A stretch of 64,000 nucleotides of DNA, from positions 960,001 to 1,024,000 of the forward strand of contig OZ246001.1 in NCBI GenBank assembly GCA_965230295.1, read 5' to 3'. The position numbers and the translations under genes were made by a program. The DNA is from Marinicella sp. Its GTDB lineage: Bacteria; Pseudomonadota; Gammaproteobacteria; Xanthomonadales; Marinicellaceae. The notes beneath the pieces are model-generated. The model searched no databases, was not told the DNA's origin, and saw nothing but the letters and a program-made list of their open reading frames with translations. Below, piece by piece: positions 1-64,000 of the stretch. The stretch's first letter is position 1. Every line of letters starts with the position of its first letter.

Positions 1-2
1 AT

Positions 3-1124
3 GGATTTACCACCTATGACCCATCTGAGGACATTAAAATCATTGATTTACGTGACTCATTTGTGATGCCGGGCTTGATGGACATGCATGTGCACTTGCA
101 AGGTCAATTGGGACCCGACAATGACAGGGATGCATTGAAAATGTCCAGCCAGCTCGTTGGTATGCGCACAGTTCACCATGGTAAAAAAACATTGCTGGCT
201 GGTTTCACCACGGTTCGTGATGTAGGCTCTGATTCGCAATACATGTATGCCTATCGAGACGCCATCAACCGTGGTTGGGTTGATGGTCCCCGGATCATTG
301 CTGCTGGCGGTGTGGGCATCACCGGTGGACATGCTGATGTCAGTGGTATCAAACCAGAATTGATGGAATTTTACACCGATCGTTCCATTTGTGACGGTCC
401 TTACGACTGTCGACGTGCTGCCAGAGATGCCATCAAATATGGCGCTGATCTGATTAAAATCACTTCAACAGGTGGTGTGATGACCGATCGGGCCACTGGA
501 ACCGGTCAGCAAATGGAAATGGATGAATTGAAGGAAGTGGTTCTGGCCGCCAAACGCATGGGTAAGAAAGTGGCTTCTCATGCCCACCAAGAAGATGGCA
601 TCATCGCTGCTTTAAAAGCTGGCGTTCACAGCATTGAGCATGGTACTTATACTGGCAAGGAGGCCATTAAGCTATTCAATCAAACGGGCGCTTATCTGGT
701 ACCGACTTTGTTGGCCGGAGAAACCGTGGTCAGACTGGCCAAGACCACCGACATGTTGCCACCCCCGGTAGCGGCCAAAGCCATCAAAGTCGGTGCTGAC
801 ATGCAAGGCAACTTCATCAAATCCTATGAAGGCGGGGTGAAAATCGCTTTCGGTACTGACAGTGGAATCTCACCGCACGGTACCAATGCTGAAGAAGCGG
901 TATTAATGAGTGAAGCGGGTATGCCGAACGATCAAATTTTAGTCAGTGCCACGATCAATGCCGCTGATTTAATTGGTATGAGTAACCAACTGGGCACCCT
1001 TGAGGTTGGCAAACAGGCTGACATCATTGCCACCCAATCATCGCCTATTGAAGACATCAAAGTCTTGTTATCTGTTGATTTTGTGATGAAAGGAGGCAAG
1101 GTATATAAACATGGTGGCCTGTAA
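3..1124 (+). CDS. Amidohydrolase family protein (Xaa-Pro dipeptidase-like metal-dependent hydrolase), 5'-truncated by window edge
   Basis: The frame is open from position 3. It contains MPGLMDMHVH (HxH), GFTTVRDVG, ASHAH, SIEHG and IAFGTDSG, the amidohydrolase metal-binding motifs. Confidence 0.9.
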   Translation, partial: GFTTYDPSEDIKIIDLRDSFVMPGLMDMHVHLQGQLGPDNDRDALKMSSQLVGMRTVHHGKKTLLAGFTTVRDVGSDSQYMYAYRDAINRGWVDGPRIIAAGGVGITGGHADVSGIKPELMEFYTDRSICDGPYDCRRAARDAIKYGADLIKITSTGGVMTDRATGTGQQMEMDELKEVVLAAKRMGKKVASHAHQEDGIIAALKAGVHSIEHGTYTGKEAIKLFNQTGAYLVPTLLAGETVVRLAKTTDMLPPPVAAKAIKVGADMQGNFIKSYEGGVKIAFGTDSGISPHGTNAEEAVLMSEAGMPNDQILVSATINAADLIGMSNQLGTLEVGKQADIIATQSSPIEDIKVLLSVDFVMKGGKVYKHGGL

Positions 1125-1280
1125 TTCAGTGCATCTGAAACAAGACATTAGGTCAAAGCTGACTGGAGACTGAACCACCGCAGGGTGGTTTTGTGAAATT
1201 TGATTCAGTTTTTGCCATCGCTGTATCCAGGGCTGGGTTTGATGTGGACTTGGTGATGAAAGTTGGTTAAGTTCTTAAGC

Positions 1281-2072
1281 ATGAAAAATTATAAACTGCT
1301 GTTATTACTGTTACCTGTTATGTGTGTTGGGCTGACAGCCTGCCAACCGAAAGGTACCACCTTGTATCAACATCCTGATGCACAAAACCACCCCATTGAT
1401 GAGATGGTGGTGGTCATCGATTACCTGAACCTCAGAGATGACATTGGCCAGTATTGGGATTTCGACAGTTATTTTCATCAAAAAATTCTGAATAAACTGC
1501 TGAACGACATTGTTGCAGTCACCCAAGAGGCTGGCTATCCGCCCATTTCAAGTTATCTGTTGTCCAGTGGTTTATTGATGAACAATGAATTCGCTGTAGA
1601 ACATTACATCGATGAAACATTACAGCCAGAACTGCTGTACCCGCCATTTATCATGGCGCAAGAAAACATCCCGGAAGAACACATGCCGCTACACCAGGAA
1701 TTTCTGATCCTGATGGTGAAGTACATCGCCCAAAGACGCCATCATGAAACCGATGAGTTGTCGCACCGTGGCATGCAAATGCCCTATCATTTTGAAAGTT
1801 TAAATCTACCTGAGGACACAGGCATCCTCTATATACATGTGGACTTGTCAGCACCAGGTGCCATCAAACAACTCAGTGGTTTATTGGTATCAGGAGCCAT
1901 TGCCAGCCAATCTGATTATGCTTCGGTTCACATTGATGCTTCTTATAAAAGACATGCCAGTGCTTTTTTGGTGCACAAAGGCAGTGGACAAATCTTGTGG
2001 AAAAACCACTCCAATACCTGGACACCTGAGTCACCCATTGAATCACTGTTAAGTCAATTTCCGCGGCGTTGA
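1281..2072 (+). CDS. Putative lipoprotein, unknown function
   Basis: ATG at 1281 gives MKNYKLLLLLLPVMCVGLTAC, with a lipobox LTAC. Confidence 0.7.
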   Translation: MKNYKLLLLLLPVMCVGLTACQPKGTTLYQHPDAQNHPIDEMVVVIDYLNLRDDIGQYWDFDSYFHQKILNKLLNDIVAVTQEAGYPPISSYLLSSGLLMNNEFAVEHYIDETLQPELLYPPFIMAQENIPEEHMPLHQEFLILMVKYIAQRRHHETDELSHRGMQMPYHFESLNLPEDTGILYIHVDLSAPGAIKQLSGLLVSGAIASQSDYASVHIDASYKRHASAFLVHKGSGQILWKNHSNTWTPESPIESLLSQFPRR

Positions 2073-2073
2073 C

Positions 2074-3219
2074 TTAATCACAACTCACGCCAAAATCTGA
2101 ATAAAAAATTTCATCAGAAACGCCTTGGGGAACCAAGTTTGAAAATGGTATCTGTTGAAACCAAGCGGCGATTTGAGGTGGAATCACCGGTGATGAAAAA
2201 TAATTTCCATTCAGAAAAAATTCATTCATCTGACTCAGGTTACCGAATCCTGCCGGTACCGCCCCTGTTAAACGGTTGTTATTGACATAAAATCCAATCA
2301 GCAAGGTCATTTGAGACCACTCATCAGGAATGGGTCCGCTCAGACCATTGTGGTTGAGGGAAATGAAATCAAATTCCGTTAATGCCCCTAAGGAAGCAGG
2401 TAGGCGGCCGATCAGAAAATTGCGGCTTAAATCCAATTGTTTCAAAGAACTCATGCCACCGATGCACTCAGGGATCCTGCCGATCAAATCATTGTTAGCC
2501 AAAAAGAGGAATTCAAGCTGATTGAGATCAGTGATTGAAGCTGGAATGGCTCCGGTTAGTCCAGCATCAATGGCTGAAAAGTATTCCAGCGATGCCATTT
2601 GAGAAACACTGACTGGTATAGGTTCATTGAATTGATTGCCATCCAACCACAGGTCAGTCAGGTTTGACATACCAGTCACTTGTGACATGACTTGACCGGA
2701 TAATTGGTTGTTTTGTAGTTGTAGAATTTTCAAATCCAGTAAATTCACCCAATCTTCGGGCACATCTCCAGACAACTGATTGTCTCCCAGGATCAAAAAC
2801 TCCAGGCCAGCCAAGTTCCCAAGCCCTTCCGGGATAAAACTGAACAGGCTGTTGCCGGATAAGTTCAGCGAGACCAACTGAGTCAAGTCTTTCATTGTAC
2901 TGGGAATAATCCCATTCAAATTATTATTTCTTAGGTCCAGGAACCAAACATTCTTTTCAACGGCGCCAAAGGCAGATACACCAAACCAACTATCAACATC
3001 GGCGTTGCCCCAATTGGTGTTGTTGGTCCAATTGTCTCCATCGGTGATGTTGTAGAGGTTCACCAATGCATTGCATTCCAAAACAGGGGAATTGATTCCA
3101 GGCTGAAAACAAACTGTATTGAAATCCAAATCTGCTTGTGCCATCCATGTGCACAGCATCATCCCATACATAAAAAACTGTTTTAAAAACCCGGTCTTCA
3201 TGTCACTTATTATCAACAA
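2074..3219 (-). CDS. Secreted leucine-rich repeat protein (plant-RLK-like LRRs)
   Basis: Signal peptide, then an ALVNLYNITDGDNWTNNTNW cap and repeated LxLxxNxLxGxIP units. C-terminus is DEIFYSDFGVSCD. The true start is probably slightly downstream (MKTGF). Confidence 0.85.
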   Translation of the reverse strand: MLIISDMKTGFLKQFFMYGMMLCTWMAQADLDFNTVCFQPGINSPVLECNALVNLYNITDGDNWTNNTNWGNADVDSWFGVSAFGAVEKNVWFLDLRNNNLNGIIPSTMKDLTQLVSLNLSGNSLFSFIPEGLGNLAGLEFLILGDNQLSGDVPEDWVNLLDLKILQLQNNQLSGQVMSQVTGMSNLTDLWLDGNQFNEPIPVSVSQMASLEYFSAIDAGLTGAIPASITDLNQLEFLFLANNDLIGRIPECIGGMSSLKQLDLSRNFLIGRLPASLGALTEFDFISLNHNGLSGPIPDEWSQMTLLIGFYVNNNRLTGAVPAGFGNLSQMNEFFLNGNYFSSPVIPPQIAAWFQQIPFSNLVPQGVSDEIFYSDFGVSCD

Positions 3220-3278
3220 GTGGCGCCAGAATATAAAGCACAGAAAACAATTTCGTACTGACCGTCCAGTGTTACATG

Positions 3279-4172
3279 TTATCCATTGGCTTGACCGATC
3301 AACTGAAGGTACTTATCTGCAATTTGCCCGGCTGTTTGCTCTATATCAGAACGTGAAGAACTGTGAGGAGTCACAGTGATCTTTGGGTGTTGCCAAAAAG
3401 GATGATCCTTGGGCAAGGGTTCTTGCTCGAAAACATCCAACACGGCATGCCTGAGCCGCCCCGAGTCCAAGCCTGCCAGCAATGCCGCTTCATCAACATG
3501 TTTCCCGCGACCTACATTCATCAGCATGACCTCTGGCCGGCACCAAGATATGGAAGTCGCATTGATGATGTGATGGGTCTGTTCGTTAAGTGGCAACAGG
3601 ACAATCAAATACTGACTGTTTTGACAAACGTGTTTGAGCCCTGCACTGCCATGAAAACATGGATGTAGAGGATGCTCTTGTCTATGGGTCCAGGCCATGG
3701 TCCTGAAACCCAAATCTGCACAGCGGTCGGCCACAAAGGTACCCAATTGCCCCAGCCCCAAAACCCCAACTGTTGGCATGGCGTCATCCGACTCGAGAAC
3801 TTGCCAAACTTGAGATTGTTGTTGCAGTAGATATGCATGTTGGTGGCGGTGGTCATTGAGGATGTGTTGTAACACATATTGGGCCATGTTTTGTTGTAAA
3901 GCCAGGGTAACAATGCGACCAGTACGAATGTTTACAGGTAAACGGGAATCGGCTTCTATATGATCCATACCGGCACCCATTGAAACCACCATTTTCAATT
4001 CTTTCATGGGGTCAGTGATGCCCTCAGGGTGATTCCAAAGGACTGCTAATTTAACTTGTTCAGGGTGGTTGATGTCAGGCCATTGTTGGATGTCAACTTC
4101 AGGCAGCAGCCGACTTATGCTTTGACACAAGTGATCTGTGTTGCGGTCGGTGATGATGACCGCAATACTCAT
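3279..4172 (-). CDS. ghrA: Glyoxylate/hydroxypyruvate reductase A-like D-2-hydroxyacid dehydrogenase
   Basis: SMGAGMDH, GVLGLGQLG Rossmann motif, NVGRG, LDVFEQEPLP and VTPH motifs. Confidence 0.8.
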   Translation of the reverse strand: MSIAVIITDRNTDHLCQSISRLLPEVDIQQWPDINHPEQVKLAVLWNHPEGITDPMKELKMVVSMGAGMDHIEADSRLPVNIRTGRIVTLALQQNMAQYVLQHILNDHRHQHAYLLQQQSQVWQVLESDDAMPTVGVLGLGQLGTFVADRCADLGFRTMAWTHRQEHPLHPCFHGSAGLKHVCQNSQYLIVLLPLNEQTHHIINATSISWCRPEVMLMNVGRGKHVDEAALLAGLDSGRLRHAVLDVFEQEPLPKDHPFWQHPKITVTPHSSSRSDIEQTAGQIADKYLQLIGQANG

Positions 4173-4642
4173 GCCTTGGCTAAGAACTCTAAATGTTTGA
4201 GTGCGCGCTTATAGACGTTTTTCTTAAAGTGTATAACATTTTCAGCCGGGTACCAGAAATTAACCCATCGAAAGGCTTCAAACTCAGGCTTACTGGTTTT
4301 ATTGAAATCAACTTTCGATTCGTCTTCTAATAACCTCAACAAGTAATACACTTGCTTTTGCCCAACAAATGACGGGTCAGAATCACGTTTGTGGAATTTT
4401 TTGGGTAACTGGTATTTTAACCAGCCGGGAGTCGAACCCAAAACGTCCACGTGGTGGGGTTTTAAACCCACTTCTTCGTATAATTCCCTGAACATGGCCT
4501 CTTCCGGGGATTCGTCGTTATTTATACCCCCTTGCGGAAATTGCCAACCATTTCCTCTGGTTCGCTTGGCCCAAAACACTTGACCTTCATTGTCGAGCAA
4601 GATGATGCCCACATTGGGCCTAAAACCATCTCGATCAATCAT
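4169..4642 (-). CDS. rppH: RNA pyrophosphohydrolase
   Basis: MIDRDGFRPNVGIIL N-terminus, WQFPQGG and Nudix box ESPEEAMFRELYEEVG. Confidence 0.95.
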   Translation of the reverse strand: MIDRDGFRPNVGIILLDNEGQVFWAKRTRGNGWQFPQGGINNDESPEEAMFRELYEEVGLKPHHVDVLGSTPGWLKYQLPKKFHKRDSDPSFVGQKQVYYLLRLLEDESKVDFNKTSKPEFEAFRWVNFWYPAENVIHFKKNVYKRALKHLEFLAKA

Positions 4643-4852
4643 GATGACATAAAATTTTTAAACTGAGTCTATTGTTTCAAAAAAATGAAACTTGAGCAAG
4701 CAGTTTAAAGCAAACAGAAAATAATGTGCATTACCACACAACACTTGAATGGCACCTCCAGATCGTCGCTCAACCATTCAGTAAACAGGGTATACATCCC
4801 CCAAAGGCCCAATTCATGCTATCATAATAACCGTGTGAAAAAGCGGTGTGTG

Positions 4853-5998
4853 ATGTTAAGTGATGACAACAGTCATGATTACTATGCAGAACAAATGCAT
4901 GTGATCAAAAAATGGGCGCTCAATTTGGGTGCCATATATTTGGTGCTGTTTTGTGTTGTTGATTACTACCGTTACACAGGTGCCTCTCTAGAACAAGCCA
5001 TGATTGCCAGATTTATCTTTATGGTGATACCCATGGTTGTCGTTCTGGGCATTTTCTATAACCAAAAAAAATTAAACGTCAGCGTCCAACAGTTTGATTG
5101 GGTTGCTTTTGTTGTGATCATTGCGGTGGGCATTGGCCATTCAAGGATCATCGAAATAGGTGCCAATAACGCCATGTTTTTCCCCAGGATTGGTTTGACC
5201 ATCGTATTGATATATTCCGGTTTGTTATTAGCACTGCCCATCAGCAAAGCCATATTCAGTTCTTTAACCATCATTGCCATTGCGGCATTCACTTATTACA
5301 AAACAGGCATGAACGGTGGGGAAATTGCCTCATTGGTGTTCTTTTATTTGGTTTTTGCCAGTTGTTGTATATTCATGAACCATGTGTTCACCAAGATACT
5401 GAATGCCAATTACAGCTTGATCAAAGTGATCGATCACCAAGCCAACTCTGACTATCTGACCAAGTTATTCAATCGCCGTTATTTTTATGTTCAATCTGTA
5501 AAAATTTATAAACAATCAATCAGGGACAAAACACCGCTGGCTTTTCTGCTGGTTGACTTGGACAACTTCAAAGCCATCAATGATGAAAAAGGTCATAAGT
5601 ATGGTGATACCGTGTTGGTCAAAGTGAGCGAAGTCTTACAACGACATTGTCGGCGTCCCTTGGACATCGCAGCCAGATTAGGCGGTGATGAATTTGTTCT
5701 TTTACTGCATGACACCACCACCAGGCACATCGAAGAAGTGTGTGGCAGCATCATCAGTGACATCAATGAAATTGGTGTTGAAATCAAACGCAGAAACAAC
5801 AGCCTGGATTTAGGTTCTTCAATTGGTGTGGCCTTTAAGGAAAGCGATTCTCAAGTCAATGTGAAAGCCATGATGAACATGGCTGATAAAGCCTTGTATC
5901 ACGTTAAACACCACGGCAAAAATAACTACTGTATCAAAGCCCCTAAAAAAGAGTTGATTTTTTCCGGGAAGAAAATGGATCATTTGAAATTGGTCTGA
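4853..5998 (+). CDS. Membrane-bound diguanylate cyclase (GGDEF)
   Basis: Several N-terminal TM helices, DLDNFKAIND..GH..GD, an RPLD I-site and RLGGDEF. The start codon is uncertain (ORF track gives 4724). Confidence 0.88.
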   Translation: MLSDDNSHDYYAEQMHVIKKWALNLGAIYLVLFCVVDYYRYTGASLEQAMIARFIFMVIPMVVVLGIFYNQKKLNVSVQQFDWVAFVVIIAVGIGHSRIIEIGANNAMFFPRIGLTIVLIYSGLLLALPISKAIFSSLTIIAIAAFTYYKTGMNGGEIASLVFFYLVFASCCIFMNHVFTKILNANYSLIKVIDHQANSDYLTKLFNRRYFYVQSVKIYKQSIRDKTPLAFLLVDLDNFKAINDEKGHKYGDTVLVKVSEVLQRHCRRPLDIAARLGGDEFVLLLHDTTTRHIEEVCGSIISDINEIGVEIKRRNNSLDLGSSIGVAFKESDSQVNVKAMMNMADKALYHVKHHGKNNYCIKAPKKELIFSGKKMDHLKLV

Positions 5999-6060
5999 CT
6001 GACCCGGTAAACGGAACCCACCCTGCTCAGTGACACCAAACAGGGCAGAAACTTCATGGT

Positions 6061-6996
6061 TTAAAACCCGTAACCAAACTCATCCAGGAATTTTTGACGA
6101 AAATCTTTCTTAGAAATGTAATGGTTTTGAGTGCCAGCAGTGGCAATTTTTATGCTCCCCAATAAAGAAGCAATGCGACCAGTGGTTTGAAAATCCAAAC
6201 CATTGGTCAAGCCATACAACAGGCCTGCACGGTAAGCATCTCCACAACCTGTGGGATCAACCACTTTTTCTGCCTTAACCACAGGGATGTGATACATGGT
6301 GCCATCGGCATATATTTCCGAGCCTTTTTCACCACGGGTTACGATCAAAGCATCCAGGTGCTTGGCAATTTCACGGGCATCCATACCGGTTCGATCATGC
6401 ACCAACTCATACTCATAATCATTCACTGCCATCCAAGTGGCTTGCTCAATGAACTGCTTCAAGTCATCGCCATCGAACAAAGGCATGGCCTGACCTGGAT
6501 CAAAAATAAACGGAATACCTGAATCGGCAAATTCGGTGGCATGCTGAATCATGCCATCTCTGCCATCTGGGCCAACGATTCCAATAGCAATGTCATCATA
6601 ATCTTTGACATGATTTTCATGAGAACAGTTCATGGCGCCCGGGTGGAAAGCGGTGATTTGGTTGTTCTTCATATCGGTGGTGATATAAGCTTGTGGAGTA
6701 AAGTAGCTTTCTTTTATTTTGATGGCTTCTAATGAAACGCCTAAACTTTGTAACCTTTGTCCGTAAACATCGAAATCTCCACCCACAACACCCATGGGTA
6801 CAGGAGTGCCACCAATCATCTTTAAATTATAAGCGATGTTGCCTGCCACACCACCAAACACCCGACTCAATGTGGGCACCATAAAGGATATATTCAGTTT
6901 GTGTATTTGGTCTGGCAAAATATGATTGGCAAATTCATCTTCGAATACCATGATGTTGTCGAAGGCCAATGACCCACAAATTAACGCTCTACTCAT
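6061..6996 (-). CDS. PfkB family carbohydrate/nucleoside (adenosine) kinase
   Basis: GSLAFDNIM, GGVAGNIAY, FDPGQ and DPTGCGDAYRAG, the PfkB signature. Confidence 0.88.
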   Translation of the reverse strand: MSRALICGSLAFDNIMVFEDEFANHILPDQIHKLNISFMVPTLSRVFGGVAGNIAYNLKMIGGTPVPMGVVGGDFDVYGQRLQSLGVSLEAIKIKESYFTPQAYITTDMKNNQITAFHPGAMNCSHENHVKDYDDIAIGIVGPDGRDGMIQHATEFADSGIPFIFDPGQAMPLFDGDDLKQFIEQATWMAVNDYEYELVHDRTGMDAREIAKHLDALIVTRGEKGSEIYADGTMYHIPVVKAEKVVDPTGCGDAYRAGLLYGLTNGLDFQTTGRIASLLGSIKIATAGTQNHYISKKDFRQKFLDEFGYGF

Positions 6997-7116
6997 TAAA
7001 AGAAACCTCAGAATAATTAGTTAGAATTTCTGTCAAACAGAAAAAGCGCCTATCTTACCATGTAGCAGTCATGTTCTTTATAAAATATACCTGCGTGAAA
7101 ATCAATCGACCCAAGG

Positions 7117-7215
7117 GCTGAAGTTGTTACGGTCTGTCTCATCGTTGCTTGTCTCGTGAAGGACTTGCCATTCACTTCTACGAGGCGCCTTGATCAAGCC
7201 CGTAACAACTTCAGC
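7117..7215. repeat. Palindromic intergenic element with perfect 16-bp terminal inverted repeat
   Basis: GCTGAAGTTGTTACGG (7117-7132) and CCGTAACAACTTCAGC (7200-7215) enclose an inner imperfect hairpin. Confidence 0.75.
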
Positions 7216-7228
7216 AGAAACCCTCAAA

Positions 7229-8680
7229 TCACTCTGGAGTTTCTTGTAAAAATTCCTCTAATAATTGTTTGGTTTGCACTGGATTGGCCTGTCCTTTGGT
7301 TTGTTTCATGATTTGGCCAACAAAATAATTGAACATCTTATCATTGCCGCCCCGGTAACTGGCCACTTGATCCGGGTTGGCATCAATCACTTGTTTAACC
7401 AATTCGGTTAAGGCCGATGCATCAGATATTTGTGCCAAACCTTGGTTGCTGATGATGTCAGCAGCCGATTCACCGCTGTCCCACATGTCTTCAAGTACTT
7501 GCTTGGCCACCTTTCTCGATATGCTGCCATCAGCCACCTGATCCAACAGGCCGGCATAAGCCTTGGCATCAATTGGGCTGTTGGTGATGGAAGCACTTTG
7601 GGTATTGAGCAAGGCGCTGAATTCGCCCAGTAAAAACTTGGCATTCAAATCGGCAGCGGCTTTTGATTGGGCATCACTTTGTTCAAAGTATTGTGACATT
7701 TGCATGTCGTTTGCAATGATTTCGGCATCATCAGCCTTGATCCCCATGGTCTCAACATAGCGTTTGATTTTTGCTTCAGGAAATTCAGGCAAATGGGCTT
7801 TTTGCGTTTCCACCATTTCCCGCGGAATACTGATGGGCAGTTGATCAGGGTCTGGAAAATACCGGTAATCATTGGCATTCTCTTTGCTGCGCATTGAGCG
7901 TGTCTGGTCCTTATCGGCATCATACAATCGTGTTTCTTGAACCACAGATCCACCCGATTCAAGAATTTTAATCTGTCGTTTGGCCTCATGGTTGATGGCC
8001 TTTTCAATAAACCTGAATGAATTCAGGTTTTTAATCTCCGCTCGGGTGCCCAATTCATTTTGACCCACCGGGCGCACTGAAACATTGGCATCACAACGGA
8101 ATGACCCCTCTTGTAAGTTACCATCACAGATACCCAAGTGCGTCACTCGGGTATAAATTTCTCGCATGTAAGCCACCGCTTCTTTGGCATTTGACATCTG
8201 TGGCTCAGATACCACTTCAATCAATGGCGTTCCGGCTCGATTCAAATCAATTGCAGAGTATTGGTCGTACTTATCATGGATAGATTTACCCGCATCTTCT
8301 TCCAAATGGGCGCGGGTAATCTCAATGGTTTTGTCTCCATTTTCAGTCTTGATCACGATGTGGCCCTTGCCGACTATGGGGTCGTCCATTTGACTGATTT
8401 GATACCCTTTGGGCAAATCCGGATAAAAGTAATTTTTCCTGGCAAATACCGTCACTTCAGGAATTTCGGCATCAACCGACAAACCAAACCGAATGGCATA
8501 TTCCAATGCTTTTTGATTGATGACAGGTAAGGTTCCAGGCAAGCCTGCATCCAAGAAACTGACTTGAGAGTTGGGCGCCGCACCATAACTGGCTTTCATC
8601 CCGGAAAACAACTTGCTGTTGGTGTCTAAGCGCACATGAATTTCCAGACCAATCACCATTTCCCATTGTTGCTGGCTCAT
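7229..8680 (-). CDS. gatB: Asp/Glu-tRNA amidotransferase subunit B
   Basis: VIGLEIHVRL, RKNYFYPDLPKGYQISQ, HLEEDAGKS and GSFRCDANVS. Confidence 0.97.
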   Translation of the reverse strand: MSQQQWEMVIGLEIHVRLDTNSKLFSGMKASYGAAPNSQVSFLDAGLPGTLPVINQKALEYAIRFGLSVDAEIPEVTVFARKNYFYPDLPKGYQISQMDDPIVGKGHIVIKTENGDKTIEITRAHLEEDAGKSIHDKYDQYSAIDLNRAGTPLIEVVSEPQMSNAKEAVAYMREIYTRVTHLGICDGNLQEGSFRCDANVSVRPVGQNELGTRAEIKNLNSFRFIEKAINHEAKRQIKILESGGSVVQETRLYDADKDQTRSMRSKENANDYRYFPDPDQLPISIPREMVETQKAHLPEFPEAKIKRYVETMGIKADDAEIIANDMQMSQYFEQSDAQSKAAADLNAKFLLGEFSALLNTQSASITNSPIDAKAYAGLLDQVADGSISRKVAKQVLEDMWDSGESAADIISNQGLAQISDASALTELVKQVIDANPDQVASYRGGNDKMFNYFVGQIMKQTKGQANPVQTKQLLEEFLQETPE

Positions 8681-10125
8681 AAGAACGCCTCCGGCACCTG
8701 CAAATGATGTGTTGTTTGTTGTTGGTATTTATCTGCCACAGACAAAATGCCCTGTTCATCGAAATACCGGCCAATCAACTGCAGGCCCACGGGTAAACCG
8801 CCACTGAAACCAATCGGCATAGATAAGCAAGGCAACCCAGCCAATGAAGCCGGGATGGTGAACTGATCGGCTTGATACATGCTGACACCGTCTGTTTTTT
8901 CGCCATGTTTAAATGCCACCTCTGGTGTCACTGGACAAGCCATCAAATCAACATCGGCAAATGCTTTTTTAAAATCATCACTGATCAGGCGTCTGACTTT
9001 CTGTGCTTTCAAATAATAAGCATCGTAATAGCCAGAAGACAAAGCCCAGGCACCAATCATGATGCGTTTTTGTACCTCTTCACCGAACCCTTCAGAACGA
9101 CTGTGTCGGTATAGTGATTCTAAATCGCCAATTTGTTTTGTTTGATGGCCAAATCGCACGCCATCAAAACGAGACAAATTGGATGAACATTCAGCAGGGG
9201 CTAAAATATAATACGCAGATACAGCCAGGTCAGCATGAGGTAATTCAATGTCTACGATTTCAGCGCCTTGGCTTTTAAAATGTGCCATGGCATCCAATGT
9301 GACCTTTTTGATGCCTTCGTCTTGCAAAGCATCTATCCAGGCACTGACCACGCCCACTTTCAAACCTGATAATTCTGGCGTAGATGGTTTCTGCCAAGAA
9401 AATTGGGGTTGTTGTGCAGATGTTGAGTCCATTACATCATGTCCTGACATGGCAGACAACACCAAGCCACAATCATCAGCCCTCGGTGCCATCACACCAC
9501 CCTGGTCCAATGAAGAAGCAAAGGCCACCATGCCGTAACGAGAGACCCTGCCATAACTGGGCTTGATGCCAGTGATGCCGCAAAAGGCTGCGGGTTGCCT
9601 GATTGATCCACCGGTATCTGTACCCGTGGCTATGGGCGTCATTCTGGCGGCCACTGCTGCTGCCGAACCACCGGAAGAACCTCCTGGAACACGGTCCTGT
9701 GCCCAAGGATTGATCGCTGCACCAAAAGCAGAATGCTCATTGGAAGATCCCATGGCAAATTCATCCATATTGGCTTTACCTAAAGACACCATGCCTTGAT
9801 CAGACAGTTTTTGTACCACAGTGGCGTTGTATGGTGGGATGAACTCACTGAGCATCTTGGACCCACAGGTGGTTTTTACACCCTCGGTACAAAATAAATC
9901 TTTGTGGACCAATGGAATACCTGCCAACATGGATTCATTTGATGAGACCAAAGACTGCGCTTGCATCACTTCGGCTGCGTTTAATTCAGGGTTGAGCGTA
10001 ATCAATGCGTGGATGTTTGGGTTGAATGCTTTGGCGCGGTCATAATACAAACCACACAATTCTTGCACACTGATTTGCTTGGCAGCCAGCATGGCTGACA
10101 TTTCGCGTATACTGAGGTTGATCAT
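8677..10125 (-). CDS. gatA: Asp/Glu-tRNA amidotransferase subunit A
   Basis: Amidase signature GKANMDEFAMGSS, PGGSSGGSAAAV and GTDTGGSIRQPA. Confidence 0.97.
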   Translation of the reverse strand: MINLSIREMSAMLAAKQISVQELCGLYYDRAKAFNPNIHALITLNPELNAAEVMQAQSLVSSNESMLAGIPLVHKDLFCTEGVKTTCGSKMLSEFIPPYNATVVQKLSDQGMVSLGKANMDEFAMGSSNEHSAFGAAINPWAQDRVPGGSSGGSAAAVAARMTPIATGTDTGGSIRQPAAFCGITGIKPSYGRVSRYGMVAFASSLDQGGVMAPRADDCGLVLSAMSGHDVMDSTSAQQPQFSWQKPSTPELSGLKVGVVSAWIDALQDEGIKKVTLDAMAHFKSQGAEIVDIELPHADLAVSAYYILAPAECSSNLSRFDGVRFGHQTKQIGDLESLYRHSRSEGFGEEVQKRIMIGAWALSSGYYDAYYLKAQKVRRLISDDFKKAFADVDLMACPVTPEVAFKHGEKTDGVSMYQADQFTIPASLAGLPCLSMPIGFSGGLPVGLQLIGRYFDEQGILSVADKYQQQTTHHLQVPEAFL

Positions 10126-10409
10126 TCAATCACCTTAGGAACCAAATAGTGGTCATCATCGGCATGCGCAGCCAATGCCAACAAAGCCTGTTTATGAGAG
10201 GAATCAGTGACTGTATCTTGACGGGTCATTTGCCATGCATCATTGGGATGAGCCATGGGTTTAATGGCCGTTGTATTGGCGTCATTGACGTGCTCAATCA
10301 TGTCCATCACTTGATTCAATGAAGCAGTGATCTCACTGACTTGATCATCAGGTATATTCAGCTGCGCCAAGGCAGCAATTTCTTCTAATTCTTTACGATT
10401 AATTGACAT
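10122..10409 (-). CDS. gatC: Asp/Glu-tRNA amidotransferase subunit C
   Basis: 95 aa, IAALAQL..., YLVPKVIE C-terminus, directly upstream of gatA. Confidence 0.93.
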   Translation of the reverse strand: MSINRKELEEIAALAQLNIPDDQVSEITASLNQVMDMIEHVNDANTTAIKPMAHPNDAWQMTRQDTVTDSSHKQALLALAAHADDDHYLVPKVIE

Positions 10410-10433
10410 TTAGGTAGTAGGATTCATATATAA

Positions 10434-11564
<1,131 letters not shown>

Positions 11565-11597
11565 TTTGAACATGAAAACAACCACGTTTTATTTTCA

Positions 11598-12443
11598 ATG
11601 GACAACCTGAAAAGCAACCAGAAAATAACCCAATCTCCACTGTTTAAATTTTTAATACTGGAATTCATCTGCATGCTGTTGATGATTTCTGATAAAAATA
11701 ATCAACTGGCCCAACCCATCAGGAACACTTTGTCACTGGCAGCCATTCCATTGATCAAACTCATCGAATGGCCCCAGGAAATTTATCAAATAGCTGAAAT
11801 TGCGGTTTCCAGACAGGCCAATTTGATCCAGGAAAATAACGAACTCAAAGAACAACTGTTGGATGCTGAGCTAAAAGTACAACAAAACGTATCTTTGGTG
11901 GCCGAGAATGAAAGGTTGCGGACCATGTTGGCGGCCACTCAGACTTCACCTTTGACCACCAGCGTGGCATTTGTCTCTAACATCAGCCAAACACAGAAAA
12001 CACAACATGTGGTGATTGACCAAGGCAGCCAGGATGATCTGTTTGTTGGTCAAGCCGTGCTGAATTTGGATGGTGTGATTGGCCAAATTGATGTACTGGG
12101 TCATAATTTTGCCCATGTTATTTTGATCACCGACCAAACCCACGCGATACCCATCGAAATACTGCGGACAGGTATGCGCACCATCGCTTATGGCAATGGT
12201 GAGGCAATCGTGTTGACTGAAATTCCCACCAGTGCCGACATCAAAACGGGAGATATTTTGGTGACATCAGGATTCGGCAACCGCTTTCCACGAGGCTTGA
12301 AGTTGGCTGAGATTCAAGAACTGGACGTCAGCCCTGATCGCACCTTTAAAACAGCCAATGCCAAACCATTTGCCCAACTGGATCGCCTGACAGAAGTGTT
12401 CTTGATCTGGCCCAATGATCCTTCAGACCCAGCTGATGAATAA
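11598..12443 (+). CDS. mreC: Rod shape-determining protein MreC
   Basis: TM helix, coiled coil (ENERLRTML), GDILVTSG..RFPRGL, and synteny. Confidence 0.93.
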   Translation: MDNLKSNQKITQSPLFKFLILEFICMLLMISDKNNQLAQPIRNTLSLAAIPLIKLIEWPQEIYQIAEIAVSRQANLIQENNELKEQLLDAELKVQQNVSLVAENERLRTMLAATQTSPLTTSVAFVSNISQTQKTQHVVIDQGSQDDLFVGQAVLNLDGVIGQIDVLGHNFAHVILITDQTHAIPIEILRTGMRTIAYGNGEAIVLTEIPTSADIKTGDILVTSGFGNRFPRGLKLAEIQELDVSPDRTFKTANAKPFAQLDRLTEVFLIWPNDPSDPADE

Positions 12444-12927
12444 TAAGATCAACAACCACAATACAATGTTGATGCACCTGTCTATCTTGGGTGCCATATT
12501 GTTGAGCTTGTTACCCTTGCCTGATCAGTTGGCTTTGTTCCAACCCCATTGGGTGGCTTTGTTAATTGCCTACTGGTCTTTGTATGCTGCCAACAGTCGT
12601 GTCATGTATGTGGCCTTTGCCTATGGTCTTTTGGTAGACATCTTGATGGGCAGCCTGCTAGGCAAGCATGGCATGTCTTTGGTGGCCTTGTCATTCTTGG
12701 TCACAAAATCCGCCAAACAATTACGGATGACCTCTTTTTGGCAGTTGTTGATGATGGTTCTGGTGTGGCTATTCAATGACATTGTTATCAGGGCGGTTAT
12801 AGATTGGCTCAGTTATCGATACCAACCGGAGCTAAGTGATTTGTTGCCGTTGATTACCGCCGCATTGGTTTGGCCTTGGTTGAAATACCTGATGGATCGA
12901 ATACAAACAAACATGCGCAGTTCCTGA
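12436..12927 (+). CDS. mreD: Rod shape-determining protein MreD
   Basis: Hydrophobic, with PHWVALLIAYW and GLLVDILMGSLLG, between mreC and mrdA. Confidence 0.92.
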   Translation: MNNKINNHNTMLMHLSILGAILLSLLPLPDQLALFQPHWVALLIAYWSLYAANSRVMYVAFAYGLLVDILMGSLLGKHGMSLVALSFLVTKSAKQLRMTSFWQLLMMVLVWLFNDIVIRAVIDWLSYRYQPELSDLLPLITAALVWPWLKYLMDRIQTNMRSS

Positions 12928-12928
12928 C

Positions 12929-14749
12929 ATGATGGACCAGCAACTCAAACAACCGTTCAAAGAAAGAAGAATTTTCACCGAAAGAGTCATCGTTTCTGTG
13001 GTGATTGTCAGTTTGATTTTTTTGCTGTTGTTAAGCCGGTATTTTTACCTGCAAGTGATTAAGCATCAAGATTACAGCAGTCAAGCAGATCAAAACAAAA
13101 TTAAGTTCAGTCGAATCAACCCTACACGCGGATTAATTTATGATCGAAATGGCGTTTTATTGGCGGAAAACATCACCACTTACCGATTAGAAGTCACGCC
13201 TGAAAAGACCAAAGACTTGCAACAAAAATTACAAAGCATTCGATCCATTATCGGTTTTGATGATGAACACCTGGAAAAGCTCAAGGAACAACTAAAATAC
13301 AATCCAGTCTTTAAACCACTGACGGTAAAAGCCAAACTCTCGGAGATTGAGGTCGCCCAGTTTGCCGTACAAAAACACCACTACCCCGGGTTTTCAATCA
13401 AACCCTATTTGAACAGAAAATACTTATACCCTTACGAGTTATCTCATTTATTAGGCTATGTCGGTAAAATCAGTCAATTCGAATTCAACCGCCAAGACCC
13501 TGACATATATGCCCAGGACGATTATTTTGGCAAAGCAGGGATTGAAAAGTATTATGAAAACAGTTTACATGGCATACCCGGCCAATTGATCACCGAAATC
13601 AATGCCAAGGGCAAACAGCTGAAACAAGAAATTCAATCGCCCCCAACCAACGGAACCAACCTAACCTTAACCATAGACATGAGCCTTCAGCTGGCAGCGT
13701 ATCAAGCGTTTGGCGATGAAACTGGCGCAGCGATAGCCGTTAACCCCCAAAATGGCGAAATCTTGGCCATGGTTTCTAAACCGGGCTATGACACCAATCA
13801 GTTCATTTATGGCATCAGTCAACAAAATTTTGATTTATTGGCCAACTCACCTGAAAAACCCTTGTTTGATCGCAGTATCAAGGGTGGTTATGAGCCAGGT
13901 TCCACAATCAAGCCTTACATTGCCTTGGCTGGCTTATATCACCGATTGATCACACCAGATACGACACTGGTATCAAATGGTTACTTCCAACTCCCCAAAC
14001 AAGAGCGGCGCTACCATGACTGGAAACAAGGCGGCCACGGTGAAGTTGATGTGGTGGATTCATTGGCTGAGTCAGTCAACGTATTCTTCTATGATTTGGC
14101 TTATCGATTGGGTATCGATAACATCCACGGGTTTTTGGCACCATTTAAATTCGGGCACATCACCGGCATCGATATTGCCGGCGAGAAAAAAGGTATACTG
14201 CCGTCCAGAGAATGGAAACAAGCCAATCGCAACATGATATGGTTTCCAGGGGAAACGGTGATCACAGGTATTGGCCAAGGGTATTTTGTGATCACCCCAG
14301 TACAAATGGCCCAAGCCTTGTCAGTACTGGCATCGAAAGGACAGATCAACCCGTTGCATTTGGTACAAAAAGCAACCACACCCAACACTTTGCCCTTTGT
14401 GATCAGTGAAAACCATTGGAGTACCGTTCACCAAGGCATGACGGATGTGGTTAACGCCGTCAATGGTACAGCCCGTTCCATTCAATCACCAGATTATTTG
14501 ATTGCAGGTAAAAGTGGCACTTCCCAGGTGTTTGGTAAAAGCGAAGAAGACATCTACAAAAAAGACGAAGAATTACCAAAACACCTAAGAAATCACGCTT
14601 TGTTCATTGCTTTTGCGCCAGCGGAACAACCTGAAATAGCCGTGGTGGTGGTGGCTGAGCATGGCGCCAGCGGTACCAAAGCAGCCGCCCCGATTGCCCG
14701 CAGCATCATCGATGCTTACATGCTAAAGAGAACCAGCGAAGGGACCTGA
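12929..14749 (+). CDS. mrdA: Penicillin-binding protein 2
   Basis: PTRGLIYDRNG, SxxK (GSTIK), SxN (SVN) and KSG motifs. Confidence 0.95.
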   Translation: MMDQQLKQPFKERRIFTERVIVSVVIVSLIFLLLLSRYFYLQVIKHQDYSSQADQNKIKFSRINPTRGLIYDRNGVLLAENITTYRLEVTPEKTKDLQQKLQSIRSIIGFDDEHLEKLKEQLKYNPVFKPLTVKAKLSEIEVAQFAVQKHHYPGFSIKPYLNRKYLYPYELSHLLGYVGKISQFEFNRQDPDIYAQDDYFGKAGIEKYYENSLHGIPGQLITEINAKGKQLKQEIQSPPTNGTNLTLTIDMSLQLAAYQAFGDETGAAIAVNPQNGEILAMVSKPGYDTNQFIYGISQQNFDLLANSPEKPLFDRSIKGGYEPGSTIKPYIALAGLYHRLITPDTTLVSNGYFQLPKQERRYHDWKQGGHGEVDVVDSLAESVNVFFYDLAYRLGIDNIHGFLAPFKFGHITGIDIAGEKKGILPSREWKQANRNMIWFPGETVITGIGQGYFVITPVQMAQALSVLASKGQINPLHLVQKATTPNTLPFVISENHWSTVHQGMTDVVNAVNGTARSIQSPDYLIAGKSGTSQVFGKSEEDIYKKDEELPKHLRNHALFIAFAPAEQPEIAVVVVAEHGASGTKAAAPIARSIIDAYMLKRTSEGT

Positions 14750-15825
14750 TGAAAAAACGATTTTTCACATACATTCCAGACCCTTTTTTAATGACATTGC
14801 TGCTGTTGGTTTTGGGTTTTGGGTTGGTGGTTTTGTACAGTGCCGGGGGCATGGTCCTGGTTGAACGGCAAGCGATTCGAATTGGTTTGGGTTTGTTTGG
14901 CCTGTATTTCATTACCCAGATCAGACCTGAACGGTTTGAACAATTTTCGCCTTTGGTTTATTTAGGCTCAGTGATGTTGTTGGTGGCGGTCTTCTTTTTT
15001 GGCATCACGGTGAAAGGCGCGCAACGTTGGCTGGACTTAGGCATCAGCATTCAACCATCGGAACTGTGCAAGATTTCTCTGCCCATGATGGTTGCCTGGA
15101 TCTTTCGGCACACACCCTTGCCTCCCAATTGGAAACATTTACTGGCTGCAGCGGTCGTGATTGGAGTGTGTACGGGGTTGATTTATAAACAACCTGATTT
15201 AGGCACCTCAATTTTGGTGGCTGCCAGTGGCTTATTTGTGATTTTCCTGGCTGGCATTTCCTGGCGATTGATTATGGGTGCCGGTCTATTGGTAGGCTTG
15301 TCATTACCCGTCTTATGGCAATTCCTCCATGAGTACCAAAAACAACGCGTGTTGATGTTTTTAAACCCTGAAGCAGATCCGTTGAACCATGGCTGGAACA
15401 TCATTCAGTCTAAGATTGCCATTGGCTCTGGAGGCTTTTGGGGTAAGGGCTGGACGATGGGCAGCCAAACCCAGCTGGACTTTTTACCAGAACATTCTAC
15501 TGACTTTATCCTCTCGGTGTTGTCTGAAGAATTTGGCTTTTTTGGGGTATTGATGCTGTTCTTGTTGTACTTCATGATCATCATGCGATGCTTCTTCATC
15601 GCCCAACAAGCAAAAAACACCTACAATCGTTTGGTTTGTGGGGCACTTACTTTGATTTTCTTTGTCTACATTACCATCAATGCTGGCATGATATCAGGTG
15701 TGTTGCCGGTGGTGGGTGTACCACTGCCGCTGGTCAGTTATGGAGGTACATCAGTACTTACATTAATGGCATCATTTGGTATCATAACTTCTGTTCACTC
15801 ACATAAAAAATTAATACAACAATGA
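14749..15825 (+). CDS. rodA: Rod shape-determining SEDS glycosyltransferase RodA
   Basis: GAQRW, QPSE, QPDLGT, FLPEHSTDFI and PLPLVSYGGTS. Confidence 0.96.
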   Translation: MKKRFFTYIPDPFLMTLLLLVLGFGLVVLYSAGGMVLVERQAIRIGLGLFGLYFITQIRPERFEQFSPLVYLGSVMLLVAVFFFGITVKGAQRWLDLGISIQPSELCKISLPMMVAWIFRHTPLPPNWKHLLAAAVVIGVCTGLIYKQPDLGTSILVAASGLFVIFLAGISWRLIMGAGLLVGLSLPVLWQFLHEYQKQRVLMFLNPEADPLNHGWNIIQSKIAIGSGGFWGKGWTMGSQTQLDFLPEHSTDFILSVLSEEFGFFGVLMLFLLYFMIIMRCFFIAQQAKNTYNRLVCGALTLIFFVYITINAGMISGVLPVVGVPLPLVSYGGTSVLTLMASFGIITSVHSHKKLIQQ

Positions 15826-16784
15826 AAACGACTCTCTTTTTAAGTTTCACCCTGATGTTCACACTGATTTCAACTTTGGCTGTGGCAAAAGTTGACCTCC
15901 GACAAGTTGATGAATTCATCCAAACAACAGCCAAAGATAACGGCCTTGACCCCCAATGGGTTCGGCAGATTATTTCTCAAGCCAACCACCAACAAAGCAT
16001 CATCGATGCCATGAACAAACCAGCTGAAAAAACCCTAAAATGGTTTGAGTACAGAAAGATTTTTATGACTGAAAAGCGCACCCGTGAAGGGGTTGAGTTC
16101 TGGCAAAAACACCAAGCAGTGTTGGATCAGGTCTCCACAGAAACAGGTGTTCCTTCAGAAGTTATAGTAGCCATCATTGGCGTTGAAACTTTTTACGGGC
16201 GCATCATGGGCAACCACAAGGTACTTGATGCCTTATACACTTTGGCATTTGATTACCCCAAACGCTCCAAATTTTTCACCAGTGAATTGAAACACTTTTT
16301 ATTGTTAGCTCAAGAAAATCACGTCGACCCTTTAGCAGCCAAAGGATCCTATGCAGGGGCGATGGGTTTTGGGCAATTCATGCCTTCCAGTTATCGCCAT
16401 TATGCAGTGGATTACGAGTCAGACAAACGGATTGATCTGTTGAACAATCCCCAAGATGCCATTGCCAGTGTTGCTAATTATCTGAAAAAACACAAATGGC
16501 AACCAGGTGGCGAAGTTTTGAAAGCCATAGAAAAACCCAATTTAGAAGTTAAATATAACCAACTGAAGCCACATCTTGAGGACCACAAACGCAAGCAAAA
16601 ATTCACCGTTCTGAAATTAGACTTGGCCGAAGGAGAGCAAGCCTACTGGCAAGGGTTCAATAACTTTTATGTGATCTCAAGATACAACCATTCACACATG
16701 TATGTGAATGCCGTTTACCAACTTTCACAAGCCATCAAGGCCATGAAAGATGGCACCACAGTGGCCCAAGAGTACACGCGATGA
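15822..16784 (+). CDS. mltB: Lytic murein transglycosylase B
   Basis: IIGVETFYG, GSYAGAMGFGQFMPSSY and YNHS. Confidence 0.94.
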   Translation: MKTTLFLSFTLMFTLISTLAVAKVDLRQVDEFIQTTAKDNGLDPQWVRQIISQANHQQSIIDAMNKPAEKTLKWFEYRKIFMTEKRTREGVEFWQKHQAVLDQVSTETGVPSEVIVAIIGVETFYGRIMGNHKVLDALYTLAFDYPKRSKFFTSELKHFLLLAQENHVDPLAAKGSYAGAMGFGQFMPSSYRHYAVDYESDKRIDLLNNPQDAIASVANYLKKHKWQPGGEVLKAIEKPNLEVKYNQLKPHLEDHKRKQKFTVLKLDLAEGEQAYWQGFNNFYVISRYNHSHMYVNAVYQLSQAIKAMKDGTTVAQEYTR

Positions 16785-17548
16785 TCAGGCCGATGTTGCG
16801 ATTAATGACATTGATTTTGATCTCCAGCTTGTTGGTAACAGGTTGCGGTAGAAAAGATCGGTACAAAGACATCGATACCAGTAAGATCAAACCTTGGGTG
16901 CCAAAATCTGAACCCTTAAGTAAATATGGCAATCACAGCCCATATCGCGTCTATGGCAAGGTGTATAGAGTCAACAACAATCCAGCGGGGTACACCGAAA
17001 CAGGCAAAGCCTCATGGTATGGCAAAAAATTTCACGGTCGTCCCACTTCCAATCAAGAAGTATTTGACATGTATAAACTGACTGCTGCGCACAAAACCCT
17101 GCCCTTACCAAGCTACGTTGAAGTGACTAATTTAAAGAACAATAAGCAGGTGGTTGTCAGGGTCAATGACCGGGGTCCTTTCGTGGGTGACCGCATCATC
17201 GATTTGTCTTATGCAGCAGCCAAGGCACTGGATTTTGTTCACGAAGGCATTGCAGAAGTAAAAATCCGAGTGGTGAATTCTCCCAAAGATTTGCAAAAAA
17301 ACCCGATCAAACAAGGCCTGACCTATCTTCAATTGGGTGCTTTTGCTGATAAGAATGCCGCTTATAATTTGGCAAAAAAAGCCAGTCAACTACTTGGAAT
17401 TGAAACCTTTGTCACCATATTATCAACCCAATCTGGTGCCCTGCATAGAGTCAGAATTGGTCCCGTACAATCTGAGACCTTGGTTAACCAGTTGATCAAC
17501 AAAATAACCGCCAATGGCATCCCTGATGCCAAAGTGATTACAGAGTAA
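16781..17548 (+). CDS. rlpA: Septal ring lytic transglycosylase RlpA lipoprotein (DPBB + SPOR)
   Basis: Lipobox VTGC, GKASWYG, TAAHKTLPLPS, RVNDRGPF and a C-terminal SPOR domain. Confidence 0.94.
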   Translation: MIRPMLRLMTLILISSLLVTGCGRKDRYKDIDTSKIKPWVPKSEPLSKYGNHSPYRVYGKVYRVNNNPAGYTETGKASWYGKKFHGRPTSNQEVFDMYKLTAAHKTLPLPSYVEVTNLKNNKQVVVRVNDRGPFVGDRIIDLSYAAAKALDFVHEGIAEVKIRVVNSPKDLQKNPIKQGLTYLQLGAFADKNAAYNLAKKASQLLGIETFVTILSTQSGALHRVRIGPVQSETLVNQLINKITANGIPDAKVITE

Positions 17549-17553
17549 AATCC

Positions 17554-18714
17554 ATGCAAAATAAAAACCACCCCATTTTACTGTGCTGCCTATTGTTTTT
17601 GACCCATTGGGTTTCAGCACAAACCAACACCACACCTCAACCACCTCAAGTCAATGCCAGCAGCTATATCCTGATGGATTACCACAGTGGGCGTGTTTTG
17701 GCTTCCAACAATCCAGATTTACAAGTAGAACCAGCGAGCATCACCAAAATGATGACTGCTTATGTGGTGTTCTCAGAAATCAAATCTGGCAATTTATCAT
17801 TGGATGAAATGATCACTGTCAGTGAAAAAGCATGGCGCACTGGCGGCTCAAAAATGTTCATAGAAGTGGATAAACAGGTCAAAGTGGAAGATTTGATTCG
17901 AGGCATGATCATTCAGTCAGGTAATGATGCCTGTGTGGCCTTGGCAGAACACATCGCCGGCAGTGAAGAAGTGTTTGCCAGCATGATGAACCAGCATGCC
18001 AAGCAGTTAGGCATGCAGAATTCGGCTTTTTACAACGCCACCGGATTACCTGCAGAAGGTCATTTGGTCACGGCCAGCGATGTGGCTTTGTTGGGCCGTG
18101 CATTGATCGCAGATTTCCCTGATCTTTATCATTTCTACGCTGAAAAAGAATTCACTTTCAATAAAATCAAACAACACAATCGCAACACTTTGTTGTACCG
18201 CGACCCCACTGTAGACGGCTTCAAAACTGGCCACACTGAAGCTGCCGGTTATTGTCTGGCCACCTCAGCAGTTCGCAATGGCATGCGTTTGATCAATGTC
18301 ATCATGGGCACCGAGTCAGAAAAAGCCCGGGCAGATGAAACACAAAAACTGATCAATTACGGTTTCAGGTTTTATGAAACACATAAACTCTATCGGGCTG
18401 GCGAACAGCGCGTCTCGCAGGAAATATGGAAGGGAGAGGAAGAAGAAATTCCATTGGGTCTGGCCAATGATTTGTTCATCACCATTCCCAAAGGCAGCTA
18501 TGAACAATTAGAAGCCAATGCCGACATTCCAGGTTTACTGACCGCACCCATCCAGCAAGGTACTCAGCTGGGTACATTGAATGTCACACTCAACGGTGAA
18601 CCGGTAGCAATCAAACCCTTGGTGGCTCTTCAAACTGCCGAGCAAGCTGGCTGGTGGTCTCGCAGTATGGATGGCATCGGTTTGTGGTTCAAATCATTTG
18701 GAGACGATGACTGA
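17554..18714 (+). CDS. dacA: D-alanyl-D-alanine carboxypeptidase (PBP5/6)
   Basis: PASITK, SGND and KTG motifs, plus synteny. Confidence 0.9.
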   Translation: MQNKNHPILLCCLLFLTHWVSAQTNTTPQPPQVNASSYILMDYHSGRVLASNNPDLQVEPASITKMMTAYVVFSEIKSGNLSLDEMITVSEKAWRTGGSKMFIEVDKQVKVEDLIRGMIIQSGNDACVALAEHIAGSEEVFASMMNQHAKQLGMQNSAFYNATGLPAEGHLVTASDVALLGRALIADFPDLYHFYAEKEFTFNKIKQHNRNTLLYRDPTVDGFKTGHTEAAGYCLATSAVRNGMRLINVIMGTESEKARADETQKLINYGFRFYETHKLYRAGEQRVSQEIWKGEEEEIPLGLANDLFITIPKGSYEQLEANADIPGLLTAPIQQGTQLGTLNVTLNGEPVAIKPLVALQTAEQAGWWSRSMDGIGLWFKSFGDDD

Positions 18715-18992
18715 TGCAAAATCTGGACGAACTTGAAGGCAAAGGTTTTGAGTTTCCTTGTGAATACCCAGTCAAGGCAATGGGACCCAACACCGATGAA
18801 TTTGTTGAAACCATCATGGCTACAGTGCGAGAACATGCCCCTGAAGTTTCCAGCAATTCAGTTCACACCAAAACCAGTTCGACAGGCAAGTATAAATCGG
18901 TCACTGTGTTGGTTTATGCCCAGTCAAAAGACCATTTGATTGGTATCTATGAAGACTTAAGAAAAAATAAGGATGTGTTGTGGACCCTGTGA
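18714..18992 (+). CDS. ybeD: YbeD/DUF493 family protein
   Basis: [13 protein letters not shown] and [10 protein letters not shown], between dacA and lipB. Confidence 0.88.
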
Positions 18993-19627
18993 ACCACCCC
19001 ATTCGCATCAAGCACCTGGGTCACCAGGCTTATGAACCGGTTTGGCGTGCCATGCAAAAATTCACTGACGAACGTGACGCCAACACCACCGATGAATTGT
19101 GGCTGGTCGAACACCCACCTGTATTTACCCAAGGGTTGGCTGGTAAAGCTGAACATGTATTGGCCGCTGGTGACATACCCGTTATTCAAGTGGACCGAGG
19201 CGGACAAGTCACCTACCACGGTCCTGGACAGATTGTTGCCTACCCGCTGATCAACCTGCGACGCCATGGCATTGGGGTGAAGTCATTGGTTCATGGTATC
19301 GAACAAGCCATCATTGATACGGTGGCACAATATGGCGTGTCAGCTGCTCGTAAAGACAACGCCCCGGGTGTCTATGTAGACGGTGCGAAAATTGCCTCCT
19401 TGGGTTTGAGGATTCGCAAAGCGTGTTCTTTCCATGGATTGGCATTTAACATCAAAATGGACTTAGAACCTTTCCAAAGAATCAATCCTTGTGGCTTTTC
19501 AGGCTTGGAAGTCATACAATTGGCGGACTTGGCACCTGGTGTTGAAATCAACACGGTAGAACAACAGTTGATTACGGCCTTTTGCCAGCATTTAAATTTC
19601 ACTGCATCCACCGAGCATGCAGCGTAA
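18989..19627 (+). CDS. lipB: Octanoyltransferase
   Basis: [30 protein letters not shown] and INPCG. The GTG start overlaps the ybeD stop. Confidence 0.96.
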
Positions 19628-19642
19628 GACGCACAGAACAAC

Positions 19643-20650
19643 ATGAATAACAAGATACCCCTGAACATCCAATCATCAAAAACAGCTGGCCCAAAGTCCA
19701 ACGGACCTAAAGTGGCCGGTGCCAAAGAATTGGGCGCCAAGAAAACCGATCGCAGCCGAGCAGGCTTTGACACGGATGCACCCCGTTTACGCAAACCTGA
19801 TTGGATAAGAGTGCGCATTCCAACTGGCAATGCGGTGCAAAAACTAAAAAGCAAATTACGCACCAATTCTTTGGTCACTGTATGTGAAGAAGCCTCATGC
19901 CCAAATATACACGAATGCTTTGGCAAAGGGACCGCCACTTTCATGATCTTGGGCGAAGTGTGTACCCGCCGATGCTCATTCTGCGATGTGGCCCATGGCC
20001 GCCCTTTACCTCCAGACACCAAAGAGGCTGAAAACCTGGCCCAAACCATCGCTGATATGGGCCTCAGTTATGTGGTCATCACTTCTGTTGATCGCGATGA
20101 TTTGAAAGATGGCGGCGCACAGCATTTTGTCGATTGCATTGCCGCGGTTCGTGATAAAAACCCTGACATCCAGATTGAAATCCTGACTCCTGACTTCCGT
20201 GGCAAAGGCCGCATGGACAAAGCCCTGGAAATTTTGGCCCAAAGCCCGCCTGATGTGTTCAACCACAACTTAGAGACGGCATATGCCTTATACAAAACCG
20301 TCAGACCAGGTGCTGATTACCAATGGTCGCTGGATTTATTGAAAAAATTCAAAGCGCAGCACCCTGAGATCCCCACCAAATCAGGTATCATGGTAGGCTT
20401 GGGTGAAACTTATGAACAGGTTCAGGAAACTTTACAACATTTGGCTGATCATGATGTAGAAATGATCACCATTGGACAATACCTGCAACCCACCCAAGGT
20501 CATCACCCTGTGTTGAATTACTGGACCCCGGATGAATTCAAAGCCATCGAAGAATATGGTTATTCCTTGGGCTTCAAACACATTGCCGCAGGACCACTGG
20601 TGCGTTCTTCATATCACGCCGATGTTCAAGCCCACCAAGCCGGAGTCTAA
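19643..20650 (+). CDS. lipA: Lipoyl synthase
   Basis: [20 protein letters not shown] radical SAM motif and RSSYHA. Confidence 0.98.
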
Positions 20651-20663
20651 TGTGGATTCCAAA

Positions 20664-20743
20664 GATAAATTGGACTGAACAATGGTAATTTGTACTGTAC
20701 ATCGCTATTTTGTACTGTACAGCGCTATCTTGGACTGATGAGC
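20664..20743 (+). repeat. Four tandem 20-bp putative TnsB (transposase) binding sites
   Basis: GATAAATTGGACTGAACAAT, GGTAATTTGTACTGTACATC, GCTATTTTGTACTGTACAGC and GCTATCTTGGACTGATGAGC at an exact 20-bp period inside the transposon end. Confidence 0.8.
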
Positions 20744-20749
20744 GCAGAA

Positions 20750-21034
20750 CTACTCAAACTCTCCTACTTTCCCGATTATGGGCGCATATGGAGGGTTGAG
20801 TGGGTATACGACATTCAGTACATCCGGCGTATAAATCCTTTTCCTATTCTGGTCATCGTTCCATTCAATTTGAACAGGTTGAACCTCAAATTTGCTAACA
20901 TTTGACTTAAATTCAAAATATATCAGCACATCCCTTTCAAGTGTAGATTCAAATCCAGCATCACCAATCGATTTAACACTTGGCAGCAACCCTGTTAAGT
21001 TTCTGTAATTTTTTGGTATTTTCCGAACAGACAC
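20750..21034 (-). pseudogene. tnsA: Truncated TnsA-like endonuclease (N-terminal fragment)
   Basis: RKIPKNYRNLTG, FESTLERD, FEVQPVQI and YTPD are TnsA N-domain motifs. Homology breaks off shortly after YTPDVL. No tnsB, tnsC or tniQ is present. Confidence 0.82.
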
Positions 21035-21343
21035 AAATGCATAACAAATTAATTCCTAACAATATTATACGTTACATATAAATTACAACTTAGTATATAT
21101 TTTTATTGATACAATCCAAAATATCACTGTACAAAAACATGATGTATAAAATATTTTTCTTTATTTGCAAACAGTTAAACCTTTATATTAATATATTTTT
21201 TCAACAACTCTTCTTTTCGAGTCAAGTTGCAAATCGAATTCTGTTGCTGTATGGCGACTTTTCATTACTACATTTATGAGCATTTAAATTGATCAAATTC
21301 CATCATTTAAGTGCGCTTTTAACAAAGGACTTAAGGTGAAATA

Positions 21344-22795
21344 ATGAGTAAACGATTCCTAATTTTAACTTTACTAGTTTCTGCGAACTTCTCTTCTGTT
21401 TATGCAGATGATTTATTCGATTCTATAATCCCCAATAGCGGGACAATATCCCCAAGACCAACGGTTAATTCCTTCAATGATGTCGAAGTAAATTTTGATG
21501 CACTCGCTGAAGCACCCGAAACTTTAGACATCACATTACCAAATTCAGCATTGATTACTGTCACAATGAGTGACTTTCGATACCGTCGTGGTTATCAGTT
21601 TCCTGATGATGAAGATGATCCACCAGGCACACCCATTACTATAATTCCCGGATTCCCAATCGATGACATGAGTTACAAATGGAGTGGTGGTAACGACCAG
21701 TGGGATGTTTTACTTACTGTAACCAGGGGTGTTTTATACGGCATCATCACCAGTAACGATAAACGTTATGGAATTTCCAAAGTCAATGGCACAGACTATG
21801 CATTGGCTGATTACAATCTACAGGCATTCAGACCGCTTGATGGTGCTGCTGGCACACCTATTCCTACTCCAACTAATCGAAGCAGTATTCTTGAAGGGCC
21901 TACAATCGACAATACATCAATCAGTCATTTAAAGTCTTATGATAATTCAGGAAAGTCATTAACTGATGATCTAACCAGAGGTAGTTCCACAAATTTAGAT
22001 GTCCTCATCATTTGGACAGAAGACGCAAGAATTGAAGCAGGGGGAAACCCAGGAGATTTAAATGATACTGCCGATATCGATGCATTAATGGTAACTGCTA
22101 TTGACCATGCAAATGAAGCTTTTACAAACAGTGAAGCAAACACAAGAGCAACAAAGTTTCATACAGCAAAATTAAATGGATTTGTCTACCACGGCTCTAC
22201 TGTGAACCCTGTACCAGATGATGCATTTGCAATAGATTTAGAAAACCTTACAGCTATAACTTCTGTTCAAACTTTAAGAACTCAAGTAGGCGCAGATGTG
22301 GTCACTGCTATCATGGCTCCTAGTGCAACTGTATTTACGCCATGTGGAGTCTCATGGGTTTAGACTTTTCCAACATGCAGTGATTTAAGACCCGATTCAA
22401 ATTGTGATACTGGTGTAGATTTTGAAGATTTCACTTACAACATCACAGTTCAAGAATGCGTTTTGTTTACCGATGCTTATACACATGAATTTGGACATTT
22501 AATGGGTGCAAATCATATTTTCACAGAACTTACGTCAACATGGAGAAATGCTGTAGTAAGTAATGGATACCCAGAAGCATTTGGGTATTCAAACTCTACT
22601 TTCAGGTCAATTATGTCAGTTACCAACGTTACTTCAAGGCGTTTGAATTTCTCAAACCCTCTAGTAACTGTAAATGGCGTAGTAACTGGTGTATCGGGTA
22701 GTGCAGATAATACGTCTACAATTGACTCATTGACTCCTACAATGGCAAACTACAGAACACGACCTGATTTAATTTTCGAAAGTGGATTTGAGTGA
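21344..22795 (+). pseudogene. Secreted reprolysin/M12-like zinc metalloprotease interrupted by one in-frame TAG (22361-22363)
   Basis: ORFs 21344-22363 and 22463-22795 are in the same frame. Reading through the TAG gives an unbroken sequence to HEFGHLMGANH, the Met-turn SIMS, FSNP and a C-terminal DLIFESGFE. Confidence 0.8.
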
Positions 22796-23415
22796 ACGCA
22801 TTGATTAACAATTTCTTAAAGAAATATTTTGTTCTATTAACATTACTATTGATAAGCTCAGTAAATGCAGAAGTTGCTGATCTGAGCTTATCAATGGAGT
22901 TTGATGGGGAAGATTCTGGAATTGTTTACCAACAAAATGGTACTTTCAGAATAGTTGTTACCAATAATGGTCCAGAAGCAGCCGGAACCAATTCAACTTT
23001 ATCAACACCAATAACAGTCTTTAGCGGGTTCGTTGAACTTGCAGCTGATGGCACAGAAATGAACTATGGATTGGACCCCAATGTCACCCAAGAATGTGGA
23101 TTTGGTTTAATAGCAGTAGACCCAAGGCCTGGCGATCCGCCAGGATTTGTTTTTGTATTCAGAAGTCCAGTCATTCAACCTAATTCATCAATTACATGTC
23201 ATGGGATTTACTCAATCAACTTTCCACTAGGAACAAGAACATATCAGTGGAATGTAAATGGCCACATTGATGATACAGACCCTAATTCATCAAACAACAT
23301 ATTTCCAGTAACTTTTGGAGTTGCCCCTGTTCCTGTCCCTACATCTAATCACTTTGGGTTGTTGATATTATTTTTCACATTCTTGGTTTTTGGTATAACT
23401 AAGCTCAAGAGTTAA
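22792..23415 (+). CDS. Secreted DUF11-like Ig-fold protein with IPTL-CTERM-like sorting tail
   Basis: Signal peptide, ADLSL...VTNNGP...DPNSSNN, then VPVPTSNHFG followed by a hydrophobic helix and basic residues. Confidence 0.7.
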   Translation: MNALINNFLKKYFVLLTLLLISSVNAEVADLSLSMEFDGEDSGIVYQQNGTFRIVVTNNGPEAAGTNSTLSTPITVFSGFVELAADGTEMNYGLDPNVTQECGFGLIAVDPRPGDPPGFVFVFRSPVIQPNSSITCHGIYSINFPLGTRTYQWNVNGHIDDTDPNSSNNIFPVTFGVAPVPVPTSNHFGLLILFFTFLVFGITKLKS

Positions 23416-23418
23416 TAA

Positions 23419-24078
23419 TTGAATTCGATATTTATGGAAGAATATGAAAGAAAGAATCAGATTGAAATAGAAGAGTTCATCAACGGGTATTCGCTATCTG
23501 ATCTATTTAGGTATTGGAAAGGAACCCTGGATGACTTTGGCATCAACTCACAAAACATGTTTACCGACATCAATTTATCGGACCCTTCATTGGTGGGCAG
23601 GTCACCTGCCTATTCATGGTGGTTTAAAAATGAGCTTTCTATTCAAATCAAAAAATTTAGGGACCACATCAAAACTTGGCCATCAACTAGGGGCCCTATA
23701 TATCCAGAGGAATTCAGAAAAGGTGAGTTAGAAACTTTGGGTTATTTATGGATTCTGAGGAATAACAATTTTAAAGTCTTTGCTTTATTATTGTGCTGTT
23801 CATTGTTCCCCAAAGTAAAATCATCTAGAACACATTACCCTAGAGAAGAATGGCCACCATTTTATTGCGTCGATGCACTTTATCAAATGGCTGAAAAAGA
23901 ATGGCGAAATGGACAAGGCCTATTTTCATGGCATTATTCTTGCACAAATGTGATTCCTACTGAATTGTCAGATCGTCATTTTAAAATCGATTCAGTCGTT
24001 GGAATTGTCAAGTTTGCAGCCATTGAGCATGCACAACTTTTATCAAAATATCAGCCTGTTCGTCTTATCTTTGATTAG
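23419..24078 (+). CDS. Hypothetical protein (transposon cargo)
   Basis: 219-codon AT-rich ORF with no recognised motif. Confidence 0.6.
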   Translation: MNSIFMEEYERKNQIEIEEFINGYSLSDLFRYWKGTLDDFGINSQNMFTDINLSDPSLVGRSPAYSWWFKNELSIQIKKFRDHIKTWPSTRGPIYPEEFRKGELETLGYLWILRNNNFKVFALLLCCSLFPKVKSSRTHYPREEWPPFYCVDALYQMAEKEWRNGQGLFSWHYSCTNVIPTELSDRHFKIDSVVGIVKFAAIEHAQLLSKYQPVRLIFD

Positions 24079-24108
24079 ACATGAAGGAATTATCATGAGT
24101 AGCATTGA

Positions 24109-24813
24109 ATGACACAAATTCCGGCAGTTTTTCAAGCTAAAGGTTTTTTGATGCTATTATGTGATGCCAGTTTTCAATTACGACAGGCAGTAAAAGAGAA
24201 AGATTCTTATTCAAACAACAGATACGCCAGAGCTTCAATTATCGCATCAGTGCTTTCAATTGAATCCTGTGCTAACTCACTATTAACTAGCTTAGAACTT
24301 CCAAAAAAATTTCTACAGGAATTAGATAAATTACCAGCAATTGGGAAACTTGAAACTTATTTAAGGATTGAAAACAAAAAAAACATTGATAGAGGAAAAA
24401 GTGAAACACAAAAAGTTATAGAGTTAATAAAACTGAGAAATGACTTTGTTCATCCAAAAATCAAAAAAATTGAAAGCACTATTTCTCCACTCACCGAAGA
24501 TGGAGAATTTTTATCACTACCTTTTTCAATGATGCCAGATAAATGGCCTGCATTAAACATTCCAAAACACAGCATGTTTTGGTCTTCAGATACAGCCAAA
24601 ATTGCTGTTCAAGCTTTATTAGAGTTTTATGAGTATCTATTTACTGAGCTGTTAGAAATGAATAATAAAGAAATTGAAATACATTTTTTTGATTCTCTAC
24701 AAATTGGAGATACGGATATTCTGTTTTGCTTTGATGAAGTCAGGGATGAGTTAAACAGTTTGAAAAACTATGGATTTTCAATAGGTTTTATTGAGAACAG
24801 CTTGCCCAACTAA
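24109..24813 (+). CDS. Hypothetical protein with HEPN-like R-x4-H motif
   Basis: Helical pattern ASIIASVLSIESCANSLL and KLRNDFVHPK. Ends directly against the transposon end. Confidence 0.6.
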   Translation: MTQIPAVFQAKGFLMLLCDASFQLRQAVKEKDSYSNNRYARASIIASVLSIESCANSLLTSLELPKKFLQELDKLPAIGKLETYLRIENKKNIDRGKSETQKVIELIKLRNDFVHPKIKKIESTISPLTEDGEFLSLPFSMMPDKWPALNIPKHSMFWSSDTAKIAVQALLEFYEYLFTELLEMNNKEIEIHFFDSLQIGDTDILFCFDEVRDELNSLKNYGFSIGFIENSLPN

Positions 24814-24880
24814 TCCTTAGTACAAATTACCACTGTACAAACAGCATCCAGTACAAAATAACTTTGGAATTAACATCTAA

Positions 24881-24940
24881 TGTCAATTCCAAAGTTAAGT
24901 TGAAGCGGTTGCTGTTTTTGCACAGTTAAATTGTACTGAC
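24881..24940 (+). mobile_element. Second Tn7-like transposon end directly after the TCTAA duplication (partner end not found)
   Basis: TGTCAATTCCAAAGTTAAGTTG...GTTAAATTGTACTG closely resembles the inverted 24820-24875 end. Confidence 0.7.
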
Positions 24941-25099
24941 AATGTTTTGAGGTATTTAATAGAAATTGAATATCTGTGTTATTTGGCCTTCTGCATCTAT
25001 TCTACAGCTTCTTCTTTTGATTGAATGAATGGAATGATTTAAAGCCAAGAAGCCACAATTTTATTGCTGATCATTTTGAACTCACCAAGGAAAGCTGCT

Positions 25100-25560
25100 G
25101 AGCAGCTTGACCCGCCGAGCCGGTTAGGCAAATCATGCAATCATGGCGGTTTGACGAAGTCAATAAGCCTTGATGTAATGATTGATTAGCCGTGAGCTTT
25201 TGATGCTGCGGCCGCTATCGCTCCTTGCTATCGCGGCAGACCTACATCCATGTAGGCCAATCAGAGGCGCAGAGCGCGAGGAAGCATGTCATGTTCGCCT
25301 CGGCAGCTACCGCATCGATCCCCAGGACGGGGTGAATGCAGAGAATTGTTGGGAACAATTCCTGCCTGCTATCGCTGCATACTTACATCCATGTAAGCAG
25401 TCGCTTTCACTTTTGTCTGGAACAGACATGCAGTGCGAAGCAACTGCTCAGACAATAGTCTGTAAAGGTCGGTTTATTTGCGCAGCAAATATGAAGACCT
25501 GTCAGACCATGAACCAGAATGAAGCCCCAAGAACATTCCTTTGTAAACGAATCAAAAAAG
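25100..25560. repeat. GC-richer multi-hairpin composite repeat/MITE-like element
   Basis: 32-bp direct repeat at 25226-25257 and 25367-25398. Hairpins CCTACATCCATGTAGG, CTTACATCCATGTAAG, GAATTGTTGGGAACAATTC and CAGACAATAGTCTG. Shares blocks with 42411-42470. Confidence 0.6.
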
Positions 25561-25597
25561 TATTGTGTTGGCTTTTTTGATTCGTTAGAACCAACTA

Positions 25598-26278
25598 TCA
25601 ATTCGACTTGGTTCTTAATTTGTATAGCAAAGCCAAAGCAAATCCTGAAAGTATCAGTAAAATGGCAAACACTGGCATTAAAAATGACAGTGGCAACCCG
25701 ACAACTATCAACCCCAGCCCGATTGCTAATAAATTAAAAGCTTGTTTGTTTGGTACCAAAACCCCTATTTTCTTTGATATCAGTTCATCAATACTGAGTT
25801 TTCCGGCTCCGGAAAATACCAATGGAAATAACATTAAAATATACAATAAAGGCAGTTTAAAGTTTCCATATCCTTTATCTGAAATTGCATACCCTTGCCA
25901 GAGGTTTGATAGTGATGACCAGTCAGTTGGCCAATGAACAGCAGCAGTGGCAACTGCTGTAATTACAAGTAAGGACATTGCTGCAAGGCGTGTAAAGATG
26001 CCAACCAGAATCAATATTGAAAAAATGATTTCACCCCAGGTTGCCATAAACCATGACACATCTGTCGGAATTATGTTGAATGGAAATGGAAAACTGTCTT
26101 TGATTGAGCCAAACCAATTACTGCCATTTAATTTAGTCATTCCTGATTCCCAAAACTCCCAAAATAATATCAATCTTAAAAACAGTGCCGGTAACCATTG
26201 AGCCCCAGCATTCAATTGTGCAACTGTACTTAGCGTATTCGATAAAACTTTATTTTTTACAGACATTATGCCCTCCAT
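25598..26278 (-). CDS. DoxX family membrane protein (HvfX-like)
   Basis: LRLILFWEFWESGMTK, FPFPF, AAVHW, GNFKLPL and GAGKLSID. Confidence 0.8.
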   Translation of the reverse strand: MEGIMSVKNKVLSNTLSTVAQLNAGAQWLPALFLRLILFWEFWESGMTKLNGSNWFGSIKDSFPFPFNIIPTDVSWFMATWGEIIFSILILVGIFTRLAAMSLLVITAVATAAVHWPTDWSSLSNLWQGYAISDKGYGNFKLPLLYILMLFPLVFSGAGKLSIDELISKKIGVLVPNKQAFNLLAIGLGLIVVGLPLSFLMPVFAILLILSGFALALLYKLRTKSN

Positions 26279-26343
26279 TTTTTTTTGATTGGTAAAAGCA
26301 ACAAAATGAAGGACATCTTCACTTTGTTGCTCATTGGATTGAT

Positions 26344-26799
26344 TTATAAACTTGATGCGGGTTTGTTTTTAATTTTCTTCCAGTGCTTATCAGCTTTTTT
26401 GATGTTTCCCGGGATGTCTTTAACCCATGTTGATTTGATACCGTTATCTAAATTAAAGTATAGTTTTCCATCAACCACTTCCCATACATTAGGATCACCA
26501 ATGAATTTCTTTCCAACTGATGCGCCAAATGCACAGAAACCACCATATTGAGGCAAATACTTTTCGGGATTTTTATTAAAGGTATCTAAGTTATCTTGAT
26601 TGGCGAAGATATAGTTAACTTGATCTATACTGGCCACAAAATTACCATTTCCAGGTATGGGCTTCTTGTCGGTTTGGTATGAAACCAAATCATAGCCTCC
26701 AGCCCCAACTGTACTGTTGCTAACAAAATCTGCGGATGCATTTAAAGTAAACATAATTAATAAAGTGCCAATTAGTTGTAGTGTTTTAATGTTTTTCAT
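26344..26799 (-). CDS. Secreted YHS domain-containing (seleno)protein family member, Cys form
   Basis: Signal peptide, GYDLVSY, PEKYLPQYGGFCAFG, VDGKLYFN and IKKADKHW. Confidence 0.85.
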   Translation of the reverse strand: MKNIKTLQLIGTLLIMFTLNASADFVSNSTVGAGGYDLVSYQTDKKPIPGNGNFVASIDQVNYIFANQDNLDTFNKNPEKYLPQYGGFCAFGASVGKKFIGDPNVWEVVDGKLYFNLDNGIKSTWVKDIPGNIKKADKHWKKIKNKPASSL

Positions 26800-26845
26800 G
26801 TTTTTTCTCTGGTTGTATTTAAGTTAATAAAATTAAAAAGTGATA

Positions 26846-27385
26846 TTAGGCGGCTATGGTATTAACGACAGGAAAATCAATTTCTGTCCCGGCCAAATGA
26901 TTGAAGTAGTTGGTGAAGATATTCAAGCCAACGTGAGCAATGATTTCTACCAATTCTGCATCGGTAACTCCGATTTGACGCAACGACTCCGTTGCTGAAG
27001 GATTCAAAACACCTTTATTAACAACTATTTCTTTGACATATTGAAGAATGGCAGCTGTTTTTTGATTTTGAGATTGACCTGTTAGGTTTAACTGGATTTC
27101 TTGTTCATCAAGGCCAGTTTTTTTGGCAATAAAAGAGTGCGCGGATGCACAGTAATCACAATTATTTACCCCACCCACCGTTAATGCTATTTGTTCTCTT
27201 AATGATGGACTCAAGTGGCCTGATGACAATGATCCGCTGAACGCAAGATACCCCTCTAAAGCCTGTACTGAATTGGCCATTGTGGAAAAAATGTTTGGGA
27301 CCACGCCCATTTGTGCTTTTATCGAGTCGAGCACATCTTTCGCTTGGCCTGATTGATCTTTATTGACTGGTTGAATGTTTTGCAT
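26846..27385 (-). CDS. AhpD-like peroxidase / carboxymuconolactone decarboxylase family
   Basis: GVVPNIF, REQIAL and NNCDYCASAH (CxxC..H), plus TNYFNH...IDFP. Confidence 0.88.
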   Translation of the reverse strand: MQNIQPVNKDQSGQAKDVLDSIKAQMGVVPNIFSTMANSVQALEGYLAFSGSLSSGHLSPSLREQIALTVGGVNNCDYCASAHSFIAKKTGLDEQEIQLNLTGQSQNQKTAAILQYVKEIVVNKGVLNPSATESLRQIGVTDAELVEIIAHVGLNIFTNYFNHLAGTEIDFPVVNTIAA

Positions 27386-27412
27386 GTTGTTTCTCCTGGT
27401 TAATAACTAAAA

Positions 27413-27560
27413 GTATACCGATCTGTATACGTTGAAGCATATAGTATACAGATCGGTATACACTGTCAAGCATTAATTTTTTTGATTTATTAAAATAAAG
27501 GTGATTTGCATCAATATATGAAAGAGTGTATGATGAGAAAAAGTAAACATATCGGTATAT
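27413..27560. promoter_or_regulatory. Three palindromic operator boxes for the divergent TetR regulator
   Basis: GTATACCGATCTGTATAC (27413-27430), GTATACAGATCGGTATAC (27444-27461) and GTAAACATATCGGTATAT (27543-27560). Confidence 0.75.
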
Positions 27561-27563
27561 TAA

Positions 27564-28121
27564 ATGTCAATAAAGAGGCAACAACTCATCGACACAGCCA
27601 TTAAGTTATTTAACGAACATGGATTTCATGGAGTAGGCATCGACTGGATTGCAAGAGATGCTGGTGTTACAAAAAAAACCATGTACCACCATTTTCATTC
27701 TAAAGATGAGTTGATACTGGCGGCCTTACATCACCATGATGGCCTTTTCAGAAATGAATTCATGAATGGTGTCAAAAACAATTTTGAAACACCTTACGAT
27801 AGGCTTTTAGGAATTTTTGATGCAGCACATGTATGGTTTTCTGATCATAAGTTTTACGGTTGCATGTTCATTAATGCAATTGGCGAGTATTCCGAATCAG
27901 CTTCCCCCATACGGAGTGTTTGTAAAGAGTTTAAAAAACAGATGCGCCAATTTATTGTGTTGTTAGCTAAAGATGCTGGGGTAAAAGACCCAGAAACCTT
28001 GGCAAATACTTTGGCAATTCTCTTAGAGGGTTCTATTGTTACAGCCCAGGTTTCAGAAAATCCGAATGCAGCAATTGATGCAAAACAAGCTGCCAAAGTA
28101 TTGGTCGATAATGCTTTGTAA
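27564..28121 (+). CDS. TetR/AcrR family transcriptional regulator
   Basis: N-terminal HTH GFHGVGIDWIARDAGVTKKTMYHHFHSKDEL, and GCMFINA. Confidence 0.92.
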   Translation: MSIKRQQLIDTAIKLFNEHGFHGVGIDWIARDAGVTKKTMYHHFHSKDELILAALHHHDGLFRNEFMNGVKNNFETPYDRLLGIFDAAHVWFSDHKFYGCMFINAIGEYSESASPIRSVCKEFKKQMRQFIVLLAKDAGVKDPETLANTLAILLEGSIVTAQVSENPNAAIDAKQAAKVLVDNAL

Positions 28122-28219
28122 AGGTTAATAATCATTCAACTTCATTAACAATTCATAAAAACCCATTCATCATCAGTTTCTGAACGCCTTAGAATTCCGA
28201 TCAGTGCTCGGCTTTATTG

Positions 28220-28520
28220 ATGAAGCACCTTATTCTATTTTTTTGTAATTAATGGATTACCGTTCAATTGAATTTTTAAATCTAATAAGTTTTGTCTAGA
28301 GCGCCTCTGCGGCTTGAATTGAATTTGCTTCCGGTTTTTTATAGAGTATCTGGGCATTGGCCATTTCTAACAACTTTAAATTGGTAGTTAATCATTGATT
28401 AACCTGGTTGATGGCTTGCTTCAATGTCACCACTTCTCATTGAAATTTTTGCAAAACTTCCGTCAATTCAGCAGGTATGGTGGTGTTGGGTAATCTTTTG
28501 ACTTCAAAATAAAGTACTGT
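28220..28520 (-). pseudogene. Degraded gene remnant with multiple stops (coiled-coil segment)
   Basis: The minus strand reads FEVKRLPNTTIPAELTEVLQKFQ*EVVTLKQAINQVNQ*LTTNLKLLEMANAQ..., protein-like but with stops. It resembles from memory the C-terminal part of BNR/VPS10-type glycosyl hydrolases. Confidence 0.4.
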
Positions 28521-28614
28521 TTTGATTCTCAATCAGTATTGAAAGAGTGATCAGTTCTTCTGGCTGGTTTTTTAGGGCTGTATTGCCTATGATAACCCCT
28601 CTAACAAATAAAGT

Positions 28615-30657
28615 ATGAGGTATGACTTGAGGCTTGAATCAACATTTATCCAATTACCATGTCTGTTTGATCAATCAAAGTTACAGCAGGATATTTCAGC
28701 ACTTCCCAATGAAGCCTGGCGAAGTCACCCTCAAGGGTTTGCGGGCAATTCAGCGGTTTCCCTGATAGCCCGTCATGGTGATGCCAATGATGACCGCACA
28801 TATGGATCCATGCAAGCAACACAATGGCTGGATCAATTGCCATACATCAAAGCCGTGATGGCTTACTTTAAAACACCATTGGGCCGTTCTCGCTTGATGC
28901 GCATCGAAGGCGATGCCCAAGTTCCCAGCCACACAGACCTTGACTACTACTGGCAAGGACGCATGCGACTTCATGTGCCCATCATCACCAATCCGAGTGT
29001 ACGTTTTGAGTGTGGTGATGACGCTGTACATATGTCGGCAGGTGAAGCCTGGGTGTTTGACACCACCGAATTACACCGTGTTCTCAATGAAGAAGGTGGA
29101 GAACGCATTCACTTGGTTTTTGATACTGTGGGCAGTGCTCATTTATATGATTTGATCTCAAAATTTCCATCTCCAACGATTGAATCACTTGATCAGACAC
29201 CCTTATCCATCGAAAAGACTGATTTGTTGTTCGAATCTCACAACAGGCCTCAGGTCATGAGCCCATATGAGCAGCAAGTCATTATGAATGAATTTTTGGG
29301 TTTATTAACCACCGAACATGACCCCAATGTGGTTGAATCAATAGCCACAGCATTCAAACCCGTCATGCATGACTGGCGAGCTGCGTGGGCTCAGTATGGG
29401 ACCAACCCATCCGGTCACAACACTTTCATTGAATTACAAAAACGTTTGGCTCAGATCGCAACGAATTGTGGAGCAAATAGAACTTTAAGGAATTCTGCGA
29501 TCGAGTTGTGGTTGCAGCATTGGTTGGTTGATCCGGCTGTGGATGTGGATGAAACCAAGAACACATCCAGGGGACACCAAACACCCAAATCAAACCAGGT
29601 CGAGCAGGCACAGATGTCATTTGACAGTCAATATACTGATAGTTTGCCTGGTTTGATTGCGCATCTGAATGGCACTTTGGTAGCCACCACCTACGCCAGT
29701 AATCGGGTGGTCTTGATGCGTTCTGATGGTCATGATCTGAACACCCATTTCAAAGACTATACTGGCCCGATGGGGCTGGCTTATGATGACAATCATATGG
29801 CTTTGGGGGTACAAAATGCCATCTGGATTTTTCGATCACAACCCGACCTTGGCGCCGCACTACAGCCCAATTGCGATGCGGTTTATGTACCCTTCAAACA
29901 GCACATGACCGGAGACATTCGGATTCATGAGCTGGGTTGGTCAGACAATGAACTGTGGCTGGTCAACACCCGATTTTCTTGTTTGGCCACCCTGGATGAG
30001 GATCACAGCTTCAAACCTCGTTGGCACCCTAAGTTTATCAAAGACTTGAGTGCTGAAGACGCTTGTCACCTCAACGGGATGGCCATGCGTGATGGTAAGC
30101 CTGCATGGGTCACTGCCTTGGGCATCAGTGATCAACCTGGTGGTTGGCGAGCGCATAAACTGCAAGGCGGTGTGGTCATAGATGTGGCCAGTGGTGAAGT
30201 GGCCACTGACGGTTTATGCATGCCACATTCACCAAGATGGCATGGCAACAATTTGTGGGTACTTGATTCTGGACGTGGTGAATTGTGTCAAGTCAACCCA
30301 CAAAACGGACAGCGCGAAACAGTTGCTAAATTTCCCGGCTTCACACGAGGTTTGGCGATGATAGATCGCTATGCATTTGTTGGATGTTCTCGAGTGAGAG
30401 AGAAAGCATGGTTTGGCGGTTTACCCATTCTGGATCAAGACAAACCACCTGAGTGCGGCGTGTGGGTTGTGGATTTGGTTACTGGTCAAATCATTGGTTG
30501 GATAGTTTTTGCAAATGGTCTTGATGAAATATTTGATTTGCAATGGTTGCCTGGCCAACGGTGGCCAGACATTCTGGAACCGGATGAACCGACAGCCAGA
30601 AATGGCTTCAGCTTACCTGCCGAAAAAATCAACCATTTTAACCCTGGCAAAACTTAA
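28615..30657 (+). CDS. Fusion of Asp/Asn beta-hydroxylase-like 2OG-Fe(II) oxygenase and TIGR03032/DUF4915 domain
   Basis: N-terminal RSRLM, HTD (HxD), RLHVPIITNP, HRVLN and RIHLVFD. C-terminal TGDIRIHE, VNTRFSCLA, EDACHLNGMA, MPHSPRW and PGFTRGL. Confidence 0.85.
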   Translation: MRYDLRLESTFIQLPCLFDQSKLQQDISALPNEAWRSHPQGFAGNSAVSLIARHGDANDDRTYGSMQATQWLDQLPYIKAVMAYFKTPLGRSRLMRIEGDAQVPSHTDLDYYWQGRMRLHVPIITNPSVRFECGDDAVHMSAGEAWVFDTTELHRVLNEEGGERIHLVFDTVGSAHLYDLISKFPSPTIESLDQTPLSIEKTDLLFESHNRPQVMSPYEQQVIMNEFLGLLTTEHDPNVVESIATAFKPVMHDWRAAWAQYGTNPSGHNTFIELQKRLAQIATNCGANRTLRNSAIELWLQHWLVDPAVDVDETKNTSRGHQTPKSNQVEQAQMSFDSQYTDSLPGLIAHLNGTLVATTYASNRVVLMRSDGHDLNTHFKDYTGPMGLAYDDNHMALGVQNAIWIFRSQPDLGAALQPNCDAVYVPFKQHMTGDIRIHELGWSDNELWLVNTRFSCLATLDEDHSFKPRWHPKFIKDLSAEDACHLNGMAMRDGKPAWVTALGISDQPGGWRAHKLQGGVVIDVASGEVATDGLCMPHSPRWHGNNLWVLDSGRGELCQVNPQNGQRETVAKFPGFTRGLAMIDRYAFVGCSRVREKAWFGGLPILDQDKPPECGVWVVDLVTGQIIGWIVFANGLDEIFDLQWLPGQRWPDILEPDEPTARNGFSLPAEKINHFNPGKT

Positions 30658-30723
30658 CCCCTCTTAAAGGAAGTGACATCGCACAGACCTGACTTTGGAT
30701 AGTTTGCCAACCTCACAGACACA

Positions 30724-30755
30724 ACCCAACCCTTCGGACCAGTGAAGGGTTGGGT
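30724..30755. terminator. Hairpin between convergent genes (probable bidirectional terminator)
   Basis: ACCCAACCCTTC-N8-GAAGGGTTGGGT, a perfect 12-bp stem. Confidence 0.65.
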
Positions 30756-30767
30756 TTGCTGCCATAC

Positions 30768-33700
30768 TTATTCGAAACCATTTGCAAAAATGACATCAGA
30801 TAATGTGGTTGAGGTAAAGGTGTCTGAAACCCCACCAATGGTCACTTCGGTATCTACCGGGGTAAGGATGGTAGATGCTGAGGTGTGTTGTGCCCTGACT
30901 TCATCGCCATCGACCACTGTACCTGGAGTGGAAACAAAAGGCCCTCCATTGATTGAGTAACTACCACCAGTGACAGAGATGGCAACCATTGTATTGATTC
31001 CCGTAACTGTGATGGTGTTGGAGGTTTGTAACGAGTCCGGAGACACATCTGTTGTATCAGTGAAACTGAACGCATCAGGTGTGGCATCTTCAAGCAGAGT
31101 CGTGGAAGAAAAGGTATCACTGACACCGCCAATGGTAAGCTCTGTATCCACCGTGGTGTTGAATGATGACGATGAAGTATGCTGTACAGCCACTGTATCA
31201 CCATCGACCACTGTACCTGGAGTCGAGACAAATGGACCACCATTCACCGAATAACTGCCATCAGTCACAGTAATCGCAACAGATGTGTTGATTCCACTGA
31301 CATTGATCGTATTCGAGGTTTGTAATGTATTCAAGGCCACATCGGTCTGGTCTGTGAAACTGAACGCATCAGGTGTGGCATCTTCGAGCAGAGTCGTAGA
31401 AGAAAAGGTATCACTGACGCCGCCAATGGTAAGCTCTGTATCCACCGTGGTGTTGAATGATGACGATGAAGTATGCTGTACAGCCACTGTATCACCATCG
31501 ACCACTGAGCCTGGAGTCGAGACAAATGGACCACCATTCACCGAATAACTGCCATCAGTCACTGTAATCGCAACAGATGTGTTGATTCCACTGACATTGA
31601 TCGTATTCGAGGTTTGTAATGTATTCAAAGCCACATCGGTCTGGTCTGTGAAACTGAACGCATCAGGTGTGGCATCTTCAACTTCCGTAGTCGATGTGAA
31701 TGTGTCATCAACACCCCCAACAGTCACAACTGTGTCTACAGCTGTACTGAAGGCTGCAGATGATGTGTGGTGAGCTCGCACCATATCACCATTGTTCACC
31801 GTTCCTGGCGCCGTCTCCAAGGGTCCGCCATTGATTGAATAGCTACCTCCGATGACAGTGATTGGAGTGGGTGAATTGATGCCAGTGATGTCGACCGGAT
31901 CAGAATCAATGGTCGCACTCAAAGCCACATCAGTTTGATCTGTAAAAGTGAATGCATCAGGTGTGGTATCAATGTTGTTGATTGCTATGTAGTCTTCAAC
32001 TTCTCCGCTGACCGCCAGGCCAGTTGGGTCTGCTGCTGCCACATCGGAGCTCAACCTGAACCGTGCCATGGTTAACAAGGCTGCACCGCCTGGAGGTGCA
32101 GGAAGTGTCAAGTTGACATCAGCTGCAGTGGTGCCATCTGGTACTGCCACTGTTCCACGTTCAGTGGCATTCTCAAACACCCCATCACCGTCGTAATCGA
32201 TCCAACCGTATAAGGTGGCAGCACCACCAGATGTGTTGGTGACATTGACCGACAGAACCGGTGCTGAAGCCGCAAACTCAATCGCTGCTGCTATGGCATC
32301 TTCATCATCCAGGTTGTTGTTGTCATCGCCATCGGCATCGACTGAAGGTAAGCCATCTGGATCGTTATCTGTCAAGGCACCCAGGCGCATGCCCGCCACC
32401 CGAACATGGGCAGGACCATCGTCAGCACCACGGGTTTGGTAATCAACCAGCATGGTGTCCGTCACAATCTGTCCAAAGACCTCGTTTTCACCATCTACCA
32501 AAGGTGCCGTGTCATCATCGCCATGGAAAGTCACCAATGTGTCACTGTTGGTGCTGTTGTAGGCAACGGCTGCAGTGAAAGCACCAAAGGTTGTCGCTCC
32601 ATCAGGCCCAAAATTGGTTAAGCGCACTTCATCAGTATCAATCACGGTGCCCAGGTTATCGACCCGCCGCACCCAAATTTCATTTTCATTATCAACAACC
32701 TCATCACCCTGGAACGCCACAATGTAATTGTTGGTCACCGGATTGAAGGCCACAGCTGAGTTGGTACCAATGAAACTGGTTGAACCGGCCAATCCCACAT
32801 CACTGATCTGGAAATAGGCACCAGTAGGCAGCCCCGTACTGGCGGTTACCAATTGGCCAAAAACTTCATTCTCGCCATCACTGACCAAAGCATCATCACC
32901 ATGGTAAGTAACGAGAAACTGGTTGTTTCCAGCGTTGTAAGCCAAGTCGGGGTTTGATGCCCTGGACAGGGTCGAACCAACACCTCCGAAAGTGGTTAAT
33001 CGGGTTTGGGTTGCACCGACTGCCCCGCCACCGCCATCGACCCTGCGGCCAAAGATTTCATTTTCGTTGTCAACGCTGCCGTTGGCATCATCATCTGCAT
33101 CCCACACCACCAAAAACTGATCGGTGGCACTGTTCCACTCCAGCTGGGGGTTATTGGCCCTGAAATTGATGCTGGAACCATTGGCACCACCCATCGCACT
33201 GATTTGCATGCGATTACCCAAGGCGCCAAAAGTGGCGGCATTGTATCGTTGGGCAAAAATTTCGTTTTCATTGTCCAAGAGACCATCATCCCCGGTATTC
33301 AGATCGCCGGCCCAAACCACCAAAAATTCATTGCTGGTGGCACTGTATGAAACCCCTGGATCAGCTGCTCGAGATCCTGTGTCACCATCAGAACCCATGG
33401 TGCTGACCCGCAGTTGTGAATCCAGTAAAGTCCCTGTGTTGGAGACAAAGCGGCCAAAAATCTCAAATTTATTGTCGATGGCTGCCACTTGATCACCTTG
33501 CCACACCACCAGATATTCATTGGTGACAGATGACCAAGCCACATCTGGGTTGAAGGCATCTCGATCGGTGTCAGCATCCATGATGGCAAATTGATTGCCG
33601 ATCAATTGTCGAGTATCGCCATCAATGCGTTGTCCCCAAATCTCAAATTCATTGTCATTCACATCATCGGCGACCCAAACAACCAAATACTCATCATCAG

Positions 33701-35606
33701 TGGCGTTATAGGCCACTCGGGAATTGTTAGCACTGCGAGCAGTGTCTCCATTGGTACCAGCAAAACTGATCCTGAAATCATCATCACCGTTTTCCAACAA
33801 CACTTCAACATCACCTGTACCTGTGGCGAAATCAGGCGCATCGCCATAATCTATTTGAATCAACTCATAAGCGCCAATATCAACCAGGGCTGAGCCATTG
33901 AGGTCACCATCAACCACACGGCTGAAGATGCCACCACGTTGATCGGTACTCAGACCACCGATTTGACCGGCATCACCGGCGTCGATGGCTGGACTGGTAT
34001 CGCTCAATGCATGGGTTGGTGTGGGTCCACGATTGTCAGTCAATCCGACCAAATCGGGATCAGACGAGACCGCAATGGTACCGGTAAAACCAGTTTGACT
34101 TTCAATCAAGTTCCCCACACCATTGGCTGTTGCGGTTCCACCTGAAATGGTATTAACCAACACATCATCACCACCGGTGGTGTTGGCCACTATGGTGTTG
34201 TTCAATACAGCCGTTGAATTACCACCATTACCTAAAATGTAGATGGCCCCATCTCCGCTGCCTGAGGTTGTGGTACTGCCTCCACCAGCCACTGCACTGT
34301 CTGTCACTGTCACATGACGCAAGTCTATTGATGCCGTGGTACCACCATTGTTCATGCTGAATATGGCTCCACCCAGGCCATCACCGCCGCCACCATCTGC
34401 CAGTGGACCACCTGGCTGACCGTAAGGGGTCAAACCACCACTGCTGCCACCGGTCGAAGTACTGCCTGAGATGGTTGAATTCCTTACATTTAAAGTTCCG
34501 CCATAGTTAAAAATGGCACCACCGAATGCCGCACCACCGCCGCCATCACCACTGGGTTGGAAAGAATTGCGGTTGGCGCGGCCGTTGGTACCAGATCCAC
34601 CGCCGAAACCACCTGATCCACCAACACCCACGATGCGGGTGTAATTGAAAGAAACCACGCTGCCGCCACCGCCGCCACCGCCGCCAAATCCGCCAGCGCC
34701 ACCATTACCACCGGTACATGTGCCTGAGCCACCACCGGTACACAAAGCACCGCCTCCGCCTCCAGCACCACCGAATAGGCCACCAGTTCCACCAGCAGCA
34801 CCACTTCCAGTTCCTGCACCCGATCGACCGCGACCACCGCCGCCACCGCCACCATCACCGCCTGCACCACCATTGACACCACCGCCATTGGGTCCACCAC
34901 CGGTTCCACCTGTGTTGTTTGAAGACTGGCCGCCCGCGCCACCTGCGCCGCCGCCACCAGAGCCACCATCACTGGCACTGCCGCCGTTACCGCCAGCACC
35001 ACCGGTTGCACTGTTGCCAAATAAGGTTACGCCTTCTAAGTCAACGGTACCTTGATTGAGGATACCACCTCCCATACCGGCACCACCGCCGGCACCAGCC
35101 GTGCGTGACCCTGAGCGACCGCCCACTGCAGAACCATTGCCCAAGGCCAAATTAGAAACGTTCAAAGTCGATCCTGGTTGCACATGGATCAGACGGAAAG
35201 CTGTGTTTGATGTTGCAGTCCGTTCTACTGTGACGCCATTGTCGCCAGATGGACCATTGATATCGATGCTGGTGTTGTTGCCTATGATGAAAGCCGTTGG
35301 TCCATATTCACCATTGTTTAACCCATCATTCACTTCCGAAAGTGTAATGGTCACATCACCATTGGCCACCAGAGCCGCAGCAAAGTTGATTGTATGACTA
35401 CCACCCAATGCAACCGATTCTTCGATGGCAGCCCGCAATGAAACACGGCCGGCTGCATCAGCTGCTGTGCCATCACCCGGGTTGGCGTCGACCGTATCCA
35501 GCACGGTATCTACATTAAAAGTTGCGGCTTGCGCACCGCCACCCATCAACCCAACCATCAATCCAACATACAGACGGTTTAAGGGTAAAGATTTTTTATT
35601 TGACAT
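30768..35606 (-). CDS. Giant secreted surface protein: CSLREA-like N-terminus, Gly-rich region, choice-of-anchor-Q-like segment, beta-propeller-like repeats, GEVED domain, four ~98-aa repeats
   Basis: Signal peptide and VSLRAAIEES. Long GGxGG tract. PTPTHAL..SPAIDAG..DQRG..DIGAYE. DYGDAP, GWIDYDGDG and GEVEDY. Ends DVIFANGFE. Confidence 0.88.
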   Translation of the reverse strand: MSNKKSLPLNRLYVGLMVGLMGGGAQAATFNVDTVLDTVDANPGDGTAADAAGRVSLRAAIEESVALGGSHTINFAAALVANGDVTITLSEVNDGLNNGEYGPTAFIIGNNTSIDINGPSGDNGVTVERTATSNTAFRLIHVQPGSTLNVSNLALGNGSAVGGRSGSRTAGAGGGAGMGGGILNQGTVDLEGVTLFGNSATGGAGGNGGSASDGGSGGGGAGGAGGQSSNNTGGTGGGPNGGGVNGGAGGDGGGGGGGRGRSGAGTGSGAAGGTGGLFGGAGGGGGALCTGGGSGTCTGGNGGAGGFGGGGGGGGSVVSFNYTRIVGVGGSGGFGGGSGTNGRANRNSFQPSGDGGGGAAFGGAIFNYGGTLNVRNSTISGSTSTGGSSGGLTPYGQPGGPLADGGGGDGLGGAIFSMNNGGTTASIDLRHVTVTDSAVAGGGSTTTSGSGDGAIYILGNGGNSTAVLNNTIVANTTGGDDVLVNTISGGTATANGVGNLIESQTGFTGTIAVSSDPDLVGLTDNRGPTPTHALSDTSPAIDAGDAGQIGGLSTDQRGGIFSRVVDGDLNGSALVDIGAYELIQIDYGDAPDFATGTGDVEVLLENGDDDFRISFAGTNGDTARSANNSRVAYNATDDEYLVVWVADDVNDNEFEIWGQRIDGDTRQLIGNQFAIMDADTDRDAFNPDVAWSSVTNEYLVVWQGDQVAAIDNKFEIFGRFVSNTGTLLDSQLRVSTMGSDGDTGSRAADPGVSYSATSNEFLVVWAGDLNTGDDGLLDNENEIFAQRYNAATFGALGNRMQISAMGGANGSSINFRANNPQLEWNSATDQFLVVWDADDDANGSVDNENEIFGRRVDGGGGAVGATQTRLTTFGGVGSTLSRASNPDLAYNAGNNQFLVTYHGDDALVSDGENEVFGQLVTASTGLPTGAYFQISDVGLAGSTSFIGTNSAVAFNPVTNNYIVAFQGDEVVDNENEIWVRRVDNLGTVIDTDEVRLTNFGPDGATTFGAFTAAVAYNSTNSDTLVTFHGDDDTAPLVDGENEVFGQIVTDTMLVDYQTRGADDGPAHVRVAGMRLGALTDNDPDGLPSVDADGDDNNNLDDEDAIAAAIEFAASAPVLSVNVTNTSGGAATLYGWIDYDGDGVFENATERGTVAVPDGTTAADVNLTLPAPPGGAALLTMARFRLSSDVAAADPTGLAVSGEVEDYIAINNIDTTPDAFTFTDQTDVALSATIDSDPVDITGINSPTPITVIGGSYSINGGPLETAPGTVNNGDMVRAHHTSSAAFSTAVDTVVTVGGVDDTFTSTTEVEDATPDAFSFTDQTDVALNTLQTSNTINVSGINTSVAITVTDGSYSVNGGPFVSTPGSVVDGDTVAVQHTSSSSFNTTVDTELTIGGVSDTFSSTTLLEDATPDAFSFTDQTDVALNTLQTSNTINVSGINTSVAITVTDGSYSVNGGPFVSTPGTVVDGDTVAVQHTSSSSFNTTVDTELTIGGVSDTFSSTTLLEDATPDAFSFTDTTDVSPDSLQTSNTITVTGINTMVAISVTGGSYSINGGPFVSTPGTVVDGDEVRAQHTSASTILTPVDTEVTIGGVSDTFTSTTLSDVIFANGFE
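31061..31679 (-). repeat. Near-identical 294-bp intragenic tandem repeats
   Basis: TGAAACTGAACGCATCAGGTGTGGCATCTTC recurs at 31061, 31355 and 31649. More diverged units flank them. Confidence 0.9.
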
Positions 35607-36020
35607 TTATGCCCCCTGACTATGATTGTAAAGTTAATGAATTATTCTAGCATAATAAATGATGACTTCATGACAGATTGATTCAACAAAATGATAAATT
35701 TATCTGGATTTTTGCGATATGCTCACAGAAAAGTTTTCTCGATCATTGACAGCTTTACAGACCCAACTTTCATAACACCACTTTCTACAATCACCCAAGC
35801 CCATGAACGGCTTGATTTGTTCTTATCAAATCTGATTCTTTTAAAATTTCTCATGTCATTTTAATGGTAAATAGAAACGTACATTTGGTCTGTGAAACCT
35901 GTTATGGTCACAATCGGTTTATCTTTGGTTTATTGATCACTTATGCCCCGACTGTGTTGATTAAGATCATGATCGATTCTTATTGAAGCCAAGAACTCAG
36001 GAAGTGTTTTTTATTGAAAA

Positions 36021-36494
36021 TCATAGCAGCTCTCTTTTGGCCACCAACACACCATCGGCATCGGCATAAACCCAATCACCTGGCTTGAACCACACTCCAC
36101 CAAAATGAACGGGAATGCCGACGGTGCCTTCACCGGTTTTGGCACTCTTCTTTGGAGACGTGCCCAGACAGCGAACCGCCACATCCATGGCATCCACTTC
36201 TTCGCAATCACGGATTGCACCGTTGATGATGATGCCGGCCCAATTATTGTCCATCAAAATGCCTGCAATGATGTCTCCCAAAATGGCCAAGCGCGTTGAA
36301 CCACCACCATCAACCACCAACACCCGACCTTCGCCTGGTTGGCTCAACTCGGCCTTCAACAGCACGTTGTCTTCAAAGGACTTGACCGTTTGAATTGGCC
36401 CAGAAAAGGATGTTCGTTGGCCAAATTTAATAAACGGCAGGTGACAAAATTCAACTTCATCATTGAAGTCATCAACCAGATCAGCAGTTTTCAT
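36021..36494 (-). CDS. rraA: RraA family protein (RNase E regulator / HMG aldolase-like)
   Basis: FEDN, GRVLVVDGGGS, AILGD, GAIRD and YADADG. Confidence 0.88.
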   Translation of the reverse strand: MKTADLVDDFNDEVEFCHLPFIKFGQRTSFSGPIQTVKSFEDNVLLKAELSQPGEGRVLVVDGGGSTRLAILGDIIAGILMDNNWAGIIINGAIRDCEEVDAMDVAVRCLGTSPKKSAKTGEGTVGIPVHFGGVWFKPGDWVYADADGVLVAKRELL

Positions 36495-36650
36495 GTGGTC
36501 ATTTCTCCTCGTACTTTAGTCGTCTTCGATTTTGACAGGTTGTTTTGAGTCCATATTATCTGGTTTCAAATTTGACGCAAGTCGCTTTACTGGAATTTCT
36601 AGTACCTTAGAACAGGTAAGATCACCTTCCAACCACTTAACAAATCAATT

Positions 36651-37919
36651 TTATTCTGAACTTTTATCCTCATTACCAGTAATGATCCTGGCCCCACGTT
36701 TAAAGGAAAAATAATGCCAAGCCCAGTTCATCATCACACTCAGGCGGTTTTTGAAACCAATCAAAAAGAACACATGAGCCCCACCCCACAACAACCAGGC
36801 CATTAAACCACTCAGCTTTATAAAACCCAGATCAGCAACCGCTGCTTTGCGGCCAATGGTGGCCATGTTGCCGTAATTTTTGTACTTAAACGGTTTTGGC
36901 TTGGTTTTCTTGTCCAGTGTCTTTTTGATGACTTTACTCACGTACTTACCCATCTGTTTGGCTGCCGGCGCCACCCCTGGAACAGCTACCTCATTGGCGT
37001 CCAACACCTGTGCAGTGTCACCAATGACAAATACATTGGGGTGGTCCGTTAAACTCAAGTCTGGTTCAACCAACACCCTGCCTGCCCTGTCTGATTCAAC
37101 CCCCAACCATTGACTGGCAGCGGAAGCTTTTACACCAGCGGCCCAGATGATGTTATTGGCTGAAATCTCTGTATCAGCGGCTTTGACACCATGAACATCA
37201 CAGTCCGTTACCATAAAATTCAACCTGACCTCAACACCCAATTTTTGCAATTGTGACAATGCTTTTTCAGACAGCTTTGGGGGAAATGCTGCCAGTAGGC
37301 GATCACCTGCCTCCAGCAAAATAACCTGAGCCGTGCTGGGGTCAATGTGGCGAAAATCTTCTGTCAATGTCTTGTTGGCCAACTCTGCAATGGCACCTGC
37401 CATCTCAACCCCAGTAGGGCCTCCACCAATCACACAAAAAGTCATCAACCTTTTTCTTTCAATGGCATCCTGGCACAATTCTGCCTGCTCAAATGCCAGC
37501 AAGATTTTTTTCCTGATGGTGGTGGCATCATCTAAGTCCTTCAGCCCAGGTGCGTGAGTCTGCCAGTCATCATGGCCAAAATAAGAATGTCTGGCTCCAG
37601 TAGCCACAACCAGATAATCGAAAGGAATCTTCTTGGTTTTTGTTTGGACCACCTGTTGACTCAAATCCACAGCGGTGACCTTACCCATCAAAACCTGACA
37701 ATTCTTTTGTCGACTCAGCACCTGTCTGACAGGAACTGAGATGTCAGCAGGGGATAAACCTGCCGTAGCCACCTGGTAGAGTAAGGGTTGAAACAAATGG
37801 TAATTGTATTGATCAATGATGGTCACTTGCACATCCGCCTTTTTCAGCGCTTTGGCTGCATTTAAACCACCAAAGCCTGCACCGATGATCACCACTTGTC
37901 TCTTTTGGTTTGCGTTCAT
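36651..37919 (-). CDS. ndh: Type II NADH dehydrogenase
   Basis: GAGFGG, HLFQPLLYQVAT, GGGPTGVEMAG, IWAAGV and MATIGR. Confidence 0.88.
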   Translation of the reverse strand: MNANQKRQVVIIGAGFGGLNAAKALKKADVQVTIIDQYNYHLFQPLLYQVATAGLSPADISVPVRQVLSRQKNCQVLMGKVTAVDLSQQVVQTKTKKIPFDYLVVATGARHSYFGHDDWQTHAPGLKDLDDATTIRKKILLAFEQAELCQDAIERKRLMTFCVIGGGPTGVEMAGAIAELANKTLTEDFRHIDPSTAQVILLEAGDRLLAAFPPKLSEKALSQLQKLGVEVRLNFMVTDCDVHGVKAADTEISANNIIWAAGVKASAASQWLGVESDRAGRVLVEPDLSLTDHPNVFVIGDTAQVLDANEVAVPGVAPAAKQMGKYVSKVIKKTLDKKTKPKPFKYKNYGNMATIGRKAAVADLGFIKLSGLMAWLLWGGAHVFFLIGFKNRLSVMMNWAWHYFSFKRGARIITGNEDKSSE

Positions 37920-38250
37920 GCTGTTTCCTAATGGTTAATAACGGGTGGCTGATTTGATTTAATCAGTGCCCGCATTGCATCAGATCGATAAAAAGCCGTG
38001 TCCTTTATTTTACCAGTTAATCGCAGTTCATACTCTATCTTCATGGCACTGGCCACATCATCAACCGCAACAGCAAGGCAAAAATACACCATTGAACCCG
38101 CCTACTAAAACTGCGACAGGGAGGAAATCGAAACCAGTTTGTTCACCGTACATGTAGCGGACCAATCAATGGAAATAAAGATGTGCGTTATTTTACCACT
38201 GCATGACGGCTGTATGTCACATGACTCTCGACACACTCGACCAGAATGTT

Positions 38251-39465
38251 TTAACTGTTGGAATTAAACACCCCTGCACTTTGTGGTCCGTTAAAGCCCG
38301 GGAATACTGTTGTTAAGTCAGTGGCAGACAATCGATTGATCAAAGCATCTGAAAGCACCGTGCGGTAATCGGTGGTGATCGCCAAATCTCCGTTGTACAA
38401 ATTCTGGTTCGCCAAGCCTGGCCAGTCAGTAATGACCTGCCCACCATTGACCCCACCACCCATGGCGAACATCACCGAGCCATGACCATGATCGGTTCCC
38501 AATGATGCATTCTCAGCCACGCGCCTGCCAAATTCAGTCATGGTGATTACGGTGACGCCAGCCATGTTGGCACCTAAATCTGTATAAAAAGCTGCCATGG
38601 TGTTGGCAAAATCATTCGACAGCGGCGTCAAAGCAGCTTCAAGCTGATCGTGGTGATCCCAGCCACCCACATCAACGCAGGCCACTTGTAAACCGATGCC
38701 TGATTTGATCAGTTGCGCGACTTGTTGCATGTCACTGCCAAATGGTGAAGGTGGGTATTCGGCACCGTTATCAACCGCAATTGAGCCCGGATCCGCAGCC
38801 TTCAACTCATCCACCGAAGCCAGGATGTTATTGGATGCGGTGTCAATGTCAGCCGATTGATTGAATAAGTCTGTGATGGCAGCTCGCAAAGGGTCCTCAT
38901 CAGCAGGGTGGGTGTTCAAGTTGTAGCCCTCAATGGAATTCATCCCAACCACAGGATAATCACCTTGCAGCGCCAGTTGCACCTGGCCGAAACCCACACC
39001 CTGAAAGGTGGATGCAGGGGCAGATAAAGTCGACAGGTATCGGTTCAACCACCCATCAGGTGTGGTGTTGACACCCGGCGTTCCAAACTCCATGAAATCC
39101 TGGGCTTCAAAATGCGAACGTGACGGGTCCGGTGACCCCACGGCATGAACGATGGCCAAGTCACCGGCATCATAAATGGGTTTTAATGATACCATGTTGG
39201 GATTCAGGCCAAAGAATCCATCCAAATTGATCGCACCACCTGATTGTCCTGGTTGCGCAATGGCTATGTTGGGCCGATTGACATAATAATTGGCATCACC
39301 ATAAGGCACCACCAAATTCAGTCCATCGGCCGCCCCTCTCTGGTAGACACAAACCAACACATCTTGAGCGGATGATTGTTGGTTTTGGCCGAACACCAAA
39401 CGGGGTGTAATCAAGGGCACTGCTGCCAGTCCGGAGGCTTTTAAAAATGTTCTTCTTTTCATCAC
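38251..39465 (-). CDS. DUF1501 domain protein with Tat signal
   Basis: KRRTFLK twin-arginine signal, RGAADGL, RSHFEAQ, GGWDHH, TEFGRR and GTDHG. Confidence 0.9.
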   Translation of the reverse strand: MMKRRTFLKASGLAAVPLITPRLVFGQNQQSSAQDVLVCVYQRGAADGLNLVVPYGDANYYVNRPNIAIAQPGQSGGAINLDGFFGLNPNMVSLKPIYDAGDLAIVHAVGSPDPSRSHFEAQDFMEFGTPGVNTTPDGWLNRYLSTLSAPASTFQGVGFGQVQLALQGDYPVVGMNSIEGYNLNTHPADEDPLRAAITDLFNQSADIDTASNNILASVDELKAADPGSIAVDNGAEYPPSPFGSDMQQVAQLIKSGIGLQVACVDVGGWDHHDQLEAALTPLSNDFANTMAAFYTDLGANMAGVTVITMTEFGRRVAENASLGTDHGHGSVMFAMGGGVNGGQVITDWPGLANQNLYNGDLAITTDYRTVLSDALINRLSATDLTTVFPGFNGPQSAGVFNSNS

Positions 39466-39475
39466 GTTCTCCTGA

Positions 39476-41059
39476 TCAGCGTTGTTGAAAATAGCGAGAT
39501 GCCAACAGCGCCGCTAACACCGCACGGGCACTGGCCAGAGCCTGATCCAAGGGCAAAGGCATGGTTACTGAGCCACCATTGGCTGCCAGGTTAATCAAAG
39601 CATCGCGGTCATTCTGGTTGATTCTAAAATGCAAGATTTGCTCTATCATGCGGTCAGTGATGGCAGCCGCTGTGCGCGCTGAGCCCAACATTTGCAGAAC
39701 CGGGATTTGTAAAAAATCGGCAGCCACCGGGCCATCGTAATTGGTGTTGTCATCGTCCACATTGCGTCCCAAACCTAAATCACCAAAGCCAATGGCAAAC
39801 CCCAAATTCCAACGATCTAACAAGGCATTGGTGTTCAGCCATGAACTGGCTTCATCGCTGTAACCGGTTGGCGCCGGATAGGCAAACGGCGTTTGACCCA
39901 GGTTACGAACCTGGCGATACAAGAACTCAAATGAGCGGTTGGTATTGACCGGCTGTAATGACCTGAACATGGAGAGCACATACTCAATGGGACGCTTGAA
40001 TTTTTGACCCGCAGCCTTGGCAAACTCTGCATGCTTGAACAGGGTTCTTAGGCACGCCTTGATGTCACCATCGGTGGTCACAAAGGTCGCTGCAACTGCA
40101 TCAATGGCCGCTTGCGGTGGCACATCGCTGATAAATCGTTTACACATTTTTTTGGCAATGAATGAAGCTGTGGCCGGATGGCTGGCCAACATGTCCAGCA
40201 CCGCTTCACCGTCTTCAATACCGCCTCCGGCCGGTATTGCTTGACCCAAAACGGTCTTACTGCCGGTGTCATGGTTCAGGGCAAAGAAATAAAACAGGTC
40301 TTCAGCTTGTTCAGTGATGGTCCAGCCAGTAAAACAGCGGGCCACTTCTTTAACGTCCTCTTCAGTGTAGCCACCATCAACGCCCAATGTATGAAGCTCC
40401 ATCAACTCTCGGGCATAATTTTCATTGGGTCCTTCAGCCGTGTTGGAAAATCCATCCAGATAAAACAACATCACAGGGCTTTTGGCATTGGCATGCAACA
40501 AGTCTCTGAATCGGCCCAAAGCATGAGGGCGAATGTTGTCTCGATCATCGATACCTTTCAACACCTGAATGGGGCCATCGAACAGATTCACATTAAAATG
40601 GTTGGTCCAGAACTCAACCATGGTTTCATACAGTTGTGTGGGGTTATAGGCAGCCCGAATTAAAGTCCCTGCGATGAGCTCGAAACCAGGATTGAATTCA
40701 TTGTCAGTCCGCGAACGCTCTATCACTTCTGCATATGACATTTGCAATGAAGGCAGCACCTGGTTCAACAATTGGTCTACTGCACTGGTGTCCATATCAT
40801 CCCAGGCCAACTGGTACTCAAGATAATCTTCCAACCCCATACCCTGAGCCAAAGCCAGTTCATTGGCTGAAAACCCATAACTGGTGCGATTCAAGAAATG
40901 GACCATTAAATCTGGCTGTTCTCCCAATTGCAAAGATTTGTGGTTGTCATTGGACATGGCAGGTAATTTGCCCATGCCGGTTTTGGCCAGCATGTGTGAA
41001 ATGTTTTTGATTTGTTGCTGCTGTGTCATTTTGGCTTGCATCATCGTTGCTTTTATCAT
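39476..41059 (-). CDS. DUF1800 domain protein
   Basis: HFLNRTSYG, FWTNHF, PNENYARELMELHTLG, VARCFTGW and HPATASFI. The start is taken at the ATGA overlap (41059). Confidence 0.9.
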   Translation of the reverse strand: MIKATMMQAKMTQQQQIKNISHMLAKTGMGKLPAMSNDNHKSLQLGEQPDLMVHFLNRTSYGFSANELALAQGMGLEDYLEYQLAWDDMDTSAVDQLLNQVLPSLQMSYAEVIERSRTDNEFNPGFELIAGTLIRAAYNPTQLYETMVEFWTNHFNVNLFDGPIQVLKGIDDRDNIRPHALGRFRDLLHANAKSPVMLFYLDGFSNTAEGPNENYARELMELHTLGVDGGYTEEDVKEVARCFTGWTITEQAEDLFYFFALNHDTGSKTVLGQAIPAGGGIEDGEAVLDMLASHPATASFIAKKMCKRFISDVPPQAAIDAVAATFVTTDGDIKACLRTLFKHAEFAKAAGQKFKRPIEYVLSMFRSLQPVNTNRSFEFLYRQVRNLGQTPFAYPAPTGYSDEASSWLNTNALLDRWNLGFAIGFGDLGLGRNVDDDNTNYDGPVAADFLQIPVLQMLGSARTAAAITDRMIEQILHFRINQNDRDALINLAANGGSVTMPLPLDQALASARAVLAALLASRYFQQR

Positions 41060-41766
41060 TGTGTGGCCTCCTGCTGACAAGGCTGTGCTAAGTACAAACG
41101 CTCAATTGGAACCGTTCCTGAATGCTTTTCTCCAGCCGCATTGAAATGAGCCGTGGCTTGATAACAGCTGTCAAATTCGATGGTTAACTCACCCCAGATG
41201 TGGCTGGTAATGGCCTGGGGGTCATTGAATTGACCGCCCATGGGTTCATTCACCACCAGTGTGGCTCGGTGACCTTCTGGTGAACCTGTAGCAATGAACC
41301 ACTGTTGAGCGTCGCCGGCTTTGTTATAAGTGAACCAATAGGCAATCAACAAATCATTGGCCGGTACATACTCAAACAAGAACCCTTGCCCGGGTGTGGT
41401 CGGGTTGTGATAGGTGGCATTGACCCGCTCATCTATGACAAAGTCATTGGCGGCAGATTGAACCACCAAGGCGCCTTGCATGTTGGGATCTGCTGAACTG
41501 CTGTAAAACACCTCACCACCAGTGCCAGTGACCACGGCAGTAAACTGGCTGTTGGGTGTCAAAACCGGTGAAGAAAACGCAATCGCTTGTTCATTCTCGA
41601 TGGCCACAATTTGATGTGTCCCCGCTGCCACCACCCATTGGATGCTGTCACCCGATTGTACTGACAGCACCTCCGGTGAAAAGCGATTGTCAAACACTGT
41701 AACTTGATGGGTCTCTGCCAACAAAGAACCGGTCATCATCAGTAAGATCAGGTGGTATTTTTTCAT
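41056..41766 (-). CDS. Secreted protein: degenerate cupredoxin-like domain plus C-terminal beta-domain
   Basis: Signal peptide, FSPEVLSVQSGDSIQW...H...MQGALVV, then PTTPGQG..YWFTY..QQWF..WGELTIEFDSC. Confidence 0.7.
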   Translation of the reverse strand: MKKYHLILLMMTGSLLAETHQVTVFDNRFSPEVLSVQSGDSIQWVVAAGTHQIVAIENEQAIAFSSPVLTPNSQFTAVVTGTGGEVFYSSSADPNMQGALVVQSAANDFVIDERVNATYHNPTTPGQGFLFEYVPANDLLIAYWFTYNKAGDAQQWFIATGSPEGHRATLVVNEPMGGQFNDPQAITSHIWGELTIEFDSCYQATAHFNAAGEKHSGTVPIERLYLAQPCQQEATQ

Positions 41767-41768
41767 TG

Positions 41769-42200
41769 TCAGACCTCACTGCAGTTGATGGGGGCCGTGA
41801 TGCGACTCAAGGCAATCGTGGCAGACTGACCTCCGTTCTTATTGAAAGAAAACGAAGCAGACTGGCAGCTGGTGAATTCTATGCTGCCAGTCCCCCAAAT
41901 ATTGAGTTCTGGCAAAGGATCGTTGCTGTTGAGTTTTCCATTGGTTGACTCATAGATGGTGAGCTCAATCGGCTGGGCATCCAAATTCCCGTCAGCAGTT
42001 AACCACATTTGTTGACCACCGGCTTCCGCATAAGTAAACCAAGCAATAAAAATCTGGTTGTTTTCCGGGATGATGTGCAGTACCAGACCTTGTCCGGGGT
42101 TTTCCGGTTGGTGCCATGGCCCGTTCAGGCCTGTATGCAAATCAACGGCATGGGTTGAGGCTGTCAACAACACCATGGTCCACAACAAAATTATCTTCAT
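41769..42200 (-). CDS. Small secreted protein, paralogous to C-domain of downstream gene
   Basis: Signal peptide, PENPGQG, AWFTY, QQMWL and WGTGSIEFTSC. Confidence 0.72.
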   Translation of the reverse strand: MKIILLWTMVLLTASTHAVDLHTGLNGPWHQPENPGQGLVLHIIPENNQIFIAWFTYAEAGGQQMWLTADGNLDAQPIELTIYESTNGKLNSNDPLPELNIWGTGSIEFTSCQSASFSFNKNGGQSATIALSRITAPINCSEV

Positions 42201-42404
42201 ACATTTCTCCGATTGTTAGCCAACTGATTTCCGTTTGTTTGCCCACGTTTAAATGTTCCAACGCATCACCACTGTTACAGGTTGACAACAGCGGTATAAA
42301 AATGGTCAATCATTATGTATGAGCACAACTGGCCAGGTTTTGGATGCAAAGCATCAACAATCAATCATATTCTGCTTTTAGCACCGAACTTGCAAGCATT
42401 TCGA

Positions 42405-42580
42405 TCTTTTTTCGTATAAATGAATGTCCTTGGGACTTCATTCACTTTTGTTCCTACAAAAGTGAAAGCGGCCACGGTAGCCATGGCTTGATACCTCGGG
42501 CTTGCACTCTCTGACTCAGCGAGGCTTCGCCAACCGAGTGCGGCGATCGAGCTGATCATCAGCTCTCCTAGGATTGAATG
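42405..42580. repeat. Palindromic intergenic repeat related to the 25.1-25.5 kb element
   Basis: Hairpins TTCACTTTTGTTCCTACAAAAGTGAA and GAGCTGATCATCAGCTC. The minus strand carries CGCTTTCACTTTTGT and GAATGAAGTCCCAAGGACATTC. Confidence 0.55.
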
Positions 42581-42681
42581 ACATTGTGTTTGGGTGTCCA
42601 TTTTCTCTGCAGATGGGCTGTATACAAAAATCTTCACAATCTTTATAATCTTAGATCCAGGCAAAAACAGGATGAACTACA

Positions 42682-43887
42682 TTGGAAGCACATGTCATTG
42701 AATGGTTGAACTTATCAGTGCGATGGATACACATCATCACCGGAATCGCTTGGATCGGTGCTTCTTTTTATTTTATCTTTTTAGAGAATAATTTAAACCG
42801 TACCGAGAATCTGCGTGAGGAGTTGGCCGGAAACTTATGGGCGGTTCATGGCGGTGGCTTTTACTATTTAGAAAAATACAAACATTCGCCACAAACCATT
42901 CCTGAAGATTTGCACTGGTTCAAATGGGAAGCTTACTTCACTTGGCTTTCTGGTATGGCCTTGTTGTTGATTGTGTATTATTACAACGCTCAGATTTACC
43001 TGTTGGATCCGGTGATTTCCGACCTCACCGCCTCACAAGCCATTGGTATCGGTTTGGGTACTTTGTTACTTGGCTGGATCATTTATGACCTGTTGTGCAA
43101 GTCACCCCTGATCAAACAACAACAATTATTTGCCTTGGTTGGCTTTGTCTTGTTGGTGTCACTGACTTACGGTTTGACTCAATTCCTCAGTGCCCGGGCA
43201 GCATACATTCATGTAGGAGCCATGTTAGGAACACTGATGGTGGCCAATGTGTTTTTCAACATCATCCCATCGCAAAAAGCCATGGTCAAGGCGGCCATCG
43301 ATGGTACGCAAGTTGATCCAGGCTTGGGCAAAAAGGCCCTACAACGTTCCATCCACAACAACTACATGACCTTGCCGGTGTTGTTCATCATGATCAGCCA
43401 CCACTTTCCCAGCACTTTCGGGCATTCACACAGTTGGTTGATTTTGGCCCTGTTGGTATTGGTTGGGATGTTGGTCAGGCATTGGTTTAATCTGAAAGGG
43501 AAAGGCCAAAAAAACCTGTGGTTATTGCCTATGGCTTTGATTTTGATGGCATTTTTGGTTTACTACACCAAACCAGCTGATGTGACACCAAACAAAGGCC
43601 AAACACAAGTTGGGCTCACCGACCAAGAAGCCATGACCATCATCAACATCCATTGTACCAATTGCCATGCCACTCAACCCAGCAGTGAACTGTTCGCCAC
43701 CCCACCCAAAAATCTGGTGCTTGAAACGATTGACCAAGTGTTGGCCAATGACTTGATGATCAAAGCCCAAGTCATCAACAGCAAAATCATGCCACTGGGT
43801 AATTTCACCCAAATGACCGATCAGGAACGGGCACAATTGGGCCACTGGCTGGCCAGCAAAGCAGCCGAAAAGATGGAACAGGACTGA
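42682..43887 (+). CDS. puuD: Membrane urate hydroxylase PuuD with C-terminal cytochrome c domain
   Basis: RWIHIITGIAWIGASFYF, LWAVHGGGFY, HWFKWEAY, RSIHNNY and CTNCH heme motif. Confidence 0.93.
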   Translation: MEAHVIEWLNLSVRWIHIITGIAWIGASFYFIFLENNLNRTENLREELAGNLWAVHGGGFYYLEKYKHSPQTIPEDLHWFKWEAYFTWLSGMALLLIVYYYNAQIYLLDPVISDLTASQAIGIGLGTLLLGWIIYDLLCKSPLIKQQQLFALVGFVLLVSLTYGLTQFLSARAAYIHVGAMLGTLMVANVFFNIIPSQKAMVKAAIDGTQVDPGLGKKALQRSIHNNYMTLPVLFIMISHHFPSTFGHSHSWLILALLVLVGMLVRHWFNLKGKGQKNLWLLPMALILMAFLVYYTKPADVTPNKGQTQVGLTDQEAMTIINIHCTNCHATQPSSELFATPPKNLVLETIDQVLANDLMIKAQVINSKIMPLGNFTQMTDQERAQLGHWLASKAAEKMEQD

Positions 43888-43889
43888 TC

Positions 43890-44000
43890 ATGATTGCCAT
43901 ATCTTCGACACAAGTTTACCTGTCAGGTGAATTGATCTTTGACCATTCTGATGCCAAGCATTTCGAACATCAACAACCCAAGGGCATGACATTGTTATGA
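43890..44000 (+). pseudogene. 36-codon remnant, probably N- and C-termini of an internally deleted allantoinase
   Basis: MIAISSTQVYLSGELIFDHSDAKHFEHQQPKGMTLL*. It starts 2 nt after the puuD stop and its stop overlaps the allantoicase start (ATGA). Confidence 0.5.
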
Positions 44001-44977
44001 AAACATTCACTCACTTAATTGATCTGGCAGCTGCTCGTGTAGGCGGTTTGGTGCTGGATACCACTGATGATTTTTTTGCAGAGAAAGAAAATTTGATCAA
44101 ACCTGGTCGTGGCATCTTCATTGAAGATAAATACACCGACCATGGAAAATGGATGGACGGATGGGAAAGTCGGCGCAAACGAGAACCTGGCCATGATTGG
44201 TGTACATTAAAACTCGGCCTGCGGGGGGTCATTCATGGTGTCGATATAGACACCAATCACTTTTTAGGTAACCATCCACCGCATGCCTCTCTTGAGGCTG
44301 CCTGTGTGACAGGCTCTCCGAATGAAAAAGACTGGATTGAAATATTACCCAAGTCGCCGTTAGACCCTGGCTCCCAAAATTTATATGAAATTGCATCTGA
44401 GGCGGAATGGACCCACTTAAGATTACACATATACCCAGATGGCGGGGTAGCGCGCTTGAAAGTATATGGCGAGGTCAAACCCGATTGGTCGCAAGTGAGC
44501 ACCGATCAAATGATTGACTTGGTGGCTGTAGAAAATGGCGGTCGCGTGATCAGTTGCAATGACATGTTTTTCAGCTCCAAAGACAACCTCATCATGCCAG
44601 GTCGCGGCATCAATATGGGCGATGGCTGGGAGACCAAAAGGCGTCGAGGGCCAGGTCATGACTGGTCAATTTTAAAATTGGGTCATGCTGGTGTGGTTGA
44701 GATGATTGAAGTAGACACCCATCATTTTAAAGGCAACTACCCTGATCGTTGTTCAATTGAATCGATTTTTGCACCAACTGCTACAGACGAAGAATTGCAA
44801 CAATTGGACTGGCAGCCCTTGTTACCAGAAACTCAACTGTCAGCACACCAACAACATTATTTCGACCAGAACTTGGTTCACCACGACACAGTCACTCATC
44901 TTCGATTCAATATTTTTCCTGATGGTGGCATTTCCAGATTGCGCATCAATGGTCGCATCATAAAAAACCCTGTTTAA
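43997..44977 (+). CDS. alc: Allantoicase
   Basis: Two repeats of DGWE(S/T)(R/K)R..PGHDW, plus DTNHFLGN/DTHHFKGN and PDGGVARL/PDGGISRL. Confidence 0.94.
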   Translation: MKTFTHLIDLAAARVGGLVLDTTDDFFAEKENLIKPGRGIFIEDKYTDHGKWMDGWESRRKREPGHDWCTLKLGLRGVIHGVDIDTNHFLGNHPPHASLEAACVTGSPNEKDWIEILPKSPLDPGSQNLYEIASEAEWTHLRLHIYPDGGVARLKVYGEVKPDWSQVSTDQMIDLVAVENGGRVISCNDMFFSSKDNLIMPGRGINMGDGWETKRRRGPGHDWSILKLGHAGVVEMIEVDTHHFKGNYPDRCSIESIFAPTATDEELQQLDWQPLLPETQLSAHQQHYFDQNLVHHDTVTHLRFNIFPDGGISRLRINGRIIKNPV

Positions 44978-44990
44978 GCCAATACATAGC

Positions 44991-45497
44991 ATGACGTTAA
45001 CCGAACTGAACCAATTACCACAAGCTGAGTTGATCGAACATCTCAGCCATTGTTGTGGTGCCAGTCATTGGGTCCAGGCCATGGCTCATTTTCAGCCTTT
45101 TGCCAGCATTGATCTGCTACACGAAATCAGTGACACCATTTGGACTGAGTTGGATGAAGAGGACTACTTGGAAGCTTTCACCCATCATCCCATGATTGGT
45201 GATTTGGAGGCATTGAAAAAGAAATTTGCCGACACCGCACAATGGGCTGGTCAAGAACAAAGCGGCAGTAACAGCGCCAGTGAGTCAACACTGCAATCAT
45301 TACAACAAGCCAACCGGGATTACCTGAAAAAATTTGGTTTCATATTCATCGTCTGTGCCACTGGCAAAACCGCCGATCAAATGTTGACCTTGTTGCTGCA
45401 AAGACTGGATAATGATCATTCAACTGAATTATCAATAGCAGCTGAAGAACAAAATAAGATCACACATTTACGGTTAGAAAAATTATTGAACAGCTGA
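44991..45497 (+). CDS. uraD: OHCU decarboxylase
   Basis: CCGA, EAFTHHPMIG, EQSG, YLKKFGFIFIVCA and EQNKITHLRL. Confidence 0.92.
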   Translation: MTLTELNQLPQAELIEHLSHCCGASHWVQAMAHFQPFASIDLLHEISDTIWTELDEEDYLEAFTHHPMIGDLEALKKKFADTAQWAGQEQSGSNSASESTLQSLQQANRDYLKKFGFIFIVCATGKTADQMLTLLLQRLDNDHSTELSIAAEEQNKITHLRLEKLLNS

Positions 45498-45550
45498 ACC
45501 CACTCAATAAGAAACGGTATAATTGATACTAAGAATCAAAGAGGATTGAT

Positions 45551-45889
45551 ATGAGCCCAATCACCACACATGTGTTGGACACGGCCTCCGGCCTACCCGC
45601 TGCAGGCATCGGAGTTAAACTGGAGCGGCTGTCGCCTGCCGGTCCACTTTTGGTGGCTGAAGGGACCACCGATGAAGATGGACGGATCATGGATTGGCCC
45701 TATGAACAATTCGATCAACACCTGCAAAATGGCGATTTTCAAATCACCTTTCAAGTGCATGAATACCACCAAGGAAATGGCTTTTTCCCACACATCACCA
45801 TTGCATTCCGGGTCACTGATTGCCAAGCACATTACCATGTACCCTTGTTGCTCAGTCCATTCAGTTATTCAACCTACCGAGGCAGCTAA
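45551..45889 (+). CDS. uraH: 5-hydroxyisourate hydrolase
   Basis: ITTHVLD and the C-terminal HYHVPLLLSPFSYSTYRGS signature. Confidence 0.96.
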   Translation: MSPITTHVLDTASGLPAAGIGVKLERLSPAGPLLVAEGTTDEDGRIMDWPYEQFDQHLQNGDFQITFQVHEYHQGNGFFPHITIAFRVTDCQAHYHVPLLLSPFSYSTYRGS

Positions 45890-47205
45890 TGACCAGCAGT
45901 ATTGACCCCAATCAATTGGACCCCATTTTTGCCTCGTTGTCACAGGCCAACGAAAAATACCAGCAACATTTTCCAGGTGACCGTGAAGCTTTACAACCCA
46001 CCCACACTTTATATGGGGGCGCCCAACTTTACAAAGCAGGATCAACCCAAAAAATTGGCGAATTGGCGCTCAAATCATTTCAACAATATGCACCCAATTC
46101 GACGGTTTTTGCCCATGCTTTGCAACTGGGTGGAGACCAAGACCTGTGGCAGCAGATTCATCAACGGGTTATACAACGTTTACAAAAGTGTGCAGTGGAA
46201 GATTTCCGCATCGATTTTGAAGATGGTTATGGCAACCGACCCGATGACGAAGAAGATGCCACAGCTCGGTATGCCGCAGAACAACTGGCTTTGGCTTATC
46301 AACAAGGCATTGCCGCCCCTTTCATGGGTATCCGCATAAAACCTTTCAATGAAGAACTGAAGCACCGCAGCGCACGAACTTTGGACCTCTTCATCAGTAC
46401 TTTGGTTCGCGCTTTTGATGGTCAGGTTCCTGATGATTTTGTGGTCACTTTACCCAAAGTGCTGATCCCTGAACAAGTCACTGCTTTGGTTCAATTATTG
46501 GATCACATAGAAGCCAATCTGGGATTAGAAAACGGCACCATCCAGATTGAAATTATGGTGGAAAATACCCAGGCTTTGCTGTCAAAAGATGGCATGTGTC
46601 ACCTGCCCTTGATTTATCAGGCCACGGCAGGACGCTGTCGTGGCGCTCACTTTGGCACCTATGATTACACCGCCAGTTTTGACATCACTGCAGCCTTACA
46701 GACCATGGATCACCCCAGCTGCGATTTTGCCCTGCAAATGATGAAACTGGCCTTCGCCGGGACGGGTGTCTGGCTGTCGAATGGTGCCACCAGCATCATG
46801 CCCATAGGGGATGAAAAAACGGTACACGATGCCTGGAAGCTGAGCTTTGATCACATCACCCATTCGTTGGAAATGGGCTATTACCAGGGCTGGGATTTAC
46901 ACCCTGGGCAGATACCAATCCGCTATGCGGCCAATTATGCGTTTTTCTTATCCAGTTTGGAACAGGCATCGGTCAGGCTCAAAAATTTCATCGACAAAGC
47001 CGCTCAAGCCACATTGGTCGGCGATGTATTTGATGACGCAGCCACTGGTCAGGGTCTATTGAATTACTTTTTGCGGGCCTTGAATTGTGGCGCCATCACC
47101 GAGGACGAGATCGAAAAGACGGGTCTGACATTGGCAGAAGTGCGCAGCAAATCCTTTGTTAAAATTGTTAAAAAACGCACTGAACAAATGACCGATGATG
47201 GCTGA
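45889..47205 (+). CDS. HpcH/HpaI aldolase/citrate-lyase-like TIM-barrel protein (DUF6986-like)
   Basis: EDFRIDFEDGYG, GIRIK, VTLPK, HFGTYDY and YQGWDLHPGQ. The ATG overlaps the uraH stop. Confidence 0.75.
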   Translation: MTSSIDPNQLDPIFASLSQANEKYQQHFPGDREALQPTHTLYGGAQLYKAGSTQKIGELALKSFQQYAPNSTVFAHALQLGGDQDLWQQIHQRVIQRLQKCAVEDFRIDFEDGYGNRPDDEEDATARYAAEQLALAYQQGIAAPFMGIRIKPFNEELKHRSARTLDLFISTLVRAFDGQVPDDFVVTLPKVLIPEQVTALVQLLDHIEANLGLENGTIQIEIMVENTQALLSKDGMCHLPLIYQATAGRCRGAHFGTYDYTASFDITAALQTMDHPSCDFALQMMKLAFAGTGVWLSNGATSIMPIGDEKTVHDAWKLSFDHITHSLEMGYYQGWDLHPGQIPIRYAANYAFFLSSLEQASVRLKNFIDKAAQATLVGDVFDDAATGQGLLNYFLRALNCGAITEDEIEKTGLTLAEVRSKSFVKIVKKRTEQMTDDG

Positions 47206-48691
47206 GCAAAGAGATTACATCCTGATATACCTCAATGGCCAACGCCGAGAATTGCGTGGGGCCCAAGTTTTCATGACCTTGTCCGATTATTTGCGCTACG
47301 AGCGACAACTGACCGGCACCAAAGTGGTCTGTGCTGAAGGTGATTGTGGGGCATGCAGTGTGATGGTCGGAGCCGTCAAACCCAATGCCCTGGAAGCGGA
47401 AGTGCAATATCAAGTCATCAACGCATGCATCCAGTTCATGCATGGTCTGGATTGTGCTCACATCATCACCATTGAGGGTTTACCTGCTGAACCCAATCAA
47501 TTACACCCCGTGCAAGCAGCGATGGTGGAGGCCCAAGCCACCCAATGTGGATTCTGTACGCCCGGATTTGTGATGGCTGCAGCCTGCATGTTGGAACAAG
47601 AAGGCACTGAGAACAACATCAACCCACAAAAGGCCAAAAATTACCTCACCGGAAACTTGTGTCGATGTACCGGTTACCTGTCAATCATCAACGCCATGAC
47701 CCACATCAATGCCACTGATGAGCCATCCATTAAACAAAGATATCATCTGCCAACTGTGCATGAAGATTTGTTGCAACATGGCGCAAAATCGGTGGTCATC
47801 AACCACGAGGGGCATTGTTTTATCAGCCCGGCCACAGCCAAGGAAGCGGCCAATGTGATGTCCACCAAAAACTGTCGTGTGTTTGCAGCGGCCACTGATT
47901 TGGGGGTTCAGCACAACAAAGGCCATTGGCAAACACAACGGGTGGTCAGTTTGAACTTGATTGGTGACCTGCATCAGATTCAACATCAGGCCGAATCAGT
48001 TTTGGTGGGTGCCAGGGTCAGTCTGGCAGCTTTGGAACAAGCACTGAAGTGCGACCAGCCAGAATGGGCTGATTTCATGCACATCTTTGCTTCACCACAA
48101 ATCAAAAACAACGCGACACTGGTGGGCAATGTTGCCAATGGTTCTCCCATCGGTGATAACTTACCGTTCTTGCTGGCACTTGATGCCAAGCTCATCATCC
48201 AAGGACCAAATCAGCAAAGATCACTCAACATCAATGACTTTTATACCGGCTACAAACAATTCAATTTGGCTGAAGGCGAGTTGATCACCCACATAGAGAT
48301 TCCACACAAACCCAAAGGCAGTGTATTGAAGCTGTATAAAGTATCACAACGCCGAGATTTAGACATCAGTTGTGTGTCATCTGCCATCATGCTGACCTTT
48401 GACCAACAAAAGGTTGTGCAACGGGCAGCCATTGCTTTGGGGGGGGTGGCCGCTACAGCACTCAGAATCAAAGCCATAGAACAACAGTTGATTGGGCACC
48501 ACCTTACAGAAATCACCGATACAGCTGCTTGCCAACAAGTGGCACAAAAATTGGCGGCAGCGATAAAGCCAATGTCAGATGTCCGCGGCAGTGATGTCTT
48601 CAGGAAGCAATTGGTGGCCAACCTGTACCGCAAATACATCGACGAACTGACGGCCAATGAAGTCGCAGTGGAAGCCAGCCATGTCATTTAA
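47195..48691 (+). CDS. xdhA: Xanthine dehydrogenase small subunit (2Fe-2S + FAD)
   Basis: GTKVVCAEGDCGAC, QCGFCTPG, GNLCRCTGY, ASPQIKN and SPIGD. Confidence 0.94.
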   Translation: MMAEQRDYILIYLNGQRRELRGAQVFMTLSDYLRYERQLTGTKVVCAEGDCGACSVMVGAVKPNALEAEVQYQVINACIQFMHGLDCAHIITIEGLPAEPNQLHPVQAAMVEAQATQCGFCTPGFVMAAACMLEQEGTENNINPQKAKNYLTGNLCRCTGYLSIINAMTHINATDEPSIKQRYHLPTVHEDLLQHGAKSVVINHEGHCFISPATAKEAANVMSTKNCRVFAAATDLGVQHNKGHWQTQRVVSLNLIGDLHQIQHQAESVLVGARVSLAALEQALKCDQPEWADFMHIFASPQIKNNATLVGNVANGSPIGDNLPFLLALDAKLIIQGPNQQRSLNINDFYTGYKQFNLAEGELITHIEIPHKPKGSVLKLYKVSQRRDLDISCVSSAIMLTFDQQKVVQRAAIALGGVAATALRIKAIEQQLIGHHLTEITDTAACQQVAQKLAAAIKPMSDVRGSDVFRKQLVANLYRKYIDELTANEVAVEASHVI

Positions 48692-50999
48692 AGATTTGCC
48701 CCATGATTCTGCAACCAGTCATGTCACAGGCACATCTGAGTTCATTGACGATCGGCCAAAACATGCCGGTGAGTTAACGGTTGCCGTGGTGTATTCAGGT
48801 GTGGCGCATGGTGACATCAAGCGCATAGATACCTCTCAGGCTTTACAGATTGAAGGTGTTCATGGCATCTATTCATATCAAGATTTGGCCCACAACCGCT
48901 GGGGTTCAATCGTCCAGGACCAACCCTTGCTGGCAGAAAACAGTGTTCATTATGTGGGTGAGCCGATATTGGTTGTGGCTGCCGAAACGGCTACAGCAGC
49001 ACAAGCCGCGCAAGCAATCATTCAAATTGACATCGAAGCCAAAGATGCTGTTTTGGACATCCGTACAGCCCGTTCTGAGCGGCACTATATGGGTGAGGCT
49101 TATCAAATAAAAACCGGTGACCCCCGGACCGAGTTTACCCAAGCTGAACACCTGTTGACGGGTCAATTCAGTAACGGTGGGCAGGAACAATTTTATCTAG
49201 AATCCCAAGCAGCCATTGCTTATCCTGAGGAAAATGATTGCATTCATGTGCATGTCTCGGCACAACACCCCACAGAGGTACAGCATGTGGTGGCCAAAGC
49301 CCTGGACTTAAAGCACCACCAAGTGATCAGTACCGTTAAGCGCATGGGAGGCGGTTTTGGTGGTAAAGAATCGCAATCGGCACATTATGCCGCGTTGGCG
49401 GCTTTGGTGGCCCACAAAACCAAACGTCCGGCCCGATTGATACTGAGTAAAGATGATGACATGATCGCCACCGGCAAACGCCATCCGTTTTGCAACGATT
49501 ACCAAGTGGCCTTCGATGATGATGGCCGCATTCAGGCACTGAATGTGCACTTTTATGCCGATGGAGGCGCCTACATTGACCTGACCCCGGCGATCATCCA
49601 ACGCGCCATGTTTCATGTCGACAACGCCTACCTGATCCCGAATGCCAACATCAAAGGAACGATTTGTCGCACCCACACCCATCCGCACACTGCATTTCGT
49701 GGGTTTGGCGGCCCACAAGGTGCGGCTGTGATTGAACACATCATGGAAGAGATTGCTGCACATTTGAATATGGACTCATTGGATGTCAGACTGAACAATT
49801 GTTACCGTGGCAATGACAGTCAAACACCCTATGGTCAAACCGTTGACAACAACATGCTGCCAGAATTGTTTGCTCAATTGGAGCAATCTGCCAAGTACCG
49901 CCAGCGTCGGCAAGCCATCCAGACATTCAATCAACAATCCACTGGTTTGAAAAAAGGCTTGGCCCTGACTGCAGTTAAATTTGGCATCTCTTTCACCACC
50001 CGCTTTTTGAACCAAGGCAACGCCCTGGTCAATGTTCATGTCGATGGCACCGTTCAGGTATCAACCGGCGCCACCGAAATGGGCCAAGGGGTTAACAGTA
50101 AAATCCGTAAAATTGTCAGTGAAGCTTTGGGTGTCGATGAGGTGGATGTGCGGATGATGCCCACTTCCACAGAAAAAAACGCCAATACATCAGCCACAGC
50201 CGCTTCCAGTGGCAGCGACATCAACGGTGCAGCGGCTAACATCGCATGTCAAAAAATCACCGATCGCCTGGCCAACATCGCCATACAAATGTGGCAAGGC
50301 TTTGTTCCTGGTGATGCCGCTGAATTGACACTGCGTGATGACATCGACACCAAGGCCGTTAAATTCATGGCTGGTCAATTGATCAATACAGACAACCCAA
50401 GTCAAACATTTGAATTCAAAGACCTGGTCAAAACGGCTTACTTGAATCGCATCAGCCTCAGTGATTATGGTCACTACAGAACCCCTGAAATTTATTTTGA
50501 TAAAAAAACAGGCAAAGGCCGACCCTTCCTTTACTACACCAATGGCGTGGCCGCTTCGGAAGTCAGCATTGACTGCTACACCGGTGAAACCAAGATTCTG
50601 CGCACCGACATACTGATGGATTTGGGCCGTTTGATCAATGACGGCATCGACCATGGACAAACCGCCGGTGGATTTGTCCAGGGTGCCGGCTGGGTCACTG
50701 CCGAGAACCTGCATTACGATGAGCAAGGTAAGCTGTTGTCACACTCACCCACCACCTATAAAATCCCCAGCATTCACGACATGCCGCGCCTATTCAACAT
50801 TGATTTCATTGAAAACCACAGCAATGTGATGAACATTCGCGGCAGCAAAGCCGTGGGTGAACCTCCCTTGTTGTTGGGCCTGAGTGTTTGGTGCGCCATC
50901 AAAAATGCGTTGCGTGAAGCCGGTGTGACAGACACCGAATCATTGTCTATCCCAGCCACCAATGAAGTCATTTTATCAATGCTAAGCAATCCATCATGA
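48681..50999 (+). CDS. xdhB: Xanthine dehydrogenase molybdopterin-binding subunit
   Basis: GGQEQFYLE, RMGGGFGGKE, TAFRGFGGPQG, TEMGQG and SKAVGEPP. Confidence 0.95.
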   Translation: MSFKDLPHDSATSHVTGTSEFIDDRPKHAGELTVAVVYSGVAHGDIKRIDTSQALQIEGVHGIYSYQDLAHNRWGSIVQDQPLLAENSVHYVGEPILVVAAETATAAQAAQAIIQIDIEAKDAVLDIRTARSERHYMGEAYQIKTGDPRTEFTQAEHLLTGQFSNGGQEQFYLESQAAIAYPEENDCIHVHVSAQHPTEVQHVVAKALDLKHHQVISTVKRMGGGFGGKESQSAHYAALAALVAHKTKRPARLILSKDDDMIATGKRHPFCNDYQVAFDDDGRIQALNVHFYADGGAYIDLTPAIIQRAMFHVDNAYLIPNANIKGTICRTHTHPHTAFRGFGGPQGAAVIEHIMEEIAAHLNMDSLDVRLNNCYRGNDSQTPYGQTVDNNMLPELFAQLEQSAKYRQRRQAIQTFNQQSTGLKKGLALTAVKFGISFTTRFLNQGNALVNVHVDGTVQVSTGATEMGQGVNSKIRKIVSEALGVDEVDVRMMPTSTEKNANTSATAASSGSDINGAAANIACQKITDRLANIAIQMWQGFVPGDAAELTLRDDIDTKAVKFMAGQLINTDNPSQTFEFKDLVKTAYLNRISLSDYGHYRTPEIYFDKKTGKGRPFLYYTNGVAASEVSIDCYTGETKILRTDILMDLGRLINDGIDHGQTAGGFVQGAGWVTAENLHYDEQGKLLSHSPTTYKIPSIHDMPRLFNIDFIENHSNVMNIRGSKAVGEPPLLLGLSVWCAIKNALREAGVTDTESLSIPATNEVILSMLSNPS

Positions 51000-51784
51000 G
51001 TCGCCATTTGTTGCACCACCAAAGCATCCAGGATTTGATCCAGCAACACATCAATTTTGTTTCGGTGGTGATTGTCGACATGCAAGGCAGCGCACCACAG
51101 GAACCTGGAGCCAAGATGTTGGTCACAGCGAACTGTACCGACAGCCCACTAGAAGGCACCATTGGTGGTGGCAAACTCGAGTTGTTTGCCATTGAACAGG
51201 CCAAACAAATGCTGGCCCAAAGTGGCACGACCACCCAAACCATGACCCTCAATTTACAAACCGATGTGGGGATGACTTGTGGCGGTGTGGTGCAATTGTA
51301 TTTTGAAGCTTATCACCACGATCAGTGGCACATTGCTGTTTTTGGTGCCGGCCATGTGGCCCAGGCCTTGATCCCGCTGCTGCTCACTATAAGTTGTCGG
51401 GTGCATTGTTATGACGAGCGTAAACAATGGATGGATCAACTGCCCGACAGTCCCGCACTGCATAAGATCAATAGATCAGCCACTGCTGAAAACCTCAAAA
51501 ACCTGCCTCCAGATTGTTACTTTATTTCAGTCACCCAAGGCCATTGCGAAGATGCCAAAATCCTGGCCCAGTTACTACAAGATCGCAAGCCACCTTATGT
51601 CGGTGTGATTGGCAGTGACTCAAAAGCAGTGCTGCTGAAAAAACAACTCATACAAATGGGTGTCGACCCCAAATCAGCAGAAAGCATTCATTGTCCGATT
51701 GGCATGCCAATCGGAGATGACATTCCAGCTGAAATTGCCATCAGTATCGTGGCCCAGTTGTTGGCCGTCAGAGACCGTAAATAA
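50996..51784 (+). CDS. xdhC: Xanthine dehydrogenase accessory protein
   Basis: GSAPQEPGAKM, GTIGGGKLE, GMTCGG, FGAGHV and PAEIAISIVAQ. Confidence 0.93.
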   Translation: MSRHLLHHQSIQDLIQQHINFVSVVIVDMQGSAPQEPGAKMLVTANCTDSPLEGTIGGGKLELFAIEQAKQMLAQSGTTTQTMTLNLQTDVGMTCGGVVQLYFEAYHHDQWHIAVFGAGHVAQALIPLLLTISCRVHCYDERKQWMDQLPDSPALHKINRSATAENLKNLPPDCYFISVTQGHCEDAKILAQLLQDRKPPYVGVIGSDSKAVLLKKQLIQMGVDPKSAESIHCPIGMPIGDDIPAEIAISIVAQLLAVRDRK

Positions 51785-53586
51785 TGAGTCAAGCATTTCG
51801 GATCGGGCTGACTTTCTTTGCCACCCATTGGATCTGGTTATTGCCGGCCATGGTGTTGGTTTTGGTCAGCCCCTGGAGCCTCACCAACTTCGACTCTACC
51901 CGCGATTTCATCATTGCACACCGCATCATCAATGATTCTGAGTTACCGTTATTGGGGCCTTTGCTGGCCTTCAGTTTTCACATCGGTCCGTGGTGGTATT
52001 ATGTGATGGCTTTGCCACTGCTGCTCACAGATTCCTGGTTGGGTATGGCGATACTGGTGGCGTTTTTGAACAGCCTCAAGTTTTTGTTGGCATTTAGAAT
52101 CGGCTGCCACATCAAAGACAAATTGTTGGGTCAATTGATGGTCATGGTTTTGCTGTTGGTTTCTTTAACCTATATGCAAACCGTAACTTTTACCCACACC
52201 AGTGTGGTTGAAACTTGCATGTTGTTGATGCTCTATGTGACGGTCAAAACGAAGTTACAATCCCTTGGGCATTGGTTGCTATTTGGCCTGTGTACTGGTT
52301 TGGCATTTCACAGTCACCCCACCGCAGTTTTGATCGGCTTTTTTGCCCTGTTTCCCTGGTTATCCAACACCAATAAAGTGATCAAAACACTGTCTTTCCT
52401 GACGGGTTTGGTGTTGATCGTTGTTCCCATGTTGTATCAGGAAATGACCACATCAAGTGATTTGAGCAGTGGTATGGGCAGTTATTTTGATCAACAATCT
52501 GGCGGTTTTAACCTCATGGATTTACCTGCCCTGTGGTATGGCCTCCTGTTCTCTGGCCCCATGGGTATACTGACCATCAACCTCCCCAAATACTGGGTTG
52601 TCATTGTGATCATCATTCAATTAATGATGCAGACAGCTGCGATCACCTTGCCTTGGTTGATTTGGCAAAGTGCCAATGATCAGATCAAACGCTGGTACTT
52701 ACACAGTTGGGCCTTTTTTATCTTGTCATCGATTGGCATTCTACTGATTCGAGAACGCACACCATGGTACATGACTTATGGTTTAAGCCTGTCGTTTGCT
52801 TTGGTGGTCGCTTTTGGCTTATATATGGTGTTGAGCCATTGGCAACGAGCGGGCATCAGTCGGTTGATTTTGTGCTGGGTATTGGCGGTGTTTATTGGCG
52901 TCAACGTCAGCTTACTGCCACCCTTATACAGGGGTGACATCAAGGTACCCTCCAACACCCTTTATGACTTAAAAACCAACAACCATGATTTGTCTGCCAA
53001 CAGTTTTGAGTTTCCTGCCTGGCTGGCCAATGATCACGGGGAACTGACTTGCGCCAAACAACCTGTGGCCATTCATGGCCCCTATGCGGCTTTGATCTAT
53101 ACCCACAGTGGCATAGAACATTTATCAGTATGTGGAACCGGCCTTCATTATGGCCCCAATCCAGATACCCAACACCTCATAGGCGTTCCCGCTTTTTTTA
53201 CCCCCTGGATCACCACCCCGCCTGTTGACCAAATTGGCGGCACTTATTTTTATCATCCTGTAGCCATCAGTGACCAACAAAGCAGTTGGCAAGAAAGCTA
53301 TGCACATGACTATGAAAAATCAGTTGCTCACGACGGCCAGTGGCAAGACCGTTTCATCCAAACCCAAATAACAGGTGGCCAACACCTGATTGTCACTCAG
53401 TTGTTGGGCTTCAAAATGCAGTTAAAAATTCAATCAGTTTCAGTCAATGGCCAAATCATAGAACCAGTTGATGTCAGTCTCTACAGTCATCTTTACCAAT
53501 GTAACCAATGCGACACTCAATCAACCCAATGGCAAGTCAAATACCAAACATCGGTTAAGGGCATGGTCAATGTGGTTAGTTTTTAA
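51784..53586 (+). CDS. Polytopic membrane protein, ArnT/PMT (GT-C)-like glycosyltransferase candidate
   Basis: DSTRD...PLLGP...GPWWYY loop, many TM helices, HSHPT and a periplasmic C-domain. Confidence 0.6.
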   Translation: MSQAFRIGLTFFATHWIWLLPAMVLVLVSPWSLTNFDSTRDFIIAHRIINDSELPLLGPLLAFSFHIGPWWYYVMALPLLLTDSWLGMAILVAFLNSLKFLLAFRIGCHIKDKLLGQLMVMVLLLVSLTYMQTVTFTHTSVVETCMLLMLYVTVKTKLQSLGHWLLFGLCTGLAFHSHPTAVLIGFFALFPWLSNTNKVIKTLSFLTGLVLIVVPMLYQEMTTSSDLSSGMGSYFDQQSGGFNLMDLPALWYGLLFSGPMGILTINLPKYWVVIVIIIQLMMQTAAITLPWLIWQSANDQIKRWYLHSWAFFILSSIGILLIRERTPWYMTYGLSLSFALVVAFGLYMVLSHWQRAGISRLILCWVLAVFIGVNVSLLPPLYRGDIKVPSNTLYDLKTNNHDLSANSFEFPAWLANDHGELTCAKQPVAIHGPYAALIYTHSGIEHLSVCGTGLHYGPNPDTQHLIGVPAFFTPWITTPPVDQIGGTYFYHPVAISDQQSSWQESYAHDYEKSVAHDGQWQDRFIQTQITGGQHLIVTQLLGFKMQLKIQSVSVNGQIIEPVDVSLYSHLYQCNQCDTQSTQWQVKYQTSVKGMVNVVSF

Positions 53587-53606
53587 CCCATACACAAGTA
53601 TCAACT

Positions 53607-53875
53607 AGGGCCTGTTAGCACTATATGAATGACGGCTGTTATGACTGAAAACGTCACAATCAAGGCGCTAATCGCGTGATTTGGTATGCCAATTGAGTGA
53701 TGAGCAACGCAGGGTGTGGTGTTTTCAGCCTTAACCCATTGGGCTGGACCGTATTTTCCACCCACCGGCCTTACCCAATCGTTCATGTGGAATGACCACA
53801 TATCACGATGGATGGGGTTGTTGGCTGAAAAATACAGTTTCAGCAGTTGCCATTCATATATTGTTAACAGGCCCT
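53607..53875. mobile_element. MITE-like element (~270 bp) with 32-bp terminal inverted repeats
   Basis: AGGGCCTGTTAGCACTATATGAATGACGGCTG versus the reverse-complement end AGGGCCTGTTAACAATATATGAATGGCAACTG (27/32). Internal hairpins, no transposase. Confidence 0.78.
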
Positions 53876-53924
53876 TTATTCCAAAGGCATTTCTATTGCC
53901 GATATGACTGTGCTAAAATGCCGC

Positions 53925-54021
53925 GCATCCGAGGGGTGGCGTGCTTGATGCGCCTGAGATGTCAACGTTTCAATGACAAACCCTTTGAACCTGATCCGGT
54001 TAATACCGGCGTAGGAATGGG
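53925..54021 (+). ncRNA. TPP riboswitch
   Basis: GGGGTG...CTGAGA...ACCCTTTGAACCTGATCCGGTTAATACCGGCGTAGGAA consensus, upstream of thiamine uptake genes. Confidence 0.95.
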
Positions 54022-54081
54022 TCAAACAATTCAACACGCCTGAACCGGGTCTCTGATTAAACATTTGATAAGAGATCCTTT

Positions 54082-56175
54082 ATGAACTTAAAAAACACCA
54101 CGACAGCCATTTTACTGTCATTGTCCATGACTTCCTGGGCACAGGACATCACCTCAGAAGACACCACCCAACTGGAAGACCTGACTGTCACCGCGGATTT
54201 GCGTGAAGACACTTCAGTTCGAGAAATCGCCACTTCTGTATCCGTACTGGATGAGGAAACCATCCAACAAGCAGGCACCCAACATTTTCAAGACGTGATG
54301 GGGCTGGTTCCCAATTTAAATTGGGCCGGATCCACCAGTCGACCACGGTATTTTCAAATCCGTGGTATCGGTGAGCGTTCTCAATACGAGGGCGCGCCTA
54401 ACCCATCGGTGGGTTTCATCATTGATGACATCGACTTCACCGGCATCGGAGGCGCAGCGACTCTGTTCGATCTGGCGCAAGTTGAGGTGCTGCGTGGCCC
54501 ACAAGGCACGCGATACGGTGCCAATGCACTGGCCGGTTTAATCTACGTGCGCAGTCAGGACCCCAGTTTCAACCCGGCTTATCAATTGGAAACCACTGTG
54601 GGTGATCATGGTACCTATGCGGCAGGTTTCAGCGCCACAGGTGCCGTTGGTGATTCAGAAAAAGCCGCTTACCGTTTTTCACTGCACCAATACAACAGCC
54701 ATGGTTTCAGACGCAATGACTTTTTCAACCGCAATGACACCGACCAATTGGATGAGTTGATGTGGCGCGGTAAGATCAATTTTGCTGCCACAGAAAGTTG
54801 GCAAACTGATTTCACTTTAATGGTGGTGGACATCAACAACGGTTTTGACAAATGGAACCCTGAAAACACCTTCACCACCCACTCAGATGACTTGGGTATC
54901 GATGACCAGAAATCGGTGGGATTCAGCTGGCGCAATACATTAACCGGTGCAGCTGGGTTTGATTTGATCAGCATCAGCAGTTACACTGACTCTGAGATCC
55001 AGTACTTTTTTGATGGTGATTGGGGCAATGATGTTTACTGGGGTGAGTTTGCTCCCTATGATTTCACTTCAAACAATGACCGAGAGCGGACCAATTTCAC
55101 CCAGGAGTTTCGCTTGGTTTCGAAACCTGGTGCAGAAATCTTTAATGGCTCAACCGCCTGGTTGGCCGGCATCTATTTCTCTCGTTTGTCAGAAGACAAC
55201 GTGATCGATGATTTTTTCAACGATGAGGTATTCCGAGATTTTGACAGTCAGTTTGATGCCGACACCCTGGCGGTGTTTGCGCAATTAGACACCCAACTGA
55301 CGCAACAAACCGTACTGACCACTGGCTTGCGGTTTGAAAACCGCAGTGCCGATTATCAAGACAATGGCGGGTTGGATCTATCACCTGATGATCACATGGT
55401 TGGCGGCCAGATCTCTATCAACCACAGTTTAAACGAGCAACAAAATATTTACGCCACCATTTCTCGCGGTTACAAAGCCGGTGGTTTCAACCTGAGCCCT
55501 TCGCTACCAGAAAATCGCCGTGCCTATGACCCTGAATACCTGGTCAATTTTGAGGTGGGTATGAAGGCTTTGCTGATGGATTATCGCTTGAGTTTGAATG
55601 TCAGTGCTTTTTATTCAGAAAGAAAAGACATGCAAGTCAGTACCTCAGTACAAGAAGATCCTACAGACCCGCTGACTTTTGTGTTTTTCACCGGCAACGC
55701 GGCTGAGGGCAAGAACCAAGGACTGGAAGCTGATTGGCAGTACCAAGTCAACCGCAATTGGGCATTCCATGGCTCGCTGGGGCTGTTGGATGCCGAGTTT
55801 TCAGATTACGTGACGGTGGATGATGATTTCACCGGGCGGGCCCAAGCCCATGCGCCTGATTACACTTTTAATTTGGGTTTGACCTATGCCGGTGACAGTG
55901 GCTGGTTTGCCCGTGCAGACTTCAATGGCTCAGACGGCTTTTACTTTTCCGACTCACATGACCAACAAGCCAACAGCCGTGAAATTCTCAATTTAAAAGT
56001 GGGATATCAGGCAGACACTTGGTCGGTTCATGCCTGGGGCCGCAATGTGCTGGATGAAACCTATGCGGTGCGTGGTTTCTTCTTTGGATTGGAGCCACCT
56101 GATTATGCTGATACACTGTACCAACACCTGGGTGACCCACAACATTTTGGGGTCACTGCCCGTTTTAACTTTTAG
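54082..56175 (+). CDS. TonB-dependent receptor (probably thiamine)
   Basis: Signal peptide, TonB box LTVTA, plug motif VEVLRGPQGTRYG, terminal Phe (RFNF), under TPP riboswitch control. Confidence 0.9.
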   Translation: MNLKNTTTAILLSLSMTSWAQDITSEDTTQLEDLTVTADLREDTSVREIATSVSVLDEETIQQAGTQHFQDVMGLVPNLNWAGSTSRPRYFQIRGIGERSQYEGAPNPSVGFIIDDIDFTGIGGAATLFDLAQVEVLRGPQGTRYGANALAGLIYVRSQDPSFNPAYQLETTVGDHGTYAAGFSATGAVGDSEKAAYRFSLHQYNSHGFRRNDFFNRNDTDQLDELMWRGKINFAATESWQTDFTLMVVDINNGFDKWNPENTFTTHSDDLGIDDQKSVGFSWRNTLTGAAGFDLISISSYTDSEIQYFFDGDWGNDVYWGEFAPYDFTSNNDRERTNFTQEFRLVSKPGAEIFNGSTAWLAGIYFSRLSEDNVIDDFFNDEVFRDFDSQFDADTLAVFAQLDTQLTQQTVLTTGLRFENRSADYQDNGGLDLSPDDHMVGGQISINHSLNEQQNIYATISRGYKAGGFNLSPSLPENRRAYDPEYLVNFEVGMKALLMDYRLSLNVSAFYSERKDMQVSTSVQEDPTDPLTFVFFTGNAAEGKNQGLEADWQYQVNRNWAFHGSLGLLDAEFSDYVTVDDDFTGRAQAHAPDYTFNLGLTYAGDSGWFARADFNGSDGFYFSDSHDQQANSREILNLKVGYQADTWSVHAWGRNVLDETYAVRGFFFGLEPPDYADTLYQHLGDPQHFGVTARFNF

Positions 56176-56184
56176 GAGTACAAC

Positions 56185-56439
56185 ATGCAGGTCTCTGTAG
56201 AAATATCATTGTATCCATTGGACAGTAATTACATACCACCCATTCAAGATTTTATTGATCGCCTCAACACGTACAGTGAACTGAAAGTGGTAGAAAACAC
56301 CATGAGCACTCAGGTCTATGGTGATTACTCGGAAGTCTTGGGCATCGTCAACAAAGAAATGCAACGCACCCATCGCGAAAACCCCAAAGCAGCTTTTGTG
56401 ATAAAAGTACTTAATGGGGACTTGTCACCAGATGTCTGA
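56185..56439 (+). CDS. Thiamine/HMP-binding protein (YkoF/DUF77-like)
   Basis: VEISLYPL...FIDRL...MSTQVYG. Confidence 0.8.
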   Translation: MQVSVEISLYPLDSNYIPPIQDFIDRLNTYSELKVVENTMSTQVYGDYSEVLGIVNKEMQRTHRENPKAAFVIKVLNGDLSPDV

Positions 56440-57040
56440 CACCTGGCAACAAATCCTGACAGCCTGGCAGGCAACCTCTGATCTGGAAAAGGTCGCCGTG
56501 GTGTCTGCCATTTTGTATTTGGTGTTGGCCATCAAAGAAAATATTTGGTGCTGGTTGTTTGCTTTTATCAGCACCGCCATTTATATCTATCTGTTTCACA
56601 GTGTGTCATTGCTTTCAGAGTCCCTGTTGAATGTGTATTATTTGGTCATGGCGCTCTATGGTTGGTACCAATGGCGTCATGGTAACGGCAACCAAGAGCG
56701 ACAGATCGTCAGCTGGCCTTGGCGAAAACACCTGGTTGTGATTTTGTTGACTGCCTTGGCAGTGCCTTTGCTGGGTTACACCACCAGTCATTGGGGAGCG
56801 TCTATGCCCTATTTGGACGCCTTTACCACCTGCTACGCTGTATTGGCAACGGTGATGGTGGCACACAAGGTGCTGGAGAACTGGCATTATTGGCTGGTCA
56901 TCAACATCACATCCGTGTACATTTTTTACCAAAAAGAGTTGAGCATGACAGCTGCCCTGTTCGCTTTGTATGTTATCCTAACTGTTATTGGCTATTTTAA
57001 TTGGCAACGACATTATGCCCTCCAGCGATCATTGGCTTAA
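56432..57040 (+). CDS. pnuC: PnuC-family transporter (PnuT, thiamine)
   Basis: ENIWCW, YGWYQW, PYLDAFTT and KVLENWHYW. Confidence 0.88.
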   Translation: MSDTWQQILTAWQATSDLEKVAVVSAILYLVLAIKENIWCWLFAFISTAIYIYLFHSVSLLSESLLNVYYLVMALYGWYQWRHGNGNQERQIVSWPWRKHLVVILLTALAVPLLGYTTSHWGASMPYLDAFTTCYAVLATVMVAHKVLENWHYWLVINITSVYIFYQKELSMTAALFALYVILTVIGYFNWQRHYALQRSLA

Positions 57041-57764
57041 TCGATTACAACACATTGCTGTTTTGCAACATGCAGGAATACGCGACTGGCAAGCCATCAA
57101 CTCTGGATCCAGCAACCACATATTCAAAGTCACCACCGATGCCGGGATTTGGCTGGTACGCATCAACCGAGCGGCACTGGGCATCGATCGTCAAGAAGAA
57201 CAGAAAATTCTGGAGCACATCGAGTCTTTGGGTATCGGGCCTAAAGTGATCGATAACAATCCACAAGAGGGCCACCTGATTACAGAATACATCGACCAGC
57301 CAGCCTGGACTGTGAAGGATTTCAAGGATCCAAAAAAACTCTCTGGATTAAAATGTCGTTTGGATCAATTTCATCAAATACCCTATCAGTACTTACCCAG
57401 TCGCTTGGACCACCGCCTCAAACTGTATTTAAAAACCATCAAAAAAATTCCGGTTAAAACGGCATTGGCACTGCTGGATACCATTGAAAAACTCGATTTT
57501 CAAGGGTTCTGGCAAGCCAACAACACCTTGTATCATTCTGATTTGAACCCCAGTAATTTACTTGGTCATAACCCCAATCCCATGATCATAGATTGGGAAT
57601 TCGCCGGCCAAGGCCACCCCATCCTCGATTGGTTGATTCTGGAACACGAAACCGGATTAGATTTATCCAATCATTACCCGGAACAAACCAATCCCATTTG
57701 GATCGAACCAGCACAACGCATGATCAACGCGATGATGAATCTTTGGCCGCATGAGAGCCCTTAA
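57015..57764 (+). CDS. Thiamine kinase-like phosphotransferase (choline kinase/APH fold)
   Basis: GSSN, IDRQEE, HSDLNPSN and IIDWEFAG, in a thiamine salvage context. Confidence 0.75.
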   Translation: MPSSDHWLNRLQHIAVLQHAGIRDWQAINSGSSNHIFKVTTDAGIWLVRINRAALGIDRQEEQKILEHIESLGIGPKVIDNNPQEGHLITEYIDQPAWTVKDFKDPKKLSGLKCRLDQFHQIPYQYLPSRLDHRLKLYLKTIKKIPVKTALALLDTIEKLDFQGFWQANNTLYHSDLNPSNLLGHNPNPMIIDWEFAGQGHPILDWLILEHETGLDLSNHYPEQTNPIWIEPAQRMINAMMNLWPHESP

Positions 57765-57831
57765 GGCTTTTTTTCCGTCGTTGAATCAAGTAGAATACCC
57801 GCTCCTGAAGATTGATTCATTCAGTCGATGG

Positions 57832-57918
57832 GCCCAGGTGGTGAAATTGGTAGACACGCCAGCTTCAGGTGCTGGTGGGGGCAACCCCGTGGAGGTTCAA
57901 GTCCTCTCCTGGGCACCA
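57832..57918 (+). tRNA. tRNA-Leu (anticodon CAG)
   Basis: GCCCAGG acceptor stem with CCTGGGC-ACCA, D-loop GAAATTGGTAGAC, anticodon loop TT-CAG-GT, long variable arm and GGTTCAAGTCC T-loop. Confidence 0.96.
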
Positions 57919-58017
57919 TTTTAAGTATCAGTTCTTTTATGGCTGCAAAAACCGGCTATCAGTAGCTGCCCCCTCTACCAATAACCGGCTTTTATGGATG
58001 AAAGTTTAATTCCGGGG

Positions 58018-58224
58018 TCAGGCTTTTTTGCCTACCCGACGCAAGCGATTGATTTCCGCAACAATTAAGTTGATGTCGTCTTTGCGATTTTTCTGAAATG
58101 ACAATTTGACCATTTCCCTTTGTAATAATTTAATCCGTTCAGTCAGTTCGGTGTTGGGGTTTAGTTTGAGTTTCTTATCACGAATACTGGCTATGGTCTG
58201 CTTAGCAATGGAATGTTCTAACAT
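58018..58224 (-). CDS. Small basic hypothetical protein
   Basis: 68-aa ORF with a GAGG ribosome-binding site upstream, in an otherwise empty intergenic region. Confidence 0.5.
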   Translation of the reverse strand: MLEHSIAKQTIASIRDKKLKLNPNTELTERIKLLQREMVKLSFQKNRKDDINLIVAEINRLRRVGKKA

Positions 58225-58380
58225 GTTTTGGGTGCCTCATATCTATAATCAATAAGTCATCAGTGAACTCAATTTTCACTGCTTTATCGCACACAATAAA
58301 TACATATTATGACAATTATTTGAAGCAAACAAGCATTATTTATCAGGCTTGCCAAATCACGTCAAGTTTGCTAAATTTCT

Positions 58381-59307
58381 GTGATGCAGCTAACATTTTT
58401 GACCAGTCTGACCTTGCTTTTTTTGTTGATATTTTGTCCTGAGACTTTGGCAAAAAAGTATTACAAACACGTTGATGAGAATGGCATCACCCATTATTCA
58501 GACCAACCACCGAAAGAGGACGTCGAGTATGAAAGCTGGCAAGTCAGGCCTGAGGACAGTGAGTATGAAGTCAAGGTCGTTAATCGCGGGACCAAAAAAG
58601 CACCTGTTTTTTATGCCATCAACCCTTATCATGGCCCGGTTGAAATCAGTATTGAGTTCCTCCAACAGAACAACGTGGTTGCCAAACCCAAGTGGCCTGC
58701 CACCTATGTGGTACCGGCCAACAGTGAAATGTATCTGAGCACCATAACACCAAAAAACAAATACATGTCCTGGTCTTTTCAATACAACGTGTCATCAACT
58801 TTAGGCGATCCCAATGCCTCCCACAACGACAGTCACGTGTATCGACTGCCATTTGATGCCAGCAAACAATTTTACATCAGCCAGGCTTTCAATGGAGAAT
58901 TTACCCACATAGGTGACCAGAATCAATATGCCATTGACATTGTGATGCCGGAAGGCAGCGATGTGCTGGCTGCCCGAGGTGGCGTGGTGATGGACATTGC
59001 CAATGATTTTTACGATGGTGGCGTCTCAGAGAACAACAAACAACGCGGCAACTACATCCGCATCCTGCATGATGATGGGTCTATGGCCATTTATGCCCAC
59101 TTGCAATTGGAATCGGTGGTGGTGGCGCCAGGACAAAGGGTAGAAACCCAACAAAAAATCGCCCTGTCTGGCAACACCGGTTTCACCAGTGGACCGCATT
59201 TGCATTTTGCCGTGCAGGTGAATAAAGGCTTGTTATTGAAGTCTGTACCATTCATCATGCAGCACAAGGGAGGCGAGATCAAACCACCTGAAGTGGGCCC
59301 AATTTGA
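58381..59307 (+). CDS. M23 family metallopeptidase with N-terminal DUF4124
   Basis: YKHVDENGITHYSDQPP, H....YAIDI, YAHL and SGNTGFTSGPHLHF. Confidence 0.88.
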   Translation: MMQLTFLTSLTLLFLLIFCPETLAKKYYKHVDENGITHYSDQPPKEDVEYESWQVRPEDSEYEVKVVNRGTKKAPVFYAINPYHGPVEISIEFLQQNNVVAKPKWPATYVVPANSEMYLSTITPKNKYMSWSFQYNVSSTLGDPNASHNDSHVYRLPFDASKQFYISQAFNGEFTHIGDQNQYAIDIVMPEGSDVLAARGGVVMDIANDFYDGGVSENNKQRGNYIRILHDDGSMAIYAHLQLESVVVAPGQRVETQQKIALSGNTGFTSGPHLHFAVQVNKGLLLKSVPFIMQHKGGEIKPPEVGPI

Positions 59308-59361
59308 TCAACTGATCTCAATTAATGTTTGTAGAATGTACAATCTATTCTAATTGGTTTT

Positions 59362-59590
59362 CGTCATCCTGCGGCTTGACCGCAGGATTCAGGTATTTTG
59401 AACTTAAAGAAGTGAGACTCCTTCAACCACCGAAAAACAACTGCATGGATGTAGTAATCAAGTCACAACATGGCATCCTGTCATTCATTAGGTCAATTCT
59501 TGTTACGCACCCAACGCCGACTGAAGTCGGCGCTCCATAGGTTAGCCTGCGTTGTCAAAATCTTTCGGAGCACTGACTTCTGTCATCGTC
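59362..59590. repeat. Cluster of REP-like palindromes
   Basis: GTCATCCTGCGGCTTGACCGCAGGAT hairpin, GCCGACTGAAGTCGGCGCTCC, and its inverted degenerate partner GGAGCACTGACTTC. Confidence 0.6.
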
Positions 59591-59621
59591 ATGACCCAAA
59601 TTGGATACAATGACTACGCGA

Positions 59622-62600
59622 TCAAAACCCGTCACGAAAGATCAGATCATTACCAACCTCACAAACCACCATGACATCGGTGATGTCTTGGTTGCTGATG
59701 GTGCCACTTTCATTGCTGACCACACAGGGTTGGATGGGGTTGTTCGGTTGATCCAATACGGTCACGTCATAATCATCACCAACAGCTACCGGAGAGGAAA
59801 ACACAAAAGCACCATTGTCCATGAGGTTCAAGTCATCACCAGCGTTGTTCTGTAAGGTGATTTCATTGCCAAACAGAAGTCCCGTTAACTGACCACCCAC
59901 CAGGTATTCGGTCTGAAATTCAAAAGGACCGATATCCACATCCATGCCCAGTTCACGAGTCATGCCAGCCAAGTCCAGAGGAATGCGTTCGGTCAAATCT
60001 GCATCACCATCGACATCAAAATCATCAGCAGGTAAATGATTAATATCGCCTGCATCGATCAAGGGCGAACCAAGCTGTAAGTTATAATCACCATTCATTT
60101 CATCACTGAACAGGGGATCAAATCCAGGATCTGAAGCATCCAATCCATTTTCAGCGGTCAGGTCCACACTTTTGATGAGGCTGTGACTGGTGGTCAACAC
60201 ATTCGCCGAGAATTCACTGGGCACAAAATTCACACCTCCATCATTGCTTATGAGGTTATCCCATAACAGGCTGTTTTGCATGTTAATATCTGTCGCAGCC
60301 ACACCGCCACCAGAAGATGAGGATGAGAAAGACAAAGCTGTATTGTTAACAACCGCACTGTTGATCAAATGAACAGATCCATTGTTGTTTCTCACACCAC
60401 CGCCTGATGCGCCGGATGATGAAAGTGAATCAGTAGCCGCTTGATTGGCATAAATCAAGCTATTGACCACATAGATCACGCCATCATTACTAAACAGCCC
60501 ACCTCCTTCTGCAATAAAGGATTCTGACCTGCTGCGGTTGTTATTAACTGTACTGTTAACCAAGGTGATGTCTCCGCTTGAAGTGACGATACCACCTCCG
60601 TTGGCGAAACTCGTTGACGCAAGGACTTCATTACCACTGAGTGTGGATTCAACCAAGGTGACGTTGCCGCTTACAGAATAAATACCACCCGATGCATTAC
60701 TTGACCCAAACACTGTGTTGTCAATGACTTGACTGTTGGCCACCATGATGTGCCCAGTTTGCGTATAGATCGCGCCACCAAATGCATCACCAGCATTGTT
60801 GGATGCGTTGTTGTCTCGTATGATCACCCGAAGCAGCCTTAAATCCCCAGTGGTCCGAATCCCGCCACCCTCACCATCTGAAAAATCGAAACCGTTTTGT
60901 AAAGTCAAACCTTCCAGATAAAGATTGTCCGCTGCATGTGTGGCGTTAATCACCCGTTGTCTGTTGGCCGTGATGCTCTCAAAAGCATCGATGATGGTGG
61001 GGTGGTTATCAATGTTTTGTGTGCCACCACCAGCTGGAAAACCGCCACGGATATTCAGTGGTTCATTAATCGTGATCTCATCGGTGATCATATAGCTGCC
61101 CTCTGCAACCAATATCGCACCATCAGACAAAGACACATCCACTGCGGGTTGGATGCTGTTAAAAGCATTGGGCCAATCGCAACCGGTTTGTGTGCCCGAT
61201 GCGGATAGATCCACATAAACAGTACTGTCAAATGGCGCTCCATTGCCCCATGACTTGGTTTCGGAGTCAGTGACGTCCACCTGCCATCCAAACAAAGTAT
61301 CGGTCTTGGTGATTTGGTAAGTATTGCCACAACGGTAGGTGTGGCTGGCATCGGGTCCAGCCAAAACCGTACCGTCACCCATGTCATATTCATGAGACTG
61401 GTCGATGGCATTTAAGAATGCCACCTGATTGTACATGCGGTCTGAAAGTATGGGACTGCTGTTGTTGGTCAAACTGACCATATGGCTGCCATCGTCCTGG
61501 GCTGGCGTCATGATGAAATCCGTGATCAAATCATAACTGACCAACGGCTCAAAGAGCGCATCCGCATCCAATGGCATACCACCAATGCTCACGTCAGAGC
61601 CGCGTAACCAGTTACCAGAAATATTGGCACCCGCCAGGAATTCGCCCCCGCCATCCGGCGGTATCGCCGTGTAATCATTGAGCACAAGACTCACATCGGT
61701 GGCACTGGGATTGACCACCACAATGACATAGGGCTGACTGACGGTGATCGAGGAGCTAAACACACCAGTCACTCGAATCTCATCCAACGTTCCACCACCC
61801 AAACCATGGGCCACGGACAGATTGGTTGTGGCCAATGGCGTGCCAGTAGGTAAAAATTCAGTATCCGCCAAATACAGTGACAGCTGCAAATTAACCGGTG
61901 GTCCTGCGGGTGCCGTTTTGAAGGCATAAAACTCCGCACCATACACTGTGATTGGTTGAGGCGCATTGAAGTACTGACTGATGGCTTCGGCCGAAGTGGC
62001 GTTGTTGATGATAAGGCTTTGCAAACCAGTGGCTTTGGCCAATGTATATTGCACCTGCTCGCATGTGCCTACCTGGGTGATGCTGACCGCATTACTGACA
62101 ACTGCACCCACACCACCATCCATGCCTGTAGTCCACAATGCGTCATTGATGATGCCGTGGTTGTTATTGGCTACATCAGTCAACACAGTCCCTGCCCCTT
62201 CATAAAAAGCATGGTAAGCCACCAAACCGGATTCTTGGCCCGTGAACAGATTGGCCTGGCCAGTACGCAACAAGTCATCCACTTCTGTTTGCGTGGATGG
62301 CGCTGTGTTCCAGATCCGCAGGGCCGCGATTTGGCCATCAAAAAATTCCGTGGCACCCGAATTTGACCCGATGTGGCCGTTGGAAGGGCTGGTTGCTGTT
62401 TGCATAGCACCATTGCTGGCTTTGTTGCCAAGTTCAACCCCATTGCGGTACAAACGCATGGCATTGGTTGGGTCATCAAACGTCGCCACGATGTGCACCC
62501 ATTGGCCATTGTAATCAGCGGCATTGATTGGCACATCCAGTTCCGTGTACCCGTCATCAGACGTTTCGATGCCAAAGGAGAGGATGGTGCCATTGTCTTG

Positions 62601-63659
62601 GAAGCCCAACAACATTCGATCAGAACCATTGTTTTCTTTGCGGAAAATCTCCTGAAAACCCACCGTGATGTCATCTGGCTGAATCCAGGCCTCGATGGTT
62701 AAACCATCAGAAAAATTAAAATCATTGCTGTGGGGAATCACCACATCATCATCCACCCCGTCAAAATCCAAAGCAAAACCGGGGTTGGCCGCGAATACAT
62801 GAAAATCCGCGGTTTCTCCGATCACACCGGTTTGAAACCCCAAGGCACTGCCCGTGCCGGTCACCGGACCGTCAACCACTGACAAATCGCCATCATTGCG
62901 TAGATAATAATCAAATCCCACCTCAGAACCCAGTAAGGCCAAGGCATTGTCTTGGGGGCAGGTGAGCGTGGCTTCACCCGTAAGTACCTGCATGGCAGGC
63001 ACCGGCACCGGAACCAACGGCTCAACTGAAATCTGTTGTGTGTTGGTCCCAGAACAACTTCCGTTACTTGTATCAAGCGTGACGGTATAATCTCCGGGGT
63101 CGGTGTATGTATGACTGGGGGATTGTGCGTTTGATGTGTTGCCATCTCCGAAGTCCCAGGACCATGCATTCATCAAAGGCATGGTGGTGTCTGTGAAATT
63201 CACCTGGGCACCCACAGCAACGGTAGTGGCCGAAACAGCAAAGTCCGTGTTGACCACGGTAACCGTTGTGTTCAATAGATCAATCAGATCATTGTCCCCT
63301 GGGACTTGTGGGTTGATTCTCACCACCACCGCATACGCCTGACCGAAATTTAAATTGGCAAGTTCAGAGAATGTATATGATTCTGTGTTGCCCGTGGTAT
63401 TCAGGGTGGTGGGGATAAAAACTTCTGGGAAGGAGAAATTTGCCCCACCATCGATTGAAAACTCCAAAGTGACTGGCAAGCCATTGAGATTGGTCACTCC
63501 GTTGTTAATCAGTTGAACAGTCACTGATTGTGGGCCAACATCGGACACACAACTGGCAGGGGCCAAAATTTGATTGATGTCGATGTCTTGTTGTGCACTG
63601 ACGATATCGGCAATCAAAACCATTGCCAACATCATGATGTTTTGTGTTATTTGTTTCAT
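59622..63659 (-). CDS. Large secreted protein: PKD, LamG-like jellyroll, beta-helix/choice-of-anchor-Q-like region
   Basis: Signal peptide from MKQITQN, WSWDFGDG (PKD), ALDFDGVDD/WVHIVATFD (LamG), GGG/N-rich beta-helix, SPLIDAG..DIGPFE. Ends DLIFRDGF. Confidence 0.85.
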   Translation of the reverse strand: MKQITQNIMMLAMVLIADIVSAQQDIDINQILAPASCVSDVGPQSVTVQLINNGVTNLNGLPVTLEFSIDGGANFSFPEVFIPTTLNTTGNTESYTFSELANLNFGQAYAVVVRINPQVPGDNDLIDLLNTTVTVVNTDFAVSATTVAVGAQVNFTDTTMPLMNAWSWDFGDGNTSNAQSPSHTYTDPGDYTVTLDTSNGSCSGTNTQQISVEPLVPVPVPAMQVLTGEATLTCPQDNALALLGSEVGFDYYLRNDGDLSVVDGPVTGTGSALGFQTGVIGETADFHVFAANPGFALDFDGVDDDVVIPHSNDFNFSDGLTIEAWIQPDDITVGFQEIFRKENNGSDRMLLGFQDNGTILSFGIETSDDGYTELDVPINAADYNGQWVHIVATFDDPTNAMRLYRNGVELGNKASNGAMQTATSPSNGHIGSNSGATEFFDGQIAALRIWNTAPSTQTEVDDLLRTGQANLFTGQESGLVAYHAFYEGAGTVLTDVANNNHGIINDALWTTGMDGGVGAVVSNAVSITQVGTCEQVQYTLAKATGLQSLIINNATSAEAISQYFNAPQPITVYGAEFYAFKTAPAGPPVNLQLSLYLADTEFLPTGTPLATTNLSVAHGLGGGTLDEIRVTGVFSSSITVSQPYVIVVVNPSATDVSLVLNDYTAIPPDGGGEFLAGANISGNWLRGSDVSIGGMPLDADALFEPLVSYDLITDFIMTPAQDDGSHMVSLTNNSSPILSDRMYNQVAFLNAIDQSHEYDMGDGTVLAGPDASHTYRCGNTYQITKTDTLFGWQVDVTDSETKSWGNGAPFDSTVYVDLSASGTQTGCDWPNAFNSIQPAVDVSLSDGAILVAEGSYMITDEITINEPLNIRGGFPAGGGTQNIDNHPTIIDAFESITANRQRVINATHAADNLYLEGLTLQNGFDFSDGEGGGIRTTGDLRLLRVIIRDNNASNNAGDAFGGAIYTQTGHIMVANSQVIDNTVFGSSNASGGIYSVSGNVTLVESTLSGNEVLASTSFANGGGIVTSSGDITLVNSTVNNNRSRSESFIAEGGGLFSNDGVIYVVNSLIYANQAATDSLSSSGASGGGVRNNNGSVHLINSAVVNNTALSFSSSSSGGGVAATDINMQNSLLWDNLISNDGGVNFVPSEFSANVLTTSHSLIKSVDLTAENGLDASDPGFDPLFSDEMNGDYNLQLGSPLIDAGDINHLPADDFDVDGDADLTERIPLDLAGMTRELGMDVDIGPFEFQTEYLVGGQLTGLLFGNEITLQNNAGDDLNLMDNGAFVFSSPVAVGDDYDVTVLDQPNNPIQPCVVSNESGTISNQDITDVMVVCEVGNDLIFRDGF

Positions 63660-64000
63660 AAGTAAACCAGGATCACTCACATGGCTGCCACTCATTTCAC
63701 CTTCTCTTTGAAATGATGTGAGCGTTAATTGATCGACCTGTCTTGACTGCCTTCGATCGACACCAAATACCCCAATACCTTCCAGCATGACGTGATTTCT
63801 GCACAATCACAGGCATGGACCAAAGAACAATTCAAGACCACCCTCTCATATATTCTAAAACATGCACCCATCCCTTGCGACCATTAAATGGGTAATGTGC
63901 CGGTTGTTGGGGTGTTTTGATTGTTGGTATGGTTGCCATTGATTGAAATTCCCCAATTAGAGAAAATCTCATTCAGCGGCTGAATGTATAAAGCGTGCCG

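Follow-up and report, generated by a model that had tools for sequence, protein, structure and literature searches.

A decayed copy of a probable Tn6022-like, Tn7-family transposon lineage inserting at the 3' end of lipA in Marinicella

Structure of the element downstream of lipA

In the window, i.e. the whole 64-kb stretch of Marinicella sp. DNA analysed, an intact lipoyl synthase gene, lipA (19643-20650, plus strand; Pfam Radical_SAM and LIAS_N), ended in a TAA codon at 20648-20650. Read directly, the sequence showed a TGT terminus starting at 20651, the base directly after this stop, and an opposite terminus closing with ACA at 24875. The pair was bracketed by a 5-bp direct repeat, TCTAA, whose first copy (20646-20650) included the lipA stop codon and whose second lay at 24876-24880; the site presumably held a single TCTAA before insertion. 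The lipA-proximal end (20651-20737, plus strand; TGTGGATTCCAAAG) comprised the TGT terminus and four tightly packed TTGGACT/TTGTACT repeats, and the stretch 20612-20825 was 88% identical to ends in two other Marinicella genomes (G004 and G021). The distal end (24814-24875, minus strand; TGTTAATTCCAAAG, inverted) comprised the ACA terminus and three packed repeats, and matched in type the distal ends of a further Marinicella genome, G003. The repeat search returned an inverted repeat of 28 nt (79%) between the two ends and a direct repeat at 20646-20672 / 24876-24902 (85%). The termini, the flanking repeat and the related subterminal sites had all been reported in the first-pass annotation, and they were confirmed here.

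The motif TGTNNATTCCAAAG had three exact matches in the window; at up to two mismatches 15 matches were observed against 11.1 expected, so that only the exact ones stand out. The whole 4.0-Mb genome contained many matches at one mismatch or fewer, of which only these three were followed by subterminal TTGTACT/TTGGACT repeats, as judged by eye. The alternative of an integrase-type island was rejected: a recombinase gene was absent, and the ends and 5-bp repeat were of Tn7 type.

Between the ends, the first gene was the start of a remote tnsE (20738-20821, plus strand), limited to its first 28 codons with the remainder deleted, and matching the start of a 578-amino-acid protein of G021 (P0001). 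It was followed by the N-terminal 73 codons of tnsA (20816-21034, minus strand), which point toward lipA, the orientation also seen in intact relatives. The proposal that a tnsA fragment was present proved sound: 62 of 71 residues were identical to the full TnsA of the Marinicella MAG G004, identity to the TnsA of the related locus L060 was 56% over 71 residues, and PF08722 was hit at E = 8.7e-4, a score that falls short of the Pfam cut-off. A deletion joined tnsE codon 28 to approximately codon 73 of tnsA in this genome. The adjacent segment (21035-21184, minus strand) may be what is left of the end region on the tnsA side, with TnsB-site-like repeats discerned by eye near 21108-21139 and an unrecognisable terminus; in alignment, 21028-21215 was only weakly similar to the candidate tnsA-side end of G004.

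The cargo was AT-rich and included a gene for a secreted metzincin-like metalloprotease (21344-22795, plus strand; Reprolysin_4/5), whose HEFGHLMGANH motif was present and whose reading frame was interrupted at residue 340 by one in-frame TAG (22361-22363). Three further ORFs of 207, 219 and 234 aa (22792-24813, plus strand; GC 32-38%) received no family assignment from Pfam, and PADLOC gave zero matches among the six window ORFs scanned. The ends, the 28 codons of tnsE, the 73 codons of tnsA and this cargo are thus what the window retains. The window genome lacked a TniQ, and the family's TnsB, TnsC and TniQ had no match in it by tblastn, and the element is immobile because the cognate tnsB, tnsC and tniQ are missing from its genome. 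The window copy is a dead, gutted, non-autonomous fossil.

A third end and the right flank

A third end (TGTCAATTCCAAAG; 24881-24945, plus strand) started at 24881, directly after the second TCTAA. The repeat search paired it with the distal end as an inverted repeat of 58 nt (78%; 24819-24876 / 24880-24937), identifying it as a solo, inverted end of distal type and not as a copy of the lipA-proximal type. The first-pass annotation had described two stacked insertions at one site; a third related end is indeed there, but all that represents the second insertion is this solo distal-type end of about 60 nt, in inverted orientation. Its type and inversion are not what simple stacking predicts. 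The solo end would mark either an earlier insertion or a rearrangement.

It is possible, though somewhat improbable, that an older element in normal orientation has its left end at 24881 and that a newer one was stacked in front of it. The position of the third end right after the second TCTAA is that expected for a tandem insertion at one site, G003 holds stacked or nested copies and displays stacking better than the window does, and tandem Tn6022 insertions in A. baumannii are reported by the Peters lab (NAR 2024). Against this, the third end resembled distal-type ends beyond its first 14 nt (window 24875; G003 2111 and 10919) and was unlike the lipA-proximal type, neither a tnsE start nor any other tns remnant was detected downstream by tblastn, and no matching far end for an older element was present up to 28600.

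The rest of the low-GC island (24946-28500) carried DoxX, YHS-domain, CMD and TetR genes, and its right boundary was not identifiable from GC, Pfam and synteny. Synteny with G003 resumed at a DUF4915 gene (28615-30657), end-like repeats were absent from 24946-28640, and the regions downstream of lipA in five further Marinicella genomes (four with an empty site) offered no synteny by which to locate the boundary.

Occupancy of the lipA 3' end across genomes

Sequence downstream of lipA was surveyed across relatives, as the first-pass annotation had proposed. Among 23 other Marinicella species, four had the same end directly at lipA (G004, G003, G021 and G008), 18 had unrelated sequence there, and one contig was cut inside lipA. 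In the sister genus, lipA was occupied by the same end in two genomes, and one further gammaproteobacterial family also had an end at lipA. Of the 44 genomes in the taxonomic family, 7 contained sequence resembling tnsE, each time with lipA as its neighbour. A class-level sample gave hits in 3 of 400 genomes, of which only that of G332 belonged to the lipA family, and an end-pattern scan of a 185,579-species collection returned six stretches, namely the four known Marinicella ones and two chance matches in unrelated coding sequence.

The lipA 3' end lay directly upstream of 25 of the 28 related loci examined, while L053 and L059 were situated away from lipA. The family homes to the lipA 3' end, and independent insertions in other genomes support the earlier proposal that a dedicated selector is involved. 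It is very improbable that no homing takes place and that all copies descend vertically from one ancient insertion next to lipA, with decay taking a different course in each lineage. The degradation of all copies in the window genome, G003 and G021, and the 88% identity shared by the ends of the window, G004 and G021, would fit such a history. It is contradicted by the patchy occupancy among Marinicella species, by target-site duplications and exact insertion points that vary between sites, by tnsE-like proteins at lipA whose identity to P0001 varied between 28 and 93% across unrelated metagenome contigs, and by the existence of intact tns operons.

Insertion spacing and target-site duplications

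Of 26 scorable loci, 23 had the terminus 26-32 nt past the codons for SSYHA, the exceptions being spacings of 43, 46 and 84 nt; this count left out four further loci whose terminus was missed by the search pattern. Target-site duplications were TCTAA in the window, GCTGA in L060 and TGTGA(G) in G003, and some members had TGA instead of TGT at the lipA-side terminus. A candidate tnsA-side terminus of G004 (L081:881) was rejected as evidence of a duplication because its flank differed from the lipA-side 5 bp. Upstream of the codons for SSYHA, 23 occupied sites had a conserved block of 48 nt in common, and the last ~80 nt of lipA are presumed to be the attachment sequence.

Machinery and layout of intact relatives

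Intact elements with their transposition and selector genes, which the first-pass annotation had recommended seeking, were recovered as L060 and L062, the former a compact element of ~7.8 kb. Based on Pfam, both encoded tnsA (PF08722 and PF08721), tnsB (Mu-transpos_C), a TniB-type tnsC and tniQ, and parts of this set were identified in L046, L049, L061 and L065; TniB (PF05621) and TniQ (PF06527) were identified in L046, L049, L060, L061 and L062. The intact relative closest to the window copy was L046/L047, covered short of its far end. The TniQ proteins were of ~335 aa and the TniB-type TnsC of ~297 aa, and the TniQ family numbered ~180 proteins. Termini of the TGT...ACA form, subterminal repeat arrays and a 5-bp duplication were seen in the window, L060 and G003.

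In the common layout, the lipA-proximal end was followed inward by tnsE, the cargo often encoded restriction-modification, and tniQ, tnsC, tnsB and tnsA lay inward from the far end. In L060, L062 and L046 tnsA was at the lipA-far end, so that the tnsA-distal end abuts lipA. By eye, repeats were packed more tightly at the lipA-proximal end than at the other. No gene followed tniQ in the operon in L060, L046, L062 or L049, and no cargo ORF was shared among distant members.

Within the taxonomic family, a full-length lipA-type TniQ was present only in G004 and G054, with lipA occupied in both, while the lipA island of G021 contained a C-terminal TniQ fragment. A relative inserted in comM (G022) had TnsB and TnsC 40-45% identical to those of the lipA family, and its TniQ aligned with the lipA-type TniQ only over the N-terminal ~180-230 residues.

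The TnsE-like protein

The 578-aa P0001 received no family assignment from Pfam, NCBIfam or a PDB profile search and was identified by fold search alone. Its model (pLDDT 77) gave TnsE C-terminal domains (9d5l, 5d16, 5d17) at Foldseek ranks 1-7, with a best E-value of 1.9e-3, probabilities of 0.96-1.0 and a target-normalised TM-score of up to 0.61. By its predicted C-terminal fold, P0001 of the lipA family is a remote TnsE homologue. Faure 2023 and the Peters-lab paper (NAR 2024) place a remote TnsE of Tn6022-like elements near the left end, on the opposite strand, and the latter describes insertions directed by the Tn6022 TnsE into the conjugal F plasmid. In the lipA family, TnsE would act in a second route, directing insertion into plasmids during conjugation. 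One family member, L053, adjoined a TraG_N conjugation gene away from lipA; a tblastn search of 72,556 plasmid records with the tnsE-like protein gave no match.

Target selection

Taken as a whole, the segment 20651-24875 is very probably an internally deleted, non-autonomous Tn6022-like transposon of the Tn7 family that homes to the lipA 3' end, with TniQ as the proposed reader of the site. The ~335-aa TniQ of the intact relatives is the likely lipA selector; in fold it resembles TniQ and TnsD proteins broadly, a match that is not diagnostic of sequence-specific binding. In the proposed mechanism, TniQ would bind the conserved lipA DNA encoding G-P-x-V-R-S-S-Y-H-A and recruit TnsC, and TnsA and TnsB would insert the element 26-32 nt beyond it, generating the 5-bp duplication. 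The insertion point would coincide with, or lie inside, the final codons of lipA, the element end often providing a new stop codon.

A different reader, the TnsE-like protein acting alone or with TniQ and repurposed from replication-structure to sequence-specific targeting, appears unlikely. In its favour, the tnsE-like gene is always immediately inside the lipA-proximal end, the Pfam TnsE_C model matched none of 20 family members, the N-terminal two thirds of P0001 had zero PDB matches in the fold search, and a TnsF-like partner conserved next to tniQ was not found. Its C-terminal domain nevertheless folds as TnsE, the Tn6022 TnsE sends insertions into the F plasmid (NAR 2024), a homologue (E = 1e-21) occurs in the comM-inserted relative, L053 lies beside a conjugation gene instead of lipA, and the position of tnsE fits the general Tn6022 layout.

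A more specific proposal, for which the chances seem slightly less than even, is that this clade homes to lipA with a short TniQ alone (no TnsF, long TnsD or Cas) reading the DNA of the invariant C-terminal motif, in a polarity opposite to the Tn7 rule, and with an element end that commonly recodes the final codons and the stop of a gene for an essential cofactor.

Comparison with known Tn7-like elements

The closest likeness was to the comM-targeting Tn6022/AbaR-type elements of Acinetobacter, which share the core of TnsA, TnsB, TniB-type TnsC and TniQ, the remote TnsE homologue near the opposite end and on the opposite strand, the TGT/ACA termini with a 5-bp duplication, and tandem or nested copies at one site. 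The lipA elements differ in using the lipA 3' end rather than comM, in usually leaving lipA functional instead of splitting it, and in that gene order showed neither TnsF (Orf3) nor another conserved gene alongside tniQ.

Tn7 (TnsABC+TnsD, attTn7 at glmS) similarly targets the conserved 3' coding region of a housekeeping gene, inserts at a constant, short interval beyond it, duplicates 5 bp of target, and has subterminal repeat arrays and a second, TnsE pathway. The TnsD of Tn7 has ~508 aa, whereas the lipA elements have the shorter TniQ; moreover, their tnsE sits at the other end, outside the tns operon, their insertion is often inside the last codons and not past the stop, and their tnsA-distal end faces the target. 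According to a 2017 preprint by Peters, the rule for Tn7 relatives is that the tnsA-proximal end is next to the recognised sequence, which was not the case in L060, L062 or L046. The parE and nrdB Tn7-like families (Peters lab, NAR 2024) are, as described there, alike in that each TniQ clade is associated with the region just 3' of a single conserved gene, and differ in the gene targeted.

Implications of lipA targeting

The main texts of key papers on Tn7-like elements contained no mention of lipA as an attachment site. The first-pass suggestion of an undescribed targeting pathway holds for the attachment site, which is apparently undescribed, but not for the machinery, which is an ordinary Tn6022-like set with TniQ, of a known kind. 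The value of the window is in pointing to this family, because the window itself holds only a fossil copy.

Programmable tools for DNA insertion are built on Tn7-family elements, and every further attachment site found through a protein guide contributes a natural, compact targeting module. If the proposed role holds, a ~335-aa TniQ able to locate a near-universal gene with no partner protein would make a small, portable selector. The end polarity, apparently reversed, would also be informative about how TniQ-TnsC determines the orientation of insertion. For genome annotation, the lipA 3' flank deserves to be regarded as a hot spot for islands, in the same way as the glmS and comM flanks.

Transposon ends and gene remnants downstream of lipA

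The intact lipA gene in the window (19643-20650; Radical_SAM and LIAS_N domains) was followed by a TGT terminus at 20651, placing the insertion point exactly 3' of the native TAA. The inverted partner end terminated with ACA at 24875, copies of TCTAA (20646-20650 and 24876-24880) bracketed the element, and a third end started at 24881; the borders proposed in the first-pass annotation were thus confirmed. Exact matches to the 14-nt terminal motif were restricted to these three ends within the window, and across the 4.0-Mb chromosome they were, as judged by eye, the sole motif matches backed by subterminal TTGTACT/TTGGACT repeats. A repeat search recovered TCTAA plus the end as a direct repeat (85%), as well as the terminal inverted repeats. 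The lipA-proximal end spanned 87 nt, with four tightly packed repeats, and GC content dropped from 43-50% across the 18 kb preceding lipA to 32-38% over 21-25 kb.

An ATG overlapping the last lipA-proximal repeat opened a frame whose first 28 codons matched P0001, a 578-aa TnsE-like protein whose gene comes first in the equivalent element of a different Marinicella species (G021). From approximately 20816, on the minus strand, 73 N-terminal TnsA residues were encoded (62/71 identical to the full-length TnsA of Marinicella MAG G004); the previously noted tnsA fragment is therefore real, and it reads toward lipA. A deletion fused tnsE codon 28 to tnsA codon ~73 in this copy. The AT-rich cargo (21185-24813) comprised a secreted metzincin-like protease gene (21344-22795; a single frame with one TAG at 22361-22363, a HEFGHLMGANH motif and a signal-peptide-like start) and three ORFs without family assignment. 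The chromosome yielded no TniQ match, and no lipA-family TnsB, TnsC or TniQ by tblastn; the window copy is an immobile fossil.

A second, unrelated Tn7-like element on the same chromosome, outside the window (L001, G000:C1:3745704-3748907), carried a TnsA-like gene (220 aa) and, after it, a TnsB-like one (408 aa to the locus edge). It had no tblastn match to lipA-family TnsB, and the genome had no TniQ match. In the window, two near-identical stretches 294 nt apart (31286-31299 and 31580-31593), antisense to the gene for a 1612-aa GEVED-domain protein (30768-35606, minus strand), probably stem from domains repeated in tandem in this product.

The two stacked insertions proposed at this site found only partial support. 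The third end was indeed present after the second TCTAA, 78% complementary to the distal end across 58 nt, and its sequence was of the type of the distal ends in Marinicella G003, unlike lipA-proximal ends. As no further element parts and no far end were found 3' of it, it is a solo end, which may be left over from an older insertion, perhaps in inverted orientation, or have arisen by rearrangement. The G003 lipA island (L033, G003:C8:162800-182799, 141-10919) possessed a single lipA-side end, two ends of the distal type (2111 and 10919) and two copies of the tnsE start, its outer end pair being flanked by TGTGA(G). It also held IS3- and IS256-family transposase genes and four PF00144 (beta-lactamase-fold) paralogues. 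In A. baumannii, tandem Tn6022 copies have been reported despite target immunity.

Occupancy of lipA across relatives

Among 23 other Marinicella genomes, the same end lay directly at lipA in four (G004, G003, G021 and G008), unrelated sequence followed lipA in 18, and one contig stopped inside lipA; a degenerate trace of the end was found in a neighbouring genus (G024). Scanning a 185,579-species collection with the end pattern returned true matches in the same four genomes only, two further matches within unrelated coding sequence being rejected as chance. P0001-like sequences occurred in seven of the 44 genomes of the taxonomic family, adjoining lipA every time, and two were full-length (sister-genus genomes G054 and G046). 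In a class-level sample, matches were limited to 3 of 400 genomes, one being a further lipA-linked fragment.

A metagenome scan yielded 35 loci, of which 26 were examined together with two sister-genus loci; the nine left out were cut by contig ends (L064, L069) or matched weakly (L074-L080). A lipA C-terminus ending in RSSYHA lay directly upstream in 23 of the 28 examined loci, and two more were assigned to lipA on other evidence (L063, starting within the lipA tail, and L045, with a SYFA variant and a Pfam lipA assignment). L059 was sited elsewhere and L073 was uninformative, while L053 (metagenome contig, 6898-11728) had its tnsE-side end beside a 974-aa TraG_N conjugation gene, with no lipA. 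These counts, together with varying target duplications, bear out the proposal of a Tn7-like family aimed at the lipA 3' end.

Of 26 scored loci, 23 had the element terminus 26-32 nt past the Ala of SSYHA, conserved C-terminal residues of LipA (outliers: 43, 46 and 84 nt); the scored set contains two identical-sequence pairs (L046/L047, L054/L055) and excludes four loci whose terminus the search pattern missed. In 18 of the 26 (e.g. L046, L057, L062), insertion fell within the last lipA codons and the frame entered the element, where the stop is supplied, so lipA gains a short element-encoded C-terminus. Across 23 sites, the 48-nt stretch 5' of this anchor was conserved because it encodes an invariant protein motif. 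Duplications differed by site (TCTAA in the window, GCTGA in L060, TGTGA(G) in G003), which, with the patchy occupancy in Marinicella, indicates independent insertions, not one inherited event.

Architecture of intact members and the TnsE-like protein

The tnsABC and selector genes sought in relatives were identified by Pfam in the intact loci L060 and L062, and partially in L046, L049, L061 and L065. The operon, comprising tniQ (321-350 aa), TniB-type tnsC (~297 aa), tnsB (~622 aa) and tnsA (~214 aa), lay on the strand opposite to lipA and read inward from the far end, and the P0001 homologue read inward from the lipA side. L060 was complete (~7.8 kb, from TGTGAATT... through ...AATTCACA, GCTGA on both flanks). 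Cargo consisted mostly of restriction-modification genes, with no cargo gene conserved among distant members. The G021 island (L034, G021:C16, 2055-2345) terminated with the C-terminal part of a tniQ (profile positions 237-334) abutting the gene of an RTX-repeat protein; tnsC, tnsB, tnsA and the far end have therefore been lost.

P0001 had no sequence match in Pfam, NCBIfam or PDB. A PDB fold search with its AlphaFold model (pLDDT 77) returned TnsE C-terminal domains as the top seven matches (best E 1.9e-3, probability 1.0). The layout is that described for Tn6022-like transposons, where TnsE is encoded remotely, close to the left end and on the other strand (Faure 2023, PMC10293859; Peters laboratory, NAR 2024, PMC11014353). 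As a role of Tn6022 TnsE in plasmid targeting has been shown (NAR 2024, PMC11014353), the lipA-element TnsE probably serves the same function by analogy, and L053 beside TraG_N, a possible product of the TnsE pathway, fits this role; a search of 72,556 plasmid records, however, gave no match to the TnsE-like protein.

Unexpectedly, the end facing lipA was the tnsA-distal one, whereas by the rule stated for Tn7 relatives the tnsA-proximal end should point toward the sequence that is recognised (Peters 2017 preprint). By eye, repeats were packed more tightly in the lipA-side end, the tnsA-side end of L060 having three dispersed repeats, which suggests that functional polarity may be conserved and the operon relocated.

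TniQ as candidate selector

By analogy with TnsD at glmS, TniQ would read the lipA block and recruit TnsC and TnsAB. We infer this reading from four observations. Within the taxonomic family, G004 and G054, whose lipA sites are both occupied, were the only genomes with a full-length lipA-type TniQ, and the lipA island of G021 contains a C-terminal TniQ fragment. The lipA-family TniQs aligned over their whole length (~35% identity). In a comM-inserted relative (G022), TnsB and TnsC were 40-45% identical to the lipA family, whereas TniQ aligned with it over the N-terminal ~180-230 residues only. The same relative retained a tnsE homologue. The TniQ model (pLDDT 89) matched TniQ/TnsD structures in general, a result compatible with both the presence and the absence of direct DNA binding.

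The comM-inserted Marinicella locus (L082, G022:C17:89000-107370) comprised, in this order, a comM 5' fragment, tnsA, tnsB, tnsC, tniQ (347 aa) and, in convergent orientation, a tnsE-like gene (638 aa), with no TnsF-sized gene between tniQ and tnsE. Its cargo included genes for an OLD-like ATPase and a CBASS-type SMODS and SAVED-HNH pair.

The main texts of Faure 2023 (PMC10293859) and Benler 2021 contain no mention of lipA, lipoyl or lipoate, and those of NAR 2024 (PMC11014353) and the Peters 2017 preprint none of lipA or lipoyl, although supplementary tables may list flanking genes. A full-text literature search for Tn7-like or TniQ elements tied to lipA or lipoyl synthase, partly judged from the listing, returned nothing relevant. 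In the window, only a fossil copy remains of what is rated as a Tn6022-like Tn7 transposon, without recognised TnsF, that uses a new attachment site at lipA.
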